The notes under the pieces are model-generated. The model saw nothing but the letters and a program-made list of their open reading frames with translations. It had not been told where the DNA came from and made no database searches. From assembly GCA_019058365.1 (NCBI GenBank), contig JAHPZE010000001.1, forward strand, positions 409,738 through 473,737: a stretch of DNA of 64,000 bases, given 5' to 3'. Below are positions 1 to 64,000 of the stretch, in pieces. Source of the stretch: Promethearchaeota archaeon (GTDB lineage Archaea; Asgardarchaeota; Lokiarchaeia; Sigyniarchaeales; SOKP01). Positions within the stretch are counted from its first letter, which is position 1, and each line of letters begins with the position of its first letter. Position numbers and translations under genes: made by a program.

Positions 1-2030
1 ACATAACCTTTAATATTCTTAATTCCACCATTTAAGAATACCTGAATGTTACTACTTTTCTCTATCTTTTCTTTTGTTTCATTTAATAATTCTAATGCAT
101 TTTTATGAACTGGATATAATACATTTAGAAATCTTAAGTTTCCACCTAACTCATTTTTTTTTTCTATAAGAAAAGTTTTAAATCCTTGATTAGCTATATT
201 TAAAGCTGCAGTCATACCTGAAATACCTCCTCCAATAATTAAAGCTGTATGGGTAATATCTATTTTATCTTCTTTCTGGGGCTTTAGTAATTTAGACTTT
301 GCGACATGCATTCTAATTAAATCTATGGCTTTATGAGTAGCAGCATCTTTTTCTTTCATATGAACCCATGAACATTGATCTCGAATATTAACAAGCTCAA
401 AAAGATATTTATTTAACCCGGCTTCTTGACATGTTTCTTGAAATAAGCTTTCATGTGTTCTAGGAGTACAAGATGCCACAATAAATCTATTTAAATCATG
501 TTCAGCAATTAATTCTTTAATCCTAATTTGAGAGTCAGATGAACATGAATATAAATTTGCTTCACATACCACTACGTTTGGGAGGTTTTTAACATATTCT
601 ACAACTCGAGGAACATCTACATAATTTCCAATATTGATTCCACAATGACAAACCATTACCCCTATTCTTGGTTTATCTGTAATTTTAACCACTTTTTCTG
701 CTATATCGAATGTTTTTTCTTTCACTTGGGTAAATTTAACAGAGTTTAATAAATCAGCGATTTGTGCTGCTACTCCACTAGCGTCAGCAACCGTCTCTGG
801 AATATCCATTGGTCCTTGACAGAATCCACATAAGAAAATCCCATTTCTAGTAGATTTTAATTTATCAAAATACGATTTTTCTTTGAAAAAGTTGTATGTA
901 TCTAATTCAATTCCTAAAGTTTTTCCTATTTCTTTAACTCCTTTTGATGGAACTAAAGGGGATGCCAGAACAACCAAATTAGCACGAAAATCCTTGAATT
1001 CACCAGTCTTCAAATCCTCATAATGTATAATTAAATCTTTAGTTTCGGGATCTTCTTCAATTGTACTTATTTTTGATTGAAAATATTTTACTCCATATTC
1101 TTTTTGAGCTCTTTGTGTGAATTCATAAAAATTTTTACCATATGCGCGAATATCATGCCGAAATACATAACATTCTGAATTGTCCGAATGTTCTTGGGTA
1201 ATTATTGCTTGTTTTGCTGTATAAGTGCAGCAAACACTAGAGCAAAAAGGGACATTTTCATGAAGATCTCTTGAACCTGCACATTGAATAAAAGCAATAA
1301 CTTCAGGTTCTTCATCATCACTTAATCGCTTGACATGTCCACCAAATGGTCCAGATGCGCATAATATCCTTTCATATTCAAGAGCACTAACAACATTTTC
1401 GTATCTATACCCCCATCTTGAAGTTAATTTTTCAGCAGGCATTTCAAAACCTGTTGCTACCACTACAGCTCCAACTTTAATTTCAAATTCTTCAGGTTTC
1501 TGTTCAAAATCTATTGCCTCAGCAGGACAAGCCTTTTTACATATTTGGCATACTCCCTTCGTTAAATATAAACACATCTCGGAATCAATTAAATAAATAG
1601 GAGGTACTGCTTGTGGAAAAGGAATAAATACTGATTTTCTTTTACCAATGTTCATTTCAAAAGGATTTGGAGCCATTATTTTGGGGCATTTAGCAGCACA
1701 TTCTCCACATCCCTTACATTTAGTTTCATCAATATATCGAGGTTTTTTCAGGATTTTCGCAGTAAAATTACCAGGTTCACCGTCTACTTGAAGAACTTCA
1801 TGATATGTCATTAATTCAACATTAGGATTACGAAATACTTCAACCATTTTTGGAGCTAATATACATAAGGAACAATCTAATGTTGGAAAAGTCTTGTCCA
1901 GTTGAGACATTCTACCTCCAATTGAAGGTGATTTCTCAACTAGGTATACTTTAAATCCTAATTCTGTGAGATCAAGAGAAATTTGTATTCCCGCTATACC
2001 TCCTCCAATTACTAACACAGAACCCTCCAT
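1..2030 (-). CDS. hdrA: HdrA-like FAD/Fe-S protein (long form), 3' end runs off the window
   Basis: Not in ORF track. ATG at 2030 reads MEGSVLVIGGGIAGIQISLDLTELGFKVYLVEKSPSIGGRMSQLDKTFPTLDCSLCILAPK, closely matching 3462-6542; TAATG overlap with the upstream hdrD-like stop. Confidence 0.93.
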   Translation of the reverse strand, partial: MEGSVLVIGGGIAGIQISLDLTELGFKVYLVEKSPSIGGRMSQLDKTFPTLDCSLCILAPKMVEVFRNPNVELMTYHEVLQVDGEPGNFTAKILKKPRYIDETKCKGCGECAAKCPKIMAPNPFEMNIGKRKSVFIPFPQAVPPIYLIDSEMCLYLTKGVCQICKKACPAEAIDFEQKPEEFEIKVGAVVVATGFEMPAEKLTSRWGYRYENVVSALEYERILCASGPFGGHVKRLSDDEEPEVIAFIQCAGSRDLHENVPFCSSVCCTYTAKQAIITQEHSDNSECYVFRHDIRAYGKNFYEFTQRAQKEYGVKYFQSKISTIEEDPETKDLIIHYEDLKTGEFKDFRANLVVLASPLVPSKGVKEIGKTLGIELDTYNFFKEKSYFDKLKSTRNGIFLCGFCQGPMDIPETVADASGVAAQIADLLNSVKFTQVKEKTFDIAEKVVKITDKPRIGVMVCHCGINIGNYVDVPRVVEYVKNLPNVVVCEANLYSCSSDSQIRIKELIAEHDLNRFIVASCTPRTHESLFQETCQEAGLNKYLFELVNIRDQCSWVHMKEKDAATHKAIDLIRMHVAKSKLLKPQKEDKIDITHTALIIGGGISGMTAALNIANQGFKTFLIEKKNELGGNLRFLNVLYPVHKNALELLNETKEKIEKSSNIQVFLNGGIKNIKGY

Positions 2031-3310
2031 TATTTTTCTTCCTCCGCCGTTGGATTAGAATCAACGACATAAATTAAATTTACTAAGAATTCAGAAAAAT
2101 CGACTATTTCTATTGAGGAAATATCTTCATAATCATTTTGCAAGCACGAAAAATGCATTTTGCACTTAGGACAAGACGTAACCATTATTTTTCCCACGTC
2201 TTTTGCTTCTAAGAGCCTTTTATATCGCAATGCTTTTGATCGATCATTACAATTCATCCAAGAACTTACTCCACAACACAGAGCATCTTTCTTGTTATGT
2301 GCCATTTCATTAAACTTATATCCTAATTTTTTCAATTGAGAAAAAATTTCACGTACATTTTCTATTATCTGACTATCTTTAGGTAAAAATCGACTTAGAC
2401 GACATGGATCATGATAAGTAAATGGGATAGGTTCTTCTTTTTGAGAAGGATTCTTAAACTCAATCTTATTTGCTTTCCAATTTTCATAAATATACTCTAT
2501 TAAATGTTTAACAATGAATTTTTTATTAAAATCGTCAAAAAGATTTTGATAATCTACTTTAAATGTCCTATAACATTCAGCACAGGCAGTTATAATTGTT
2601 TTAACTCCCGTTTCTTCAATTCTTTTAATATTCTTCTTTGCTAAATTGATAAATTCTTTGAGTTTTCCTTGACCCCAATAGAGATCATGGCCACAACAGA
2701 TTTCATCTTGAAGAACTACTACAGGTTCTTTTTCAATCTGGCATAATATTTTTAAAGTGCTTTCTGCTATAGAATTGGAATTTTCAAACTCAAAATTAAA
2801 AAAGGGTAAACACCCAACATAATACATAATATTTCCATGTTCTGAAATTTCACATCCCTTAGGAACCCATTCAAGAGATCTTTCTGGCTTTATATCGGAA
2901 GCACTCATTATTTCTGAGATAGTTGTATATACCCCCTTATGAGCAATATACTCATCCGGGTTTTGATTATATGATTCTCGCATTTTATATTTAGCCATTC
3001 TTACGATGTCTGCGAAATTTATTCCCTCAGGACAGTTTTGAAGACAAGCATTGCAAGTTAAACAATCCCATAAAATTCCACTCTCAATAACTTTATCCTC
3101 AAAACCCTCTAGAATCATTTCGATTATTCTGCTCGGTTCAAAAGTTTGAACTTTACTAAGTTGACAAACACCACTGCATCGAACACATTGATAACATCGA
3201 TATAATAATTTTCTTATATCTGGTTCATAAATTTTTTCAAGATATGAATCAATATTATCCTTAGGTTCTTCTGGATCTTCCGCTTTTGAAGTCTCTGTAA
3301 TATTATTCAC
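2030..3310 (-). CDS. HdrD-like Fe-S oxidoreductase (two 4Fe-4S motifs plus two CCG domains)
   Basis: CYQCVRCSGVC, CLTCNACLQNCP; CCG...TACAEC; HDPC...CCG...SCPKC. Confidence 0.88.
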   Translation of the reverse strand: MNNITETSKAEDPEEPKDNIDSYLEKIYEPDIRKLLYRCYQCVRCSGVCQLSKVQTFEPSRIIEMILEGFEDKVIESGILWDCLTCNACLQNCPEGINFADIVRMAKYKMRESYNQNPDEYIAHKGVYTTISEIMSASDIKPERSLEWVPKGCEISEHGNIMYYVGCLPFFNFEFENSNSIAESTLKILCQIEKEPVVVLQDEICCGHDLYWGQGKLKEFINLAKKNIKRIEETGVKTIITACAECYRTFKVDYQNLFDDFNKKFIVKHLIEYIYENWKANKIEFKNPSQKEEPIPFTYHDPCRLSRFLPKDSQIIENVREIFSQLKKLGYKFNEMAHNKKDALCCGVSSWMNCNDRSKALRYKRLLEAKDVGKIMVTSCPKCKMHFSCLQNDYEDISSIEIVDFSEFLVNLIYVVDSNPTAEEEK

Positions 3311-3461
3311 TTTCTCTGGTTATTTCAAATTTTAATAATTTGAACCAATAATGATTAGAAAAAAAATAGAAAGAATTTATTTTTTCTGATTAGGTTTCAT
3401 AACTCTCTTGTCAAATGAGGAATTGCATTGATGATAAAGCAAGATTCTTCTTTATTTGAAT

Positions 3462-6400
3462 TTACATAGCAAGTGTCCTAATCATTGCATTAATTTGCTC
3501 AAAATCGTAATGTTTTATTGAAATTGCCCCAACTGGACAATTAACAGCACAAGTTCCACAGCCTTTACATAATCCTGAATTAACAGTAGACTTCTTTATC
3601 GGAAGGCTCACTTCTTCAAACTTCTTCAGCACTTCTACAATTTCTATTGCGTTATATGAACATACTTCCTCGCATGTCCCACAACCGATACATATCTCTT
3701 TTTCTACTTCCGCAATTAATCCAGATGTGGTAATTTCTTCTGCGCTTAAAAATCTGCATGCTCTTCCTGCTGCGCCATTTGCCTGTGATATTGAGTCTTG
3801 GATGTTTTTAGGCCAATGAGCACATCCACATAAGAAAATTCCATCAGTAGCAAAATCTAATGGTCTTAATTTAACATGAGCCTCCAAAAAAAAACCATTT
3901 TTGTCTAATGGAACTTTTAGTTTCTGTGCTAATTCATCTAAGTTATCAGCTGGAACCATTGGTGTTGATAGTACTATTAAATCCGTGTTAAAATTAATAT
4001 TTTCTTGTAGATTTGTGTCAAAGACTTTTATTTCAAATTTCTCTCTTCCTCCATTTATATCTCTAATGACAGGGGGATTGTCTAAATCATATCTCAAAAA
4101 TATAGCATCCTTTCTTCTTTCACGATAATATCTTTCAAATTCTTTCTTTGCCATTTGAAGATCTCTATAAAGCACTATTAGCTTTAGATCCTGCTTTATT
4201 TCCTTAAGGATATTAATATTTTTTATAGCAGTTTCACAACAAATATTTGAGCAGTAAGTTATCCCTTTTTCTTGTCTTGCATTAACGCATAATAATGTTG
4301 TAATATGATTAAGTTTATCTAACCATGATTGATCTTCATCCTTTAATTTCTGTTCTAATTGTAATTGTGTAATTACATTATGGTTCGTATAAGTATATTC
4401 AAAAAATTCATTAGGTTTTAACTCTTTTCCACCAGTGGCGACAATAATAGTGCCAATTTTTAATTCATGAACATTGCTATCTGAATCGATAACTGAAGCA
4501 TTATAGTTGCCAAGATATCCATAAATATCTTTCAATTCAGAATTTAAAAAGACTTGAATGTTCTTATTTTGTGTAACTTTTTCTATAGTTTCATTTAATA
4601 AGATTGAAGCATCCTCCTGGGTAGGATATAACATATTCAAATACTTTAAATTGCCACCTAAGTATCTGTCTTTTTCTACGAGATAAACTTTAAATCCTTG
4701 ATTAGCTATACTCAATGCGGCTGTCATTCCAGATATACCTCCACCAATTATCAATGCAGTTTGAGTAATTTTTAATTTCTCTTCTTTTTGCGATTTTAAT
4801 AATCTTGATTTAGCAACTCCCATTCTTATTAAATCAATTGCTTTTTTCGTAGCAAGCTCCTTCTCTTTCATATGTACCCATGAACATTGATCACGGATAT
4901 TTACCATGTCAAAAAGATACTTGTTTAGACCTGCTTCTTGACATGTCTCTTGGAATAATGATTCATGGGTTCGTGGGGTACAAGACGCGACAATAAATCG
5001 ATTTAAATTATATTCACCTATTACTTCTTTAATTCGTTCTTGCGAATCAGAACTACAAGAATAAAGATTATCTTCACAAAAAACTACATTAGGCAATGTT
5101 TTTATGTGTTCTATAACTTGAGGAATCTCAATATATTTTCCAATATTAATACCACAATGACAGATGAGGACCCCAATTCTAGGTATATCTGTTTCTTTAA
5201 CTGCCTTTTCTGGTATCCCTACAATTTTTTCTTGTGTCTCAGTAAACTTAAAAGAATTAAGTAAAGTTGCTACTTGTGAAGCTACCCCACTGGAATCAGC
5301 TACCGTTTCTGGTATATCCATTGGACCTTGGCAAAAACCAGCTAAAAAAATGCCTTCTTTAGAGGATAAAGATTTACTGTAATATGATTTCTCCTGAAAA
5401 AAATTATATTCATCCAACTCGATATTTAAAACTTGAGCTAATTCTCTAGTTCCAGCCGAAGGGACTAGGGGTGTGGCCAATACTACTAAATTTGCCTTAA
5501 AATCCTTAAATTTACCAATTTTTAGATCTTCATAATGAATTACTAAATCATTTGTTTCTGGATCTTCTATTATTCTGCTAATTTTAGTTTGGAAATATTT
5601 TACCCCATATTCTGACTGAGCTCGCTGGGTAAACTCGTAGAAGTTTTTTCCATAAGCCCTAACATCATGCCTAAATACAAAACACTGTGAGTTTTCAGAA
5701 TGTTCCTTAGTTATGATTGCTTCTTTAGCTGTATACATGCAACAAACTGAAGAACAATACGGAACACCTTCACGTAAATCCCTTGAACCCGCGCATTGAA
5801 TAAATGCTATTTTTTCTGGCTCTTTCGCATCGCTAGGTCTTACAATATGCCCCTGAAATGGTCCAGAAGCTGATAATATTCGCTCATATTCCAAAGCACT
5901 TACCACATTTTTATAATTATAACCCCATCTTGAGGTTAACTCTTCTCCTAACACATCATATCCAGTAGCAACAACAATAGCACCAACGTTCAATTTGATT
6001 TCTTGAGGTTTCTGTTCATAATCTATGGCTTCTGCCTTACAAACTTTCTCACAGACCCCGCATACTCCTTTAGTTAATTTTAAACACAATTCAGAGTCAA
6101 TTAAGTATACCGGAGGTACTGCTTGAGGAAATGGAATGTAGATTGACTTTCTTTTACCAAGATTCATATCAAAGATGTTAGGGGTTTCAATCTTTGGACA
6201 TTTAGCAGCACAGTCACCACAGCCTTTACATTTAGTCTCATCAATATAACGAGGTTTCTTAAGTACTGTAACATCAAAATTACTTGCGTTTCCAGAAACT
6301 TTTTGAACTTCATGATAAGTCATTAATTCAATGTTAGGATTTCTAAATACTTCCACCATTTTAGGCGCAAGAATACATAAACTACAATCGTTTGTAGGAA

Positions 6401-6542
6401 AAGTTTTATCAAGTTGAGCCATTCTTCCTCCAATCGATGGGGTTTTTTCTACTAGGTAAACTTTAAAGCCTAATTCAGTTAAGTCTAAAGAAGTTTGGAT
6501 CCCTGCTATTCCACCACCAATAACTAACACTGATCCTTCCAC
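3462..6542 (-). CDS. hdrA: HdrA-like protein, long form with two FAD-binding modules (1026 aa)
   Basis: Two GGGxxG motifs, FPTNDC, QCAGSR...CSSVCC, internal RIGVLICHCG/ASCTPRTHE, C-terminal ferredoxin. Confidence 0.93.
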   Translation of the reverse strand: MEGSVLVIGGGIAGIQTSLDLTELGFKVYLVEKTPSIGGRMAQLDKTFPTNDCSLCILAPKMVEVFRNPNIELMTYHEVQKVSGNASNFDVTVLKKPRYIDETKCKGCGDCAAKCPKIETPNIFDMNLGKRKSIYIPFPQAVPPVYLIDSELCLKLTKGVCGVCEKVCKAEAIDYEQKPQEIKLNVGAIVVATGYDVLGEELTSRWGYNYKNVVSALEYERILSASGPFQGHIVRPSDAKEPEKIAFIQCAGSRDLREGVPYCSSVCCMYTAKEAIITKEHSENSQCFVFRHDVRAYGKNFYEFTQRAQSEYGVKYFQTKISRIIEDPETNDLVIHYEDLKIGKFKDFKANLVVLATPLVPSAGTRELAQVLNIELDEYNFFQEKSYYSKSLSSKEGIFLAGFCQGPMDIPETVADSSGVASQVATLLNSFKFTETQEKIVGIPEKAVKETDIPRIGVLICHCGINIGKYIEIPQVIEHIKTLPNVVFCEDNLYSCSSDSQERIKEVIGEYNLNRFIVASCTPRTHESLFQETCQEAGLNKYLFDMVNIRDQCSWVHMKEKELATKKAIDLIRMGVAKSRLLKSQKEEKLKITQTALIIGGGISGMTAALSIANQGFKVYLVEKDRYLGGNLKYLNMLYPTQEDASILLNETIEKVTQNKNIQVFLNSELKDIYGYLGNYNASVIDSDSNVHELKIGTIIVATGGKELKPNEFFEYTYTNHNVITQLQLEQKLKDEDQSWLDKLNHITTLLCVNARQEKGITYCSNICCETAIKNINILKEIKQDLKLIVLYRDLQMAKKEFERYYRERRKDAIFLRYDLDNPPVIRDINGGREKFEIKVFDTNLQENINFNTDLIVLSTPMVPADNLDELAQKLKVPLDKNGFFLEAHVKLRPLDFATDGIFLCGCAHWPKNIQDSISQANGAAGRACRFLSAEEITTSGLIAEVEKEICIGCGTCEEVCSYNAIEIVEVLKKFEEVSLPIKKSTVNSGLCKGCGTCAVNCPVGAISIKHYDFEQINAMIRTLAM

Positions 6543-7264
6543 TATTTAACACTTTCTTATTTTTTTGATAAAAATTTGTATTCACATCTTTTTTTCAGTT
6601 GAGTAAAAAATAAGGAAAGGTAATTATATAAATATTTTTATGAAAAATGATCGGAATTCGACATGTTTCACTTTGCGAATGATCATTCCCAAACATTTTC
6701 TAAGTTCAATACCTCGTAATTGGTCATAATTTCTATTTTTTGTTTCCGTTTCTAGGAATTATGCTCATTTTTGCTAATCAATTATGGGAATAAGGTCCAA
6801 ATTGATAACTTTTATTGTAGAATTTTAATGATAGTCAACTTTATGGATGTTTATTGACAGATTCGACTTTTTCAGCTATCGTTTTTCTATATTATGAATG
6901 TTTAGGAAAAAAAGTTAGCCTCAAAATATTATAAAATTACAAAATAATAAGAAAAATCATTAATTTCGATAGTTGTTCAAATCTTCCAAGAACTGTCATT
7001 TTAAAAGATTCATGTAATAGAAAATAAAAGAATATATTATGTTGAGTATCTCATATAATTATAAGACAAAAATTTTAAATCTAAACTTTTCAAAATGACC
7101 AGAGATAAAACAGACATAAATTACTTTAAATTTATGACAAAACGATGATTGAAAGAATAAATTCTTTTATAGGCAAAGAATGGGGTGAAAATTTTTTAGA
7201 CTTATTAAAAAATGGTGAAAAAACAAATTCATTATTGGAATTATAAAAAAATTTAGGTAATCTC

Positions 7265-8521
7265 ATGATTGAAGATAATAATAAGATTTTTAAATCTATT
7301 AGTGCAGGTGAACTCTTAACATCTAATCACGTAGAAAAACTAATCTGTCGAAGTGAGGCTATTAAAAGACTTACAGCAAATTTCGGAAGTATATTGAAAG
7401 AGCCAAAAAACTTCTCTATTAATTGCCTTCTTATCGGTAAGGGAGCTATCGGAAAAACGTTAGTTGCGAAATATTTTGGGTACGAACTTATTAGAAGAAA
7501 AGCTGTTGAAATGAAAATTAGATTTATGATTGAATATTTTAATTGTATTCATTTCCGTTCAAAAGGCAATATAATCAGAGAACTCATTGCTAAATATGTA
7601 CCTCTGAGTTGGAATCGAGGATATAAGCTTAACAAATCTCTATTATTTTCAAAATTAAAACAGGACAATCGGTTTATATTATTAATTCTTGATGAAGTTC
7701 ATCTTTTAAAATCAGAGGATATTTTAGCGCTTCTCGATATCGGAAAAAAATATTCACAGATAGCAACAATAATGATTTGTAGAACACAGGATTGGTTGCG
7801 AGTAAAAAAGGATAAATTGCTATTTGATGAAATTATAGAGCTTCGACCATACAATTTCAATGAAGTTTTTAACATCTTGAAATATAGGAGTGAAATTGCA
7901 TTCCAAAAAAATGTTATTACTGATGATGTATTGAAGACTATATCTCAGATTGTAGTAGATAATGAAAATATGAGAAACGGGCTCGAAATTTTAAGAAAAA
8001 GTGGTTCACTATGTGTAAAGAAAAACTTGGATCAAATAACTGCTGATATTGTGAAAGAAACCAACAAGGATATATATCCTACTTTTCGCAATGATCTAAT
8101 CACCGAATTAAATTTAAAAGAACACGAGTATTTAATATTATTTGGAGTTGCAAGATCAATAGTAAATCAAGACAACCACTACACGTCAACTGATGAAGCT
8201 TTTGAGGAATATCTAAAGATATGTGAGGAATATCAAAAACTTTATGACGATAATCAGAAGGTGTACCCTGGAATAATTGGAGATTATTCTATTAAACCAA
8301 TTGACAAAATGAACTTTAAAAAACATATTCACTTACTTACGCAACTGAAATTGATTGTTTCAAAGACAGTTAAAAATGAGGAACCGACAAACAGTAGACA
8401 TTTAGAGATCTCTTTATTAGATATATCTGAAACCAAATTATCCGTTTTACTAAAAGAGTTTTTAGATGGAAAATATAATGTACTTGACGATTTTAACCCC
8501 GGAGAAAGAATGCCCTTTTGA
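7265..8521 (+). CDS. cdc6: Orc1/Cdc6-family AAA+ ATPase (divergent paralog)
   Basis: Walker A GKGAIGKT, Walker B ILDEVH, PYNFNEVFNILKYR, C-terminal winged-helix-like region. Confidence 0.8.
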   Translation: MIEDNNKIFKSISAGELLTSNHVEKLICRSEAIKRLTANFGSILKEPKNFSINCLLIGKGAIGKTLVAKYFGYELIRRKAVEMKIRFMIEYFNCIHFRSKGNIIRELIAKYVPLSWNRGYKLNKSLLFSKLKQDNRFILLILDEVHLLKSEDILALLDIGKKYSQIATIMICRTQDWLRVKKDKLLFDEIIELRPYNFNEVFNILKYRSEIAFQKNVITDDVLKTISQIVVDNENMRNGLEILRKSGSLCVKKNLDQITADIVKETNKDIYPTFRNDLITELNLKEHEYLILFGVARSIVNQDNHYTSTDEAFEEYLKICEEYQKLYDDNQKVYPGIIGDYSIKPIDKMNFKKHIHLLTQLKLIVSKTVKNEEPTNSRHLEISLLDISETKLSVLLKEFLDGKYNVLDDFNPGERMPF

Positions 8522-8627
8522 GGAGCAGAACATTTGTGTCTTTTAAAATTTAAACTAATAATTTTAATAATTTTTTAGAGTAATAAGAAAAAGTGCATTA
8601 ATTCTCTAATATTGAATTTTTCACATA

Positions 8628-8800
8628 AACTTCATTGAAATCAGACTCTCAATTTACCATTTCATATGTATCCTTAGCGATGGGTAATATAAACATATTT
8701 ATAAGTTAAGAAGTAAAAAAAATATGATTTTTTAGATCATTAAAAAACGAATAGATTATGGTATTAAATTGTTTATAACGCGGATCTAGTTTTTTAATTT
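8628..8800 (-). repeat. Degenerate copy of mvhD extreme 3' end plus its 3' flank
   Basis: 8782-8800 ggatctagttttttaattt (reads IKKLDP on minus) vs 17436-17454 ggtcctagttttttaattt; 8723-8758 matches 16039-16074 at 32/36; contains the 22-bp motif at 8637-8658. Confidence 0.7.
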
Positions 8801-8908
8801 GATCTGATCTGTGATTAATTTCAAGTTCAATATGGTATCATTACTAATTAAATATGAAATACTAAAACTTAAATAATATTGTATACAAATTTACTATGGT
8901 AAACTAAT

Positions 8909-9193
8909 ATGTCAATTGTAAAAATTAAAAATAAGAAAGGTTTGGAACAACTTCAAGCCAAATTAACTCTAAGATTAGGTCGAAAACCCACACAGCAAGA
9001 GACTCTTGATTATTGCCTTATTTTAGCGAATCAAAATTTTGAAGAAATTATTCAAATAGCAATGAATCTTCCAATATTAAACCCTAAAAAAGCTCAAAAA
9101 ATTATTGAAAAAAGAAACAGCCTTGGTGATATTCCCTATAATCCTAACTCGCATTTTACTTCGGAAAATGATGACGATATTTATAACTTATAA
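8909..9193 (+). CDS. Putative antitoxin (VapB-like)
   Basis: 94 aa, abuts a PIN-domain gene, acidic ENDDDIY tail. Confidence 0.7.
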   Translation: MSIVKIKNKKGLEQLQAKLTLRLGRKPTQQETLDYCLILANQNFEEIIQIAMNLPILNPKKAQKIIEKRNSLGDIPYNPNSHFTSENDDDIYNL

Positions 9194-9643
9194 TTGGTGT
9201 TTCATGTGGGTGTATTCCTAGATACTGGTTTTTATCTTGGACTTTGTCATCCAAAGGATAAATATGCAGAACTAAGCGAAAAGATATTAAAAGAATTAGC
9301 TATAGGGAATTATGGAGTTCTATATACATCCTATTTTATTATAAATGAGGTGACTACATTAGCTGCCATCAGATCTAAAAATAATCTCAAAGTGTTCAAC
9401 CATCTGGAAAAACTATTGTGGGGAAGTGAAAAAATTGCAACTATTCTTCCTTTTGATTTAAATTTTGAACTTGAAACATGGCAATTATTCAAGAAAGAAA
9501 ATACGATTGACTTGAAAGAAAAAAAAACAATGAGTTATACAGATATCAGTTCTATTGTTCTCTGTAATCATCATCAAATCGAATATATTGTTAGTTTTGA
9601 TTCTCATTTTGATGGGTTTCTTCAGAGAATCTTTCAAGTATAA
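9194..9643 (+). CDS. vapC: PIN-domain toxin (VapC-like); true start may be GTG 9206
   Basis: FLDTG, IINEV, SYTD, SFDSHFD acidic PIN motifs. Confidence 0.88.
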   Translation: MVFHVGVFLDTGFYLGLCHPKDKYAELSEKILKELAIGNYGVLYTSYFIINEVTTLAAIRSKNNLKVFNHLEKLLWGSEKIATILPFDLNFELETWQLFKKENTIDLKEKKTMSYTDISSIVLCNHHQIEYIVSFDSHFDGFLQRIFQV

Positions 9644-9899
9644 GAATGTCTTTATGTGTTTTTTCAAAGAAATTTTTATGTAAATCAGACTATGAATTTA
9701 CCTTTCCTTACTAATTTTTAATATTACATAAAATGTTTCGAAAATGAAGAACTATTTTATGCTAATCATAGTAATTATTCATTTTTATAACTTCGAATGA
9801 GGTTTTTTTATTTATAGATTAAAGATTGAAGAGAAATAAAGAAAATTGTATCGAAAAAATTAAATGCTAACATCGTTATTAATCATTAAATGAAAAGTC

Positions 9900-10325
9900 T
9901 TGTTTCAGAAGTTGGTTAAAATGGAGGAAATCCTTCAATATTTAATGAAACACTGCTCTTTCCTATATAAGCCAAATCGATTTCGCTTTGTTGATTCTGG
10001 CTCATCAGAGAGTTTTGGAAATGCATTCTTGATTCTCGAACATGAGGATTTACGTTTGCAATTTGTCAGAGACCGCGGGCAAATATTCCTTGATTTTCAG
10101 CCAACAAAAAAACAAACCAAAAGCAATTGGTTTTCGATCGATATTATCAAGCAGATGGTAACAGGTAAGATAGAACCCTCAGCTGAAATGGATTCTGAGA
10201 AAGCAAAGTTCTTAAAAACCAATCTTGATAAAATCGAACAGCTTTTTTCTACTGCTAATATGGAAAGCACAATTAAGAAATTAAAAGAGTTAGAACGTGC
10301 ACGTGCAAAGCGATTATTTCCATGA
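9900..10325 (+). CDS. Hypothetical protein, possibly immunity-protein-like
   Basis: Clean ORF (likely start ATG 9921); LRLQFVRDRGQIFLDF segment; family assignment from memory only. Confidence 0.6.
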   Translation: MFQKLVKMEEILQYLMKHCSFLYKPNRFRFVDSGSSESFGNAFLILEHEDLRLQFVRDRGQIFLDFQPTKKQTKSNWFSIDIIKQMVTGKIEPSAEMDSEKAKFLKTNLDKIEQLFSTANMESTIKKLKELERARAKRLFP

Positions 10326-10369
10326 TTTTATCTGTTATATATAATAAATAAATCTGTCTGTTCCTTCAA

Positions 10370-12256
10370 TTAACACCATTCTTTATGGAAATCTGTTCCA
10401 AATATTCTTTTTAATGCCTTTAAGTAATCTTTATCTAACATTCTACAATAAGGCAACCAAGCATCTTTTATTCTCAATAAAACACTACGGACTTCTTCAT
10501 CTCTCTCCTTGATAACGAAAAAATGAGGAAATAAACTGAAAATATTGCATTCTAAGTATCTTTTAGCAATATCAGTATGATGATGATTCAAAATAAGATT
10601 ACAAATGTCACTAAAGAACCCAATTTCAAGACCTTCCTTGAGTTCATCGTCATAATAAACCCCAAGGAATATCCCTTTTAAATAACGAAATATTTCTTCA
10701 TAATCCAGATATTTAAAAACGAAATCAAAGAGATAATTTATTTGTCTTACTGTTTCTCCACCAAGGAAACTAGTTTTTCTCATTTGCGTCGTCCCTATTT
10801 GACGAAGTAAATGACTTCTATTTTCTATTAAATATTTTCTGATATCCTTAGGATTCTTCATAGATTTTAATCTGGTAATAGTGATTTTCGGTTCTAAATC
10901 TGGTTTAGTAATATAGACATTTACGACAGGTTTTCCTTGTCTTAAGGTATACAAATCCCAGGATTCCCACCTCTCATAGGGTTGTAACCAACCATGACTC
11001 CTCCTTAATTTAGGATCAAAGATCCTTAATCTTCTTGAAGTACTTGTTGTTTTCATAACACCCTCATCACCTATTCCTGTATAGTCATATTCTGTATAAC
11101 CGCAGACTACGCTACCAGGTTGAGTTATGTAATTTTTATCTGAAATACCTAATGCTTTCAATACAGGTCGTTCATTATCAATTTCTAAAACTATCTCTTC
11201 AAATGTGGGGGTTCTGTCAATTTGTCCTCTAATAATCGGCCAATTTTCCTCAATTTCATTAACATTATACTGAGTATCAGCAGCAAATAACCTATGAATA
11301 CTTTCTTCGTTTGGTGGTATGATCCCATGACATATAAAAATCATATATAATGAAGCAGGGATGGTATAATCACTAAAACTTCCTAAACTTATAGACAAAA
11401 AAACCGCTTTCTCCTCATGAGGATGAACTACCCAATTATACTCGGCATTAAGCGATTTAGTTCTAAGAAAATTTTTAATATTCAATCCGTCCTCGATGAT
11501 CTTTATAAATCTTCCATCGGAAGTCCCTTGTTTTTTAAATTCTAACCCATTAATTTTACATATTTGTTTTAGTGATTGAACTAATTTATTATCAAGCTCC
11601 CATTTAACAATCTTATCTTGTCTATCCTTAGATTTTATCGTATTATACATAGACCAAATATTGGGATTATCTATTGGTATTCTTTCTAATGTTGAGTCAT
11701 CGATTATTATTTTATCTTTTATCACTTTGGTTTTTGGGTCAATAAGAGTAATGAGTAAACCTATATTCGGATAATCATAACAAATATGGCGGTTCATCGA
11801 TTTGATCTCAGTTTCAGGATACTCTTTCTCGATGATTGATTGAATTTTTTGAGTAATATCCCAAGGAACTTTTTGTTTAATCCACCAATACTCAGTGAAA
11901 AATTCGCTATTTGAATATGAAGGAAAAATTTCTATAGTTAAAACAGATGATCCTAACACTTTACTGGCAGCAGTTTTTATCTTCCCAATTACTTCGTCTT
12001 TTTTCTTTATAAAAAATTCGTAAAAAAGGGGTTGACCATTAACATCATAAATCGTCAAAGGACTTTGATCATCCCATACAACTCTAAAACCTTCCCATAT
12101 CTTAAGATTTATATGCATATGTATTAATAGACCTGTGATAGCATGCTCAAATGCAACCTCCTTATCAACTAGGTGATTTTCTTCTTGTTCTGGAACTGGG
12201 ACTATATTATCGAACAAATCTATTTTCTTTTTTTTCATATTTTCTTTTAAAGTCAT
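10370..12256 (-). CDS. C39-peptidase-like protein, probably catalytically inactive
   Basis: N-terminal TIYDVNGQPLFYEF...AASKVLG propeptide-like region; TFEEIVLEIDNERP, VCGY, IFDP; catalytic Cys/His not visible. Confidence 0.6.
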   Translation of the reverse strand: MTLKENMKKKKIDLFDNIVPVPEQEENHLVDKEVAFEHAITGLLIHMHINLKIWEGFRVVWDDQSPLTIYDVNGQPLFYEFFIKKKDEVIGKIKTAASKVLGSSVLTIEIFPSYSNSEFFTEYWWIKQKVPWDITQKIQSIIEKEYPETEIKSMNRHICYDYPNIGLLITLIDPKTKVIKDKIIIDDSTLERIPIDNPNIWSMYNTIKSKDRQDKIVKWELDNKLVQSLKQICKINGLEFKKQGTSDGRFIKIIEDGLNIKNFLRTKSLNAEYNWVVHPHEEKAVFLSISLGSFSDYTIPASLYMIFICHGIIPPNEESIHRLFAADTQYNVNEIEENWPIIRGQIDRTPTFEEIVLEIDNERPVLKALGISDKNYITQPGSVVCGYTEYDYTGIGDEGVMKTTSTSRRLRIFDPKLRRSHGWLQPYERWESWDLYTLRQGKPVVNVYITKPDLEPKITITRLKSMKNPKDIRKYLIENRSHLLRQIGTTQMRKTSFLGGETVRQINYLFDFVFKYLDYEEIFRYLKGIFLGVYYDDELKEGLEIGFFSDICNLILNHHHTDIAKRYLECNIFSLFPHFFVIKERDEEVRSVLLRIKDAWLPYCRMLDKDYLKALKRIFGTDFHKEWC

Positions 12257-12281
12257 TACAAATAATTTTTCTTACATTAAA

Positions 12282-12485
12282 CTAGTTAAACTCCTCTCGA
12301 AGAATTGTTTGATAATCAAGATCTCTTTTCTTGAACGAAATCTTTTCTCCACCGTTATAAATGTTGTTAGTAATGGCGTTTTGAAACATGGACGTAAAGG
12401 AGATAGCTATATCCTTGTGCATAGCATCAAACTCTGGATTTCTATTCTTCTTCCTCTTTATCTTATCAGCAGAATAGGGTTCCAT
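12282..12485 (-). CDS. Short hypothetical ORF or gene remnant
   Basis: 67 aa, co-oriented 25 bp upstream of 10370-12256; no motif. Confidence 0.3.
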   Translation of the reverse strand: MEPYSADKIKRKKNRNPEFDAMHKDIAISFTSMFQNAITNNIYNGGEKISFKKRDLDYQTILREEFN

Positions 12486-13079
12486 TCAATTCAGCTAAAT
12501 TTATATGTATTATAAGTTCAATTGTAAAATCTTGTCTTATATTTCTATAGACCTTACCAACTTATAAAATTATCAGCACATATATTTCTTACTTTACTTT
12601 GGTATTGTATTATGATTTATTCTTTTTCTCTATTATTTAATGATATCAATTGATCTGTCGATTATTTTATAAATAAAAATTTATTTAAGAATAGAAACTC
12701 ATCCTCCACATTTCTGATCTGATCTCATAAAGGACAAAAAAGAAATCTAAATATTAATTTAGGATCTTAATCTAATTACGTCATTTTCACTCTAACATCT
12801 TTATATTTCTCACTTTAAATTTTCTTCGAAATCAAACTCTGAATTTTTTCCTAAAAAAAAAAGTAATGGATTTCTCTAGAGTAATTATCTCTTTGAAATT
12901 TTTATCCAAATTCTTAATTTTTCATTTATATAGCTAGCTTTTTAAAAATATCTTAAAAATTTAGTATTTTTTTGATAGAAACATTTAAATTTATAAAATC
13001 TAATGTAAATCCTTATAACGTAATTATCTTGATAAAAAACTGAAATTAAATAGAATTAAAAACTTAGGAGTGTATTACC

Positions 13080-13646
13080 ATGGGGAAAAAAGCATTATCA
13101 ATAATAGCAGTTTTAGGTTTTATTATTGGAGCATCAGGACTAGGTCTAGGAGTTTTTTCATTAATAAATATGCAAGCAAACCAAGGATCTTCAGGAACAA
13201 CTTGTGTTGTCGTCGGAATATGAGATCGGTTATATAAAAATAAGAATTATGCCCCTTATGATACAGATCAACAATATCTCATTAGAGTAGATGGGATAGA
13301 AGTAAATAATAGTGATTATTTTTTCTTAAATCGAACCGATACTCGATTTCATTTAATTAAAAGTGGTTGGTATCGAGTTAATCTGTTACTTACACTGGTT
13401 AGTATTTCTGGAACTGCAGATGTCTATTTCAGGGCTTTTAAGGAAGGATCAACTGCAGTAGCATTTGCTTATACATATAATGCTACCACTGATGGAAACT
13501 TTCTTACTATGGAAGGGCAATTCTATATTTACAGTGATGGTTCTAATTATTACGATTTCTATGTTTCATCAGGACTCATGACCAGTGATGTCGCGCCAAA
13601 TAACGCTTTTAACCAGTTAGGGATTGAATACGTTGGAGATTATTAA
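13080..13646 (+). pseudogene. Membrane-anchored beta-rich (C1q/BclA-C-like) protein interrupted by one in-frame TGA at 13221-13223
   Basis: Missed by ORF track. AGGAG upstream; MGKKALSIIAVLGFIIGASGLGLGVFSL...VVVGI*DRLYKN...FHLIKSGWYRVN...NQLGIEYVGDY; 188 codons otherwise open. Confidence 0.8.
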
Positions 13647-13722
13647 ATTTGTTGTTCTCAATAAATTGAAAGAAATTTATATCAAATCTTTATAAAATTA
13701 AATTTTTTTTTATCAGTTATTT

Positions 13723-14082
13723 TTAATGTAAATTGTCTTTATAAGGAGATTCCTCAAGAATTTTATCAAGCTCCTCCTTTTCCCATTGTGCGAATTTCGA
13801 ATCGAGTTGTTCCATTAATTTTATTAGTTTGGCAAATAATTGCCTCCTATTATCTTCATTGGGCTTACGATGTTCTAATTCATAATCATTCGCCATTATG
13901 AACACAATAGATTTGAATATCCAATATAATAGTTTTTCAATATCTTTTGTCTGTCTTCGTTCAAATTCTTCTCCTCTCTCGCTAACTACATAATTATACC
14001 CATTCTTATCAATTTCAATATGGGGAGAACCAAACCCATCACTAGAAGCACGAAAGGTAAGTAAATGACTTGGAGCGTTTAT
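13723..14082 (-). pseudogene. Imm63-like immunity protein, 5'-truncated
   Basis: Frame is open upstream of the listed 60-aa ORF: INAPSHLLTFRASSDGFGSPHIEIDKNGYNYVVSERGEEFERRQTKDIEKLLYWIF...YELEHR...RRQLFAK; no start codon. Confidence 0.7.
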
Positions 14083-14368
14083 CTCAACCAGGTTTGATAA
14101 TTTCTTAAGAAATATGGAAATTGAAACAGTTCTAATTTCTGGAGTTGTGACGAATTTTTGTGTTCATTCAACTACTCGAGAAGCATATGATTATGAATTT
14201 CAAACGATTATTGTGGAAAATTGTTGTGCAGCCTGGTCTGAAGATATCCATTTATCAATCCTAAAATCTTTTGGATTAATTTATGGTTGTATATTACCCT
14301 ATGAAAAAGTTATAAAAAAAATCTCAAGATCAATGAAAAAAGCAAAAAAAGAATTAGTGACTCATTAA
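14072..14368 (+). pseudogene. Isochorismatase/cysteine-hydrolase family, C-terminal half only
   Basis: GAFISTRFDNFLRNMEIETVLISGVVTNFCVHSTTREAYD; N-terminal catalytic Asp region missing. Confidence 0.8.
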
Positions 14369-14569
14369 ACTTATAAGTCCGGTGGCTAGCTTACTTTCAA
14401 ACTGCTCCCACAATTTCCATTTGGTAAGAGTATTTAGAACGGTAAAGAGAGCTTTAAAATTAAAAAATTAAAAATTTTTTAAAAACATTATAATTTAAAA
14501 TACTACTACTTAAAACTATAAGTTGAAATTTAAAATGCAAATTAGAAAAAATACTTAAGAGTTACTATT

Positions 14570-14746
14570 ATGAAAAAAAATAAAGGTAAAAAACGATATA
14601 AAACTGATGAATGGAATGAGATGAGCAGAGATCGCGAGGAAGACGAAATAGAAGAAGAAGACAAGGACTGGAATAAAAAAGATGATGAAGATGAGGAAAT
14701 GGGCGAAAAGGGAGATGAATTCCATGAATCAGATTATGACACATAA
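14570..14746 (+). CDS. 58-aa basic-head/acidic-tail small protein
   Basis: Below ORF cutoff: MKKNKGKKRYKTDEWNEMSRDREEDEIEEEDKDWNKKDDEDEEMGEKGDEFHESDYDT. Confidence 0.65.
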   Translation: MKKNKGKKRYKTDEWNEMSRDREEDEIEEEDKDWNKKDDEDEEMGEKGDEFHESDYDT

Positions 14747-15033
14747 TATCCTTACAATATTACTATGGTAGTAAAAAATATATCCCACACATAAAATCTC
14801 TTATTATTCTTACTGTTTGATAGCTGGTGTGTAAACATTTCTTAATTTTAACAGCAATTTTTTGTAAAACAATCTTTACCTTTTATTTAATAGTTTTTTC
14901 ATCGTTTTCAACCGATATATTTACCATTTTATACATACGCATAGAGATGGATGAATAATACAAACATATATCAAAGTTAATATATAAAAGAGATGATATT
15001 TTTTAAAACAGTAAATATAAATGAATAATTATT

Positions 15034-15112
15034 TTAAGTTGACCTTAAAGGATCTAGTTCTTTTATTTGGTTAATGAATTCTGCAATACCTTCAGCAAAT
15101 CGTTTTCCTTCA
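15034..15112 (-). pseudogene. Relic of an mvhD 3' end
   Basis: Reads EGKRFAEGIAEFINQIKELDPLRST* vs EGKRFAEVITEFTNEIKKLGPLQVI* of 17420-17851 (16/25 identical, same stop position). Confidence 0.88.
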
Positions 15113-15142
15113 GTTCTTATTAAGATAAAAAAATTTAATATA

Positions 15143-15844
15143 TCAATTTTTTTCAATTTCAATTTCAATATCACTAAGTAGATAGTCAAGTTGTTTCGAT
15201 TTTTTATTGATATTTAACACAGTATCAAGATATACTACATCTTCGTTTCCTAAAAGCAAGTGAATTGAACCAGATCTTAATAGAAAAAACTCGAAAATAT
15301 CAGGAATTTCTTTTTTAATACGTAGACTTTTTGTAGGATATCTCACAGCCGAAATGAATATTCCCTTTTTATGGATTACTTCATTTCTTTCCAATTTCCA
15401 ATAATCAAACCTAGTTGCTATCCAAGCTATTAAGAAAATAAAAGCTAGAATGATAACCGTTGACAAATAAAATTGATAACTCATTATAATAGTCACCTCG
15501 AATGACAATATTTGTGAGATTATTGCATTTGGATGGAAGATAAGAGTAAAAATCATTATTAAGATAATAGCAGCTAAGAGCAATATAAAGAATTTAGTTG
15601 ATGAGGTGTCGAAAGCAATAATAAATAAATTAGCGAAAAAAACTGTAATCCAAATTGCTCCAAGTATCGGTTCATCCATTCCTACAAAGTATTGTATTAG
15701 AAATAATGTTAAAGACGTAAAGAAGAGTGGATAAAAGAAAATAACTTTAGAATAACTCCTCAAAAATATTTTCTCTTCTCTTTTTATATCTTTTTCAATC
15801 TGATCTTCTGTGGGTAATTTAGATCTATCACTCATATTAACCAT
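15143..15844 (-). CDS. Membrane protein (about 4 TM) with soluble C-terminal domain
   Basis: Hydrophobic segments followed by a beta-rich, PH-like tail. Confidence 0.8.
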   Translation of the reverse strand: MVNMSDRSKLPTEDQIEKDIKREEKIFLRSYSKVIFFYPLFFTSLTLFLIQYFVGMDEPILGAIWITVFFANLFIIAFDTSSTKFFILLLAAIILIMIFTLIFHPNAIISQILSFEVTIIMSYQFYLSTVIILAFIFLIAWIATRFDYWKLERNEVIHKKGIFISAVRYPTKSLRIKKEIPDIFEFFLLRSGSIHLLLGNEDVVYLDTVLNINKKSKQLDYLLSDIEIEIEKN

Positions 15845-16021
15845 TTTTTTCTATTAATTAGATAAAATTTATTTGTTTTGATTTAAATTTGAAAGTTAAA
15901 TATGTGAAATACTCATATTGTCTTAATAAATATTATTAATTCAAATTATAAAAATTTCAAGAGTATAATGAGATCGCTATTAGAATAAGGCATTTTAGCA
16001 TTTTTTGAGAAAATTTCAAAG

Positions 16022-16167
16022 CTAATAAGAAAAAGAGGTATAATTTTTTAAATCATTAAAAAACAAACAGATTAATATGTAATATTGCGTGCAACGGACC
16101 AAGTTTTTTAATTTCATTAGTAAATTCTGTAATAACTTACGCAAATCGCTTCTCTTCAGATGCACTT
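16022..16167 (-). pseudogene. Relic of mvhD 3' end plus 3' flank
   Basis: 16090-16167 aligns ungapped to 17430-17507 at 68/78 nt; reads SASEEKRFA*VITEFTNEIKKLGPL. Confidence 0.93.
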
Positions 16168-16272
16168 TACAGAAGATTTATTAATTTCTCATATGTGATC
16201 ATGAAAAACCACAATTTTATACCAATTGATTTTATAATATGATTTTAATTCAATTTTTATTTTTGATTAATA

Positions 16273-16475
16273 TCAAAGGAATTTTAATGCATCATTCCCA
16301 ATTTCTAACAACTTTATAATGACTTAGCGGTCAAGATGGGGGCACTCTTCTTGGATCTCGTTGATGTATAATTCATACCAACTAGTTCATAAATTAAAGC
16401 AACAAGAGTTCTCGTGCCTTTTATAATAGGCTTCCCCCCAAGGATCTCTGGGTTTAATTCAATTAGATCCGACAT
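16273..16475 (-). pseudogene. DUF433-family (antitoxin-like) pseudogene
   Basis: MSDLIELNPEILGGKPIIKGTR...GMNYT, frameshift, then INEIQEECPHLDR*VIIKLLE. Confidence 0.82.
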
Positions 16476-16582
16476 CTTTTAAGATATAATAAAATGATTC
16501 TGAGATAAATATATTATTAATAAATAAAAATCCAATGATATATTATAAAAGGTGAATATCTTTAAATACAAAGGGTAATTAT

Positions 16583-16843
16583 ATGGGTATGGGTGATTAC
16601 ATGGGAAAAGTTGAAATTGATGAACGTGGTCGTTTGACTTTACCTTCCAAAATACGAGAAAAATTACTTATACAACCAGGTGATAAATTAACCATTAAGA
16701 TTAATCCAGACAATTCAATTAATATTAAGAAAAGCCCCTCTAAAAAAGAAATATTCGATGAGCTTGTAGGATGTATAACAACTCCATTAGAAGAGAAACT
16801 AACACCAGAGTTGATTAAAAGCATATGGACCAAAAACCAATAA
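16583..16843 (+). CDS. AbrB/MazE-family antitoxin
   Basis: IDERGRLTLPSKIREKLLIQPGD; overlaps PIN gene. Confidence 0.9.
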   Translation: MGMGDYMGKVEIDERGRLTLPSKIREKLLIQPGDKLTIKINPDNSINIKKSPSKKEIFDELVGCITTPLEEKLTPELIKSIWTKNQ

Positions 16844-17256
16844 TTTTTGTAGATTCAAACTATTGGATCTATTTATTCGATAAAACAACAGATGAGCACG
16901 AATCAGTTAAAAAACATTTTAATAATCTCTATGATGAAGCAGTTTTAGCAATAAATACAGTTGTGATGATGGAAGTAATGCATTATTTAGTCAAAAGACT
17001 TGGATCTGAAATAGCTAAAGAGAAATGGGATTTGTTTTCATCAATAAATTTTATAGTTGGAAATTTAGAATTTGAAGATTTGGATACTATTTTTTCAATA
17101 TTGTGCAAGTACTCACATACGGGAATAGGAGGGAGAGATGCCACGATCCTATCATTTCTAGAAATAAATCAAATCCAAAAGATTTGTACTCATGATAATG
17201 CATTTAAAAAAATTCCAAATCTAGAAATAATCGACCCCATTACACAAAAAAATTAA
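16825..17256 (+). CDS. vapC: PIN-domain toxin (VapC-like)
   Basis: FVDSN, MMEV, GRDA, THDNAF. Confidence 0.9.
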   Translation: MDQKPIIFVDSNYWIYLFDKTTDEHESVKKHFNNLYDEAVLAINTVVMMEVMHYLVKRLGSEIAKEKWDLFSSINFIVGNLEFEDLDTIFSILCKYSHTGIGGRDATILSFLEINQIQKICTHDNAFKKIPNLEIIDPITQKN

Positions 17257-17419
17257 TGATACAATCAAAATTTATAAAATTAGATTAATTTCTTTGGAAA
17301 TTAGACTCTAAATTTACAAATTCTACAACTATTTTCAGAAACTTGAAGCTAAAATATTTTAATGTTAATAAGAAAATGAAAATGAGATATGATTTTTTAA
17401 TAATTGAAAAATAAATATT

Positions 17420-17851
17420 TTAAATAACTTGCAGTGGTCCTAGTTTTTTAATTTCATTAGTAAATTCAGTGATGACTTCAGCAAATCGCTTCCCTTCAGA
17501 TGCACTTACCCATTCAAGTCTAAATCTTTTTTCAAGATTGAATATTTTTAATATTTCCTTAAAATGTTCAAATCTATCCCTAGCAAACTCATTTCCTTTT
17601 AAGTAATGACAGTCACCGATATGACATCCTGTCACAATGACTCCATCAATACCATCTTTAAAAGCCTCCAAAATAAAAGCGGGATCTACTCTACCAGAGC
17701 ACATCACTCTTACTATCCGAATAGTAGCAGGGTACTGAAAACGAGATACGCCAGCTAAATCTGCCCCAGCATAACTACACCAATTACAACAAAAACATAA
17801 TATATTTGGATGGAAATCTTTTTTATTTACTTTCTTTTTTGACTTAGACAT
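17420..17851 (-). CDS. mvhD: MvhD [2Fe-2S] subunit (Cys form)
   Basis: FCCNWCSYAGADLAG, MCSGRVD, GCHIGDCHY, WVSASEG. Confidence 0.96.
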   Translation of the reverse strand: MSKSKKKVNKKDFHPNILCFCCNWCSYAGADLAGVSRFQYPATIRIVRVMCSGRVDPAFILEAFKDGIDGVIVTGCHIGDCHYLKGNEFARDRFEHFKEILKIFNLEKRFRLEWVSASEGKRFAEVITEFTNEIKKLGPLQVI

Positions 17852-17869
17852 AAGTTAATACCTCATAAT

Positions 17870-20800
17870 TTAAGTTTGGACAAGAAGTGCAGAAATCATA
17901 GCGTGAATTTGCTCAAAACCAAAATGTTTAATAACTATTGTTGAATTAGGACATTGTGCGCCACATGTACCACATCCCTTACAAAGCGCAGGATTTATAT
18001 GAGATTTTTTATTAGTCATTGTAAAATCTTCGAACGTTCTTTCTTTTTCTATTAATTCTATAGCATTAAATTGACAGACTTCTACACAGCTTCCACAGCC
18101 AATGCAATTTTCTTCTATTACAACCGCTACAAGTCCAGATGTTACAAGCTTTTCAGCACTTAAAATTTTAACTGCTTGAGCAGCAGCTCCATTGGATTGT
18201 GCAATTGATTCTCGAAGATCTTTAGGTGAATGTGCACTTCCACATAAATATATACCATCTGTAGCAAAATCAATTGGTCTCAATTTAACATGTGCTTCCA
18301 AAAAGAATTTGTCCTCATTAAGTGGCACTTTTAACATTTTTGCTAGCTCTTCATTTTCTTTTATAGGTGCTACGAGACCAGTACTTAGTACGACTAAATC
18401 AGGATTTATTTCAAGGGCTCCTAAATCTGGATTATTGATTTTAATTTTTAATCTTTTATTTTTAATAGTTAATTCTGGAGGTTTAGATTCATCAAATCTA
18501 AGAAATATAACCTTTTTATCTCGTGCTAAGTTATAATATTTTTCTTTAAAACCATATGTTCGGATATCACGATATAGAATTACTATTTCTAAATTAGGAT
18601 TGATTTCTTTTGCTTTTAGCGCATTTTTAATAGCTTCTGAACAACAGATTCTACTACAATAAGGGTGATCTTCATTTCTAGATCCAACGCATTGAATCAT
18701 AGCTATTGATTTCAATCCTTTTATTTTATCCGTAGTAAAAAGATCTTTTTCAAATTCGGTTTGGGATATAATTCTTTGATCTTTCCCGAAACCATATTCT
18801 TTTGGTTGATATTCTTTTGCCCCTGTGGCTACAATAATTATTCCATGGTCTAGATCAACACTTTTACTATTATTTCCATAACTTATGTTTGTGGAAAAAT
18901 TCCCTATATATCCTGAAATTGAATTAATTTGAGCATTTTTAAATACGTGAATGAATTGATTATTTTCAACTTTTTTAATTAGGTTTCCAAGATACTCCTG
19001 AATATCATCATTTTCAAGGGTTTGATAAATATTTTTGGCAAATCCACCTAGAGAATCTTCCTTTTCAATTAAAAAAACTTCATAACCTTGAGAAGCCAGA
19101 TTTAATGCTGCTGACATTCCAGATACACCCCCTCCTATGATGAGACCCTTACTTATTACAGTAATTTCTTGTTCCTGCAACGGGATTAATTGGCTAGCCT
19201 TTGCTATTGACATACGCAATAAATCTTTTGATTTTGCTGTAGCTTTTTCAGGTTCATGCATATGAACCCATGAACATTGATCTCGAATATTTACCATTTC
19301 AAAAAGATATTTATTCAAACCAGCTTCCCTAATTGTTGCTTGAAATAATGGTTCATGTGTTCTTGGAGTACATGAGGCAACAATAACTCTATTAAGTTGA
19401 TTTTTTTCAATTTTTTCTTTAATATTTGTTTGGGTATCTGCTGAACAAGTATACAAATTATGTTCAGCATAAACAACATTGGGCAATGTTTTAACGTATT
19501 CAACTACATTAGGAACATCAACAACTCCACCAATATTTATCCCGCAATGGCATATAAATACCCCTATTCGCGGGTGTTGACCACTTACATCTAATTCTTC
19601 GGGAAGTTCTTTCTTAGAGACTAATTTATTTCTTGCTTCTGATAGAAGAACATTTACATATCCAGCAGCAGCACTAGCTTCAATAACGGTTTCTGGAATA
19701 TCTTTTGGTGTTGCGAAAGACCCACAAACATAAATTCCAGGTCTTGAAGTCTCTACTGGGTTAAAGGTTCCAGTTTTACAAAACCCATATTCATTTAACT
19801 GGATATTTAATTTCTGTGCTAATTCTTTTGCTTTTTGATTAGGTTGCATTCCAACGGAAAGGACGACTAGATTAAAAATTTCTTTAACAATTTTTCCATT
19901 TCCTGTTTCATAATAAACCTTTAAATCTTTAGAGTCCGGAATTTCTTTAATAGAAGAAATTCTGCGTCTGATATATCTTATTCCATACTCATTCTTCGCT
20001 CGTTCAATATATTTATCAAAATCTTTACCATATGCTCTGATATCCATTGTAAAAATTGTTGGTTCTATAATATTCATGTGCTCTTTTGCTATTACTGCTT
20101 CTTTTGTTGTATACATGCAACACACAGAAGAGCAGTAATCAATTCTATGCTTTCTATCTCTTGAACCTATACAATGTAAAAAAGCAATTTTTTTGGGGAT
20201 AATCCCATCAGAAGGGCGAATTATTAAACCAGAATGTGGTCCACTAGCACTGAGTATACGTTCAAATTCAATACTAGTAATCACATTTAAATGCTTACCG
20301 TAACCCAATTCCGTTAAAGGAGTAGGATCATATTCATCAAATCCAATTGCTAATACTACAGCTCCTACATTAAGGTTAATTAAACTATCTTGAAGTTCAT
20401 AATTTATAGCTTTTGCTTTACATATTCCTTTACAAATACCACAACCTATACATTTTTGTTTATTAATTGAGAAAACTAATGGAACTGCTTGAGGAAATTT
20501 CACAGAAATTGCTGCTTTGTTAGAAAGCTTTTCATTAAAAAAATCAATAGCCTCTATAGGACATTGTTGAGCACACAAACCGCACCCTGTACATTTATTC
20601 TGATCCAAACGAAGGGTTGTTTGAGTTAAATGAACATTAAAATTTCCTGGAACACCTTCAATTTTTTCAATTGAGGAATTAATTAAAATATCTATATTTT
20701 CATGTCGACCAGTTTGTACTAATTTTGGGGCAAGAATACATATTGCACAGTCATTAGTTGGAAATGTTTTATCCAATTGAGACATAGTTCCTCCAATACT

Positions 20801-20911
20801 GGTTGTAGATTCTGCTAGATATACTTTATAGCCTGAATCTGCTAAATCTATAGAAGTTTGAATACCAGCAATTCCACCACCAATAACTAGAACAGCTCCG
20901 ACTTTCTCCAT
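17870..20911 (-). CDS. hdrA: HdrA-like protein, long form (1013 aa)
   Basis: Same architecture as 3462-6542. Confidence 0.93.
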   Translation of the reverse strand: MEKVGAVLVIGGGIAGIQTSIDLADSGYKVYLAESTTSIGGTMSQLDKTFPTNDCAICILAPKLVQTGRHENIDILINSSIEKIEGVPGNFNVHLTQTTLRLDQNKCTGCGLCAQQCPIEAIDFFNEKLSNKAAISVKFPQAVPLVFSINKQKCIGCGICKGICKAKAINYELQDSLINLNVGAVVLAIGFDEYDPTPLTELGYGKHLNVITSIEFERILSASGPHSGLIIRPSDGIIPKKIAFLHCIGSRDRKHRIDYCSSVCCMYTTKEAVIAKEHMNIIEPTIFTMDIRAYGKDFDKYIERAKNEYGIRYIRRRISSIKEIPDSKDLKVYYETGNGKIVKEIFNLVVLSVGMQPNQKAKELAQKLNIQLNEYGFCKTGTFNPVETSRPGIYVCGSFATPKDIPETVIEASAAAGYVNVLLSEARNKLVSKKELPEELDVSGQHPRIGVFICHCGINIGGVVDVPNVVEYVKTLPNVVYAEHNLYTCSADTQTNIKEKIEKNQLNRVIVASCTPRTHEPLFQATIREAGLNKYLFEMVNIRDQCSWVHMHEPEKATAKSKDLLRMSIAKASQLIPLQEQEITVISKGLIIGGGVSGMSAALNLASQGYEVFLIEKEDSLGGFAKNIYQTLENDDIQEYLGNLIKKVENNQFIHVFKNAQINSISGYIGNFSTNISYGNNSKSVDLDHGIIIVATGAKEYQPKEYGFGKDQRIISQTEFEKDLFTTDKIKGLKSIAMIQCVGSRNEDHPYCSRICCSEAIKNALKAKEINPNLEIVILYRDIRTYGFKEKYYNLARDKKVIFLRFDESKPPELTIKNKRLKIKINNPDLGALEINPDLVVLSTGLVAPIKENEELAKMLKVPLNEDKFFLEAHVKLRPIDFATDGIYLCGSAHSPKDLRESIAQSNGAAAQAVKILSAEKLVTSGLVAVVIEENCIGCGSCVEVCQFNAIELIEKERTFEDFTMTNKKSHINPALCKGCGTCGAQCPNSTIVIKHFGFEQIHAMISALLVQT

Positions 20912-22188
20912 TACTTCTCCTCAATATTATAATTAGGTTCTATTAATGTGATCATATTCACTAAAAATTCTGAAAAATCTATAATTTCTATAGAAGAGAA
21001 ATCATCATAGTCTTTTTTTAGACAGTTCAAATGCATTCGACATTTTGGACAAGCTGTAATCATTTTAGTTCCAACAGCTTTAGCTTCTAACAAACGCTTA
21101 TATCGTAAAGCTTTTGATCGTTCATTACAATTCATCCAAGAATTTACTCCACAACAATAAGAATTTTCTTTATTATGCGCCATTTCTTTAAAATCATAAC
21201 CAATAGCCTTCAAATATTTGAAGATTTCTCGGACATTCTCAACTATTTTATTATCCTTAGGTAAAAATCTACTTAATCTACAAGGATCATGAAAAGTAAA
21301 TTGAATTAGTTCATTAGATTCATTGGGGTTTTTAAATTGAACTTTTCCTTGCTTCCATTTATCATAGATATATTCAATTATATGTTTAACTTCAAATTTT
21401 TCATTAAAATCTTCAAATAATTTTGGATAATCAATTTTAAATGTTCTATAACATTCAGCACATGCTGTTACTATATGTGTAATTCCTGCTTTATCAAACA
21501 GTTTAATATTTTTTTTCGCTAATTCAATAAAGCTTTCGAATTTTGCTTGGCCCCAATATAAATCATGACCACAGCATACCTCATCTTTCAGAATAACTAC
21601 TGGATCATTTTCTAATTGACAAATAATCTTAAGTGTGCTTTCTGCTATAGATATTGAATCTTTGAATTCATAGTTAAAGAAAGGTAAACATCCTACATAA
21701 TATAAAATATTTCCTCTATCTGAAATTTTACACCCTTTTGGAATCCAATCTAAAGGTCTCTCAATTTTAAAATTATCTTGACTCATCATTTCTGACATCA
21801 AAGGATAAATACCTTTATGAGCAATAGAACGATCAGGATTTTGAATATCTTTTAACCGCATTTTATATCTAGCAATTCTGACAATGTCAGCGAAATTTAT
21901 ATCTTTAGGACAATGTTGTAGGCAACTATTACACATTAAACAATCCCATAACACCCTACTATTGATTATCTCATCTTCAAAACCTTCTAATATTGTTTGA
22001 ATAATTCTACTAGGTGTAAATTTTTGTACTTTACTTACTTGGCATACACCCGAGCAACGGGCACATTGATAACATTTTTTTAGTAAGTTAGATAAATCTG
22101 GCTCGAATATTTTTTTCAAATATTCATAATTGTCATCAGAATCTGGTTCTAATTTATCGGACTTTTTACTTTCAGTTATGGTAGTCAC
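20911..22188 (-). CDS. HdrD-like Fe-S/CCG oxidoreductase
   Basis: Close paralog of 2030-3310; TAATG overlap with hdrA. Confidence 0.88.
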   Translation of the reverse strand: MTTITESKKSDKLEPDSDDNYEYLKKIFEPDLSNLLKKCYQCARCSGVCQVSKVQKFTPSRIIQTILEGFEDEIINSRVLWDCLMCNSCLQHCPKDINFADIVRIARYKMRLKDIQNPDRSIAHKGIYPLMSEMMSQDNFKIERPLDWIPKGCKISDRGNILYYVGCLPFFNYEFKDSISIAESTLKIICQLENDPVVILKDEVCCGHDLYWGQAKFESFIELAKKNIKLFDKAGITHIVTACAECYRTFKIDYPKLFEDFNEKFEVKHIIEYIYDKWKQGKVQFKNPNESNELIQFTFHDPCRLSRFLPKDNKIVENVREIFKYLKAIGYDFKEMAHNKENSYCCGVNSWMNCNERSKALRYKRLLEAKAVGTKMITACPKCRMHLNCLKKDYDDFSSIEIIDFSEFLVNMITLIEPNYNIEEK

Positions 22189-23692
22189 TCCTCTCTTTTT
22201 CTTCTTTTAGTTCAATTGGTTTACAATTTTTTCTCTTAGTACCAGCAATTCTTTCTAATAAGGATTGCCCCGGTTTAACATCCTCTAAGCTTTTTGATTC
22301 TATTAATCCTGCATTAATTGCCTCTTTATAAAGGGTTTCACCCTTTTTATTTCGTGTAATCACTGTAGACCACCCACTAGGGGACCCTATTGATCCTACA
22401 GAAATATCAGCATAATCGGAGGTCAAGTCTTCGCAATAGTGACAATTATGGCGAGCATAGGATTTGACTTCATTTAAGGGTACGTTTAAATCTTCACCCG
22501 AATCTAAATAAATGATAAATTTCCCACCACTTATATCCATTTTCGTAACTTTATTAAAATCTGATTGGAACTTTTCATTGATTAAGTTAAGAACACCCTC
22601 ATAAGGAAAAGATTCCATACAAAAAAGCCCTATTCGATATTTAATGTTTGTAAAAAATGGTAGTCCACTCGGAAATAAAGTACCTTTTTCTAAAGCATTC
22701 ATCATACAGGGAACGCCTACAACTGCAATGTTTTCATACTTTTTTGTTTCATCTATAATACTTAAAGTCGAGGCATTAGCGTATTTAGTGCCACTTGTTT
22801 TGTAAAGATCTTTAATGTCTTCTATTATCACTGGCTCTGGTTTCCATAACTCCTTCGAATGTTGTACTGCTACAATCACATCAACTAATTTATTTTTAAG
22901 TAAGTATTCAAGCAAAGAGGTAACAATCCCACCATCTTGTCGTACTTTTTTAATATCATTCTTAGTGGTGCTCGCAGAATAGGTATTTATATAACCATTA
23001 ATTTGTTCTGAGAACTTTAAGGATTTATCAAGCTTATTTATATTTTTGCCCGCTTGTTCGATTGAAAATGATCTCGGGCAAACTGAATAACATAAACCGC
23101 ATTTTATGCAAATTTTATCATCTATCTCCAAAGTATCTGCTGTGGCTGTGATGGCATTCACGGGACAAATTGATGAACACCAACCACATTGACAGCATAC
23201 TTCAGAATCAAACACAATAGAAACTGGTTCAAAAAAATGTTCAATAAAATCATCGGGGAGATCTTTAACTTGATAGCGATAAAAATATTCTTTTTCTTCG
23301 ACTTCTTTTTCTTCTCCCTTTATTTTCTTGATAACAGTCTTAGTTTTTATATCGATAAGTTCTTCAATATATCCCTGTTCTTTAAGATAAATTACATCAC
23401 GAATTACATTTTCTACAGGAAAATCTTTTACAATTTTTGCAATTTCCTCTAAAAATAATGGTTCTTTACCTTTTAATAATTCTAACACTAATTTACGCTC
23501 TGTTTCTGCATCAATCAGGGCATCTAGTATTTCATAAAATTCTTTTTCAGAATACTTTCCAGTTTTTAAAATTTCATCTTTTGCTTCGAAAAAAGCGCGA
23601 ATTTGAAAATTTTCTACGGCCTTATAGGTAGCATCCATTAAATTTTTTGGAGATATTCCATTGAAATTTACGTTATTTGAAATTTGAACCAT
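22172..23692 (-). CDS. FrhB/FdhB-family F420-binding subunit with ferredoxin domain and N-terminal extension
   Basis: Two CxxCxxCxxxCP, QDGGIVT, SGTKY, VGVPC, IGLFCME, CHYCED...ADISVGSIGSPSGWS. Confidence 0.88.
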   Translation of the reverse strand: MVQISNNVNFNGISPKNLMDATYKAVENFQIRAFFEAKDEILKTGKYSEKEFYEILDALIDAETERKLVLELLKGKEPLFLEEIAKIVKDFPVENVIRDVIYLKEQGYIEELIDIKTKTVIKKIKGEEKEVEEKEYFYRYQVKDLPDDFIEHFFEPVSIVFDSEVCCQCGWCSSICPVNAITATADTLEIDDKICIKCGLCYSVCPRSFSIEQAGKNINKLDKSLKFSEQINGYINTYSASTTKNDIKKVRQDGGIVTSLLEYLLKNKLVDVIVAVQHSKELWKPEPVIIEDIKDLYKTSGTKYANASTLSIIDETKKYENIAVVGVPCMMNALEKGTLFPSGLPFFTNIKYRIGLFCMESFPYEGVLNLINEKFQSDFNKVTKMDISGGKFIIYLDSGEDLNVPLNEVKSYARHNCHYCEDLTSDYADISVGSIGSPSGWSTVITRNKKGETLYKEAINAGLIESKSLEDVKPGQSLLERIAGTKRKNCKPIELKEEKERSDYHN

Positions 23693-23756
23693 ATTTCTAT
23701 CCTTTTGGTTTACAATTTATTAAAAAATTTTAAATTTTAATTGAATACTATTTAAA

Positions 23757-23829
23757 AACCCCTTCCCTTGCAAGGTGAGTTCTCTTATAACTAATATTTT
23801 TTTATAAGAGTCATTCTACAGGGGTAGTT
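23757..23829 (-). promoter_or_regulatory. Candidate eukaryote-like SECIS element
   Basis: Minus strand: CCCUGUAG-A-AUGA-CUCUUAUAA-AAAAAUAUUAG-UUAUAAGAG-AACUCACC-UUGCAAGGG. Perfect 9-bp upper helix, A-rich apical loop, lower helix; directly after two TGA-containing genes; folded by eye only. Confidence 0.7.
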
Positions 23830-24272
23830 ATAACTTGTTTTGTTTCAATTTTTGACTCTTCTTCTACTAAGTTAAGTGGATTTGGTCCAGCTTTGCTTAC
23901 TTTTTTATAAGCGTCCTCGACAGATTCGACAAATTTCCCAGCATCTCCTCCACTTACCCAATACATGTTTATTCTCTGATTTCCGAAACCTCTTGATTCT
24001 AAGATTCTGTTTGCTAATTCTACATGTCTTTCGGCTGTGAAATTACCATTTTTAAATTGACATTCATTGGGTCGTCAGCCTACAATCATGACACCATCAG
24101 CTCCCGAGCGAATACTGTAGAGAATATGCTTAACATCAACTCTACCAGTACATTTTACTTTGATTATTTTTACTGCAGGTGTATACTTCAATCGAGAAAC
24201 TCCCGCTAAATCAGCAGCACTATAACCTCATTTTAAACATGCAAAAATAATCATTTTATACCTATTTTTCAT
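23811..24272 (-). CDS. mvhD: Selenocysteine-containing MvhD/VhuD, 153 aa, Sec15 and Sec66
   Basis: Missed by ORF track. MKNRYKMIIFACLK[TGA 24228-24230]GYSAADLAGVSR...KCTGRVD...IVG[TGA 24075-24077]RPNECQFKNGN; both TGAs align to Cys in 17420-17851. Confidence 0.95.
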
Positions 24273-24278
24273 ACCTGT

Positions 24279-26222
24279 TTAAACACCTCCGAGAAGACCG
24301 TCAATTTCAGCAAATAATTGATGATCTCGATAATATCTGATATCAATTGCTTGAGTAGGACAACATGTAGCACAAATACCGCATCCGTCACAATTTGTCT
24401 CATCAATAAATGCACCGATATCCTTCTCAATTCTAATGGCGTTTTTGGGACACTCTTTTTCGCATCGTCCACATGAAATACAGAATTCGCTGTTCACTTC
24501 AGCAGTAATTAGTTCTATATCGATTTGTCCTGGTGCTGTTAACTCAGCTGCTTTGCTAGCCGCTGCCCTCGCTTGAGAAACGGAATAAGAAATATTTTTT
24601 GGTCCTTGAGCAAATCCAGCTATAAAAATTCCTTTTGATTTCGTTTCTTGCGGCATGAGTCCGAAATGGGATTCTGTGAGGAACCCGTATGTATTAGTAT
24701 CAAGGTTTAGTACTTGTACAATCTGATTAGTACCTTTTGAAGGGAGTGCTGCTGAGGATAATACGACTAAATCTGCATCAATTATTACGATCTTATCTGT
24801 TAGTGTTGAATAGACGCGAACCTTCACATTTTTAGTTTCAGGATCTTCAGAGATTTCCCCTACTTTTCCGCGAATCATTTTAATTCCTACATCTTTAGCT
24901 CGTTCATAGTACTCTTCAAATCCTTTTTCGGGAGTTCTTATATCAATATAACAGATTGTAATATTCGCATCGGGAAATTCTTCGAGCAATAACCTTCCGT
25001 TTTTTAGAGCGAGCATGCAACACACACCACTACAATAAGTTCGTTCATTTTCTCGACTTCCTACGCATTGTATAAATACAATTTCTTTTAACTTCTTATT
25101 ATCAGAAATTCGATGAACATGACCTTCAAGTGGACCATTTGGAGCAAGTATTCGTTCTAACTGAACTTGAGTTATGACATTCTCAAATTCTCCGTATCCA
25201 TATTCACCAAAAGGTTCGTAGATATCCCATCCAGTTGCTATAATGATTGTACCAACTTCAATATCAACTTCTGTAGGCACTTGACTGAAATCAATGGCAT
25301 CTAATTCACAGGCATCTACACAGGAAAAACACTCAATACACGCATCCCTGTCGATATCATATAGAAACGGTACTGCTTGACCAAATGGAATATCAATTGC
25401 TTTTCGCGCTCCCAAATGTTCATCAAAATAATTGCTCACATATAAAGGACAAACCTCACTGCATGCACCACATCCATTACAGTCGTCCGTCGTATATCGC
25501 GGTTTCCTTTCAATAGTTACTTTATAGTTCCCGACATATCCTTCTACTTTTTTTACTTCACTATAGGTGACTAATTCAATATTCTCATTTCTATTAACTT
25601 CTAACATTTTGGGACCACAAATTCATATAGCACAATCGTCTGTAGGAAAGGTTCTGTCTAACTGAGACATTCTCCCTCCTATTGTAGTTTTTTGATCAAC
25701 TAAATATACCTTGATGCCTTGATTCGCAAGATCGAGAGCCGCATTCATACCACAAATCCCAGCTCCAATAACTAATGAGGCTTTTGTAACTGGAACTGTC
25801 TTAATTGGCACTGGCTCTAATCGTTTTACTCTTTCAATTCCACTTTTCACTAAGATTTTTGCCTTCTCTGTAGCTTCTTCTTTACTATCTGTGCACCATG
25901 AACACTGTTCACGAACATTTACCATTTGAAAGTAGTATGGATTTAGGGCAGTTTTAGCTATTGTCCCCCGATAAATAACCTCATGTGTACGTGGGGTTCA
26001 AGCAGATGCTACAATTCGGTCTAGATTTTTTTCTTTAATATCTTTAATAATTTCATTTTGAGCATTATCGGTGCATAGAAAAGCATTTTTTTTAGCAATT
26101 ACGACATCATCAAAAGTCTTACTTACGTATTCTACAAGCTCATCGCAATCTACTTTAGTCCTAATATTTACTCCTCATTGACAAGCATAGTATCCAATCC
26201 GATGATTTTCATTATTATTCAT
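24279..26222 (-). CDS. hdrA: Selenocysteine-containing HdrA, 647 aa, Sec16, Sec75, Sec200
   Basis: ATG 26222; RIGYYACQ[TGA 26175-26177]GVNI, ASA[TGA 25998-26000]TPRTHE, FPTDDCAI[TGA 25623-25625]ICGPKML; one frame joining listed ORFs 25623-25925 and 24279-25607. Confidence 0.95.
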
Positions 26223-26692
26223 CTCTTTTTACACATCCACCTCTAGCTTTTACATAATTGTATATTCATAAATTTCTTAGATTTTTATTGGATGTTTTTT
26301 AAGTTCCAATATTGATCTTTTTGTAACGATCGATATTAAATATTTTTTTTAATTGTATTTACATTTTCAATATTTTTAATAGTTTTTGTTACCATATATA
26401 AGCAAATATTTGTAAAGCGGTCACAACATCAAAATATTTTTGACCAGATTGAAGATTTTTAACTATTTTTTTTTGAAGATAATCATAGAAAGAGGAATTT
26501 ATGATCGATCTTAAACATTTTTATTTAAGAACTTCTTAATCAAATTGGATTCTATTTTGCATTGATTCTAATCTTTATAAGATTTGACATTTTTATCAAA
26601 AAGACCAAGAATACTAAAATTGATGTTAATTCAATAAAGCTGATAAAAAGAGAAAAAGTTAATTCTCCTCATAAAAATTATAGGACTCAATT

Positions 26693-27670
26693 CTAATGAA
26701 GATCATTATTTAAGTACTCTTTATAATAGTGAGATTTATTTAAAAGGTATTTTTGAACAATTGGTTTAAATATCATAGTAAAAAATCGTGAAATGACTAC
26801 TTTTTTTTTTACCGCATTGAAATAATCATCGAGAGTATATCTTTGATAATTAAGAAATGCTTGACTTTTATCTGTTGTCATGAATCCGCAATGAAATCCC
26901 CTCCCTCGCCTGAAAGCTTCCTCAGGCAATCCTTCAAAACCTATACCAAAAATGTCTAGCATTTCCTTAAGATAATCACGATATGAAATCCGACATCTAT
27001 CTCCGCCTGCAATATGCATAACTTCTCCCCAAATTTTTTCATTTTCCACAGCATTGGTAAGAGCAAGACCCACATCTTTGGTATCGCAGATTTCTATACA
27101 AGTTTCAAGAGGCATTTCAAACATTAAAGGATCCATTTGCAATTTATTCAAAGAGACAATATAAGTCAACCGAAAAATCGCCCAATCCAAAGAAGAGTTC
27201 TTAATTAATTCCTCACACTTTAATTTTTGTTTGGCATATTCATCATCAACGTTTGGATTTAGTGTATCATCTGGTGTTATTAAAGGATTTTCAAGTCGAT
27301 CTCCGTATACTGCTACTGAAGATGTAAAAATGAGTTTTGGTTTTTTAGGCTGATTTTCCATAGCTTTAACAATATTAGCAGTTCCTCCAACATTTACAGA
27401 TTCTGCAAATTTAGGTTTTTTATCGGCAAGAGGTGGAATAATTGCTGCTACATGAATAATAACATCTCTATCAGCAACAGCCTTTTCGACATTATTATAA
27501 TTCCTTAAATCTCCCCAAAAGATTTCTACATCTTTCTTGTATTTAATTGCCAACCTTTTGTTCCTTCTAGTTTTAATATCAAAAATTCTAATATCATAAT
27601 TTCTTTTAAGCATTTCTTTTAATGTGCTCAATCCTACATTACCAAATGCTCCTGTTAATAAAACTTTCAT
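26693..27670 (-). CDS. NAD-dependent epimerase/dehydratase (extended SDR)
   Basis: TGAFGNVG, HVAA, TSS, YAKQK. Confidence 0.9.
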   Translation of the reverse strand: MKVLLTGAFGNVGLSTLKEMLKRNYDIRIFDIKTRRNKRLAIKYKKDVEIFWGDLRNYNNVEKAVADRDVIIHVAAIIPPLADKKPKFAESVNVGGTANIVKAMENQPKKPKLIFTSSVAVYGDRLENPLITPDDTLNPNVDDEYAKQKLKCEELIKNSSLDWAIFRLTYIVSLNKLQMDPLMFEMPLETCIEICDTKDVGLALTNAVENEKIWGEVMHIAGGDRCRISYRDYLKEMLDIFGIGFEGLPEEAFRRGRGFHCGFMTTDKSQAFLNYQRYTLDDYFNAVKKKVVISRFFTMIFKPIVQKYLLNKSHYYKEYLNNDLH

Positions 27671-27699
27671 AACAATTTCTCATTTTATTTAATTTTGCT

Positions 27700-28689
27700 C
27701 TAAACGTGAATTAATTTTTGAGATTTATAATAGGGTGATGTTTTTATTAAATAATGTTTTATAATAGGTCCTAATGAACGAATTACGTATCTTTTAAATC
27801 CGAATTTCTTTTTTAAGTAAATTAGATAATCATTAAACGTGGTTCTTTGATAATTAAGCAATTTCTGAGATTCTTCGGTATCAAGCCAATCTGTATAAAA
27901 CCATTCGCTATCTTTTTCAGGAATACGGAAAGATATCTTAGGTATCATTCTAATTCCCAATGAATCAAAAATTCTCTCTACAAATTCTCTTTGGTATAAT
28001 TTACAGCCTTCTCCACCACCTATTAATAAGATTTTACCATCAGTATTGGCTTTTACAGCATTAGATATCGCGTTCCCTACATCTTCTATTGCTAATATTT
28101 CTATACGCTGATCTAGTGGTATATCAAACAGCATTGAAGTCATTTTCATATCAAAATCAAGAGGCATAACTGCAGCTATACGAAGAATTGTCCAAGGGAG
28201 TCCGCTATTTCTTATAAGTTCTTCACATTTTATTTTATGTTCGGTATAATTATCAGTAGAAATAATTGGATCATCAGATGTCCGAGGTGGAGGGTTATTC
28301 ATTTGAGGTCCAAAAACAGATATTGAACTAGTAAAAATAAATTTTGGCTTCTTTTCCAATAAATTAGCGGCTTTTATTAATTTTTTTGTCCCCTCAACAT
28401 TTACTTCATATGCTAATTTTGGATTTTGTTCACTTAAAGGAGGAATAATGGCTGCTAAGTGAATAATGACATCGATGTTTTTTACAGCTCTTAATATATC
28501 ATTAAAGTTCCTTAAATCTCCCCAAAATACATCAATATTATTTTCAAATTTGTTTGAAATCTTTTGATTTTTCTTTGTTTTTAGGTCAAAAGCTCTAACA
28601 TAAAAATTTAATTCAATCAATTTAGTTAAAGTACTCAATCCTATATTACCAAAAGCTCCTGTTAATAAAACTTTCATGAGAAATACCAT
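27700..28689 (-). CDS. NAD-dependent epimerase/dehydratase, tandem paralog (start may be 28677)
   Basis: TGAFGNIG, HLAA, YTEHK. Confidence 0.9.
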   Translation of the reverse strand: MVFLMKVLLTGAFGNIGLSTLTKLIELNFYVRAFDLKTKKNQKISNKFENNIDVFWGDLRNFNDILRAVKNIDVIIHLAAIIPPLSEQNPKLAYEVNVEGTKKLIKAANLLEKKPKFIFTSSISVFGPQMNNPPPRTSDDPIISTDNYTEHKIKCEELIRNSGLPWTILRIAAVMPLDFDMKMTSMLFDIPLDQRIEILAIEDVGNAISNAVKANTDGKILLIGGGEGCKLYQREFVERIFDSLGIRMIPKISFRIPEKDSEWFYTDWLDTEESQKLLNYQRTTFNDYLIYLKKKFGFKRYVIRSLGPIIKHYLIKTSPYYKSQKLIHV

Positions 28690-28810
28690 ATATTCTTAAA
28701 TAGATCTTAAATATAGCTTACATTTTGCAATTTTAATATATTCTATTTTTGGATATGTCTGAATCTTATATATCCAACTTATTTATAAAATAGTCTTCTG
28801 ACATATAAAT

Positions 28811-28842
28811 ATATCGTATTCGAATATATCACGTTCAAATAT
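28811..28842. promoter_or_regulatory. Tandem ATATC-N7-RATAT sites, putative PadR operator
   Basis: ATATCgtattcgAATAT and ATATCacgttcaAATAT at 15-bp period; same arrangement upstream of padR. Confidence 0.6.
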
Positions 28843-28909
28843 ATAAAAAAATCAAAAAAGTTATATGATTAGACGAGATTATCTTCTTAAAGATCTTTCA
28901 GAATAATAT

Positions 28910-29488
28910 TTATTTATTCTCTTTTTTTAAACTTTCAATTCTTTGGTTAATCTCGTTAACAAAATTTTCTAATTTGTTAACTATTTTTGATAAGACAAGC
29001 ATTCTTTTTGTAAGAATTTTGAGCTTCTCATCATCAGTTTTTCCGATTAAACTTGCATCATCAATTAAGTCTGGACCAAATAAATCTTCGAAATCATTGG
29101 GGAGGGAGAAATCTGTGAGCCCTATCGTTGACATAATCATTGAAAGCAGAGATTTTCGCATATTTTGCTGTCTTTCAAGGAGTTTCTTTAAAGTTTTTCT
29201 ACCTTTATCAGTAATTTCATAAACTTTTTTCTCTCTTTTCCCATCCATCTCCGCTTTAAATTCAATTAAACCTTTTTCTGTAAGTGATGACAGATGCGGG
29301 TATAGTGAAGAAGCAGTTGGATTCCAGACTTCATATGTATCCTCTTTTATAGTATGCATTAAGCTGTAACCATGAGAAGGTCCTTTTTCTAAAGCTAACA
29401 ATATTAATGTGCTAATATGTCCTTTTTTCATAGAATGTTCAATTGCATCAGCAATAGCATCAATTTTTTCGCTATTTTTCTTACTCAT
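28910..29488 (-). CDS. PadR-family transcriptional regulator
   Basis: GPSHGYSL, SSLYPHLSSLTEKGLI, KKVYEITDKG. Confidence 0.92.
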   Translation of the reverse strand: MSKKNSEKIDAIADAIEHSMKKGHISTLILLALEKGPSHGYSLMHTIKEDTYEVWNPTASSLYPHLSSLTEKGLIEFKAEMDGKREKKVYEITDKGRKTLKKLLERQQNMRKSLLSMIMSTIGLTDFSLPNDFEDLFGPDLIDDASLIGKTDDEKLKILTKRMLVLSKIVNKLENFVNEINQRIESLKKENK

Positions 29489-29521
29489 ATCAACGCAACA
29501 CTGACTAATTCAAAAAAATAA

Positions 29522-29553
29522 ATATCAATTATAGATATATCAAATTCCGTAAT
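29522..29553. promoter_or_regulatory. Putative PadR autoregulatory operator
   Basis: ATATCaattataGATAT then ATATCaaattccGTAAT, 34-65 bp upstream of padR start. Confidence 0.58.
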
Positions 29554-29617
29554 AAATATTAATTTTTAGAGTTTTTTCTAAAAAAAAAGGTATGGATAAA
29601 TTAGAGAATTAAGTTTT

Positions 29618-30355
29618 CTATCTTGGTATTAAATCTGGTTTCATTAAAACAATAAGTGAAAGAGGGATTATCCAGATTAATATTGAGAAGAGTAACATCC
29701 ATTCTAATAATGGAGTGCCATATATTAGATTCAGAATTGTAACAATTAATGGACCGAATATTCCATAGATTCCTAGACTTTTTGGTATCTTAGTATCATA
29801 TAACACGATTAACCAGCCCATAAAAAATGCGGCAAAAGTAAAACCCCCAAAAGCGAGATATGACATAATACCGTGTGGACCTTGTCCTAAAACCTTTAAT
29901 ACGTCATAATCCCGGTCAGCACTAAAGATCCCCACTCCAATATAGCCAAAATTGCCAATAATACTAAATAAAAAGGCAAAACTACTTAATCGAAAACGTA
30001 ATCGAGAGTAGTGTCGTTCTCCCAATTCATTTCTCTTAGGTAATGGAGCAAGTAATTTTTCCATATAGTAAGTAAGTGGAATGGTCATAGATCCTGCTAT
30101 AATACATGCGATATCATATAAAAATGGAGTGGGAGTGTGATCACTTGACCCTAGATCAGAAATCCAGTTATTCCAAATCGTATATCCGTTTGGATCGAGA
30201 ATTTCTGCAATGATAACGCCTATTATTAGCAATAAAATATATCCCACCATAACTATCATAGCACTGAACTTCACAACTTTAAAATTTGTAGCAAAATTGT
30301 ATAATTTTGCTCGTATTTTATTTATTGATTCGCGTACAGTCATAATAGTATTCAT
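29618..30355 (-). CDS. DUF998-like membrane protein
   Basis: WISDLG, GVGIFS, LEW motifs; multiple TM. Confidence 0.8.
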   Translation of the reverse strand: MNTIMTVRESINKIRAKLYNFATNFKVVKFSAMIVMVGYILLLIIGVIIAEILDPNGYTIWNNWISDLGSSDHTPTPFLYDIACIIAGSMTIPLTYYMEKLLAPLPKRNELGERHYSRLRFRLSSFAFLFSIIGNFGYIGVGIFSADRDYDVLKVLGQGPHGIMSYLAFGGFTFAAFFMGWLIVLYDTKIPKSLGIYGIFGPLIVTILNLIYGTPLLEWMLLFSILIWIIPLSLIVLMKPDLIPR

Positions 30356-30458
30356 TTTCTATTTTTATTAAATATACTTGACTCAAGTGAATATAAATGT
30401 AATTATATTTTAGAAATTTTTAATTTTTAGTGGAAAAGAAGATATAAAAAAGCAATTT

Positions 30459-31178
30459 TTATTTTGGTTTTAATTCTGAGTTTCGTAGTATCATAAATAC
30501 AAGTGGTATTATCCATAGAAGAATCGAGAATAATAAAATCCATTCCTATAATGCTTCCATCGTATATAGGAAAGTGAATAGCATACTTGATGGCCCTATT
30601 ATCCCATAAATTCCAAATAATTTTGAGATTTTAGTATCATAAAGTACAATTATCCATCCAATAAAGAATGCTCCTAATGCAAATCCAGTGAAGGAGAAAA
30701 AGGAGAATATATCATGATAACTAGCAAAATCTAATAAAGGGTAATTCCGATCTTCGCTAAAAATCCCTACAAAAATATAACCTATGTTTCCCATCAAGCT
30801 AAAGAAAAATGCATTACTCCCTAGTCTAAACCTTAGGCGTGAAAAATGTTGTTCTTGTAAATTCTTCCTTTTTGGTAACGGAGCAAATAAATTTTCAATG
30901 TAGAATGTTAATGGGATAGTCATAATTCCAGCGAATATACAAGCAATATCAAAGATGATTGGTGCAGGAGTATACCTACTTCCTCCTAAATCTGAAATCA
31001 TGCGAGTCCAGATAGTGTATCCGTAAGTGCCCAAACTCGCTGCTATAATAACAGCAATTAGTAGTAGTGAAAGATATACAGTTATTACGATAATCGAATT
31101 TTTCCTAATAAAATTATAATTAGTTACACTATTGTAAAATTTAGCTCTAACCTTGTTAATTGATTGACGTATTGTCAT
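30459..31178 (-). pseudogene. DUF998-like paralog with one in-frame TAG at 30546-30548
   Basis: After MEAL* the frame continues EWILLFSILLWIIPLVFMILRNSELKPK*, matching the paralog's EWMLLFSILIWIIPLSLIVLMKPDLIPR. Confidence 0.85.
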
Positions 31179-31498
31179 AGTAAATTACATTATTCATTTT
31201 TATTAAAACTGTTTGGATTGCTACAATTTGAATTTAATTATTTATAAAAAATCTTGATTTTAATAGAAAGTTAAGAGTAAATATACTGAATATGATAAAG
31301 GTACACTGAGAAATTATTATGATCGTCTATTTTTACTTGTCTGGGTGACAATTATCTGGATTTATGTTTACTTTGGATAATATTATTAAATACAATTATG
31401 TTTGATTTGGGTAATGTTTTAATAGTTGATGATCCTTTTTGATAATTAATTAAAAAATAAAGTATCATTTTGATCAAGTTAGTATAAGAGCATTATTA

Positions 31499-33097
31499 AT
31501 GTTAAAAACAAAAATTCACCCTCGTGAAATATATCAGCGAAGCGAGGAGTTTGGATTAAAAAATTCAGCAGATATGCTGACTGAAATCATAGAAACAGAA
31601 AAGGATGATAGTAAGCGAAAGGAAGCAATTAAATATTTAGGATTACTAAGTAGTAATTCAACATCGTTGAAGAATGAATGTTTTGGAACATTTGAAAATT
31701 TGTTAATTTCAGATGATACTATTGAAATTAAATGTGAAGCCGCAAAAGCATTAGGTAAGCTAAAACACGAAAAAGCTTTAAAACCATTAAATTGGGTATT
31801 GACACAAGAGCCCGTTGATTATAATATTAAAATTTCCGTATTAAAAGCCATACACAAAACACAATTTGAGGAACCTGAAATACGGCTTTTTATAAATGAA
31901 TTAGATAGCAAATTTAATTCGATTAAAGAATATGTTTCAATTCAATTATTAAGTCTACCACCAGAAAAATTAATAGCTATATTATTAGATTCATTAAAAA
32001 ATAAAGGATTCTCAAATGAACATAAAGCTGAGTTTTTAAAATTAATTGGATATGAATTGTCAAGTATAAATATCTCTTTCGAGGATATTAGTTATATTAA
32101 AGTAAAATATCCTGAGCTTTTAACAAATCTACTTAAATCCAAAGATATTTTGTTGGAAGTTATCACCCAAATTTTAAAGGAAGAAGATTTAAGCCTAGTT
32201 GATTCTGTTATCACTATTTTGAGAATACTAGGAAAGAATGTAGAAAAGGACATTATAAAACTACTATTAATAGATGATTTTATTGTAAAGAAAAATGCTG
32301 TTGTGTTATGTGGGAAATTGAAACTGAAGGATTCTGTAGACTTTTTAATTTCTAACTTAGATAATATCTATCATGAAGTGAGTATTGCAGCAATTGAAGC
32401 TTTAGGAGAAATTGGAGATGTCTCGGCAATTCCAGAGCTTTTAGATGTGTTAGATATTGAGGATGTAAGTTTTGAATATACGGATTTAGATATGAAGCTT
32501 TATATTTTAGACGCAATTAAGAGTATATACCTTAATAATAAGGATACTTCATATGATTATTTATATCAATCTCTGAGTAAAGAAAATGATACTATCAGAG
32601 AAAGTGTTGCATTTATTTTGGGCGAAATTGGTAAAGAAGAATTCGTTAAACCATTATGTAATCTATTAGCAGTTAGAAACTTAGATGTGAGAAAGAATAC
32701 AATTATCGCCTTAGGAAAAATTGGAAGCGTAGCACCTATAGCAGATTTACTTAATATAATTGAAGATGAAAAAGCTTATTGGTTAATAAAAAAAGTTGCG
32801 ATTGATGCTATTTATAATATATTTCAAACCAACTGGTATAAAGTAAAAGACGATAAGCAAGATATAACAAGAGTATTGAATAAAAATATAGCAATTCTAA
32901 CAGATTACTTAAGAACAAAGGAAGATGAAAATCATAAAGTGAAACTTAGTATAATTAAATTATTAGAAATTTATGGTGGAGAGCAAGCATTAAACGCTTT
33001 ACTCAAGAGAGTCAATGATTTTCATAGAGTTGTGCGAATTTATGCTTCAAATGCGATAAAGAGAATTGAAGAAAGACTTGAATTAGAAAATACTTAG
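31499..33097 (+). CDS. HEAT-repeat protein
   Basis: Repeated AAKALGKL / AIEALGEIG / AFILGEIG / IIALGKIG. Confidence 0.88.
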   Translation: MLKTKIHPREIYQRSEEFGLKNSADMLTEIIETEKDDSKRKEAIKYLGLLSSNSTSLKNECFGTFENLLISDDTIEIKCEAAKALGKLKHEKALKPLNWVLTQEPVDYNIKISVLKAIHKTQFEEPEIRLFINELDSKFNSIKEYVSIQLLSLPPEKLIAILLDSLKNKGFSNEHKAEFLKLIGYELSSINISFEDISYIKVKYPELLTNLLKSKDILLEVITQILKEEDLSLVDSVITILRILGKNVEKDIIKLLLIDDFIVKKNAVVLCGKLKLKDSVDFLISNLDNIYHEVSIAAIEALGEIGDVSAIPELLDVLDIEDVSFEYTDLDMKLYILDAIKSIYLNNKDTSYDYLYQSLSKENDTIRESVAFILGEIGKEEFVKPLCNLLAVRNLDVRKNTIIALGKIGSVAPIADLLNIIEDEKAYWLIKKVAIDAIYNIFQTNWYKVKDDKQDITRVLNKNIAILTDYLRTKEDENHKVKLSIIKLLEIYGGEQALNALLKRVNDFHRVVRIYASNAIKRIEERLELENT

Positions 33098-33244
33098 TAT
33101 GATTATTGCGTAATGTTAATTTCATCTCTTATATTTAGCTAAGGAGGTATTTTCTGCTAAATTTGGTATGTGTATTTATCTTTACAAGTTAATTTTAACT
33201 TTTTATATAAATCTTAAAATAGTAAACTATCTATAAATAATCAT

Positions 33245-33886
33245 ATGGAAAATATATCAGATATTGAATTAAGAGCCTTTGAAAATTCAAGTATTGGGAA
33301 AAAAGAGATCTTTTTTGCGAATGAATTAAAAAGAATGGCAAAAGAAGAATTAAAGAAAGCAGAAAAAAGAGAAGCATTAATGCAAAGTCAATTATCGGTT
33401 GCTAAAATCAGAGAAGATTTAGCGGAGCAAAATAAAAAACTAGTTGAACATAAATTAAAATCAAAACATTTAATACAAGCATCAGACGTAGTTTTAAAGC
33501 ATGATCAAGAATTTACAGTATATCATGAAAAAATGGCAAAAATTCAGAGAGAGATCGCCAAGATACATAAAGAAGTTGCACAACAAGAGAGAAAAGTAGC
33601 TGAAAGACGAATAGATCTAGCCAAAGAGAAAATAGATTTGGGTAAAAAAAGAATAAGTATTTCTAAAAAGCAAAAAGCTTTTGTTAAAGCTATTAAAGCA
33701 ATAAAAAAAGACGAGAAAATCAAAGATATTAAATCTCAATATGAAAATGAGCAGAAAGAACTTAATGATGCGAGAAATGATATATTAGAAATTGAAAAAG
33801 ATATCAGGAAGAACACAAATAAAATAGCAGATTTAAAAGGAACGTTAGCACTTAAACTAACCGAGAGTGAAAAAATACGATATTAA
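33245..33886 (+). CDS. Coiled-coil protein
   Basis: K/E/A/I-rich heptads throughout. Confidence 0.8.
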   Translation: MENISDIELRAFENSSIGKKEIFFANELKRMAKEELKKAEKREALMQSQLSVAKIREDLAEQNKKLVEHKLKSKHLIQASDVVLKHDQEFTVYHEKMAKIQREIAKIHKEVAQQERKVAERRIDLAKEKIDLGKKRISISKKQKAFVKAIKAIKKDEKIKDIKSQYENEQKELNDARNDILEIEKDIRKNTNKIADLKGTLALKLTESEKIRY

Positions 33887-33944
33887 TTAAACTTCATGAA
33901 TGAATTTTTTTGCATTTTTTCAATTAATTTCACAAAAACATAAA

Positions 33945-34178
33945 TTAAAAATGATGAATTAAGTCTTGACGATAAATATTAAGACGGGGTATGAAGTTTA
34001 AGTGCCAATATTCATAAATGCCTTTAATTGCTCTCGGTTGATCAGGAAATTTGTAGAATTTATCATAATCATGTAGGTTTGCGCCAAAATCGAGAAATAA
34101 ACCTTTCCCATTTTCCTCAACATAGATCTTATTGCCCCCTATGGTATCATTTCCATCATATACGGTAATTGAAGTCAT
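33945..34178 (-). pseudogene. 5' fragment of an MBL-fold (RNase J-like) hydrolase
   Basis: ITVYDGNDTIGGNKIYVE...LFLDFG; ends before the HxHxDH motif. Confidence 0.75.
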
Positions 34179-34264
34179 TGGAATTACTTTAGTCTTATTA
34201 AGTTATTACTTGGTTGTTTTCTTAATAATTCTATGAGTATTTCATATTTCAAATTTTTGTTCTC

Positions 34265-34942
34265 TTATTTTAAACTTGTTGGAAAACTTTTAAAATTAAA
34301 TCCACAATTAACGCAAAATTGCTGATTGATATCTACGACCTTCTCACCACAATCGGGGCAAAATTTAAAGGAATGTGGAACCTGACTGTAATCATAAGGA
34401 GCAAGAGATTCTGACTCCTTAAGGGTGATGACTTCCTTTGGTCGTTTTGGGCTCATCTTTGCGGCAGCATATCCAATTAATGACAATATGGCACCAAGAA
34501 ATGGACCTATAACTCCAAATCCAGGATTAATATACTCCCAGAAACTCATTCCCACATCTATCTGTGTAGAAATTTCAATTCCTATAATCCATACAAGGGC
34601 TCCAACTATCAGTAATATTGAGGGGGTAATCCATTTCTTACCTGTAATACCTGTTTTTCTGCTTGAATTTGCACTGGAAACAAGTCCTAACGCTCCAGAG
34701 AATACTAATAACGTAGCACTGATAGAAATTATCAGTTCAACAGGACTTTGGGTAAACCGAGTAGTTGTTATATAGCCAAGTTGTAAGTAATCAAACTGAC
34801 GAATGGAAAATAATCCCCACATCCAAACTTGAACGCTATTATAGAGAATAGAAACCGAAGCTGCAGGTGTTAATAATCCTATTAATGCTACTATCCCTCC
34901 GATAAGAGGAAGTATCCATATATGTTCTGTATTATCGCCCAT
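34265..34942 (-). CDS. Membrane protein with C-terminal zinc ribbon
   Basis: About 4 TM; FCPDCG...FCVNCG. Confidence 0.85.
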   Translation of the reverse strand: MGDNTEHIWILPLIGGIVALIGLLTPAASVSILYNSVQVWMWGLFSIRQFDYLQLGYITTTRFTQSPVELIISISATLLVFSGALGLVSSANSSRKTGITGKKWITPSILLIVGALVWIIGIEISTQIDVGMSFWEYINPGFGVIGPFLGAILSLIGYAAAKMSPKRPKEVITLKESESLAPYDYSQVPHSFKFCPDCGEKVVDINQQFCVNCGFNFKSFPTSLK

Positions 34943-35159
34943 CTTTTATCATCATATATAATTAATACATATAATTTTCGTCTTACCATTATGCAAGACA
35001 CTTTCAGTTATAAATGAATATATTTTATGAATCGTCACCAATTCCTTTAATACGACATAATTTTTACCTCATATCTATATCATAAATCTCTCACTCCCTT
35101 GACAATTAAAGCATAAAGATTTCATTAATTTCATAAATTATTATTTTAATACCAGGGCA

Positions 35160-36185
35160 ATGGAAGACAAAGAGGTATTAATTGCTCTTAATGTAGAGTT
35201 AAATCAAGTTTTTAATCTTCGCTATAGACGACCGAAAAATCCTAATAACTACACATGGATCTGTAAACATTGTAAAAAGCAAGTTTATTATAATGAATAT
35301 GAAAAGTGTTTCAAGCATAGGGGGTTGAAACCGGATGATTTTGAACCTGAGACAACTGAGCATAAGACGATGAAAGAATGGTGGTATAACAATTTTCCGT
35401 TAACCAATTCAATTACTATGAGAAAAAAGGAGTATTGGCTTGGCGATCAGGTTGCAGATGTGTACTTTGAGCTACGAGAGACTAATCAAAAAATCGCAAT
35501 AGAGTGTCAAAATTCTCCACTTACCAAAAAAAAGCTAATAGAACGAACCAAAAAATATGCTGAGAAGGATATATATTTATTATGGATATTTAACGGTTCG
35601 GGGAGTATTGTATCAGAAGAAAAACAGCCACGAAATATGGATAAAGTTCGAGCGCATGGAGTAGAAAAGAGAGTTCATAATTTATACGGGGGACGTATTT
35701 ATTATATGAATGTGGTGGGAGAGGTGGTTGTAGAAGAACCATATGCAATTCACTTTTCTCCGTATTTTAAGCATAAGGAACTAGAAACCAGTATTTACGG
35801 TCATGACAAATACTACAAGGAGTTTCAGAGTGTTACGATTGGCAATATTCCTTCCTATAAAATTGTATGCAATGAATATAAAGGGTATAAACTTGCTCGA
35901 TTTATGGATAAGAATGTAAGTGTTTCTTGTACTGAGCAATTGCTTACTTGCATTAGGGAGATATGTTTTAAACGAATGGATGAAGGAAGTATCGATGAGA
36001 ATTGTGAGCTTAAAATTCCGGTGGATACAGTAATTGATTTGGTAAAGGAAGAATTCGGGTATTTCTTACCATACTTAATTCTTAAAAAGTCAAAAAGGAT
36101 TAAAAAGGTTAAATCTGGAAAGACTATCTATGAAAAGTATAACGTTCAAGAGATTCTCACATTTAAAACCACAGATTATTTATAA
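35160..36185 (+). CDS. CoiA-like PD-(D/E)XK nuclease
   Basis: CKHC...FKH, ETTEHKTMK, VADV, IAIECQNS, LWIF. Confidence 0.8.
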   Translation: MEDKEVLIALNVELNQVFNLRYRRPKNPNNYTWICKHCKKQVYYNEYEKCFKHRGLKPDDFEPETTEHKTMKEWWYNNFPLTNSITMRKKEYWLGDQVADVYFELRETNQKIAIECQNSPLTKKKLIERTKKYAEKDIYLLWIFNGSGSIVSEEKQPRNMDKVRAHGVEKRVHNLYGGRIYYMNVVGEVVVEEPYAIHFSPYFKHKELETSIYGHDKYYKEFQSVTIGNIPSYKIVCNEYKGYKLARFMDKNVSVSCTEQLLTCIREICFKRMDEGSIDENCELKIPVDTVIDLVKEEFGYFLPYLILKKSKRIKKVKSGKTIYEKYNVQEILTFKTTDYL

Positions 36186-36217
36186 CCTTCCTTTCTGTAT
36201 TTAAATAAAAATTTAGT

Positions 36218-37075
36218 TTATAATTTAATAATTTTGCTTTCAAATTCTTCATAAAAAATGGTAAAGATCTTTCTTACATTTCGAGAATCTGAAGGCTGCT
36301 CTTCTTTAGTCCCTATTCGTGTAAAACCTACCTGACTTCCTATATATTTATAGAAGATAGTAGCTTTAGGAAATTCATTTTGAATCTCTCTCTTATAATC
36401 TGGAATTTTTCCTTCTCGCTTATATTGTGTCTCTACTTGATTGAATAAAAAATACAACTTATTTGAAAATTCTTCTTCACTTAATTCAAATTTTTCAGCA
36501 GTTTCTTGCAATTTTCTTATCATCCCGATTGTTCTTCCTAAATCATTATATGTTAATCTTAATGGAACTATACATATATCTGATGCAAAAAGGCTTGTTA
36601 AAGCATAAGTTAGCCCATAACAAGGGATATTATCGAGAATAATATAATCATACTTCAAATCTGATGGCATAAGTTTTAAAGCATCTCTTAATTTTTTCTC
36701 ACTATGCCCAGCGGACGTTGTATGCCAAATCTTTCCCATAACATCTTCTAGCCGAATACTTGATGCAATGAAATCAATTGCGACTCCTTGAAAATAAGCA
36801 TTGGAAATATAATATTTAAATTCTAAATCTCTTAATTTTCCCCCTTCAATTACCTTTTCTAATAAATCTGCTGAAGTCTTAGCCTTATCTTCAATTTCTT
36901 TTTTATAGTCTCTAAAATCTTTCAAGTTTAAAGTAAGACCTAAACTTGGATCTAAATCGATTAAAAGTGGAGTATTATTTCTTTCTCTTAGAAACCAACT
37001 TAAGCATAAGGCTATAGTGGTCTTTCCAACACCACCAGGAGCGGAAATAAATGAAATTGTTTTCCTTTCACTCAT
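36218..37075 (-). CDS. ParA/MinD-family ATPase lacking the signature lysine
   Basis: SAPGGVGKTT, IDLDP, YDYIILDNIP, FNQV. Confidence 0.85.
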   Translation of the reverse strand: MSERKTISFISAPGGVGKTTIALCLSWFLRERNNTPLLIDLDPSLGLTLNLKDFRDYKKEIEDKAKTSADLLEKVIEGGKLRDLEFKYYISNAYFQGVAIDFIASSIRLEDVMGKIWHTTSAGHSEKKLRDALKLMPSDLKYDYIILDNIPCYGLTYALTSLFASDICIVPLRLTYNDLGRTIGMIRKLQETAEKFELSEEEFSNKLYFLFNQVETQYKREGKIPDYKREIQNEFPKATIFYKYIGSQVGFTRIGTKEEQPSDSRNVRKIFTIFYEEFESKIIKL

Positions 37076-37481
37076 TATGATTCACAACTCTCATAATTCT
37101 TTCTTTATTGTCGATAAGAATACCTAAAAAATCTAAATTCGTAGCTAAATCTGTGAAACCTTTGATAAATTTATCATCAATATATCTATTAACATGAAGA
37201 AGTATATTATTTTTGATTTCATAAAGAAATTTTTGAATTATAATTTGTCCTATTCCTGAATAATATCTTTCATTAAACTTTACTTCTAAGGCAAAATCTC
37301 TTCCTAAAACATCAATTTCAACATTTGGATAAATATTCGAAGATAAGGTCTGTCTAACTTTACAATTTAATTGAGATCCTAATATATTCTGAATATCCCT
37401 CTCACGTTGACACTCACATAGTAAATTAAGAGATGAATTTATAATACCTATAATTTTTTTCAGAATTTCTGGATTCTCCAT
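37068..37481 (-). CDS. Small PD-(D/E)XK nuclease-like protein
   Basis: ERDIQ...EIDVLGRDFALEVKF...GIGQ; 8-bp overlap with parA-like gene. Confidence 0.7.
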   Translation of the reverse strand: MENPEILKKIIGIINSSLNLLCECQRERDIQNILGSQLNCKVRQTLSSNIYPNVEIDVLGRDFALEVKFNERYYSGIGQIIIQKFLYEIKNNILLHVNRYIDDKFIKGFTDLATNLDFLGILIDNKERIMRVVNHNE

Positions 37482-37711
37482 ATATTACTAAGTTATAAAA
37501 TAATTGAATTCTATTAAGAATTTCACAATAAATATTTTATTATGAAATAGTAAGTTAAAGAAATCGAATAATCTTAAAAATATATAATTTAAAAAAAAAG
37601 GTAAACTGTTATCTGAAAATTTTCTTTCTAATTTAAAGGAAAATCAGAAGGCACTATTACTTTTTATACAAAAATGTTATTTTATTATTATTTATTTCAT
37701 ATATTAATATC

Positions 37712-38998
37712 ATGGTAGAATTGAATCCAATTTTTAATGATTTTAAAAATTTGTTTATCTCTCCTATTTTTGATATTGACCCTTATTCAGATTTAAAAGA
37801 TACTTTAAGAGAGAATATATTAGAAGATATCTTGAATAATAAATTGAATGAAGCAATAGAAGTCTTAAAAAATAGTATTCCTAATTTATTAGATTTAAAG
37901 TTTAAAAAAGAACTCAATGAATATCTGTATTCTATATGTCCTAAAGATAATCATTTTCCAATAACTGCATTTACACGGAACTTACATCATATTTCTCAAT
38001 GGATTATTAGAAATAAAGGATGTTTAACATCAGAATTTATCAATTCTCTAAACGATTTATCACTTGAATATTATGCTAATCACTATGATTTGTATACTCT
38101 TAAAATCTATCAAAAGAAAGGCTCTTTAAAAGAATTAATAGAAAATACTACCTATATCTTAGAAAAATACACTGGTAAGATAGGTGGAGGAATAGGCGCT
38201 GTATATGGAGGATTAGGTGTCGAATATCATGATATTCATACTCTTAGACCCTCAATTAAAAACGAGGTTACAATTGTGATGTATTTTAATTTAAATGATC
38301 CTGAATATCATCCTCATAATAATATTTATATTTATTTTTGGAGTATTGGAAAAGATCGAAAATTATGGGATGATGTATCTGAAGCCTCAATTAATAAGAT
38401 ATCACAGTTTTTAGAAGAATTTTTAGATCAACCTAATTTGCAAATTATCAATCTTAACCAATCTATTTATGTAGTAAAGTCCGCTCTCCCTGAGAAAATA
38501 GTAGAGATTATTGAGTCTTCTCAATCAACTGATATTTCTCTTAAATTTGATCGTATTATTGATATAAATTATCAATTTGAAGAAGACGCTTATAATGAAA
38601 TAAGAAGTGAAATCAATGGTACATATCGGAAAAAATATTTTACTTCGATGTATATTTTAATTAGAAAATTGTTAGAAAATCTCATGATTGATTGCTTAAG
38701 AAATTATTATAAAGGAAGAGATATAGAAAAGTATTTTGATGAAAATAATAAGCGTTTTTTAATATTTGAGAAATTAAAGAAGAATTTTAATTCATTGAAA
38801 AAAGAAGCCGATTTTATACAAAAGGTAGGAAAATTAGAACAATATTATATTGATATATTAGACAAATTTAAGGAGATTGGAAATATTCAAGGACACTCAC
38901 TATTCAGCATTCCTCATCATAACATCGTTGAGGATAATAGAGATATTTTGAATATTTTGATTAAACGATTACATGAGATAAAAAAGAGTCTATTGTAA
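37712..38998 (+). CDS. Hypothetical protein with C-terminal HEPN/DUF4145-like domain
   Basis: ILIRKLLENL and KEIGNIQGH. Confidence 0.6.
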   Translation: MVELNPIFNDFKNLFISPIFDIDPYSDLKDTLRENILEDILNNKLNEAIEVLKNSIPNLLDLKFKKELNEYLYSICPKDNHFPITAFTRNLHHISQWIIRNKGCLTSEFINSLNDLSLEYYANHYDLYTLKIYQKKGSLKELIENTTYILEKYTGKIGGGIGAVYGGLGVEYHDIHTLRPSIKNEVTIVMYFNLNDPEYHPHNNIYIYFWSIGKDRKLWDDVSEASINKISQFLEEFLDQPNLQIINLNQSIYVVKSALPEKIVEIIESSQSTDISLKFDRIIDINYQFEEDAYNEIRSEINGTYRKKYFTSMYILIRKLLENLMIDCLRNYYKGRDIEKYFDENNKRFLIFEKLKKNFNSLKKEADFIQKVGKLEQYYIDILDKFKEIGNIQGHSLFSIPHHNIVEDNRDILNILIKRLHEIKKSLL

Positions 38999-40258
38999 AG
39001 TAAAATTCTGAGACTTCCTTTTTCTTATTATTAAGGCTGCAAATATGAATATCAGACTAATAATAACATAATAAGTATATCCTGATATTGTTGGCTGCTT
39101 ATAGATTTCGAAATAATCACTCCAATCGTATTGACTTGAATCATCAGCATTAATAATTTTAATTCTCCAATCCGTTCCAGCCTCAATATCTCCATCAATT
39201 GTCCATAACTTAGAACCAAAATTATAAACATCATGTATATAATATTTTAATGTAGTTCCTTTATATATTTCAATATCTACATATTCTATATTGCCTGTTG
39301 TGACCCAATTAATGTAATGCATAGTTCCCGCTTCCCATGAAGAAGAACTACCAGGACTGGTTACGGTAATCGTCCCCGATTTGATATTAATTGAAAAATA
39401 ATCACTATACCCATAAACACTTGAATCATCATAATCTGTTATTTTAATCCTGTAATTTGTACCATAATAATCTTCCATCGAAGACACATAGAAATCATAC
39501 TCACCATCATTGTCGGTATATCCCCATAAATAAGTAATTTCTTCTATAAAAGTGGCATCTTTATATAATTCAATTTTTACCTTTTCAATTGTCCCTATTG
39601 TAGACCATTGAATAGGATATGTATACAATTCCTGCCAATTTGAAGTGGAAGTAGGATTTGTAACAGTAATTATGACATCTTCAGGATAAGTCCAAATGAG
39701 TTGCGGTGCATCTTCTTCAGAGTAAAATCCTTCTCTCGACGTGATATAGAAATAATCATCTACGTAATTTTCAATTTTTATATAAACACAGATAGAAAGA
39801 TTATTTCTCCCTGCAATATAATCAGTAACATCAAATGTATATATATCAGATTGTGTTATGAGTAGAGAAGTAATCTCACTTTCTTTTGCAGGTTTGTTCA
39901 TCCAAGTCATTGAATATTCATCCCAATTTTCTTCTATTAAACAAATTGATACATTCATCGTCATAGAAACACTCCAGAGATCTATTGAGATTTCTGCTTT
40001 GCTGAAATCAATAGGTTTATCAGAAAAATTAAAGTAAAAATATGATTCCAAAATATCTCCTGTAAAATAAAACCCACTTAATGCGTAATCTTGACCCCCA
40101 AAATTGGATGCGGGATTATAAGAATTTACATAAGTATCTTTTTCTGCTACAGCTGAGATTGTTGTATCTCGAATTATCGCACTTGTTGAAGGAGCATTTA
40201 ATATGAATACCGATATAAATTGAATTGCTATAAAAATCAAAATTGTCCTTTTTTTCAT
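38990..40258 (-). CDS. Cell-surface protein: signal peptide, DNRLRE-like domain, two Ser/Thr-rich Ig-like repeats, C-terminal sorting anchor
   Basis: EKDTYV...NFGG, WDEYSMTWMNKP, SRE...PQL; ITVTxP...W...YRIKI...SDYF twice; ISGY-TM-RKRK tail. Confidence 0.82.
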   Translation of the reverse strand: MKKRTILIFIAIQFISVFILNAPSTSAIIRDTTISAVAEKDTYVNSYNPASNFGGQDYALSGFYFTGDILESYFYFNFSDKPIDFSKAEISIDLWSVSMTMNVSICLIEENWDEYSMTWMNKPAKESEITSLLITQSDIYTFDVTDYIAGRNNLSICVYIKIENYVDDYFYITSREGFYSEEDAPQLIWTYPEDVIITVTNPTSTSNWQELYTYPIQWSTIGTIEKVKIELYKDATFIEEITYLWGYTDNDGEYDFYVSSMEDYYGTNYRIKITDYDDSSVYGYSDYFSINIKSGTITVTSPGSSSSWEAGTMHYINWVTTGNIEYVDIEIYKGTTLKYYIHDVYNFGSKLWTIDGDIEAGTDWRIKIINADDSSQYDWSDYFEIYKQPTISGYTYYVIISLIFIFAALIIRKRKSQNFTLQ

Positions 40259-40489
40259 ATATTTTTGCCCTCTTATTAATATCTTTATATAAAATTATCT
40301 AACAAAGATATTTAATTCTTTTGCAGAATTAAATTTATGAGATAGACTCATTATTCACATTTATTCTAAAATCTTATCTGTGAGTAGATTAAAAAATAGC
40401 TTTACATTGCTAGTAGTGTTTTTAAAAGGTATTTAACACCTATTTTGAAGGATGAGATCTTGCGAAAGATTTTAGGGTTAGTTTAATTT

Positions 40490-41851
40490 TTATTTATATA
40501 GTTTTATTATTTTTTTTCTTTTGTACCGTAGATCACAATCTGAAGGTAGTATTTTCATTTGCTCTTTGTCTAAATAGAGATTTCTTAACGATTTCATTAA
40601 TTTCGCTTTTTTACATAAGTCTTGGGCAATATAGCTATGTAATTCATTGTTGTAATTCAGGAATAAGGTATTAAGAGAATTTAACTTATAAATTGTGTGT
40701 GGTAATTCTTCTAAGTTGTTTGCTTGAAGATCTAAATATTTAATATCGGTTAAATTACCCATTGATTGAGGGAGCTCCTTTAGATTGTTACGCGCTAATA
40801 TCAATTTTTTAATATTTTTTATATTCCCTATAGATTTTGGTAGTTCTTTAATTCTGTTACTTTCCAAGTAAAGGCCTTTTAGTGATGAGAGATTTGTTAT
40901 TGAGTTAGGTAGAGTTTCCAATTGGTTAAGCTCTAAATGTAGTTCTTTGAGGTTTTTTAAATTTTCAATTTCAATTGAGATTGATGAAAAATAATTTCTT
41001 GATAAATCTATAATTTCCAATGTAGTTATTTTTGTGATTGCTTCGGGAATTTTCCCTCCTACGAAAGTTTCACTAAGAATTAGTTTTTTTAGTCGTTGGA
41101 GGTTAGAGAGTGATTTTGGAATACCTTCGATATTGAAATGACACATCTCTAATATTTCTAATGAAATTAGGTTAGAGATTTTTTCAACAAGGATGATCGG
41201 AAATTTTTGTATTGTCAAATATTCCAAGTGTAATGCTATGACTCTTCTGTCTTTAACAACAAAATAATTTAAAGGCATCCCTTCAATCTCAATATTTACC
41301 GCAGGTTTGATGACATCCTTTGTAAGAAACTTATCGATTGTTAGTATTATTTCCGCATCATTTGGACTCAATAGACTATAATATAATTCTTCTTTATCCA
41401 AGAAATCGATATAACATTCGTTGATTAAATATTCAATCACAGGTGAATACCCACTTTCTAATCGTTTAGCTATTTCTTCTTTAAACACTGCTTTTGCATT
41501 TTGATCTCCTACTTCAGTTAATTTCTTTAGTAGTGGAAAAGCAAGATTAGAATGAAGAATTTGTGTATTATACATATTCTCTACCCAAGTTTGTAAATTA
41601 GAGCAGTGTGCGATAAATTCCTGTACGGATGTTATTCCTAAGTCGGCAGGTTTGAGTTGTTTCTCGAGTCTTGAACTAAGATCTTCACTAATCTCATCTA
41701 TCGATTTAGCATTTTCATATTTTTCATTTCCTGCTGGATCCATTATCAATAAATATTTACACTGCTTAAACTCTTTACCATTAACGTAGATGACTGTCTT
41801 CCTATTTTCAAGCCTTAGTGTGATGTATTTATTGACCTTAAATTCTGCCAT
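40490..41851 (-). CDS. Leucine-rich-repeat protein with Loki-type N-terminal domain
   Basis: LxxLxLxxNxLxxLP repeats; EFKVNKYITLRLE, HCSNLQ, LHSNLAFPLLKKL. Confidence 0.9.
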   Translation of the reverse strand: MAEFKVNKYITLRLENRKTVIYVNGKEFKQCKYLLIMDPAGNEKYENAKSIDEISEDLSSRLEKQLKPADLGITSVQEFIAHCSNLQTWVENMYNTQILHSNLAFPLLKKLTEVGDQNAKAVFKEEIAKRLESGYSPVIEYLINECYIDFLDKEELYYSLLSPNDAEIILTIDKFLTKDVIKPAVNIEIEGMPLNYFVVKDRRVIALHLEYLTIQKFPIILVEKISNLISLEILEMCHFNIEGIPKSLSNLQRLKKLILSETFVGGKIPEAITKITTLEIIDLSRNYFSSISIEIENLKNLKELHLELNQLETLPNSITNLSSLKGLYLESNRIKELPKSIGNIKNIKKLILARNNLKELPQSMGNLTDIKYLDLQANNLEELPHTIYKLNSLNTLFLNYNNELHSYIAQDLCKKAKLMKSLRNLYLDKEQMKILPSDCDLRYKRKKIIKLYK

Positions 41852-42046
41852 GTTCTTTTTTTATTGTTTTCTTTAATGATAAAGAACATTTAAGAATATA
41901 AATATATAAGGAGTTATACTAATTTTTGACTGAATTGATTTTTTTATATTAAAGATTAATAATGTTTTTTTTTAACAATCCATTTTAATTTAGTGATTTT
42001 ACAATCTTTTAATTAAATAGTATAGAAGATTTTATATTAGATTAAT

Positions 42047-43534
42047 ATGACAGAAAATAACTCACAGAAAAACGAAACACAGTATGAGTATTCATTCGAA
42101 TACATTCAGAAGAAGCTAGAAGGCAAAAAAGACAGCTTCGGAATGCTCATGAAAGAGATAGTGCGAACTGGAATATGTACTGAATGTGGTACTTGTGCTG
42201 CGGTATGTCCTGTATTGGAATGGGATGATCTAGCAGGACAGCCAAAATTAATAGGAAAATGTACGGGTTGTGGCATCTGTTATAATCAGTGCCCAAGAAC
42301 TATAACAGATCCTTATCAACTCATGGGAGATTTCAAAACGGGCTACGTAGCAAATACAAACATCCCAGAAGTGATTGGAGGTCAGGATGGAGGAACAGTT
42401 ACAAGTCTACTCTGTTACTTATTTGATGAGCATTTAATCGATGCTGCTGTAGTTACAATGAAAGATCCAAGTAAACCATGGCGTCCAGTAGCGCAAATTA
42501 TAACGAGTAAGGAAGATGCTATTAAAGCTTCGGGTTCTATTTATAGTCATTCTCAAACAGTTGAAGCTCTGATGGATGCTGTACGCCAAGACTTTCGATC
42601 AATTGCATTTGTGGGTACTCCATGTAATATAGATGCTGTTTCTAAAATGTTTGATAGCCCAACGGGTATGTTAAAATATTTTATGCGGTGCCATGTTTTA
42701 AAGATTGGATTGTTCTGTATGGATTCATTTGCTCCTGAGGCTATTTATCCATTCTTTGAGAGTGAAGGGATTGACTTGTCAAAAGTTCAAAAAATGGATA
42801 TAAACAAAGGAAAGTTTCACTTATACTATGATCCACAAGGAGAGCCTTTTAAATCATATACCATTAAGCAATTAGATAAGTTTAAATCATCGAGTTGTAA
42901 TTTTTGTTTAGATCTGACCTCTGAACATGCCGATATTTCTGTGGGCAGTGTAGGTTCTGGAGCAAATAAAAATACAGTATTTGCTAGAAGCGGTATAGGC
43001 GCGGAAATTATGGAAGATGCCGCAGAAAAGGGGTATCTTAAAATTGAGCCTTTTAATGCAATTAATTTGAACGCGGTATTATTTTTAGCAAAACTCAAAA
43101 AAGTATCTCAATATACTGTTCGAAAACGAAAGGTGTTTATTGTAAGAGATGCACCTGAAGAAGAACCAAGGATTGAAACTAAGCCAGAAACAGAACAAGC
43201 TGAAGTAACACCTCCTTTAGGAACTAAAAAATTTCTGAGTGTTTCAAAAGATCTAAATGAAGAAAAGAAAACTGTAAATATTTCACTGACGAATACTATA
43301 GGTTATGTTTTAGAAGATATGAAAATTCGAATAGCAACCGTTGAAGAACTTTTCGAGAAAAAACCTTGGATAACAACTATAACAGAATTATTTCCATTTG
43401 AAACAATCGAAATTGGTTATCCTTTGGAAGGAGAACCTGGTGAGCCTGTTGTAGCTAATGTATTAGTTGAGGTTTCAACGGAAGCGTTTGGGAAAATTTT
43501 TTCTAGAACGCTAAAAGTAGCACCACAAGAATAA
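42047..43534 (+). CDS. FrhB/FdhB-family protein with C-terminal extension
   Basis: Two ferredoxin motifs, QDGGTVT, VGTPC, IGLFCMD, ADISVGSVGS. Confidence 0.88.
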   Translation: MTENNSQKNETQYEYSFEYIQKKLEGKKDSFGMLMKEIVRTGICTECGTCAAVCPVLEWDDLAGQPKLIGKCTGCGICYNQCPRTITDPYQLMGDFKTGYVANTNIPEVIGGQDGGTVTSLLCYLFDEHLIDAAVVTMKDPSKPWRPVAQIITSKEDAIKASGSIYSHSQTVEALMDAVRQDFRSIAFVGTPCNIDAVSKMFDSPTGMLKYFMRCHVLKIGLFCMDSFAPEAIYPFFESEGIDLSKVQKMDINKGKFHLYYDPQGEPFKSYTIKQLDKFKSSSCNFCLDLTSEHADISVGSVGSGANKNTVFARSGIGAEIMEDAAEKGYLKIEPFNAINLNAVLFLAKLKKVSQYTVRKRKVFIVRDAPEEEPRIETKPETEQAEVTPPLGTKKFLSVSKDLNEEKKTVNISLTNTIGYVLEDMKIRIATVEELFEKKPWITTITELFPFETIEIGYPLEGEPGEPVVANVLVEVSTEAFGKIFSRTLKVAPQE

Positions 43535-43612
43535 AAATCTAAATCAAATTTTATTAAAAAAGTTAAATGAAATAAATTATTATAAAAACCATTAAAAAAA
43601 GGAAAGTCAAAA

Positions 43613-44521
43613 ATGAAAATTAGTTTAGTTGGACTAAGTGGATGTGGAAAAACAAGCGTTTATTCTGTTGCCTTTGCTGCAAAACGGCCAGAAGAGACAA
43701 AAGGTCTTGCACCAACAATTCTTTATGAAACAAGAAGACATCCATTCCTTGGTTTACAAGTTGGAATCTTTGATTTCGGGGGGCAAGAGGAATTTCGAAA
43801 AGAATATACTGAAAAGCCAGAAGTCTTTCGCGGAACAGATATTCTTATACCTATAGTCGATTTACATGACCCACATACATTTCAAGAAGCAAAGGATTAT
43901 TTTATAAATCTATTGGATATTTATCGTAAGATGAATGAAAAACCAAAGGTTTTCTTGTTCCTTCATAAGTATGATACTGAAAATTTTCAGAAAGAACTTC
44001 TTGACACAAACGTTAAGAAAGCAAAAGATCTCTTCCTTGATATATTTAAAGACTATGATTTTGACTATATGTTAACAAGTATTTATGAGGAAGACAAATT
44101 AGCAAAGGTATTCAGAGATGTTTTGATATCAGAATATGCTGAATTAAAAACGCATGTAGAAAAAGCAGAAAAACAACTTGATGAAATTAAAGCTAAAGTC
44201 ATTATTGCTGACATTTCGGGTAATGTTATCGTTCATAATGTCCAAGGTGTTAGTAGTGGTTTAACATTAAGGGGAGATTTAAGAGATTTCATTAATGCGT
44301 GTAATACAGTGCGAGAAAATATATTTATGTCAGATTCTGCGAAGTTTGGTGGTCGAGATGGTGATGGAAAGGAAATCGAGCTTCATATTTTTAAATACAT
44401 CATTTCTGTATTGGTAATGAAATCAGGAGCATTGGATAGGGATTCCCAAGACAAACTAAATATGCTGTTAAATGACATGAAGCTTTTTGCTGATTTAATT
44501 ATATCCGCCCATACGGATTAA
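43613..44521 (+). CDS. Rag/Gtr-like small GTPase with C-terminal roadblock-like domain
   Basis: GLSGCGKTS, LAPT, DFGGQ, HKYD (His-type G4), TSIY. Confidence 0.8.
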   Translation: MKISLVGLSGCGKTSVYSVAFAAKRPEETKGLAPTILYETRRHPFLGLQVGIFDFGGQEEFRKEYTEKPEVFRGTDILIPIVDLHDPHTFQEAKDYFINLLDIYRKMNEKPKVFLFLHKYDTENFQKELLDTNVKKAKDLFLDIFKDYDFDYMLTSIYEEDKLAKVFRDVLISEYAELKTHVEKAEKQLDEIKAKVIIADISGNVIVHNVQGVSSGLTLRGDLRDFINACNTVRENIFMSDSAKFGGRDGDGKEIELHIFKYIISVLVMKSGALDRDSQDKLNMLLNDMKLFADLIISAHTD

Positions 44522-44705
44522 TCTTTAAAATAATAATAAATATTATTTTCTTCATATCTTTTTTTAATTCCAAAATTAGTTTAAAATCATTAGTAATAAA
44601 AAAAATTATAATTGAATTTTAAACTATTGGATTGATATAATTTAAAACTTATAAAAGTATATAGATACTAAATTAAATTAAATTTCAAGTAGGAGGTATA
44701 AGATA

Positions 44706-45593
44706 ATGCCGAAGGCTAAATTTAGTAATATGGAAATTGAGTATGACACATTTGGTGATCCCTCGTTAAAACCATTATTATTAATTATGGGACTTGGAGC
44801 ACAAATGATCAATTGGGACGAAGAATTTTGCACAAAGCTTGTAGAACGTGGATTTTATGTGATCAGATTCGATAATCGAGATGTTGGGTTATCCACTAAA
44901 TTCGATGAAGCAGGTGAACCAGATCTTATGAAATTATATGCACAAGTGGCAAAAGGAGAAAAAATTGAAGCGTTTTATACATTAGATGATATGGCTGATG
45001 ATGCAATTGGACTCTTAACTGCAATTAATATTGATAAAGCTCATATCTGTGGGGCATCGATGGGAGGAATGATTGCTCAAACTGTTGCATATAGACACCC
45101 TTCTCATGTTTTATCTCTTATTTCTATTATGAGCAGTACAGGTAATCCCGATTTACCCCGTCCATCACCAGAGGCAATGAAAGTGTTAATTCAGCCTTTA
45201 CCCACTGGACGTGAAGCAATTATAGAGGCTGGTGTGAATAGTATGCGTATCGTTCACGGTACAGGTATTCCTTTTGATGAAAAAAGAGCGCGTAAATTGG
45301 TAATAGCTTCATATGATCGTTCAAATTATCGAGCAGGCTATTCACGTCAATTAGCAGCAATATTGGCTAGTGGCAATCGTAAACAAGCTTTAACATCTGT
45401 AAGAGCCCCTACACTTGTAATTCATGGAGAAGCTGATCCTCTAGTTCCATTTGAAGGGGGAAAAGATACTGCGAAGACAATACCTGGAGCCGAATTATTC
45501 CTTATTAAAGGAATGGGTCATAGTTTACCACCAGAAATTTGGTCAAAAGTACTAGATGCAATTACAAAAAACGCCTCTAAAGCTTATCAATAA
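44706..45593 (+). CDS. Alpha/beta hydrolase
   Basis: FDNRDVGLS, GASMGG, HGEADPLVP, GMGH. Confidence 0.92.
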   Translation: MPKAKFSNMEIEYDTFGDPSLKPLLLIMGLGAQMINWDEEFCTKLVERGFYVIRFDNRDVGLSTKFDEAGEPDLMKLYAQVAKGEKIEAFYTLDDMADDAIGLLTAINIDKAHICGASMGGMIAQTVAYRHPSHVLSLISIMSSTGNPDLPRPSPEAMKVLIQPLPTGREAIIEAGVNSMRIVHGTGIPFDEKRARKLVIASYDRSNYRAGYSRQLAAILASGNRKQALTSVRAPTLVIHGEADPLVPFEGGKDTAKTIPGAELFLIKGMGHSLPPEIWSKVLDAITKNASKAYQ

Positions 45594-45692
45594 AAATGGA
45601 GTTATTCTTTTATATTATTTTTATTTATTTTAATGAAATCATTCAATTCTTATAACTAAAAAACCAGATTTTAATGAAAAGATGTAGTGAGA

Positions 45693-45892
45693 ATGATAAA
45701 CCGGTGTGCATGGGTTGGCACTGATCTGCAGATGAGGGAATATCATGACTTGAATTTATTCGCTGATTTGATTATATCCGTACTTATTGATTATTCTTTG
45801 AATTTATAATAAATATATTTTCGTCATATCTTTTTTACATTTCAAAATTTCAAAAATTCACTTAAAAGCATTTATTGAAGCTATAGTTGAAT
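45693..45892 (+). pseudogene. Chimeric relic: tag 5' end fused to Rag-like GTPase 3' end and flank
   Basis: 45693-45809 reads MINRCAWVGTDLQMREYHD|LNLFADLIISVLIDYSLNL*; cf. tag MVKRCAWVNNDPQMIEYHD and GTPase NDMKLFADLIISAHTD*; DNA similarity continues to match ~44520-44617. Confidence 0.9.
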
Positions 45893-46065
45893 GATTAGCA
45901 AGAATTTATTAAGGATTATATCATAAAAACACTTATTCCATTAATTATAAAATTGCTATATAGTTTTCTTTCTTGTATTAATAGTAGAATAATGGTTCTA
46001 TTGAATCTTGATATTGTTGTAATTCTAGTAATAAAAATCTTTTAAAATGAGAAATATAAGAGAAT

Positions 46066-46632
46066 TTGTCTATGGTAAAAATAAAAGCTGAAACGAAACT
46101 TAAGGTAGGTATAATCCTTCTTATAGTGGGTTTGATATTTGCTCCTATTGTTTCTATCTCCACCATGACATTAGTCTTATTACCTATTCCCGTTATTCTA
46201 ATACCTTTAGGATTGATTATCTTCTATAGAGGTTTATCAATTCAGAATAGAGGGATAATGTTAATAATTATAGGTGGAATTTTCATTACTTTATCAACAT
46301 TAACAATTAATAATGCGTTACGATTATATAGAGAACCAATATTAGCTCTATCAACTATAAATATTATATTCTGGGTTCTATGCTTTGTAGTCCCCGGTGT
46401 GGTAAAAATAACGAAGAAAATAGAATTTGATGAGAAGACTACTTACTTATATATGTTAGCTCCACTAACTACTTTTTGGTTACTTATTTATACAATAGTC
46501 ATTGCAGGCATAGCATCTAGTGCACCGGCTACATTCGCATCTTTATATTCTCAGTATTTTATTATAGCGGTGGGTGGTGGATTTTTATTAAGTCTCATCA
46601 TTGTCGGTATTTCATATTTAAGATATTATTAG
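46066..46632 (+). CDS. Multi-pass membrane protein
   Basis: About 6 hydrophobic helices. Confidence 0.75.
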   Translation: MSMVKIKAETKLKVGIILLIVGLIFAPIVSISTMTLVLLPIPVILIPLGLIIFYRGLSIQNRGIMLIIIGGIFITLSTLTINNALRLYREPILALSTINIIFWVLCFVVPGVVKITKKIEFDEKTTYLYMLAPLTTFWLLIYTIVIAGIASSAPATFASLYSQYFIIAVGGGFLLSLIIVGISYLRYY

Positions 46633-46762
46633 ATACCCAAAATAAAGCATAAATTAGTTCCTAATAATATAAGAAGTTTCCCTTAAATTAAAAAGGATTG
46701 AAAATTATAATTCAGACTTTGATAATAAATAATTTATTTGATATTTACCAATTATAAATAAA

Positions 46763-47344
46763 ATGGTAAAACGGTGTGCGTGGGTTAATAACGACCCACA
46801 GATGATAGAATATCATGATAAAGAGTGGGGTACTCCTATTCATGATGATCGGCTTCTTTTTGAATTTTTAATATTGGAGGGGGCTCAAGCGGGTTTAAGT
46901 TGGAGTAGGATATTACGAAAGCGTGAGAATTTCAGAAACGCATTTGATAATTTTGAGTATTATAAAATTGCGAAATACAATGAGCAGAATATTGAGAAAT
47001 TAATGAATAATGAAGGTATTATAAGAAATAGACATAAAATTGAAGCGGTAATTGCAAACGCTAGGGCATTATTAAAAGTTCAAAAGGAATTCGGTTCCTT
47101 TGATAAATACATCTGGAAATTTGTTAATTATAAATCAATTGATAATAAATTCAAAGAGCTTTCAGAATTACCATCTAAAACCGAGTACTCAGAACAAATG
47201 AGTAAAGATTTGAAAAAAAGAGGGTTTAAATTTATTGGTCCAACTATTTGTTATGCGTTTATACAAGCAGTTGGAATGGTAAATGATCATATGATCGATT
47301 GTTTTCGATATAATGAAATAAATCAAATTATAAGTAATAAATAG
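46763..47344 (+). CDS. tag: DNA-3-methyladenine glycosylase I
   Basis: RCAW, YHDKEWG, EGAQAGLSW, IIRNR, GMVNDH..DC. Confidence 0.96.
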   Translation: MVKRCAWVNNDPQMIEYHDKEWGTPIHDDRLLFEFLILEGAQAGLSWSRILRKRENFRNAFDNFEYYKIAKYNEQNIEKLMNNEGIIRNRHKIEAVIANARALLKVQKEFGSFDKYIWKFVNYKSIDNKFKELSELPSKTEYSEQMSKDLKKRGFKFIGPTICYAFIQAVGMVNDHMIDCFRYNEINQIISNK

Positions 47345-47414
47345 TAAAACAGATTATTTCATTATTGAGATTTTAATAATAATGTTTTTATTCTATTATA
47401 AGAGATTATAAGCT

Positions 47415-47603
47415 GTGAGATGCCAATCTTGTTTGAAGCAAGAGAATTTATATATGTGTTTTTTTACTGATAAAAACAAAGAAGTATATTTGTGTGCAGG
47501 ATGCCTTGGAAAATTGTTATTAGAGGATCCTCCTCCACCCATCTATAATATGAGTAAGTTAGCTTATACATGGAAAAAGATTGATGGTATAAAACACTCT
47601 TAA
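47415..47603 (+). CDS. Small C4 zinc-finger protein
   Basis: CQSC...CAGC plus PPPP. Confidence 0.6.
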   Translation: MRCQSCLKQENLYMCFFTDKNKEVYLCAGCLGKLLLEDPPPPIYNMSKLAYTWKKIDGIKHS

Positions 47604-48316
47604 AGTAATAGTTTCAGATCGGCTAAGGAACCTTTATAGGTGGGTTCTGGTATATGATTAACAAAATCTGTTTTTTTCCCTTCAATAAAAAACGTTTGCA
47701 TACCAAGACGCGCAACAATCATGTCTTTTTCATCATCTCCTACCATTAAACACGCATCTGCGGGGAATCCAATTTTATCTAAAATTTGTTCATAATAAAG
47801 TAAGTGTGTTAAAGATTTAGTAGCATTACTATTCTCGATAGTTGTAATTAAACGGTAAGGAAAATCGGCTACACCTGCCCATTCTAAACGTTGTTCGATT
47901 GCGGTTGCCGGAAGTATAGGTGTTGTAGCAATTACAACATCATAACCCTTATCGAAAGCAGTTTGAACAACTGATCTTGCTTCAGGTTTCTTTCGAGTAT
48001 ATTGACGTAGTTTGGAAAAATCTTGTTTATAAAATTTATCAAAAAATGGTTCAATTACTTCACGAGTATGCCCTTCCAATGGAAAAAATACATTAGCATA
48101 TACTTCTTCATTGGTAGTGTATCCATTATTCTCTTCCACAGCTCTAGATGCTTTTTGTATTTTTGAAATGAATTTTCTTGACGGCACGAGATGTGCTACA
48201 CTTTTAGCTAATAATTTTAAATAATTGGATATAAATTTATCTAAATCAACGTCTAATAATGTGCCATCTAAATCAAACAGTATTGCTTTGATTTTTTCAT
48301 CCAGACTGTTATTCAT
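47600..48316 (-). CDS. HAD-family hydrolase
   Basis: FDLDGTLL, MVGDD. Confidence 0.92.
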   Translation of the reverse strand: MNNSLDEKIKAILFDLDGTLLDVDLDKFISNYLKLLAKSVAHLVPSRKFISKIQKASRAVEENNGYTTNEEVYANVFFPLEGHTREVIEPFFDKFYKQDFSKLRQYTRKKPEARSVVQTAFDKGYDVVIATTPILPATAIEQRLEWAGVADFPYRLITTIENSNATKSLTHLLYYEQILDKIGFPADACLMVGDDEKDMIVARLGMQTFFIEGKKTDFVNHIPEPTYKGSLADLKLLL

Positions 48317-48548
48317 AACTTTACTCTATTATGATATTTAATCTTAAATGGTATAATTAAAAGTGATTCAAATTATTTTTTATTTAGATTCATAATTCAA
48401 ATAAAAAAATTGATATTCTTGAATAATGAATTATCTATAAAAAGAGAGATTGGTTATTTCCATATTTCTTATCTAATAATAAAAAGTTTTTATAAAATTC
48501 TATCTTTTTATAAAATTAAGAGAATGTAACATCATTATCTGTCTGGAC

Positions 48549-49760
48549 TTGGTAAAATTAGAGTTAACTGATTTGAACAATGGTGCTGTCTTTATCGGGG
48601 ATAAGTTAAATGTTCGCACTAAATTCAATTTTGATAAAAAAGCTGAAATTTTCTGGAGTGGAATTCATTTAATTACTCATCCTCCTTGTGCTAAAGAACT
48701 TCAAATTTCAAAAGAGGAAATATTTAGTAAAGGCAAATTTGAACCAGGTGAATATGTTCGTGAAAAATCTCTCTTAATTAAAAGTAATTTTGTCCCAACG
48801 ATAAGAAATAGAAATCTAAATTATACTCTAAAATTAAATTTAAGACAACCTAATCCAATTAATCCTGAAGATGAGTTAGTGATTAATAAAACTCATAATA
48901 TTGAGATTAACGCAAGAAATTCTGGATTTCAAGCAAAATCCCCAAAACCAATCTCATTTTCAATTTCGGGATTAAACATTCTTTTAACAAAAGATATATT
49001 TAAACCAGGAGAAACTATTAAAATCGGTTATACTTCAGAGGAACTTAAACAGCTAGAAATAAGACTTCTTCAAAATTCAAATTTGGTTTGTTATTGTGAA
49101 GCATATGGTCAAAATTGTCGTAAAGTTGAGGAACTTCCCCCAGCAATTGCAGGAGATGTTCGAACACAAAATTTTGAAAAAGATTACATGCTTCTAAAAG
49201 TTCCAGAAGTTGCTGAACTAACTTATAATTGGTTATGGTCTCCTTCTGAAAAAGAACAATTTGGATTTAGATATGGAGCTTATACAAAGTGGAGCTTGTT
49301 AATCATTGGAAAGAAGAAACCAGAATTTGGATTAGAACCAATAAAACTTGAAATTCCAATAACTATTTCTAGTGGTCCGATTTCTGAAGAAAAGGTAGGT
49401 GTGGATCTATTTTCAGAAAGTTCTGCTGCCGCATCTTCCTTATTTGATGGTATTTCAAAATTCCAGAAGATCTATAAAGTAATCTCAATTGATTCTGATA
49501 TTGAGAAATATATAATAAGAATAAAAAATATTTCCAAAAATGATTTAAAAGGAGTAACTGTCGTGATTTCGGGGTTACAAGAAGGTTTATTCGAAACTGC
49601 TTCACAATTAACAGGTTTAAATACTTGGAAAAAGGGTGAAGAAAAAGAAATCGTTTATGAAACAAAACAAAATATTACCGCACTCATCTCAATTTTAGAA
49701 GATAATAGTCAACAGAAAATTAGGATTCAATCACCAGTCTCAGAAGCAAGCTTCTTTTAA
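48549..49760 (+). CDS. Beta-sandwich protein, possibly arrestin/Vps26-like
   Basis: Tandem beta-rich domains, FKPGETI, LEIPITI; fold is inferred. Confidence 0.55.
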   Translation: MVKLELTDLNNGAVFIGDKLNVRTKFNFDKKAEIFWSGIHLITHPPCAKELQISKEEIFSKGKFEPGEYVREKSLLIKSNFVPTIRNRNLNYTLKLNLRQPNPINPEDELVINKTHNIEINARNSGFQAKSPKPISFSISGLNILLTKDIFKPGETIKIGYTSEELKQLEIRLLQNSNLVCYCEAYGQNCRKVEELPPAIAGDVRTQNFEKDYMLLKVPEVAELTYNWLWSPSEKEQFGFRYGAYTKWSLLIIGKKKPEFGLEPIKLEIPITISSGPISEEKVGVDLFSESSAAASSLFDGISKFQKIYKVISIDSDIEKYIIRIKNISKNDLKGVTVVISGLQEGLFETASQLTGLNTWKKGEEKEIVYETKQNITALISILEDNSQQKIRIQSPVSEASFF

Positions 49761-49782
49761 ACATATGCTAAGCATATGTATA

Positions 49783-50376
49783 TTAATTCATAGCAGTAAT
49801 CAGTTTATTATCATAATATTTATTTAAGACTAGCCTTAAAATATCTTCAAAACAATCCAAGATTCCTTCTCCTTTTATCGCACTTGTAAATCTTGTATCT
49901 ATGTTTTTGTATTTAGAGTATTCGATATCTCTTAAGAAATCTATTGAGTTAAATTTATCTTCTAGATCTTGTTTATTAAATGCAATGATGATCGGAAGAT
50001 TACTTATATTTTCATTAAAATATGAGATTAATTCTTGCCAAGAGATTAAATTTCTGTCATATACCTCTTCATGAGAATCTATGACAAAAATGACTCCATC
50101 AACAGCTCTTAAAGTAATGGGTCTAGTAACAAAATAGAAATCTTGTCCCGTAGTAGTATATATATGGATTTTTAATGCCCATTCTTGATTTTGAAATGTA
50201 ACTGTCCCATAATCAAAAAATAGTGTTCTATTTACAGTACTCTCAATACTATAAACATCTTTACCCTTACCAAAATGAGAAAACAAAGCCTTAATAGACG
50301 TTGTTTTTCCACTTAGAGCGGGTCCAAAATACACAATTTTAATACTTATAGTCTTGTCACAGTGATCGATAATCAA
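49783..50376 (-). CDS. MglA-like small GTPase (likely TTG start at 50376)
   Basis: KIVYFGPALSGKTT, RTLFFD, YTTTGQ, NKQD, SAIKG. Confidence 0.85.
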   Translation of the reverse strand: MIIDHCDKTISIKIVYFGPALSGKTTSIKALFSHFGKGKDVYSIESTVNRTLFFDYGTVTFQNQEWALKIHIYTTTGQDFYFVTRPITLRAVDGVIFVIDSHEEVYDRNLISWQELISYFNENISNLPIIIAFNKQDLEDKFNSIDFLRDIEYSKYKNIDTRFTSAIKGEGILDCFEDILRLVLNKYYDNKLITAMN

Positions 50377-50513
50377 TATTAAACCAACGCAATATATGTT
50401 TAATTGATAATTCAAAAATAAATTTAAAAAAACCAATATTTTTTTTATTTCATTTATAAGAAAAGTGTCAATTCTAATTTCCTTTTAAAAAAGAAAGAGG
50501 ATTAAAATCTTTA

Positions 50514-51056
50514 TTACAAAGTTTTGAATTTTAAATATAATTGCTCTATAATTGCATTGAATGCCTCAACTACTCCCTGACCTGTTTTTGCTGACGTAAA
50601 AAAGAAATTTAAAAAATTATGTTCATTAACAAGTTTTTGGATTTTTGTTGTATCTAAACTATTTTCATCCACTAAATCAACTTTATTAGCAAATAAAACA
50701 ATGGGAATATTTCCGCAATTTTTTTCTACTACTTCATACCAGTTCTTTATATGTGTAAAGCTATTTTCACCAAGTTCATTTTCTTCAAGACTATATACAA
50801 TTATTGCTGCTCTAGCCTCTTTATAAAACAGGTGATGTAGAAAATTGAAATCATCTTGACCTGCTATATCCCAGAATAATAAACTAACCATATCTCCATT
50901 AAATTCTTTGTTATATTTTGAAAATTGAGCTCCAATGGTTTTTACATAATCCTTTTCAAAGATACCCTTTGTGAAATTTTTAATTAAGGATGTTTTACCT
51001 ACTGCTCCATCTCCAACAACAACTATCTTAAATCGAAATTCCTCAAAATTCTTCAT
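50514..51056 (-). CDS. Rab-like small GTPase
   Basis: GDGAVGKTS, TIG, WDIAGQ, NKVD, TSAKTG; no C-terminal prenylation Cys. Confidence 0.92.
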   Translation of the reverse strand: MKNFEEFRFKIVVVGDGAVGKTSLIKNFTKGIFEKDYVKTIGAQFSKYNKEFNGDMVSLLFWDIAGQDDFNFLHHLFYKEARAAIIVYSLEENELGENSFTHIKNWYEVVEKNCGNIPIVLFANKVDLVDENSLDTTKIQKLVNEHNFLNFFFTSAKTGQGVVEAFNAIIEQLYLKFKTL

Positions 51057-51162
51057 TAGGTTTCTAAATTATAGTCAATTTATAATTTTTTTCTAATGTA
51101 AGATTAGGATTAGTTTAATATAAAATTTTAGGGATTTGGAGAGTTTGAATAATACAATTCTA

Positions 51163-53106
51163 CTAAATATTTTTCTTAGTAAAAATCTCTGTCACGATGG
51201 ATTCCAGCGATGGAATATCGTTTATTTGAATAGATTTACTCTTTTGTAAAAAATTCTGTAAAGATTCCCAAATAAAACTATCATTTTGAATAGAATTAAG
51301 AAAGTTTTTAATCTTATAGTAAGCATAGTATGAAGCCCCTTTAAAAATATAACAAATTAAAAATGGTTGAAGGGGCATCATAAGAAGAGTGTATTGACCA
51401 AAAACTGCCCTATCAAGCCCCTCAGAAAATACTTCACTAATTATATAATTTATTGTGGTTAGAAAGCCTCCTAAAATATCATCTTCGAAGGAAAAATCCT
51501 CTCTAAATTTTTTAGAGAATAATATATTACCCCCCTCAGTTAAGATTAATAGCATAACAGGGTCTTCTTTTGATATCTTTGGAATTTCTAATGACCGTTT
51601 TTTTAACATAGTTGTCATCTGATCATCTAATCGGGCTAATTCAATGCGCTCCGCCAGACTTGCTTTTGATTCATTCAATAAATCCCAGTTATGCAATTCT
51701 TTTAATAAATTATCATGTTCATTTGAGATTTTCATCGCCAATCGTTTTATGCCATATGATTCCGCTATTTTCTGAGCTTGAGTTAAAAGTCGTCGGGCTA
51801 CTTTTATATTAAAAGTTAATAAAGCCAATTTAGCTTGCAAAATGAAGGTCTCACAAAAAACAAGGTATGAATGGGATTTTTCAGCTATAGCTATTAATTG
51901 AATAATATTCTGATTGATTTCATCAAAAACTTCATCATTATTACTTATACGATATTCTGAGAGAAGTAAATCACAAAGATGGATATATGCGCTTAAAATT
52001 AGAGTAAAATATATGGTTTTAGTTCGAACAACTTGTTTAAATAATTTTTCAGCTTTAGCTTTATCTCGGATTCGCGAACTTCTTTCTAATATTAAAGCTT
52101 TAGAGTAAATATAATCTAGTTCGATATGTTCTTCTTTATTTTGGTTACATATATTTTCCAAATGATGGAAATATTTTTTCGCAAGTTCAATATCACCCTT
52201 TATAAGGGCAATTTCTATTAAACTAGATAGTGGAGCTGCTATTGGTACAGATTGTTTTTTTTCACTGAGTAATAAACACTCCTCCAAATTTTTCAAAGCG
52301 AGCTCATATTCACCTTTTTCACAATATATAAGTCCGATGTTATTCAAGAAAACTGCATCTAAATAAAAGCTATGAAACCCTTTCACTTTTTCTAAAGCTT
52401 TCATATAATGTTTTAAACAATTATCTAAATCTCCAATAGAACCATAAACAGATGCAGAATAACCGTGACATATAACAATCCAGTAATGGTTAAATTTAAT
52501 TTCCTTAGCGTTTGATAATGCTTTCTCGAAATAGTTCAACGAAATTTCCGTATTTTTTTTTAAAAAAAATTCAATTAGTCCTTTTAATAAATAAAGCCAA
52601 ACAATTTCGAAAGAATTAGGGAGTTCTTGATATAGATCAAAGATCCGTTCTAAACCCTTTTCTGCTAAATCTATATTAGTCAATAAAAAATTAATCCATG
52701 CTTTTAACAAATCTAAACGAACTCTTCTTCGAATTAAAACATTCTTAGGTTCATTAGAAATAAGTTTTATTATATCTTCAGCTTTACTAATCTTTTTGGA
52801 TGCTTCGTCAATTTTTTCGGCTTCTATAAATCCAAAAATAATAAAAAATATTCCATCAAACGATTGGAGATGTTTGTTGTTTTTTTTTCCTTCTTTAAAT
52901 AGTTCTTTACCCAACTCAATAAGGTCTTCGAATTTGTGTTGATATGCCAGAATCAACCCTTTAATAAATTGGTAATAGCTTATTTGTTGAGGATTAAGCC
53001 CTTCAAATTGTTTCCAATCATTTAATATTTCAAGAGCCTTTTCAAGCTCACCTTCATCAAAAAGTTCTTCCGCTCTTGTTAGTTGATTTAGCTTAGGATG
53101 AGACAT
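51163..53106 (-). CDS. TPR protein with C-terminal longin-like domain
   Basis: LNNIGLIY..KGEYELA TPR; LLILTEGG..LFS..F...LGGFL tail. Confidence 0.82.
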   Translation of the reverse strand: MSHPKLNQLTRAEELFDEGELEKALEILNDWKQFEGLNPQQISYYQFIKGLILAYQHKFEDLIELGKELFKEGKKNNKHLQSFDGIFFIIFGFIEAEKIDEASKKISKAEDIIKLISNEPKNVLIRRRVRLDLLKAWINFLLTNIDLAEKGLERIFDLYQELPNSFEIVWLYLLKGLIEFFLKKNTEISLNYFEKALSNAKEIKFNHYWIVICHGYSASVYGSIGDLDNCLKHYMKALEKVKGFHSFYLDAVFLNNIGLIYCEKGEYELALKNLEECLLLSEKKQSVPIAAPLSSLIEIALIKGDIELAKKYFHHLENICNQNKEEHIELDYIYSKALILERSSRIRDKAKAEKLFKQVVRTKTIYFTLILSAYIHLCDLLLSEYRISNNDEVFDEINQNIIQLIAIAEKSHSYLVFCETFILQAKLALLTFNIKVARRLLTQAQKIAESYGIKRLAMKISNEHDNLLKELHNWDLLNESKASLAERIELARLDDQMTTMLKKRSLEIPKISKEDPVMLLILTEGGNILFSKKFREDFSFEDDILGGFLTTINYIISEVFSEGLDRAVFGQYTLLMMPLQPFLICYIFKGASYYAYYKIKNFLNSIQNDSFIWESLQNFLQKSKSIQINDIPSLESIVTEIFTKKNI

Positions 53107-53260
53107 AAATTTGTGAGAATTGAATTATAAACCTATGAATACATAAGCCAATTATAGTTTTAAATCTAGTGTTTAATTCCGTTGAAAAAAGACAGAGTAT
53201 TTTCTATAAAAAAGGTTTTAAAAAAAAAAATTTAATTTAGAAATTATTCATTTTTTGCAT

Positions 53261-53656
53261 TTAGCTTCTCTGTTTGATATAAGTGACAATTCCAAGCGCT
53301 AAAAGTACAGCCTCTACGGTTATAGTAAATAAACCATTTAATTTCCACAAATCTCCAAAAGTGGAGTATAATGTAGCATATACAGAAACCTCAATGATTA
53401 ATGATATTATAATTAGCCCTATAAAATACTCAAATGTCAATTTAATTTCTTCCCATTCCTTTTTGCGAAGCATTAAAATTGCGAAAATGGCAGAGATTAA
53501 ATTAACTCCTCCAAACAGTCTTGGGAGATACGGATTTGTCCAACCCTCAGGATTCAATGTCATATCATATAGAAAGGTAAGCATGATCCCAAATAGGAAC
53601 CATATAATGGTATCCACTATAAGTGCGATTTTTGTAAGTTTTTTAATTTCGGTCAT
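53261..53656 (-). CDS. Small 4-TM membrane protein
   Basis: Hydrophobic pattern. Confidence 0.8.
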   Translation of the reverse strand: MTEIKKLTKIALIVDTIIWFLFGIMLTFLYDMTLNPEGWTNPYLPRLFGGVNLISAIFAILMLRKKEWEEIKLTFEYFIGLIIISLIIEVSVYATLYSTFGDLWKLNGLFTITVEAVLLALGIVTYIKQRS

Positions 53657-53780
53657 TTTTTTATCAACTCATTTTTTTTTTTATTCTCTCATTAAACTGA
53701 TAAACAATGTGGTTTTTTAAAAAAAAAAAAATTTTAGAAAATATTTTTTATCTGAAATGATCAACGATGTGTGTTAGGAC

Positions 53781-54521
53781 CTATATTCCCCAAGAATATG
53801 TCAAAGAGGATATAGGACCAATCGGCAATATACCATCTCCAAACCCTACATCACCAGGGATGCCAACATCACATAATGCCGCAACTAGGACCCATGGTCC
53901 TTCTGGGTCAATAAAAACATCAGGATATCCTCCTGGGGGATATGTACCGGGATCCTCTAAACAATATTCAGCTGTAGGGCTCAAAAACATTAACATCGGT
54001 GCTGATACGTATTCACCTTCAGTATTTGGCATGGTAATTGGAAACATATTTCGATATATTAAACTTAAATCGGTATCAGTAGTCTTAAACACTCCCTCAC
54101 CCATGACCATCCAAACGTGAATCACCCAGGCATTGGAGATTGGGCAAAAGAAGTAAAAATCGGTTGATAGAACTAATCCATCTTTGAGCATTCCTGTCAT
54201 CGTATACACGTTATTACCTGATTCATCATAAATTCTTTGATAGAAAGCTGCTTTCACCGATGGGGGCTCATCGCCTTTATTAATACTCCCTATGATAATA
54301 TTAGTCGTTCCATCTAGATCTAAATCATCTCCTATTGCAATGAATAATACGCGATTAGAGCCACAAGCGTTTACTGTTGTAAGAAGTGCTATAATCGTTA
54401 TTAAAAATGTTACGGCGAACAGTCCTTTAGTCACATTTGATTTCTTTTTCACTATCATTTTTTTTTTATTCAACTCTTTTTTTTGTTTTAAATCGAATTT
54501 TATCATCAAAATGATGATCAA
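53781..54521 (-). CDS. Secreted/anchored hypothetical protein (true start probably ~54458)
   Basis: MIVKKK, hydrophobic signal, VNAC; Pro/Gly-rich C-terminus. Confidence 0.72.
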   Translation of the reverse strand: MIIILMIKFDLKQKKELNKKKMIVKKKSNVTKGLFAVTFLITIIALLTTVNACGSNRVLFIAIGDDLDLDGTTNIIIGSINKGDEPPSVKAAFYQRIYDESGNNVYTMTGMLKDGLVLSTDFYFFCPISNAWVIHVWMVMGEGVFKTTDTDLSLIYRNMFPITMPNTEGEYVSAPMLMFLSPTAEYCLEDPGTYPPGGYPDVFIDPEGPWVLVAALCDVGIPGDVGFGDGILPIGPISSLTYSWGI

Positions 54522-54551
54522 TTAATTGTACACCTATCCATCCATATATAG

Positions 54552-54595
54552 TTCCACTTTCGGAAATTCCTTGAAAATTCCGAAAATATGTGGAA
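54552..54595. promoter_or_regulatory. Nested inverted repeat between divergent genes, putative operator
   Basis: TTCCAC-TTTCGGAA ... TTCCGAAA-ATAT-GTGGAA. Confidence 0.55.
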
Positions 54596-54670
54596 GTTTT
54601 GAAAAATAAATATAAATAGAAATGTTCCCAATTTATACCTATTGAATAAAAAGTTTTATTTTTTTAGATA

Positions 54671-56584
54671 ATGGGAAAACTAAATTATCCCTCTGACGAG
54701 ATTCTTAACCCCTCAAAACAGTTAAGAAAAAATTACGACCATATAATTCTTTGGATGTTAGCAAATAATGAAAGTTGTGAATGGTCTAATTTTGAACAAA
54801 AGCCAGTTGAAATTCCTATTTCCACATTATCGCGTCATTTCACAAAGTTAATTCTCAAAGGATACATAGAAAAGTATTTGCGAGGACAATATAGGATAAC
54901 TCCAGAAGGAAAAAAGAGATTTCATGAGTTATCGAAAGAAAAAAAAAAACAACGAAAATTAAGTTATCCCCCTAATGTAATCTTAAAAAGAGGAAGGAAT
55001 TATTCTCATTGGATTTTATGGATGATTTATAATAATGGTTTTTGCAAAAGATCTGATTTTCTAGAAGAGCCATTCTCTATAAATCAATCTTCATTATCAA
55101 AAAGCTTAAATTCGTTAATTCAAAAGGGTTATCTCATCAAAGAAAATAAAAGATATATAATTACTCAGGCAGGGAAATCAGAATATTCGAAGATTCTGCT
55201 AAATTATAACTTAGACAGACAAATAATTTTAGAAGAGGAGCGAAAACGAATAGATAAAATTACCACCAAGACATCAGAGTTTTTTGGTAAATTCAATATA
55301 ACTGATGATCATGTTAAATTTAGGTTTCTCAATATGGTTTTAAAATTAGATTATTCAGAAGTTAAGGCAATCTTAAAAGAAGAGGAGGATTTTTATAAGA
55401 TATTACTCTTTATTTCAATAAATCATCCCGATTTTTATCCTGACTATCTATCTTTTGAAGAATTTTCGAGATTTTATGAAATAGAAAAGAGAATTCTAAA
55501 CTTTTGGGTAAATGAGATTATATATAGCGATTTATATAACTTAAAGTTTTTTAATTTAGAGATTTCTTCTAATAAATATTATTATTTTCATTCTGGTGAA
55601 AAATTAGAGAAAATACTTCGAGCAATTACTGAAGAACACATTGCAACAAACAAATATTTGGAGAAATTTGGGAGGTCAGGGAGCCTAAATTCTATTATAG
55701 ATAATATTCTTGAAGAACTTTGTGAAAATATATTCAATAAAGATTTCAAGGAATCCTTGAGAGAACTTTTACCAAAATATATCAAATATCTGGCATATAA
55801 AATTGAGATAAAAAAAGAATTAACAGAGACATATGATAAGCTAGAAGGTATAATTTGGCAGAACATGACAGATATTATTCAATCACAGAGTTTTGAAACA
55901 TTAAAATGTCAATACGAAGAAAAAATTAAAGAAATTGACAAAGAAATCAACTTGAGCCCAAAAAATTATGAATTATATAATTCAAAGATTAGAACTCTGC
56001 TCTATTTTAACCAATACAATGATGTATTGATGGTATTAGAAAAAATGATGGAGCTATTTCCTGAGAATGAAATTGATATTATGATAAAAAAAGCATTTAC
56101 TCTTAAAAAAGATAAAAATTTAGAAGCGGGATTAGAAACTATTGAAAATTTATTAGAAAAATACCCAAAAGATAATTCTCTTCATAATTATAAGGCGTAT
56201 TGGTTGTCTTATCTGGGTAGAAAACAAGAAGCATTGGAGATTCTTCAGGATCTTGTAGAAAAGGAACCAGAAAAGGGACTTTATTACGATACGTACGGAG
56301 AAATCTTAATAACCTTTAAAGAGTACAAAAAAGCTATAGAAGAATTTCAAAAAGCAATAAAAATTGATCCAAATGAGTGGTTCATCCACCAGACTTATAT
56401 CAAAATTGGTATTTGTTATACAGCACTCGAAAATTTTAAATTAGCAATTCAGAATCTTAAGAGAGGAAAAGAATTAACAAGTAAAATTATAAGTGATATA
56501 GAATCAAAAAATAAATGGTTAGCAATTGTAGACCTTTTTCTTGCAGAGATAGAGGAACAAGGTTATTTATTAGATTCAATTTAA
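54671..56584 (+). CDS. Regulator with two winged-helix domains and TPRs
   Basis: STLSRH..L..KGYIEK...YRITPEGK and SSLSKSL..L..KGYL...YIITQAGK; C-terminal TPRs. Confidence 0.82.
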   Translation: MGKLNYPSDEILNPSKQLRKNYDHIILWMLANNESCEWSNFEQKPVEIPISTLSRHFTKLILKGYIEKYLRGQYRITPEGKKRFHELSKEKKKQRKLSYPPNVILKRGRNYSHWILWMIYNNGFCKRSDFLEEPFSINQSSLSKSLNSLIQKGYLIKENKRYIITQAGKSEYSKILLNYNLDRQIILEEERKRIDKITTKTSEFFGKFNITDDHVKFRFLNMVLKLDYSEVKAILKEEEDFYKILLFISINHPDFYPDYLSFEEFSRFYEIEKRILNFWVNEIIYSDLYNLKFFNLEISSNKYYYFHSGEKLEKILRAITEEHIATNKYLEKFGRSGSLNSIIDNILEELCENIFNKDFKESLRELLPKYIKYLAYKIEIKKELTETYDKLEGIIWQNMTDIIQSQSFETLKCQYEEKIKEIDKEINLSPKNYELYNSKIRTLLYFNQYNDVLMVLEKMMELFPENEIDIMIKKAFTLKKDKNLEAGLETIENLLEKYPKDNSLHNYKAYWLSYLGRKQEALEILQDLVEKEPEKGLYYDTYGEILITFKEYKKAIEEFQKAIKIDPNEWFIHQTYIKIGICYTALENFKLAIQNLKRGKELTSKIISDIESKNKWLAIVDLFLAEIEEQGYLLDSI

Positions 56585-56676
56585 TACTCTTAGGCTTTAA
56601 TTAGCTATTCTATAGATTCTTGGTTAAAAAAGCTATGAATTTTTTTATCTAATTATCTTATTTATAAAAAATTTTC

Positions 56677-57681
56677 CTATTTTTCAGGAATCAGAAGGAC
56701 GAAATTACTTCCTTTGGAATAATCTCCTTTAATCCTATCTTCCACCCAAATTTTACCATTATAAGAATCAACTACTTTTTTTATGAGAGATAAGCCTAAA
56801 CCCGTTCTAAATTTATTTTCCTCTTCTTCACGTGCAATAAAAATTTCTTCTTTTCTGTCATCTGAAATTCCAACTCCATTATCAATAAACTCAATTTTAA
56901 TATATTGGGTTTGATTGAGTTTAAATTTTGATGTTTTTATCTTGACTTCAATAGGGGCATTTTTATTATGTATTATTGCATTAACCAGGATATTTTCAAA
57001 TACATTATAAAGTAAATCATTTGAGTTTAACAATAAAGTTTGTTCTGGGATTTGAATTATAATATTTCTATGTTCATATAATTTTTTCACCTTTTCAACC
57101 GTTTTTTCAAGAATACTTTTAAGATCTACGGTGTGAATTGGAAAAGGTGATTTCCTTATTTCAGAGAGTTTGGTAACGTTTGAGATCAAATTTTCTCCTC
57201 TTATTACTTGTTCTTTAATTAATGTAAGAATCTCGGAAAGATTCTCTAATTTCTGCTGAGTATTATGAGATTGCTCAATAATGTTATTACCTAATAGGAT
57301 ATTTTGTAATATATTTCTAATATCGTGAGTAAATAAATCTTTATAAAATTCTGTGTACCTATATGCTTCTTCTATATCTTTTTGATTCTCTCGTAAATTT
57401 TTTTCATTATTTTTCTGAATAAATGTATATAAAAAAAAAAACCAAGCTAAAGGAGCAAACGTTGCTATGTAATCTTCAACATTCACTAAAATATCGCTAA
57501 TTCCAGACCACTCTAAGAAATTACTTAAATAATAGACGGAAATAATGAACATCATTGCTATAAGAGATAATCTAGTGATAATTGAAAATTGATTTTTCCA
57601 ACCAATTAAAATAATACTAAGTGATAAGAGAGTTAAAGTGAACACAAAGAAATCAATTATCCCTATTAAATTCATGAACAC
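56677..57681 (-). CDS. Membrane sensor histidine kinase
   Basis: HDIRN, ENILVNA, DNGVGI, GLGL. Confidence 0.92.
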   Translation of the reverse strand: MFMNLIGIIDFFVFTLTLLSLSIILIGWKNQFSIITRLSLIAMMFIISVYYLSNFLEWSGISDILVNVEDYIATFAPLAWFFFLYTFIQKNNEKNLRENQKDIEEAYRYTEFYKDLFTHDIRNILQNILLGNNIIEQSHNTQQKLENLSEILTLIKEQVIRGENLISNVTKLSEIRKSPFPIHTVDLKSILEKTVEKVKKLYEHRNIIIQIPEQTLLLNSNDLLYNVFENILVNAIIHNKNAPIEVKIKTSKFKLNQTQYIKIEFIDNGVGISDDRKEEIFIAREEEENKFRTGLGLSLIKKVVDSYNGKIWVEDRIKGDYSKGSNFVLLIPEK

Positions 57682-57943
57682 CCCTCTTTTTAAAAAATAT
57701 CACCGTCCAAATAATCATCGTTATTGAACTGCAAATATAACACACATGTTCAATCAGATTAAATGTCTCCTCAAAAATTATTCCTTCAATAACCGTAAAA
57801 AACCAACCCATTGTAAATAAAGTAAAAGAAATTACAAATATCCTTAAACCAGGTAATGATTTCAATTTAACATAATTAATAATGATAAAGAATAATGCTC
57901 CTAGGCAAAGTATAAAAGTAATTAATTCGTTTTCCTGAATCAT
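57653..57943 (-). CDS. Small 3-TM membrane protein overlapping the kinase gene
   Basis: Hydrophobic; operon-like overlap. Confidence 0.75.
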   Translation of the reverse strand: MIQENELITFILCLGALFFIIINYVKLKSLPGLRIFVISFTLFTMGWFFTVIEGIIFEETFNLIEHVCYICSSITMIIWTVIFFKKRGVHEFNRDN

Positions 57944-58084
57944 TTTAGAATTTTACTGAATGTTGTACATTATTGATTGAAAAATAATTCCTTCCAACTA
58001 TGATATTAAAATAGAGATAGTATAAGAATATATATCTTCACAATGTTATGCATAATACTATAGAAAATGATTACTTTAGAGAGG

Positions 58085-58477
58085 TTATTTCTTAATAGAT
58101 CCGAAAATAATTTTTTCTTTATCAATTCTACAAGTTAAAAGGTTCCTTAATATCAAAATTTCAATTTCTCTTTTTAACACATCTTCACTAAGTTCTAGTT
58201 CATCTTTTTTTTTTAATGTTTGATTCAATTCTTGAAAACTGATGGAATCATTCTTACTTGAAAGATCTTTAATAGTTTTTAAGATAATTTGTTGATTATA
58301 GAGTGAACGAGAATTAGAATCTAATTGGTACAATCTGTGAGTGAGGTTATAGTTAAAATTAGCATTTTTCTCTAATTCTTTAAGTTTTTCGATTAAAATG
58401 ATTGCTTCCTTATATTTCTCTTTTTGCATTAATTCTTGAATATCATTCAATTGCTTTATAAATTGTTCAGTGTTCAT
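58085..58477 (-). CDS. PCI-like winged-helix protein
   Basis: Helical N-terminus then ISFQEL...EIEILILRNLLTCRIDKEKIIF. Confidence 0.6.
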   Translation of the reverse strand: MNTEQFIKQLNDIQELMQKEKYKEAIILIEKLKELEKNANFNYNLTHRLYQLDSNSRSLYNQQIILKTIKDLSSKNDSISFQELNQTLKKKDELELSEDVLKREIEILILRNLLTCRIDKEKIIFGSIKK

Positions 58478-58666
58478 TTTTAATTAAAATTTAATGATTG
58501 TTGTATTCAAATTAATCTTACTCATTAAGCTTTTTACTTATAAGATTTAAATGTAAAAAGCATGATTAAAATAACTGTATTTTGTAAACATTAATAAAAT
58601 ATAAAAAGAACCCTTTAAAAGGTTGATTTTATTTTCTATATTAAAGAATAAAACAAATAATGTTAA

Positions 58667-58903
58667 GTGAATTTAATGGATGTAGAAAAAGTAAAACAAG
58701 TTATTGCGAAAATAAGGCCTCAATTACAAATGGATGGTGGCGATATCGAACTCATTAGTGTAGAGGATGATGGAACAGTTAAAGTAAGATTAATAGGTCA
58801 CTGTGCTGGATGTATGCATGCTCAACAAACATTAACTTTTGGAGTGGAAAGAGCTCTCAAACAATTCATTCCAGAAGTCACACATGTAGTAAACGTTACC
58901 TAA
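58667..58903 (+). CDS. NifU-like (Nfu) Fe-S scaffold
   Basis: IRPQLQMDGGDIEL, GHCAGC. Confidence 0.92.
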   Translation: MNLMDVEKVKQVIAKIRPQLQMDGGDIELISVEDDGTVKVRLIGHCAGCMHAQQTLTFGVERALKQFIPEVTHVVNVT

Positions 58904-59013
58904 AAATCTTTTTTCTATTTATTTTTTTTCGCACCTTCAATTTTATTTTTATATAGTAAATATTATTTTTGTTGTTTTCAATTTTTATTTTTTATAATTT
59001 GATTTTTCCCATC

Positions 59014-59307
59014 TTATTCAGAGCTATCTCGGTTTGTATTACTTGAATCTGATTTATTTCTGATTGATAAATAAATTATACACCCAATAAAGAACGGAAT
59101 TATCCATACTATTAATACCCATGTCGCAGCATTAATTTGTTTTCTTTTAGCATCCCTATATACCCATATTCCCAAAAATGTCAATATCGAATAAGGTATT
59201 ACTAAAAATATTAAGAGTAACAACGCTACCAAAAAATACAAATCACCTAAAAAAGAAAAAATCATAAATATCATTTTCTTTACCTCTCTAATAGTATGTG
59301 ATTTCAC
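59014..59307 (-). CDS. Small membrane protein (PLDc_N-like)
   Basis: WVYRDA...W.LIV...G.IIYL. Confidence 0.7.
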   Translation of the reverse strand: MKSHTIREVKKMIFMIFSFLGDLYFLVALLLLIFLVIPYSILTFLGIWVYRDAKRKQINAATWVLIVWIIPFFIGCIIYLSIRNKSDSSNTNRDSSE

Positions 59308-59473
59308 ATTTTTATTATATCATTAAAATTGATTTAATTTATTATTAAATCTTATGATCTTTCATAACTGATTTTTAACTTGCTTAAGAAACGAAATGGC
59401 AATTTTACAAAAGTTAATTATCTGTCAATAATTACTTACTTTAACTTCTAATACATTAGTTTTTGAATACATT

Positions 59474-60736
59474 ATGAAAAGCACTGAAAATTATGAAAAG
59501 ATAGAATCTGAGAGCTCAGAGAATCAAGAGGAACAAAGGAGAAAGCGTGTAAAGAAACCAAAAAAAACACAAGGCCAAATTATTCAAGAAGCTCTAGGTT
59601 TGGGGCCTACAGATATCCAAGATGTTGAGAAGAAGCTCTTTATTGTTCGATTTTTAGATTATTTCTCTGAAGAAACTTTTGATTTCATCTTTAAGGATAA
59701 CACTTTAAACCAATATGTAAAACAAATAACAACACATATAAATGAGTTTAGTGAAGGAAGGGAAGAAGATAGAATTTTAAGACAAAGTTTCGAATCAAAA
59801 GGAATCTTAGATATTGTAAACAAGCTAAAACAAAAGGCAGAAGAGCTTGCTCTTAGTAAAGGCATGAATAGTTCAATGGATAAACGATTGCGGAAGTTAA
59901 CTTTGTTAATTACATTACCATTATTTGCAGCCATCTTGGTAATATCATTTATCCCGAATTTTCCTGTTTTCTTTCTCTTTCCGGTCTTATGTGTCTTTTG
60001 TATGTTACCTCAATTAATTAAAGGTAATGTTGTTAAGAAATGGTTTGCATTTAAAGAACAGAATAAAAATGAGATTTATTCTGAAAATCGAGAAGAAATA
60101 ATGATTTTAAAGAATTTTGCAGGGGAATTATTAGATAACATAAGATCAAGACTTATAGAATTAAGAGTACCTCTTCAGTTAATAAAATTTGTGCTCCATA
60201 GTAGAGATTATGATAATCTAAACCTAATTAATCAAAAAAATATAAGAGGAACGATGCAATATTTTTATACTTTTGAATACCCCCTAGATGTGGAACCATT
60301 TCCAATACCACAGCAGCTTCTAGAATATCAAGGACCTATAATCTCTGAAAAAAAGAAAGTTGAAAAAATGGAGAAAAATTTTATCGTACTTACAGATATA
60401 AAAGGCAGAGATGGAATTATCAATTATTTTGTACCAGCGCTCAAAGATAAATTCGCTGAAAAGATTAATGATATGTTAAATAACTCTGAATTTAGTAAAT
60501 CTCCAAAAAAATTCAAAGAAATTTTATCCCATTATTCAGAAAATATGGCAATTTATTGTATATGTGGAGAAATTGCTGAAATTAGTAATGTCCAAATATG
60601 CAATTGGAAAAATCAATTCAAATTTTACCTATTTGAAGGAAAGGAATGTAACTGTGGAGAATCAGTGTATGCACTCTCTCTAATGGACGAATCTGATGAA
60701 ATTCCTGAAGAACTCAAAGATATTTTCTTAAATTAG
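59474..60736 (+). CDS. Hypothetical 2-TM protein with Cys-containing C-terminal domain
   Basis: CICGE...CNCGE. Confidence 0.75.
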   Translation: MKSTENYEKIESESSENQEEQRRKRVKKPKKTQGQIIQEALGLGPTDIQDVEKKLFIVRFLDYFSEETFDFIFKDNTLNQYVKQITTHINEFSEGREEDRILRQSFESKGILDIVNKLKQKAEELALSKGMNSSMDKRLRKLTLLITLPLFAAILVISFIPNFPVFFLFPVLCVFCMLPQLIKGNVVKKWFAFKEQNKNEIYSENREEIMILKNFAGELLDNIRSRLIELRVPLQLIKFVLHSRDYDNLNLINQKNIRGTMQYFYTFEYPLDVEPFPIPQQLLEYQGPIISEKKKVEKMEKNFIVLTDIKGRDGIINYFVPALKDKFAEKINDMLNNSEFSKSPKKFKEILSHYSENMAIYCICGEIAEISNVQICNWKNQFKFYLFEGKECNCGESVYALSLMDESDEIPEELKDIFLN

Positions 60737-60740
60737 ATTT

Positions 60741-62090
60741 TTATTTCTTTTTTATTTTTGAATACCACTCAAAAAGTAATTTATATCCCCGAACTGCTCG
60801 CTCAATTTCATTTTCAAAAGTTGGTATTTTTAATTCTGAAGCAGTTTTAAGAACTCTCTTAGCGCCATCATGTTCTGCTTGAATCAAAACAGTAATTAAT
60901 GGTTTATTTGGAAATGATTTTTTAATATTGGCAAAAATATTAAAATCAAATTCGATTTCAATGAAAAATTCTAAAGCTAAAATTAATCCATCAACAGCTT
61001 CATCTTTTAACAGAGCTTTTGAGGATGTATTGTAGATTTCACAGATTTTTGTACCTACAAACTTTTCTGGAGGCCAATAATCAACAGGATTTCCTAATTT
61101 ACATGTAGAACCTCCTACTTTATCAAGAATAATCTTTTTATGTTCTTGACTCACTTTTGCCAGTGCTAATCCTTGCTTTCTCATTTCTTTAACAATTAAA
61201 TAAATAGCTCCCGAGCTTGGTCCGATTATCCCTAAATTAACACCTTTAGGTTCTGGACACCATAAAAAGATTTTCGCAAAATCAAAAAGCTCAATATAAT
61301 TTAATACACTAATTCCACCAGCGTTAATTAACTCAGTTTCTTTTGATTCATCCTTTCCTACATAAAAAAATAGCACTGGTTTTATTGGTGCAATATCTTT
61401 TACTACTCTGATGATATCGTTTGTGATTTCTCTTAAAAAAATTGAAATTACTTTAGTCGTTTCATCTTCTTTAAAATACTCTAATACATCTGCATCATTA
61501 ATATCAAATCCATATCCTAAATGAATCACTTTTGAAATGGGTAACTCTTGAGATGGTGCCCACCAACCCATAGCACCAGCTAATCCTCCCGATTGGGCAA
61601 TAAAACTAACTCCTTCTTTAATTTTTCGATGTTTTCGCATAAGATACTGTCTTACGGGGATTATTGAGGTAGTAAAATTATGATTAAAATTAATAATCCC
61701 TATCATTGAAGGCCCCATATAGGATACACCATATTTTTTACTAATTTCGTTTAAATTTTGTATTAATATGGGATCTTCTGTTTCAATTCTCAACTCTGAT
61801 TCAATAGCAATATTTTTGACTCCAAATTTCGCTACTTTTTCGAATATTTGTTCAATTTGTTTCCCTAGAACGATTACTGCCAGCTCTGGAATTTCAGGTA
61901 ATTCATCTAAAGTATGATATGATTTTATTCCTAAAATCTCATCAGCGTTAGGGTTCAGTATATATAAATTCCCTCTATAAAAAATTTCTAAAAGATTCTT
62001 TAGAATGGTGTAACTAAAGGTATAGGCTTTTCTTGACACACCAACTATTAATATACTTTTCGGGTTAAAGAAAGGTTCGAGATCTTTCAA
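60741..62090 (-). CDS. ADP-forming acyl-CoA synthetase alpha-like CoA-binding protein lacking the phospho-His loop
   Basis: FFNPKSI..VGVS, QSGG, NPVD; no SHTG. Confidence 0.8.
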   Translation of the reverse strand: MKDLEPFFNPKSILIVGVSRKAYTFSYTILKNLLEIFYRGNLYILNPNADEILGIKSYHTLDELPEIPELAVIVLGKQIEQIFEKVAKFGVKNIAIESELRIETEDPILIQNLNEISKKYGVSYMGPSMIGIINFNHNFTTSIIPVRQYLMRKHRKIKEGVSFIAQSGGLAGAMGWWAPSQELPISKVIHLGYGFDINDADVLEYFKEDETTKVISIFLREITNDIIRVVKDIAPIKPVLFFYVGKDESKETELINAGGISVLNYIELFDFAKIFLWCPEPKGVNLGIIGPSSGAIYLIVKEMRKQGLALAKVSQEHKKIILDKVGGSTCKLGNPVDYWPPEKFVGTKICEIYNTSSKALLKDEAVDGLILALEFFIEIEFDFNIFANIKKSFPNKPLITVLIQAEHDGAKRVLKTASELKIPTFENEIERAVRGYKLLFEWYSKIKKK

Positions 62091-62222
62091 AATAAATATT
62101 CAGATGATTTTTATATTTATAGAATTTTGGAATATTAACACTTTATAATATTTTATAATTTAATTAGATTTATTTAAGTGTTTCACATAATCTATAAATA
62201 ATCACTTCAATAATTCTTTAAA

Positions 62223-63095
62223 ATGACAGTTGTTTTGGGTCTAATATTCGGAATTGTCAATACTTTAGTATTGCATCTTGCTAAGGCTATGGAACGTCAT
62301 GGTATTGAAATTTTTTCCAGAAAGAAGTCTTTTAAAGAAAAAGGGAAAAAACCTCTAATCTATATAATTGGATTTGCATTAAATAATACAGTAGTAATTT
62401 GGCAGATTATAGGCACAACTTTTGCTCCAGCAGCCGTATTTTCTAGTGTTTTTGGTTTAGGATTAATCTTATTAATGCTTTATTCTCATTATATATTACA
62501 TGAAGAGATTGATATACCTGAATTAATAGGAGCCATACTGATCATTATTGGAACAACAATGGTTGGATTTTTTTATATAATAGAGCCACAAACAACAAGA
62601 ACTATCAACTATGTGAATTTTTTTGTACTTATTTTAATAATGATTGTACTATTTTCAGTTCTTATTGGGTTTTCTTGGAAAACTAAAATTGCCGTAGCGT
62701 TTATTTTTGGTGCAGTAGCTGGAACTTTGGGTGGAACGGATAATGTGTTAAAAAGTATTGGATTGACTTCCAGTAATTTTATTGAAGTTTTTGCGGGAGT
62801 TTTTCAGTTAAAACTTGATAGTTTCATTTTTCTATTTAGCTTCCTTGCTGGTTTTTTCGGATTGATATTAACCCAAATAGGATTTGCTAAGGGTGCAGAT
62901 GCATCAAGACTGGTACCTATGTATAATTCATTGTATATAGTAGCACCGGTTCTTTTTGAATTATTAATTATAAATGGAGCGACATTATCGATTGAGATAA
63001 TATTTTCAATTATAATTATAATTATTGGAGTTTTTATGATGAATATTTTTAAGAAAACAGAAAATAACCCACAAAAAAAGATAATTCTGGAGTAG
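62223..63095 (+). CDS. DMT-superfamily transporter-like protein
   Basis: About 9 TM, ILHEEI...GAILIIIG. Confidence 0.7.
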   Translation: MTVVLGLIFGIVNTLVLHLAKAMERHGIEIFSRKKSFKEKGKKPLIYIIGFALNNTVVIWQIIGTTFAPAAVFSSVFGLGLILLMLYSHYILHEEIDIPELIGAILIIIGTTMVGFFYIIEPQTTRTINYVNFFVLILIMIVLFSVLIGFSWKTKIAVAFIFGAVAGTLGGTDNVLKSIGLTSSNFIEVFAGVFQLKLDSFIFLFSFLAGFFGLILTQIGFAKGADASRLVPMYNSLYIVAPVLFELLIINGATLSIEIIFSIIIIIIGVFMMNIFKKTENNPQKKIILE

Positions 63096-63114
63096 ATTCA
63101 AAAAGTTATATATC

Positions 63115-63747
63115 CTAAGCTTCAGCTAATTCTAATTCATAAATTGGTATTTCTTTTCTTCTTTTATCATCATATAATGGCAAGCCTGATTGTTTTAATA
63201 ATTCTGGAGTTTTATATTTCAGAATTACAATCTGACAAGAACTAGCTATTTTCATTGATGCCACTCTTAATCGATCTCTAATTAATGGAAGATTTCTTAT
63301 ATATGTTCCTACATCAACAACAATTTGTCCTGCTCTAACTCTCGCGCATACTCCAGTAGACCTTCCAAAAGAGTTTCTCATTCCGGATTGTACACGATCT
63401 GCTCCGGCAAATGCTAACATTCTATTCTCTCTGTATTTTTGAAATGGTTTTGGCCGTACTCGAAGTCGATAATTTTGTCGTCCGAGTTTTCTTTGAAGAA
63501 CACCATTGATAGTGATTCTAATCGCCTCCAGAGTATTTGAAGAGATTTGTATTTGAGAATTTACTTTCAAACCTACGACGAGTTCAAAATTTTCCCAAGG
63601 CATTTCTTTGTTTCCGCCCCAATACCTTACTATCTTGCTCTGTGCCCCACCACGTGCATATTCGCGTCTACGATTTGAAGATCTTTTATATTGAAAAGGT
63701 CTACGAGACCAGTGGGAATAGCAATGCCATGGACGCTTATGAGCGAT
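63115..63747 (-). CDS. rpl10e: 50S ribosomal protein uL16 (L10e), 210 aa with apparent ATC start
   Basis: RENRMLAFAGADRVQSGMRNSFG; frame extends 48 codons upstream of the listed ATG to (I)AHKRPWHCYSHW; AGGTGA 6 nt upstream. Confidence 0.92.
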   Translation of the reverse strand: MAHKRPWHCYSHWSRRPFQYKRSSNRRREYARGGAQSKIVRYWGGNKEMPWENFELVVGLKVNSQIQISSNTLEAIRITINGVLQRKLGRQNYRLRVRPKPFQKYRENRMLAFAGADRVQSGMRNSFGRSTGVCARVRAGQIVVDVGTYIRNLPLIRDRLRVASMKIASSCQIVILKYKTPELLKQSGLPLYDDKRRKEIPIYELELAEA

Positions 63748-64000
63748 GTCAAATCACCTATTTGATTAATCTATTTTATCATTTCTAAGAATTGATAAAT
63801 TTAATTAAATAATTTTTTTTAAATATAATATTTATAAATTAATGATTATTTAAAATTTATAATTTCTAATAAGTTTTATCATAAATAAAGCTCCCAAGAT
63901 TGGTATTGATTAATTTTTACTTTAAAAGAAATACTCAATAAAAATGAACAGTACCAAAGGAAGTAGATCTCTAAATCCTATTGAACATTGACTTTTTATA

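Follow-up and report, generated by a model that had tools for sequence, protein, structure and literature searches.

Displaced mvhD tails point to an order-of-arrival stack of accessory blocks at an insertion hotspot of a Loki-type Asgard archaeon

Systems that may be compared with the locus described here include the accretion of ICEs and CIMEs at fda in Streptococcus thermophilus and the tycheposon islands of Prochlorococcus. Homology-facilitated illegitimate recombination, reportedly described by de Vries and Wackernagel in 2002, is known from naturally transformable bacteria; to our knowledge, neither this process nor DNA uptake has been shown in Asgard archaea. Islands at the 3' ends of tRNA or protein genes that carry a displaced target fragment are covered by Islander (PMC4383910), and tandem island arrays are represented by SGI1 (PMC2297512). 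Insertion with long target duplication (Nobusato et al., 2000; Furuta, Abe and Kobayashi, 2010, PMC2853133) was described for bacterial restriction-modification genes, in a survey that recovered no archaeal case (PMC2853133). Integron cassette arrays and integrase-less attC clusters (CALINs) have been reported with archaeal examples included (Ghaly et al., 2022, PMC9668308), and archaea possess a XerA/dif system (PMC2958812).

The window analyzed here is a 64-kb stretch of a Promethearchaeota archaeon genome (G000; relatives carry other G numbers). Its variable zone lies between the live mvhD gene (143 aa; 17420-17851, minus strand in the ORF list), whose orthologues are 86-97% identical in 32 congeners, and the conserved right-hand anchor gene hdrA1 (1026 aa; 3462-6542, minus strand), the upstream region of which (6543-6823, minus strand; 74-91% identity in relatives) forms the right-hand border. 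Among the 31 congeneric genomes compared, five have an empty mvhD-hdrA1 spacer of 517-567 nt. The start of hdrA1 is reached after 0.7-13.5 kb in 15 other genomes, the spacer of G012 exceeds 15 kb, and the cargo varies from genome to genome. This comparison, which the initial annotation had proposed, shows that positions 6543-17419 are an insertion hotspot shared across the genus, here in its filled state, where an ancestral spacer of ~0.55 kb was expanded to 10.9 kb in G000 by stacked accessory DNA. The native mvhD downstream flank is found at 8547-8611 (minus strand), equivalent to +40 to +104 of the empty site and 83% identical to positions 1386-1450 of G018.

As had been annotated, the island contains the mvhD 3' end in three further, degenerate copies, all in the orientation of mvhD on the minus strand. 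They were recovered by blastn of the live end and its flank (17200-17600, minus strand) against the 64-kb window, at 16167-16010 (76% over 164 nt, E 8e-27), 15113-14963 (69% over 159 nt, E 2e-14) and 8803-8625 (68% over 187 nt, E 3e-15), with the best unrelated AT-rich matches reaching only E 1e-5 to 1e-6. A tblastn search with MvhD matched 24/28 aa in relic 1 (E 9e-10) and 16/24 aa in relic 2 (E 1e-5), and a repeat search of the window recovered the relics as well (families D1 and D3-D6). Relic 1 (16010-16167) is a displaced tail that begins at -85 and retains an in-frame stop and ~70 nt of flank, while relic 2 (14963-15113; repeat family D2) begins near -77 and also continues into flank. Relic 3 (8697-8803), with only ~35 nt of coding sequence recognizable, is the most decayed, and together with its flank and a junction element (8614-8666, minus strand; nhmmer E 8e-8) it spans 8614-8803. 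The copies are therefore real, although the repeat is longer than first described, since as many as 85 nt of coding sequence and a further 67-136 nt of the flank beyond the gene are repeated. These comparisons show that the relics are displaced mvhD tails.

The repeated part of the live gene, its last 85-88 nt (17420-17507), belongs to the 'NEIKKLGPLQVI' allele class, and relic 1 has the same class; the 'IKKLGPLQ' tail class is found in relic 1 and in insert-bearing genomes. Relic 2 has the native 'NQIKEL..PLR' class, which G015 and G018 have at their empty sites. Coding identities to the live tail are 81%, 66% and 67% for relics 1, 2 and 3, which does not agree with the earlier impression that similarity falls with distance from the live gene; the value of relic 2 is low because it represents a different allele. 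When relics were compared with the alleles of relatives, relic 2 was closer to the live tails of G005 (80%) and G015 (79%) than to its own (66%). The mvhD genes of G000 and G005 are ~90% identical overall but only 64% identical in the last 45 nt, where relic 2 resembles G005. Likewise, G101 has a live tail of the cassette class and a relic of the native class, followed by an intact native spacer of 567 nt. The alignments show that the present live tail was imported as a separate allele and was not copied from the resident tail. It is followed by ~95 nt of flank and a degenerate junction element (17286-17317; whole region 17286-17419, minus strand; alignments, nhmmer E 0.13), and the same tail-flank-element module is aligned as the live version in G003, G017 and G002.

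The order of arrival can be read from relic 2. This relic and 808 nt downstream are 89% identical to the live tail and flank of G005, and G043 and G093 are arranged alike; the head of block 3 (14304-15111, minus strand) is the orthologue of the live mvhD end and downstream DNA of G005 over these 808 nt, with 86% identity to G043 over 14466-15113 and 86% to G093 over 14456-14760. Since relic 2 with its ~800 nt is the counterpart of what three relatives still have as their live end of mvhD, the two blocks closest to mvhD, neither of which turned up at this position in any relative searched, are later additions, and the live tail arrived with them. The blocks nearest mvhD, at least, thus postdate a state still present in G005, G043 and G093. 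Repeated additive insertion at the mvhD 3' end, with a working tail supplied and the older one displaced, had been proposed from the window itself, and it is borne out by the empty sites, the varied cargo and this orthology. The evidence supports the view that the displaced tails record the order of arrival of accessory blocks behind mvhD.

Block 1 carries a VapBC-like pair (16583-17256, plus strand), which consists of an AbrB/MazE-type antitoxin (16583-16843; PF04014, 3e-8) and a PIN toxin (16825-17256; PF01850, 5e-12) and is 88% identical to modules at other loci (G095:C221 and G002:C11). Block 2 encodes a 233-aa protein with four hydrophobic segments and no family match (15143-15844, minus strand), probably a membrane protein; G005 has a copy of relic 1 and this gene together (15109-16160) behind its hdrA1, with 88% identity. 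Further outward are two gene remnants: a truncated isochorismatase (14114-14368, plus strand; 84 aa left of the 244 that are intact in G012, PF00857 profile positions 113-157 only), with 91% nucleotide identity to L026:3112-3504, and a decayed membrane-protein gene (12970-13650, plus strand), reduced to ORF fragments of 45-55 aa in the window, intact in the mvhD island of G008 and 83% identical over 684 nt to L025:11161-11843. The region 9900-12485, on both strands, contains three ORFs without family match, of 67 aa (12282-12485, minus strand), 628 aa (10370-12256, minus strand; a weak C39-peptidase-like lead only) and 141 aa (9900-10325, plus strand). Counterparts of the 628-aa gene in G005:C15 and G039:C24 show 98% identity, compared with ~90% for flanking core genes, and homology stops at the gene borders. 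A second toxin-antitoxin-like pair (8909-9643, plus strand), formed by a 94-aa ORF without family as partner and a 149-aa PIN protein (PF01850, 1.4e-5), has a copy behind hdrA1 in G005 that matches it at 93% over 786 nt. The Pfam matches uphold both toxin-antitoxin modules of the initial annotation, whereas its 'immunity-like genes' find no support in family or database searches. Its Cdc6 gene, placed there between the relics, is really beyond the last relic, inside the native spacer: a divergent Orc1/Cdc6 gene (7265-8521, plus strand; Cdc6_lid 4e-13; TIGR02928 at 128 bits, below the 181-bit cut-off) that has no relic or junction element bounding its hdrA1 side and is absent from the mvhD-hdrA1 site of every relative searched. 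Ordinary metabolic genes make up the cargo of the islands in relatives (family scan of 40 cargo proteins, best 25 of 67 families).

A conserved junction element of ~50 nt, up to ~110 nt in long forms and with small hairpins inside, had been missed in the first reading and is the commoner joint marker at the hotspot. The island carries four to five copies, all on the minus strand: besides those at 17286-17317 and next to relic 3, there is a decayed one beside relic 2 (14898-14933; repeat family D2), a partial one (12817-12846; nhmmer E 0.0017, repeat family D7) and a good one (9657-9712; nhmmer E 1e-8), ~25 nt past which the G005 homology of the next block begins. The element is conserved across genera of one Lokiarchaeia family (10/11, 15/16, 3/4, 1/4 and 1/2 at the genus level; 0/20 in other families), and a reversed-pattern control gave no matches. 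Its 22-mer core is identical across genera and far better conserved than neutral DNA, and within the core just one base varies freely, the one that opens the loop of a 7-bp hairpin. The ~30 copies in mvhD spacers all have the same orientation, as do the copies within any one array, and they delimit cassettes of 0.5-3 kb with genes in either orientation. The island is part of these family-wide, co-oriented cassette arrays jointed by the element. From element to element, one cassette in the mvhD island of G005 shares 94% identity with a cassette in a G001 array. Two junctions break precisely at the dyad centre, after TTCAG(A/C); other breakpoints of shared cassettes are spread over ~50 nt of the element or fall at gene borders. 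The element hairpins are weak (z-score -1.3), and the symmetry of the core consists of 7-8 bp arms around a centre of 1-3 nt. A dif build with 11-bp arms and a 6-bp spacer is absent, as the core reaches at best 6/11 complementary positions, and 7/11 only in the 5' hairpin extension of some copies. By inspection, the consensus contains no attC R-box (GTTRRRY), and there was no Rfam match.

The observation that the window lacks an integrase stands: neither PF00589 nor PF00239 matched in it or in the islands of relatives, and family searches of the island ORFs found no mobility gene in the inserts. For the relatives' islands this rests mainly on whole-genome PF00589 searches, the cargo scan covering the best 25 of 67 families. 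A genome-wide search, which had been suggested as a check, found no serine recombinase in G000 and only two tyrosine recombinases, XerA (NF040815, 238.7 bits) and a divergent one, both on other contigs. XerA is the one tyrosine recombinase that nearly all of these genomes have in common. In G002 it is the only one, despite 36 copies of the element, and G003 gave zero PF00589 matches. No IntI was detected in any genome searched, only XerA-type proteins of ~307-316 aa (TIGR02249 98 bits, against a 265-bit cut-off), and searches for the Y1 transposase family PF01797 drew no match in G000, in the 11 other g1 genomes or in any of the 16 g12 genomes covered. No recombinase adjoined any junction-element array examined, and these searches show that no island examined contains a recombinase gene.

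We consider it somewhat probable (roughly 0.6), judging from sequence comparison, that the locus arose by insertions anchored in homology, independent of an integrase and accompanied by long target duplication, superimposed on a junction-element cassette array. Incoming DNA from related Lokiarchaeia would supply the 3' part of mvhD, the ~95-nt flank, a junction element and then cargo, and would enter through the homologous recombination of the cell itself, with mvhD as anchor. The far end would be joined illegitimately upstream of the resident tail, leaving the old tail as a dead direct repeat. Alternatively, a circular block might integrate Campbell-style through short tail homology, with the same dead repeat as outcome. 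Once relics exist, tail-to-tail and element-to-element homology would permit the gain, loss and movement of blocks, as may have happened to relic 1 and the membrane-protein gene now behind hdrA1 in G005. Two observations count against this reading. Relics 1 and 2 start within 8 nt of each other, which fits a fixed site and fits homologous propagation equally, and the conservation of the element and the breaks at its dyad centre hint at a sequence-specific enzyme.

Such an enzyme is central to the rival that we regard as possible yet rather doubtful, in which site-specific recombination acts in trans on the ~50-nt element (by XerA, the second tyrosine recombinase or an unrecognized enzyme) and cassettes are inserted and excised as in integrons. 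The mvhD tail module would then perhaps be a docking site and the relics by-products of the transfer of whole tail-flank-element units; only tentatively can the element thus be taken as the site of an undescribed archaeal gene-cassette system cut at the dyad centre, with the mvhD module as one docking site. Conservation of the element within one family against an empty reversed-pattern control, the uniform orientation of the ~30 spacer copies and of each array, the 0.5-3 kb cassettes, the G005/G001 cassette shared from element to element, the two junctions broken after TTCAG(A/C) and the single free base in the hairpin loop all argue for it. It is opposed by the lack of a recombinase next to any array examined, by G002 and G003 with their XerA-only and PF00589-free genomes, by an element with neither dif build nor attC R-box nor Rfam match, and by the scatter of the other breakpoints. 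Moreover, most tail-relic loci of G000 have no element, and the relic boundaries vary.

The remaining readings are far less probable. Direct repeats of about 140-190 nt around inserts are formally the pattern of long target duplication (PMC2853133) and would also result if a staggered cut had doubled the resident tail and the copies had diverged in place. Relic 2 and the live tail are different alleles and not twins, as their identities to the G005 and G015 tails indicate, the G000 tail departs from that of G005 only in its last 45 nt, and in G101 the live tail and the relic differ in class; since relic 2 matches G005 in those 45 nt, a simple staggered-cut duplication is excluded, and we regard the reading in general as very unlikely. 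Slightly less likely still is a homing-endonuclease or other selfish-gene island with a recoded replacement tail, which could explain why the insert carries its own tail allele and why the 628-aa gene is shared between species at 98% with homology limited to the gene. Family searches found no nuclease domain in any island ORF, the 628-aa protein gives only the peptidase-like lead, and the relatives' cargo (best 25 of 67 families) is metabolic. Several hdrA and mvhD paralogues nearby made it conceivable that the relics go back to tandem copies of the hdr operon that have since decayed, or that they were produced by the assembly. We rejected this reading as highly improbable: between the relics, tblastn detected no further fragments of HdrA or MvhD, segments of the array are present again in the independently assembled genomes G005, G043, G093 and G039, and the repeats are 66-81% identical, unlike near-identical collapsed strain variants.

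The scar is not confined to mvhD. In G000, tail relics also lie downstream of about 29 other genes, where the cargo is unrelated and no recombinase is common to the loci, and hdrA1 of G005 has a tail relic of 102 nt. These loci, the variable relic boundaries and the filler junction of G101 speak against the earlier suggestion of an undescribed system specific to mvhD. Since integrase-free long target duplication and displaced target ends are already described in bacteria (PMC4383910, PMC2853133), a process of an undescribed kind is not supported either, and the process is a variant of events known there. The locus nevertheless offers a dated, readable record of accessory-gene gain in an Asgard archaeon, which proceeds blockwise at conserved genes that serve as landing pads, without integrases on the incoming DNA. 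How genes enter Asgard genomes matters for models of eukaryogenesis, and an integrase-free, homology-anchored route combined with a family-wide cassette-junction element would be a concrete, testable mechanism for this gene flow. If the cassette-system reading were true, the displaced tails would let one read, layer by layer, how the closest prokaryotic relatives of eukaryotes captured cassettes. Annotators can use dead gene tails, as well as the junction element, as practical markers of accessory islands in metagenome-assembled Lokiarchaeia genomes.

Compared with the known systems, IS200/IS605 elements or REP-RAYT need a Y1 HUH transposase, and PF01797 is absent from the g1 and g12 genomes searched; a homing-endonuclease island needs an endonuclease gene, and the island ORFs contain no nuclease family. 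The Xer-dependent IMEX/dif modules are likewise tandem arrays without an element-borne integrase, built by a host recombinase, but the arms and centre of the element differ from those of dif, and the element occurs in only some genera. Integrons and CALINs resemble the locus in their co-oriented conserved sites and 0.5-3 kb accessory or toxin-antitoxin cassettes, common to arrays and species, and most arrays have no adjacent integrase; unlike their sites, the element lacks attC R-boxes as well as a long imperfect palindrome, none of the genomes searched yielded an IntI, and the genes lie in either orientation. As in integrase islands, the target gene is restored, a displaced target fragment marks the island end as a direct repeat of the restored gene end (here three relics), and serial fragments correspond to serial integrations. 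Such islands depend on a cognate integrase and on a fixed att core, whereas here no integrase was found and boundaries vary, with relic starts at -120 (G101), -85 and -77 (G000) and -53 (G008) and one filler junction, in which the end of an extended junction element is followed by a 7-nt filler and by mvhD from -120 (G101). Long target duplication agrees with the locus in having an insert against an empty site, a target-derived repeat of more than 30 bp and variable length (here about 60-190 nt) that often overlaps a gene 3' end, and an insert without mobility gene. It differs in that the cargo here consists of toxin-antitoxin, membrane and metabolic genes, the events are three deep and the two repeats are different alleles, so that one of them came with the insert. 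Homology-facilitated illegitimate recombination, which combines a one-sided anchor in a conserved gene with an illegitimate far join at microhomology or filler, may be compatible with the locus, as the imported tail allele of G000 and the filler junction of G101 would fit it.

The island between mvhD (17420-17851) and hdrA1 (3462-6542) contains three displaced copies of the mvhD 3' end, and this relic array is real: it records additive, ordered insertions that restored mvhD. A blastn search with the live mvhD end (17420-17507) and its flank against the whole window recovered relic 1 at 16167-16010 (E 8e-27), relic 2 at 15113-14963 (E 2e-14) and relic 3 within a match at 8803-8625 (E 3e-15). 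All three share the strand of mvhD, and the best unrelated AT-rich matches reached only E 1e-5 to 1e-6. The repeats contain as many as 85 nt of coding sequence, followed by 67-136 nt of the downstream flank, and the same repeat families were recovered by repeat search and MAFFT. The three degenerate, same-orientation copies seen in the initial annotation are thus borne out.

The minus strand encodes, in this order, a 425-aa gene, hdrA2 (17870-20911), mvhD, the 10.9-kb island, hdrA1, a 426-aa gene and a third hdrA, past which a paralogous mvhD (73% identical) lies just beyond the window edge. The window contains no tRNAs, which rules out a tRNA target. The island carries two PIN-based toxin-antitoxin pairs, a hydrophobic 233-aa protein, an isochorismatase cut from 244 to 84 aa, three ORFs without family match and a divergent Orc1/Cdc6. 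The distal cargo is decayed in part, as the isochorismatase is shortened and one membrane-protein gene fragmented, but other distal genes are intact. Some ORFs had been labeled immunity-like, but nothing in Pfam, NCBIfam, PADLOC or PDB sequences points to defence; for the 628-aa protein, one of the three unmatched ORFs, the sole functional lead is a weak C39-peptidase-like match. The Orc1/Cdc6 gene (7265-8521), which scores below the NCBIfam cut-off, had been placed between the relics but is seated beyond relic 3, inside the native spacer. Such a gene was found at the mvhD-hdrA1 site only in the source genome; neither relic nor junction element flanks its hdrA1 side, and a fourth relic or element at 6900-7110 was not supported. 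Between the antitoxin start and relic 1 lies a segment of about 200 nt (16275-16530), which includes a 53-aa ORF (16314-16475, minus strand) and has one or more 69-76% matches in eight genomes (seven of the genus and the source genome itself, C11:13292-13413); it could represent a small gene or a further repeat. A 55-nt piece beside it (16203-16257) is 91% identical in the relative G013.

Of the 53 other genus genomes searched, 32 have an orthologous mvhD (86-97% identical), and the loci of 30 relatives were compared with that of the source genome (31 loci). The mvhD stop and the hdrA1 start are 517-567 nt apart in five genomes (G004, G015, G018, G031 and G048) and 0.7 kb to more than 15 kb apart at the other examined loci. 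The variable zone takes in approximately the final 45-85 nt of mvhD and stops about 170-280 nt upstream of hdrA1. The relatives' cargo is mostly genome-specific and includes, among the matches listed (best 25 of 67 families), acyltransferases, CoA ligases, flavodoxins, a beta-galactosidase, transporters and others. Comparison with relatives, proposed earlier as a check, therefore shows that both cargo and relic number vary. Relic 2 and the next 808 nt are 89% identical to the live mvhD end and flank of the relative G005, and the region likewise matches G043 (86% over 650 nt) and G093. Block 1 (live tail, flank and a VapBC-like pair) and block 2 (relic 1 and the gene of the 233-aa protein, probably a membrane protein) were not found at the mvhD site of any relative. 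Since relic 2 corresponds to the relatives' live end and neither block was found there, they must have been placed on top of an older state that is still seen in relatives. A metagenome search with MvhD returned paralogues only, at no more than 78% identity, too distant to inform on strain-level variants. Together, the empty sites, the variable cargo and the match of relic 2 to a live end uphold the proposal of repeated additive integration that restores mvhD and leaves a time-ordered array.

Alternative origins of the relics were considered. Decay of whole-operon duplications should leave other hdr remnants, but tblastn found no further HdrA or MvhD fragments between the relics, which excludes this explanation. 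An assembly artefact is ruled out since blocks are common to independent assemblies. A staggered cut would duplicate the resident tail, and here the tail alleles decide. Over most of its length mvhD is about 90% identical between the source genome and G005, but identity drops to 64% in the final 45 nt. In these 45 nt relic 2 resembles G005 (80%) and G015 (79%) rather than its own live tail (66%). G005 and the empty sites of G015 and G018 carry the tail class 'NQIKELGPLRP', whereas relic 1 and insert-bearing genomes carry 'N(E/Q)IKKLGPLQxI'. This pattern is incompatible with duplication of the resident tail and rules it out for relic 2 and for the relic of G101; it fits an insert that brings its own tail. 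Judged from its allele class, the live mvhD tail of the source genome is imported.

Tail relics are rare at the mvhD hotspot, being present at 3 of 31 loci (three in the source genome, one each in G101 and G008), and their start points in the mvhD coding end differ: -120 in G101, -85 and -77 in the source genome and -53 in G008. The mvhD tail is not a fixed attachment site. The G101 relic is of the native class (the allele seen at the empty sites of G015 and G018) and is followed by an intact 567-nt native spacer. At its junction the end of an extended junction element is followed by seven filler bases and then by mvhD from -120, and the filler bases indicate an illegitimate join.

Relic formation is also not specific to mvhD. 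We compared the 3' ends of all ORFs of at least 110 codons with the source genome and found, outside paralogues, approximately 29 further gene ends with a co-oriented copy of 34-117 nt located 0.2-16 kb downstream (e.g., C7:150793-151135, C36:54930-55047 and C6:10909-11011). Cargo at these loci is unrelated, with no recombinase in common. Two convergent gene pairs have reciprocal relics (e.g., C52:38593-38709 and 44237-44311); in both pairs the overlapping gene ends were duplicated jointly and now lie on either side of a 3-5.5-kb insert. In G005 (locus L018, G005:C1, 8540-11120, mvhD orientation), relic 1 with the membrane-protein gene of block 2 (88%) and the PIN/94-aa toxin-antitoxin pair (93% identical) lie downstream of hdrA1, between the live tail of that gene on one side and a 102-nt relic of the tail on the other. 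This hdrA1 scar is of the same kind as that at mvhD and is built from blocks of the source genome's mvhD island.

A junction element of about 50 nt, ATGGAAAGGTAAATTCAG(A/C)GTCTGATTTCAATGAAAATTCCTTTGAAAAA in consensus, is present in the flanks of the live tail, relic 2 and relic 3 and at two further island places (copies at 8614-8666, 9657-9712, 12817-12846, 14898-14933 and 17286-17317). Its core forms a 7-bp hairpin of which the first loop base varies freely, and certain copies are extended by a 5' hairpin or are longer on the 3' side. A long form of about 110 nt, in which a CCCTTTAGGGG hairpin follows the core (L126, G101:C4; L161, G040:C173), is common to G101, G040, G037 and G048, and its 3' end is the insert-mvhD join in G101. 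The 22-nt core was found in 38 of 41 genus genomes searched (up to 36 copies per genome) and in four other genera of its Lokiarchaeia family, but not in 20 genomes of three sister families; a reversed-pattern control gave zero matches. In loci L030-L043 the element arrays are co-oriented, with units of 0.5-3 kb that hold one to three genes in either orientation, and all of the approximately 30 copies in mvhD spacers point in the mvhD direction. Arrays also have cassettes in common: measured from element to element, L018:2381-3320 of the G005 mvhD island and L032:13771-14710 of G001 are 94% identical. Half elements in G005 (L018:3304-3320) and G007 (L019:2420-2436), with the left half joined to unrelated DNA, have their break precisely at the dyad centre, following TTCAG(A/C), and so the hairpin loop may be a preferred point of breakage. 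Other cassette breakpoints scatter across the element or fall at gene borders, so that a single precise crossover point is not established. The element gave no Rfam match at E up to 1, folded no better than shuffles, lacked a dif-like 11-6-11 build and had no exact match in viral contigs, which argues against a viral origin. Most tail-relic loci of the source genome lack the element; tail relics and element are therefore distinct markers, which coincide at mvhD.

No integrase was found in the islands (best 25 of 67 families in the relatives' cargo scan), in agreement with the earlier statement that the mvhD array has none, and no recombinase of any kind was found beside the element arrays examined. 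The proposed genome search did recover two tyrosine recombinases, but neither on the window contig: XerA (NF040815, 238.7 bits against a 220-bit cut-off) and a divergent 429-aa protein (L143:4682-5971, contig C46), which adjoins a 935-aa GTPase-domain protein. The source genome has no serine recombinase, and Y1 transposases were absent from all 12 genus genomes searched, including this one. The mvhD locus of ten relatives contains no PF00589 match; nine have theirs on other contigs, and the only one of G002 shares the contig of mvhD at a distance of about 69 kb. XerA is the sole PF00589 match in G002 and G037, and G003 has no match. Copies of block 1's VapBC-like pair, 88% identical to it, occupy other loci in G095 and G002. 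The 628-aa gene (10357-12191) is 98% identical in G005:C15:46455-48289 and G039:C24:1-1505 while flanking core genes are about 90% identical, and the homology between species does not extend past the gene; this points to a recent horizontal transfer that moved one gene alone. The 628-aa gene, the 141-aa gene, a junction element and the PIN gene follow one another in G039 as they do in the island.

The mvhD array is best read as one case of genome-wide, integrase-free insertion with long, variable target duplications. It had been put forward as an undescribed system, but such insertion is known, the closest published description being of bacterial restriction-modification genes (PMC2853133), and displaced target fragments are standard logic for genomic islands (PMC4383910). 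The mvhD array also overlaps a family-wide cassette array that is integron-like but non-integron: these arrays are comparable to integron arrays (PMC9668308), yet their junction element has no attC boxes.

Follow-up and report, generated by a model that had tools for sequence, protein, structure and literature searches.

A putative type I lokiSECIS element shared by hdrA and mvhD overlaps the mvhD stop codon and may form a three-way junction

Introduction

The closest described relatives of the element analyzed here are the lokiSECIS elements of Mariotti et al. (2016; PMC4989117). According to that paper, one SECIS serves up to six UGA codons of hdrA-vhuD over ~2 kb, an AUGA core that doubles as a stop codon was shown for VhuU.1, and an hdrA gene located upstream of a selenocysteine (Sec)-encoding mvhD was predicted never to end in UGA. 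Huang, Xiao, and Zhang (2024; PMC11227280) described the AUGA_AA variant for hdrA/frhD of Lokiarchaeia, with an element common to both genes, and reported that UGA stop codons frequently overlap the AUGA motif. SBP2 is reported in the literature to be absent from Asgard genomes, and the literature surveyed contains no experimental test of an Asgard SECIS. In a k-junction, an extra helix is present on the non-bulged strand (Li et al., 2023, PMC10573300; Wang et al., 2014, PMC4005666). Two such k-junctions did not fold upon addition of L7Ae (PMC10573300).

The whole stretch of DNA that we analyzed, comprising 64,000 nucleotides of a Promethearchaeota archaeon, is referred to as the window. The original prediction was that a single SECIS-like hairpin is shared by hdrA and mvhD, recodes five UGA codons, and uses its own UGA as the mvhD stop codon. 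Sequence comparison supports this arrangement. Sharing, the AUGA/stop overlap, and the AUGA_AA variant have all been published previously (PMC4989117 and PMC11227280), and the only feature not described in the main text of these papers is a conserved third helix.

Results

The hdrA-mvhD gene pair and its UGA codons

The two genes and the putative element are encoded on the minus strand of the window:

24279..26222, minus strand: hdrA, 647 aa, UAA stop codon, three in-frame UGA codons
26177, 26000, and 25625, minus strand: in-frame UGA codons of hdrA (U16, U75, and U200, respectively)
24273..24278, minus strand: hdrA-mvhD intergenic gap, 6 nt, too small for an hdrA SECIS
23811..24272, minus strand: mvhD/vhuD, 153 aa, Pfam FlpD (E 1e-41), with the UGA of the putative SECIS core as the stop codon
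24230 and 24077, minus strand: in-frame UGA codons of mvhD (U15 and U66, respectively)
23758-23825, minus strand: putative SECIS element, whole

All five in-frame UGA codons, three in hdrA and two in mvhD, occupy Cys-aligned positions. As originally stated, the genes are 6 nt apart, and the first hdrA UGA is located 2363 nt upstream of the SECIS core (predicted, ~2.36 kb). Among orthologues of the same family, the intergenic gap comprises 4-22 nt, hdrA carries three to five UGA codons at Cys positions (mostly 16, 50, 75, and 200), so that each orthologous gene pair would have five to seven UGA codons served by one element. Codon 50 of hdrA (window region 26073-26075) encodes Cys here and is UGA in 35 of 38 orthologues; a fifth UGA at position 102, 301, or 614 in some orthologous hdrA genes results in seven per pair.

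A gene encoding an FrhB domain (22172-23692, minus strand) follows on the same strand ~65 nt past the element. It ends with UGA, has a UAA two codons on, and overlaps the GTG start codon of the next gene. Because this UGA is located 3' of the SECIS element, it is probably a plain stop codon. Downstream of the Sec pair, the same gene run includes two Cys-only genes, an mvhD and a long hdrA (window 17420-20911, minus strand). The genome contains five Sec-hdrA and four Sec-mvhD genes (contigs C9, C16, and C21); the only Sec-hdrA that is not followed by mvhD (C16:344816) has its own SECIS.

Detection and identity of the SECIS element

The 3' end of mvhD reads GUA GAA UGA CUC UUA UAA on the minus strand and is, in accordance with the original prediction, the site of an AUGA that is followed by a perfect 9-bp helix and an A-rich loop. 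The element consists of the following parts:

23820..23825, minus strand: lower helix P1, 5' strand ACCCCU, within the last codons of mvhD
23811..23814, minus strand: AUGA core, formed by the A of GAA and the in-frame UGA (mvhD stop)
23782..23810, minus strand: upper stem P2 (9 bp, 23810-23802 with 23790-23782) and apical loop (11 nt, G last)
23780..23781, minus strand: 3' half of the core, AA (AUGA_AA variant)
23765..23775, minus strand: side hairpin P3, 3 bp with the 5-nt loop UGCAA, the third arm
23758..23763, minus strand: lower helix P1, 3' strand AGGGGU, followed by a U run

The AUGA directly preceding the stem is invariant in the 28 same-genus orthologues (28/28), and four of the nine P2 pairs show changes on both sides. 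The dinucleotide after the stem, previously given as GA, is in fact AA in this copy; GA occurs in 23 of the 28 same-genus orthologues and in 44 of 46 close orthologues. Because the orthologues carry GA in the AA column of this copy, the C bulge that had been considered for the core is unnecessary. The bulged register was rejected on this ground and because the first stem pair is unpaired in 12/28 sequences.

The loose AUGA-stem-GA pattern has ~200 matches genome-wide and carries no information on its own, and the folding z-score of the element is -2.07; folding by itself is weak evidence. The published lokiSECIS profile yielded eight matches in the genome versus two to three in shuffled sequences, with six of the eight located behind UGA-containing ORFs. 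A covariance model of the core was built from 22 elements, from which this one and its same-genus orthologues were left out. It retrieved the element with 46.5 bits (E 9e-9), while the runner-up in the 64-kb window reached 16.6 bits, and the best genome-wide matches sit behind UGA-containing genes. A better SECIS within hdrA-mvhD was considered as a refutation of the original prediction; the model gave no match at positions 23817-26660 and none inside hdrA or mvhD (E up to 10), and a 14-bit match at 26662-26709 is at chance level. The pattern search in 38 full-length orthologous pairs gave one stray inner match, and Rfam yielded no SECIS family for the region at E values up to 10. At C9:90734, a SECIS-like sequence coincides with the start codon of a paralogous mvhD; it lacks conservation across 20 orthologues, and we dismissed it as chance.

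The element thus shares with the type I lokiSECIS an AUGA before the stem, a 9-bp stem, an 11-nt loop with adenines first and G last, and GA/AA after the stem. It is located near the 3' end of genes with UGA at Cys-aligned positions, in a Lokiarchaeon with Sec machinery whose nearest relatives are assigned to Promethearchaeia/Promethearchaeota (= Lokiarchaeia). Judged from its sequence, it is a true type I lokiSECIS in an arrangement that has already been published.

Secondary structure of the flanking regions

The lower helix originally proposed did not withstand comparison with the orthologues. It is paired in 82% of the cells, as opposed to 95% each for P1 and P3 (28 orthologues), and its energy is also worse, with -13.1 kcal/mol versus -16.1 kcal/mol for the P1+P3 fold. 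Changes on both sides were observed in two of six P1 pairs and in one of three P3 pairs, and RNAalifold recovered the three-way junction unprompted from the 28 sequences. In the minimum-energy fold of the single sequence, by contrast, a private UCA is the pairing partner of the core UGA. Because of this pairing, the core of the present copy may, according to the folding model, be less well formed than in its relatives.

The genome contains eight type I elements. When the core was held open, seven adopted the same three-way junction and the eighth kept P3; one selD element behaved likewise. A hairpin 3' of the core was present in every element of the four groups of loci compared (84/84), as well as in selD, with group mean energies of -4 to -10 kcal/mol as compared to 0 to -1.4 kcal/mol for the segment 40 nt further on. 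In comparison with shuffled sequences, the hairpin was significant in 12/12 elements of other classes, in 27/35 of an unrelated gene family, and in 3/9 of other genera. None of the 28 close orthologues, in which P3 is short, was significant when taken alone (0/28). In a paralogous family, two of five P3 pairs show changes on both sides. At the level of sequence comparison, covariation favors a three-way junction composed of P1, the core with P2, and P3. The third arm is not mentioned in the main text of PMC4989117, of PMC11227280, of PMC9723677, or of a 2026 review (PMC13188914), and a literature search combining SECIS, three-way junction, and archaea found nothing relevant.

Sec machinery and further candidate selenoprotein loci

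SecS and two UGA-containing SelD proteins, whose genes are near each other on C30, were identified above the cut-off; genes for EFSec-like and PSTK-like proteins scored just or well below it. The RF01852 model did not find a tRNA-Sec above the cut-off in the genome, probably due to a T-loop intron, by analogy with the case described in PMC4989117. A tRNA-Sec candidate with a UCA anticodon, a 6-bp anticodon stem, and an apparent T-loop insertion is located at C34 ~23060-23175 (L045), immediately 5' of SecS; the EFSec-like gene is ~4.5 kb away.

Three further loci are of note. On C34, the paralogous ORFs at 290287-290703 and 292052-292501 (L043) have no Pfam match and contain two adjacent in-frame UGA codons each (DUU, CUU), followed by ~35 conserved residues and, ~120-130 nt on, by a lokiSECIS each. 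With relatives in 129 of the 151 genomes of the class, this pair represents a candidate selenoprotein family. An 87-aa ORF at C16 ~318230-318545 (L041:1732-2044) is a candidate small membrane selenoprotein: its N-terminus includes a hydrophobic stretch, it contains a GCGUGG motif, and a three-armed SECIS lies behind it. A similar small ORF at C35 ~296890-297220 has a hydrophobic N-terminus, a DDCFUH motif, and a GUGA-core SECIS-like element (32 bits) that overlaps its last codons.

Discussion

Very probably, hdrA and mvhD form one bicistronic message with a type I lokiSECIS at its 3' end. This element would direct Sec insertion at the five upstream UGA codons, provide with its own UGA the stop codon of mvhD, and fold as a three-way-junction RNA. 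Provided that the two genes are co-transcribed and that the predicted fold is adopted in the cell, the folded element would recruit EFSec and Sec-tRNA to ribosomes at the upstream UGA codons of both cistrons, and all five would be read as selenocysteine. A ribosome that arrives at the core UGA would already have unwound the lower helix and the core. Because the element could then not act on itself, the release factor would win and the core UGA would end mvhD.

Translation of mvhD would end at the AUGA in 25 of 28 same-genus orthologues and in 43 of 46 close orthologues, the latter being a named set that partly overlaps the 28. Close orthologues without the overlap terminate earlier, at a UAA or UAG that precedes the core by 5 or 17 nt, with the element unchanged. 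In the paralogous hdrA-mvhD family, none of the 19 detected elements overlaps the stop codon, and stop-to-core offsets in other Asgard lineages range from -7 to +35, with a few at 0. The overlap is common in the clade but optional, and probably represents a tolerated, lineage-fixed compaction in which the GAAUGA consensus gives Glu-stop. The codons of the last residues of mvhD, TPVE, are the same nucleotides that form the 5' strand of the lower helix and the GAAUGA consensus, and this end of the protein is probably dictated by the RNA.

Sharing of the element was evaluated against the view that it serves mvhD only and that hdrA is recoded by a signal in its own coding sequence or 5' leader. 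A 5' SECIS has been documented once, in Methanococcales (PMC4989117). Moreover, 15 loci of other Asgard lineages (L030, L076-L086, L089, L092, and L093; compared for gap length and RNA fold) have an hdrA-mvhD gap of 109-256 nt with a separate three-armed SECIS-like fold inside, as judged by eye and RNAfold. At L030, neither element has an AUGA core, but the three helices are retained in each. Sharing therefore appears to be lineage-dependent and not universal. At the present locus, however, the covariance model found no second element in or between the genes (E up to 10), and the match beyond 26660 did not exceed chance. Furthermore, hdrA upstream of Sec-mvhD ends with UAA at 36 and with UAG at 21 of 57 loci and never with UGA (the loci are kin and so not independent), whereas UGA terminates 278 of the 1879 long ORFs of the genome (15%). 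This avoidance is consistent with, but not proof of, a single message under one SECIS, and we regard a separate hdrA signal as highly improbable.

The function of the element's own parts can likewise be read in other ways. A leaky core UGA, partly decoded as Sec, with the UAA three codons later (which the original prediction took to back the stop) as a selected second stop, could account for the in-frame stop at codon +3 in 40 of the 43 overlapping close orthologues (one as UGA). That in-frame UAA (23804-23802), however, is part of P2, where it forms the paired, invariant top of the stem (positions 7-9). The triplet is also UAA in 7/7 orthologues in which it is out of frame, and three of the 43 close orthologues, as well as three loci of another Asgard class, have the overlap with the next stop only 21-31 codons on. 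Across the orthologues, the residues past the core UGA form no conserved peptide, and the next stop follows after 3 to 31 codons. We consider a leaky UGA with a selected backup quite unlikely; the UAA is probably just the stem top, which may catch rare readthrough. The flanks, i.e., P1, P3, and the U run, might instead constitute a terminator or RNA-processing signal outside the SECIS. The U run after P1 and the variability of P1 in one selenoprotein family speak for this possibility, but a hairpin follows the core in each of the 84 elements and in selD, P1-P2-P3 persist where the element sits between hdrA and mvhD, a same-strand gene begins ~65 nt past the element, and a terminator scan (bacterial-type, hence a weak test) did not call the site. 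A terminator or processing signal thus appears unlikely.

We tentatively propose, with slightly less than an even chance, that the SECIS at work in Asgard archaea has three arms and may be a k-junction, as opposed to the published two-helix eukaryote-like hairpin. If the proposal is correct, the third arm could account for UGA recoding without SBP2 in Asgard archaea, given that k-junctions were unresponsive to L7Ae in vitro (PMC10573300); loss of this arm would be a step toward the eukaryotic SECIS. The side hairpin would refine the Asgard SECIS model, sharpen the profile used to search for hidden selenoprotein genes, and offer a handle on what reads an archaeal SECIS in the absence of SBP2. 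With six UGA codons on one presumed message, of which five would be recoded and one would terminate, the locus represents a natural test of the rule that UGA recoding requires a minimal distance.

Comparison with known systems

In terms of secondary structure, the element resembles the k-junction in that the non-bulged strand of its kink-turn-like core carries an additional helix, which results in a three-way junction. The linkers are longer here (5 nt before AUGA and 4 nt after AA), and the likeness, an analogy, serves only as a lead. With the eukaryotic SECIS, which has a kink-turn core and is bound by SBP2, it shares the AUGA..GA type of core, unpaired apical adenines, the 3' position, and, presumably, action at a distance. 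In contrast to the two-helix hairpin of that SECIS with its canonical GA/GA tandem core, it has AA in place of the 3' GA, a shorter upper stem, and a three-way junction; it would be used polycistronically, overlaps coding sequence, and occurs in a group from which SBP2 is reportedly absent.

The type I eSECIS-like structure of Asgard archaea (PMC11227280) agrees with our element in the type I fold, AUGA_AA, two-gene sharing, and stop overlap. That model has an internal loop and a lower stem, and its main text describes no third helix on the 3' side. Most similar are the lokiSECIS elements of HdrA-VhuD/VhuU.1 (PMC4989117), which have the same AUGA, 9-bp stem, and 11-nt loop with 5' adenines and a last G, followed by GA or AA. 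There, too, one element behind vhuD serves many UGA codons, hdrA stops with UAA or UAG, and AUGA acts as a stop codon. The main text of that paper does not mention the lower helix and side hairpin, and the present element differs in that its overlap is with mvhD/vhuD and is fixed in the clade, and in that it would serve five UGA codons, and up to seven in its relatives.

What the first reader, a model, noticed from the sequence alone, without database searches (positions are those of the whole stretch)
44472..46820. Duplicated gene slot with an in-frame chimera of both flanking genes
Seen: GTPase 3' end - hydrolase - [tag 5' end | GTPase 3' end + flank] - membrane gene - intact tag. The relic joins at shared ATGA(C) and stays in frame (38 aa); both halves are diverged from the resident genes. 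Inference: this is what integration of a circle [GTPase end - cargo - tag start] from a related strain would leave, so two alternative cargos now sit in tandem. It independently echoes the mvhD array and points to a general homology-anchored, microhomology-closed route of gene acquisition.
Basis: partly seen in the sequence, partly recalled or inferred. Interest (0 to 1): 0.72.

Follow-up and report, generated by a model that had tools for sequence, protein, structure and literature searches.

The report
Recombination scar between two stacked cargo genes
A 157-base dead patch, made of the start of the DNA-repair gene tag fused to the tail of a Rag-like GTPase gene, marks where two alternative versions of a small variable gene slot were joined side by side in a Loki-type Asgard archaeon. 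It is real and inherited, but it is an example of a known kind of recombination event.

Summary
At 45693-45849 a tag 5' fragment (57 nt, 77% identical to the resident gene) is joined at ATGA(C) to a copy of the GTPase 3' end plus flank (105 nt, about 82%). Profile searches give E = 7e-12 and 1.5e-8.

It is not an assembly artefact. Two independent metagenome contigs carry the same junction. The copies decay at a neutral rate, and the 38-aa chimeric ORF has a stop codon in one lineage.

The left half lies in its original place. The closest relative, G046 (GTPase-hydrolase-tag), is collinear with the window up to the junction. Across 42 lineages of the genus the GTPase-tag gap is empty or holds members of at least 11 cargo families (13 ORF clusters), either singly or stacked.

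Best reading: two slot alleles were stacked by one microhomology join plus one homologous exchange. This could be homology-facilitated illegitimate recombination or integration of a circle; I could not tell which. I also could not tell which cargo arrived second. No membrane-gene-only allele was found.

The genome holds two more two-gene-end scars. This scan has already found the same kind of scar in several bacteria and in a Thorarchaeote. I rate it a new member of a known kind, of moderate interest.

The parts
43613..44521 (+). Left anchor gene: Gtr1/RagA-like small GTPase (302 aa), conserved at 85-99% aa across the genus
   Evidence: Pfam PF04670 E 4e-24; orthologues in relatives
44472..44577 (+). 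Resident source of the right half of the relic: last 50 nt of the GTPase plus 56 nt of T-rich downstream flank
   Evidence: Alignments
44706..45593 (+). Cargo 1: alpha/beta hydrolase (295 aa). Cargo family F1, present in 24 of 42 lineages
   Evidence: Pfam PF00561 E 4.5e-21; slot table
45594..45692 (+). Hydrolase-to-tag spacer of the original hydrolase-tag arrangement, orthologous to the G046 spacer
   Evidence: One collinear block, WIN 41956-45755 against G046, 91.4%; alignment
45693..45747 (+). Relic, left half: tag codons 1-19, decayed, still in its original position after the hydrolase
   Evidence: 44/57 nt to 46763-46819; nhmmer E 6.9e-12; shares G046-specific bases in its first 24 nt
45743..45748 (+). 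Junction: ATGA(C) microhomology shared by tag nt 51-54 and the GTPase 49 nt before its stop
   Evidence: Three-way display; same junction in L081 and L082
45744..45849 (+). Relic, right half: last 49 nt of a GTPase gene (stop mutated to TAT) plus 56 nt of its downstream flank
   Evidence: 86/105 nt to 44472-44577, z 27; nhmmer E 1.5e-8
45693..45809 (+). Incidental chimeric ORF of 38 aa (40 aa if counted from GTG 45687)
   Evidence: TAG at codon 7 in L081; divergence of 9-22% between lineages
45850..46065 (+). Sequence upstream of the membrane gene, part of the cargo-2 cassette. No homology to the GTPase-hydrolase spacer
46066..46632 (+). Cargo 2: 188-aa membrane protein (family F4), no Pfam or PADLOC match. 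Found in the same slot only in G008 and two JGI contigs, always stacked behind the hydrolase; a 47%-identical homologue lies on another contig of G001
46718..46762 (+). 45 nt upstream of tag, of the type seen where the hydrolase is not tag's neighbour (G041, G049)
46763..47344 (+). Right anchor gene: intact tag (3-methyladenine DNA glycosylase I). After about nt 90 it is closest to the G066 and G046 types
   Evidence: Pfam PF03352 E 3e-85; sliding-window identity

Best explanation
The relic is a dead recombination scar that records the stacking of two alternative alleles of one variable gene slot.

One parent had GTPase-hydrolase-tag. The other had GTPase-membrane gene-tag. DNA from a related strain was joined to the chromosome by two events:
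- one illegitimate join at the 4-5 nt microhomology ATGA(C), between tag nt 51-55 and the GTPase 49 nt before its stop;
- one ordinary homologous exchange in the shared flanking gene.

The product is GTPase-hydrolase-[tag start | GTPase end + flank]-membrane gene-tag. No recombinase or mobile element is involved.

Shown: the junction, the two contexts it joins, its inheritance and its neutral decay.

Inferred: the two-parent history. Either a linear fragment (homology-facilitated illegitimate recombination) or a circle closed at ATGA and integrated by a single crossover gives this product. The direction is unresolved. I slightly favour the membrane gene as the incomer, with the homologous exchange between tag nt 26 and about nt 90.
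For: 1. Both halves are significant, and the junction shows microhomology.
2. The closest relative, G046, is GTPase-hydrolase-tag. It is collinear with the window in one 91.4% block that runs through the hydrolase, the spacer and the tag-start relic and stops at the junction (alignment).
3. To the right of the junction the sequence equals the GTPase end plus flank of the WIN/G046/G041/G049 type (82-84%), followed by an 860-nt cassette. The 45 nt upstream of tag then match the G041/G049 type, whose slots are empty or hold another cargo.
4. Across 42 lineages the slot is empty in 7. It holds the hydrolase alone in 11, single cargos of six other families in others, and in 15 lineages stacks such as F5+F1, F1+F2, F1+F7+F11 and F5+F1+F3. 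Alternative alleles and stacked forms therefore co-exist (Pfam).
5. Two independent JGI contigs carry the same arrangement and junction.
6. No integrase, terminal inverted repeats or RNA family was found, and synteny outside the slot is unbroken.
7. In this genome, intergenic copies of the ends of nearby genes are almost all in direct orientation: 54 direct against 1 inverted at E<1e-6. Two more scars join the ends of both flanking genes at 2-4 nt microhomologies, on C7 and C12, and their cargo has no integrase.
8. Relatives show independent scars: a tag-start relic in G063 (E 7e-6) and a 41-nt copy of the GTPase flank between two cargos in G066.
Against: - No GTPase-membrane gene-tag allele was found in 54 species genomes or in the JGI scan.
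- G008 has hydrolase-membrane gene-tag with no detectable scar.
- Apart from this stack, only G066 among the other stacked arrangements shows a scar (a flank copy), so most stacks may arise differently or their scars have decayed.
- The GTPase-end relic carries about 17% changes of its own, even in the three-lineage consensus. It is not clearly closer to any sampled lineage, so no donor can be named.
- The age is poorly bounded. It lies between the split of the three scar-bearing lineages and roughly the split from G008.
- DNA uptake and recombination have not been studied experimentally in these archaea.
Confidence: 0.7

Rival explanations
1. Intragenomic tandem duplication. The segment from the GTPase end to the tag start was duplicated by microhomology-mediated illegitimate recombination or template switching. 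One copy's cargo was later replaced or lost: either the second hydrolase was swapped for the membrane gene by ordinary allele replacement, or there were reciprocal losses from a hydrolase-plus-membrane-gene ancestor like G008.
For: A [segment end | segment start] junction at a microhomology is the classic mark of a tandem duplication. G008 shows that hydrolase-membrane gene-tag exists without a scar. The membrane gene differs between the window and G008 about as much as the flanking genes do (4-fold sites 0.51 against 0.41-0.58). The final structure is the same as in the best explanation.
Against: It needs two or three events instead of one. The copy to the left of the junction shows no trace of the membrane gene and is collinear with G046. 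The copy to the right shows no trace of the hydrolase. In L081 the scar's GTPase end is of a different type (74%) from that lineage's own GTPase flank. A 1.2-kb tandem repeat would collapse quickly.
Confidence: 0.2
2. Assembly chimera. Two strain variants of the slot were wrongly joined in the metagenome-assembled genome.
For: The genome is a 54-contig MAG with 6.6% estimated contamination.
Against: The same junction is present in two independent JGI contigs that differ from the window by about 9%. A 4-5 nt overlap cannot join assembly paths. Both halves are decayed, with conserved residues changed and the stop codon lost, unlike a live gene from another strain.
Confidence: 0.01
3. The chimeric 38-aa ORF is a functional new small protein, kept because it is in frame.
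For: It is open in the window and in L082, and it retains tag's original upstream region and start codon.
Against: L081 has TAG at codon 7. Conserved Tag and GTPase residues are replaced. Between the three lineages the relic differs by 9-22%, as spacers do, against 5-7% for the live tag start.
Confidence: 0.03
4. Site-specific insertion of a mobile cassette (integron-like or integrase-borne) that carries copies of the target gene ends as its attachment site.
For: Cassettes of many families occupy one slot with a fairly constant order, and the left boundary is about 56-66 nt after the GTPase stop for both cargos.
Against: There is no integrase or transposase in or beside the slot. No attC-like or terminal inverted repeats were found, and no Rfam match. 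The duplicated pieces are 77-83% identical rather than sharing an exact core. The constant boundary is also explained by selection to keep the GTPase terminator region.
Confidence: 0.04

Closest known systems
Homology-facilitated illegitimate recombination (HFIR), described in naturally competent bacteria and, at low frequency, in E. coli conjugation (PMC3240628, citing the original work on naturally competent species)
   Same: One end of the incoming DNA is fixed by homology and the other is joined illegitimately. Foreign genes are added without a recombinase, and part of the target can be duplicated.
   Different: Here it is inferred from a fossil scar in an uncultured Asgard archaeon, with no experiment and no known DNA-uptake route. 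The 'foreign' end is itself a piece of the other flanking gene, so two slot alleles become stacked.
Single crossover of a circularised fragment, giving a duplication of the homologous segment (observed as the main product in PMC3240628)
   Same: It produces a direct duplication of the homologous region on either side of the added DNA.
   Different: The circle would have had to close at ATGA and then cross over within only 55 nt of tag start or 105 nt of GTPase end plus flank, both diverged. This is not distinguishable here from the linear route.
Displacement arrays: orphan immunity genes and orphan 3' ends at T6SS and Rhs loci (Kirchberger et al. 2017, PMC5361080)
   Same: Successive alleles of a variable locus pile up next to a conserved anchor, leave gene-end relics, and are then spread by ordinary homologous recombination. 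HFIR is proposed there as the mechanism.
   Different: Those arrays concern toxin and immunity modules and displace a gene's variable 3' part. Here unrelated small accessory genes sit between two intact housekeeping genes, and the scar contains the ends of both.
Scars of the same architecture found earlier by this scan in other genomes (e1-3830828, e1-5273021, e1-2934930, e1-1114758, and e1-5383698 in a Thorarchaeote)
   Same: Ends of both flanking genes are joined at a microhomology between two stacked cargo cassettes, with no integrase.
   Different: This one is in a Loki-type (Promethearchaeota) genome and has a very short microhomology. It comes with population evidence from three scar-bearing lineages and a slot catalogue across 42 lineages. 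Those notes were not re-tested here.

Membership tests
HFIR / insertion-duplication scar | A novel junction between two sequences that share only a few bases (microhomology) | tested here: met
   ATGA(C) is shared by tag nt 51-55 and the GTPase at -49. The junction is identical in three lineages.
HFIR / insertion-duplication scar | The other side of the inserted DNA merges with the recipient by homology, with no second junction | tested here: met
   The intact tag is seamless. Its upstream 45 nt are of the G041/G049 type and its body after about nt 90 is of the G046/G066 type. The GTPase side is equally seamless.
HFIR / insertion-duplication scar | Donor and recipient were different genomes carrying different DNA at the locus | tested here: inconclusive
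   Hydrolase-only alleles are found (G046 and 10 others). A membrane-gene-only allele is not found. The donor lineage cannot be identified.
HFIR / insertion-duplication scar | No dependence on a site-specific recombinase or transposase | tested here: met
   No such gene lies in the slot or its neighbours, and there are no terminal repeats. Synteny outside the slot is intact.
HFIR / insertion-duplication scar | Uptake of donor DNA and RecA/RadA-dependent anchoring shown experimentally | not testable with these tools
   The organism is uncultured and no genetic system exists.
Simple tandem duplication | The two copies on either side of the junction carry the same content | tested here: not met
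   The left copy holds an alpha/beta hydrolase and the right copy an unrelated membrane protein. Outside the 105-nt and 57-nt pieces there is no similarity.
Integron or other site-specific cassette system | An integrase gene and conserved recombination sites at cassette ends | tested here: not met
   Pfam scans of the slot genes and cargo families find none. Only AT-rich chance inverted repeats are present, and Rfam finds nothing.

The most novel reading that the evidence does not exclude
Loki-type Asgard archaea routinely gain genes at conserved inter-gene slots by integrase-free stacking of alleles from related strains. The signs are at least three two-gene-end scars and some fifty direct-orientation gene-end relics in this one genome, and a slot with 11 or more cargo families across the genus. 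That would imply frequent inter-strain DNA exchange combined with microhomology end-joining in the closest prokaryotic relatives of eukaryotes, as a main driver of their large accessory genomes.
Probability: 0.3. Interest if true: 0.55.

Novelty: new member of a known kind. Interest (0 to 1): 0.36.

Why it matters
The scar gives a dated, sequence-level record of how an uncultured Asgard archaeon adds a gene without any mobile element. Alternative alleles of a small slot are exchanged by homologous recombination between related lineages, and now and then they are stacked by a sloppy join.

Together with the mosaic divergence of neighbouring genes, it indicates active recombination within a Lokiarchaeial species complex. 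The full text of the open literature searched here holds no paper that mentions both Asgard archaea and illegitimate recombination.

It also warns annotators that short in-frame ORFs of this type are scars, not genes. The mechanism itself is not new.

Tried and rejected
- A whole-genome self-blastn with 13-nt words and dust masking missed the relic. It was replaced by a search of each intergenic region with 7-nt words.
- The G008 hydrolase-membrane gene spacer could not be aligned with the window, and nhmmer found no scar in it.
- A weak GTPase-end-like stretch after the hydrolase of G017 (z 6.8) was not confirmed by nhmmer and was dropped.
- Naming the donor from the relic, or from the three-lineage consensus of the relic, failed. 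All near types lie at 80-83%.
- Placing the right-hand crossover was only possible to between tag nt 26 and about nt 90. This does not separate the circle model from the linear model.
- Rfam, PADLOC and the inverted-repeat search gave nothing.
- The idea that the in-frame ORF is selected was rejected.
Full report
**What is there**

The region holds five genes:
- a Gtr1/RagA-like small GTPase (43613-44521; PF04670, E 4e-24);
- an alpha/beta hydrolase (44706-45593);
- a 473-nt spacer;
- a 188-aa multi-pass membrane protein with no Pfam or PADLOC match (46066-46632);
- Tag, the 3-methyladenine DNA glycosylase I (46763-47344).

FrhB lies upstream. A HAD hydrolase and a 403-aa protein lie downstream.

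- Inside the spacer, 45693-45749 matches the first 57 nt of tag at 44/57.
- 45744-45849 matches the last 50 nt of the GTPase plus the next 56 nt at 86/105.
- Profiles built from the 39 genus sequences find both pieces: E 6.9e-12 for the tag start, including about 25 nt upstream of the ATG, and E 1.5e-8 for the GTPase end.
- The GTPase piece scores z = 27 against shuffles.
- The two pieces overlap in ATGA(C).
- The frame runs on for 38 codons.

**It is real and inherited**

A scan of JGI metagenome contigs with the membrane protein found two contigs, Ga0307426_1000207 and Ga0307378_10002316. Both have the order GTPase-hydrolase-relic-membrane gene-tag and are about 91% identical to the window across the region.

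Both carry the same junction. They read ACATGAA just after the join, as the live GTPase does, so the T at 45749 is a later change in the window.

Between the three lineages the relic differs by 9-22%, like the spacers. The live tag start differs by only 5-7%.

In one contig the chimeric ORF has a TAG at codon 7. In all three, conserved residues of both parent proteins are replaced and the GTPase stop has become TAT.

So the relic is a decaying scar. It is neither an assembly join nor a selected small gene.

**What the junction joins**

The closest species genome, G046, has GTPase-hydrolase-tag. It aligns with the window in one block of 91.4% from FrhB through the hydrolase and the 100-nt spacer into the tag-start relic, and the block ends at the junction. 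The relic shares G046-specific bases in its first 24 nt. The left half is therefore the start of a tag gene still in its original place behind the hydrolase.

To the right of the junction, the sequence is a GTPase end plus flank of the type shared by the window, G046, G041 and G049 (82-84%; 53-77% for the rest of the genus). An 860-nt stretch holding the membrane gene follows. The 45 nt upstream of tag then match G041 and G049, where the hydrolase is not tag's neighbour. G041, with a 137-nt gap, looks like the empty site.

**The slot**

I compared 40 species of the genus and the two contigs.
- The gap between the GTPase and tag is 86-137 nt and empty in 7 lineages.
- It holds the hydrolase alone in 11.
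- In others it holds a single cargo of another family: small membrane proteins, DUF3795, a flavodoxin-like protein or a DUF2283 gene.
- It holds stacks in 15. A Peptidase_M50 protein and a DUF2283/DUF4258 pair occur only in stacks. Examples of stacks are F5+F1, F1+F2, F1+F8, F1+F7+F11, F5+F1+F3 and F10/F9+F1.

The exception is the membrane gene of this window (F4), which is seen only stacked behind the hydrolase: in the window, in the two contigs, and in G008 at 67% identity with no visible scar.

Two relatives carry independent scars:
- G063 has a degraded tag start just upstream of its tag (E 7e-6).
- G066 has a 41-nt copy of the GTPase flank between two cargos.

The other stacks show no scar.

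**Mosaic history**

At 4-fold degenerate sites the window, the two contigs, G046 and G066 differ by about 0.2-0.3, but with changing partners from gene to gene. For example, the 403-aa gene gives 0.07 for window against L081 and 0.26 against G046. The hydrolase of G066 stands out at 0.39. The membrane gene gives only 0.08-0.11 among its three carriers. This fits frequent homologous exchange within a species complex. It also means that the age and the direction of the stacking event cannot be read off cleanly.

The relic's GTPase piece has about 17% changes of its own, even in the three-lineage consensus. So the event is either older than the split from G046, which would then have lost the insert, or the donor was already diverged.

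**Mechanism**

The product requires one illegitimate join at ATGA(C) and one homologous exchange. Three routes fit:
- a linear fragment anchored in tag, with its GTPase-end terminus joined into the recipient's tag start;
- the mirror image, anchored in the GTPase;
- a circle closed at ATGA and integrated by a single crossover.

The literature describes both the linear route and the circle route; in E. coli the circle route, which yields duplications, was the commoner product (PMC3240628).

The intact tag differs from the recipient type at nt 9, 18 and 25-26 and returns to the G046/G066 type by about nt 90. A crossover inside the first 55 nt, which a circle integrating through its tag homology needs, is therefore possible but would rest on very short, diverged homology.

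A tandem duplication followed by cargo replacement gives the same end state with more steps. I keep it at about 0.2.

No integrase, att-like repeat or RNA family is present.

**Generality**

I compared each of the 2469 intergenic regions of the genome with its 6-kb surroundings. After leaving out one giant tandem array, this gave 34 copies of nearby gene 3' ends and 20 of 5' ends in direct orientation at E<1e-6, against 1 in inverted orientation.

Exactly three regions hold abutting relics of both flanking genes: this one, and two others.
- C7 150768-151135: a DUF362-gene end joined to an HpaB-gene end at AC(G). It lies between a 154-aa gene and a TldD/PmbA pair.
- C12 89450-89769: a SIR2-gene start joined to an MFS-gene end. 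It is followed by a Ras-like GTPase, a metallo-beta-lactamase-fold gene and a 3-hydroxyacyl-CoA dehydrogenase.

Neither of these has an integrase among the cargo genes scanned.

My gene calls were crude (ORFs of 100 aa or more), so some 'relics' may be small paralogues. The direct-orientation excess and the three chimeras are the robust part.

**Comparison with what is known**

The architecture matches HFIR-type scars and the displacement arrays of T6SS and Rhs loci (PMC5361080). This scan has found the same kind of scar before in several bacteria and in a Thorarchaeote; I did not re-test those notes. No paper in the searched library mentions both Asgard archaea and illegitimate recombination.

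**Verdict**

- The finding is a new member of a known kind.
- Interest is moderate.

Noticed in passing
G000 contig C7 150768-151135 (locus L083 2769-3136): A second chimeric scar in the same genome. A 3' end copy of a DUF362/ferredoxin gene (78%, 191 nt) abuts a 3' end copy of an HpaB-like gene (83%, 181 nt) at an AC(G) microhomology. It lies between a 154-aa gene and a TldD/PmbA pair.
   Followed up: partly
G000 contig C12 89450-89769 and 92810-92873 (locus L084): A third chimeric scar. The 5' end of a SIR2 gene (84%, about 250 nt) is joined to the 3' end of an MFS transporter gene (82%, 78 nt). It is followed by a 3-kb cargo (Ras-like GTPase, metallo-beta-lactamase fold, 3-hydroxyacyl-CoA dehydrogenase) and another short copy of the MFS gene end and flank.
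   Followed up: partly
G000 contig C34 294019-294199 / 299011-299197 and contig C46 75565-75689 / 76653-76777: The junction region of two neighbouring genes (187 nt at 78% and 125 nt at 86%) is repeated directly on both sides of a 4.8-kb and a 1-kb insert. This looks like a Campbell-type integration or a long target duplication. The cargo was not examined.
   Followed up: no
window 8697-8780, 15010-15121, 16013-16167, 17396-17507: Serial direct copies (64-79%) of one gene's 3' end and flank. They were seen in the repeat search and in the genome-wide scan but not analysed.
   Followed up: partly
G000 contig C24 about 49200-57200: An 8-kb tandem array with a period of about 75-77 nt and roughly 100 copies at 70-76% identity. 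It starts inside a 106-aa ORF. It dominated the raw relic scan and was excluded.
   Followed up: no
G006 C1:1905196-1905774 (locus L073): A relative with a closed genome has a second full tag gene (83% aa) next to a fragment of the hydrolase (aa 189-295). It lies 80 kb from the normal slot and in opposite orientation, so a piece of the slot has been copied elsewhere.
   Followed up: no
G046 between tag and the HAD gene (L076/L049); also G008, G009, G016, G024, G045: The gap between tag and the downstream HAD hydrolase gene also varies by 0.3-1.7 kb among species. It may be a second variable slot right next to the first.
   Followed up: no
window 44522-44577 and its orthologues: The 56-66 nt after the GTPase stop (a T-rich motif ...TTCTTCATATCTTTTTTT...) stays about 90% identical between species whose 4-fold sites differ by about 0.5. 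It is probably a terminator or regulatory element. It also forms the common left boundary of both cargo cassettes.
   Followed up: partly
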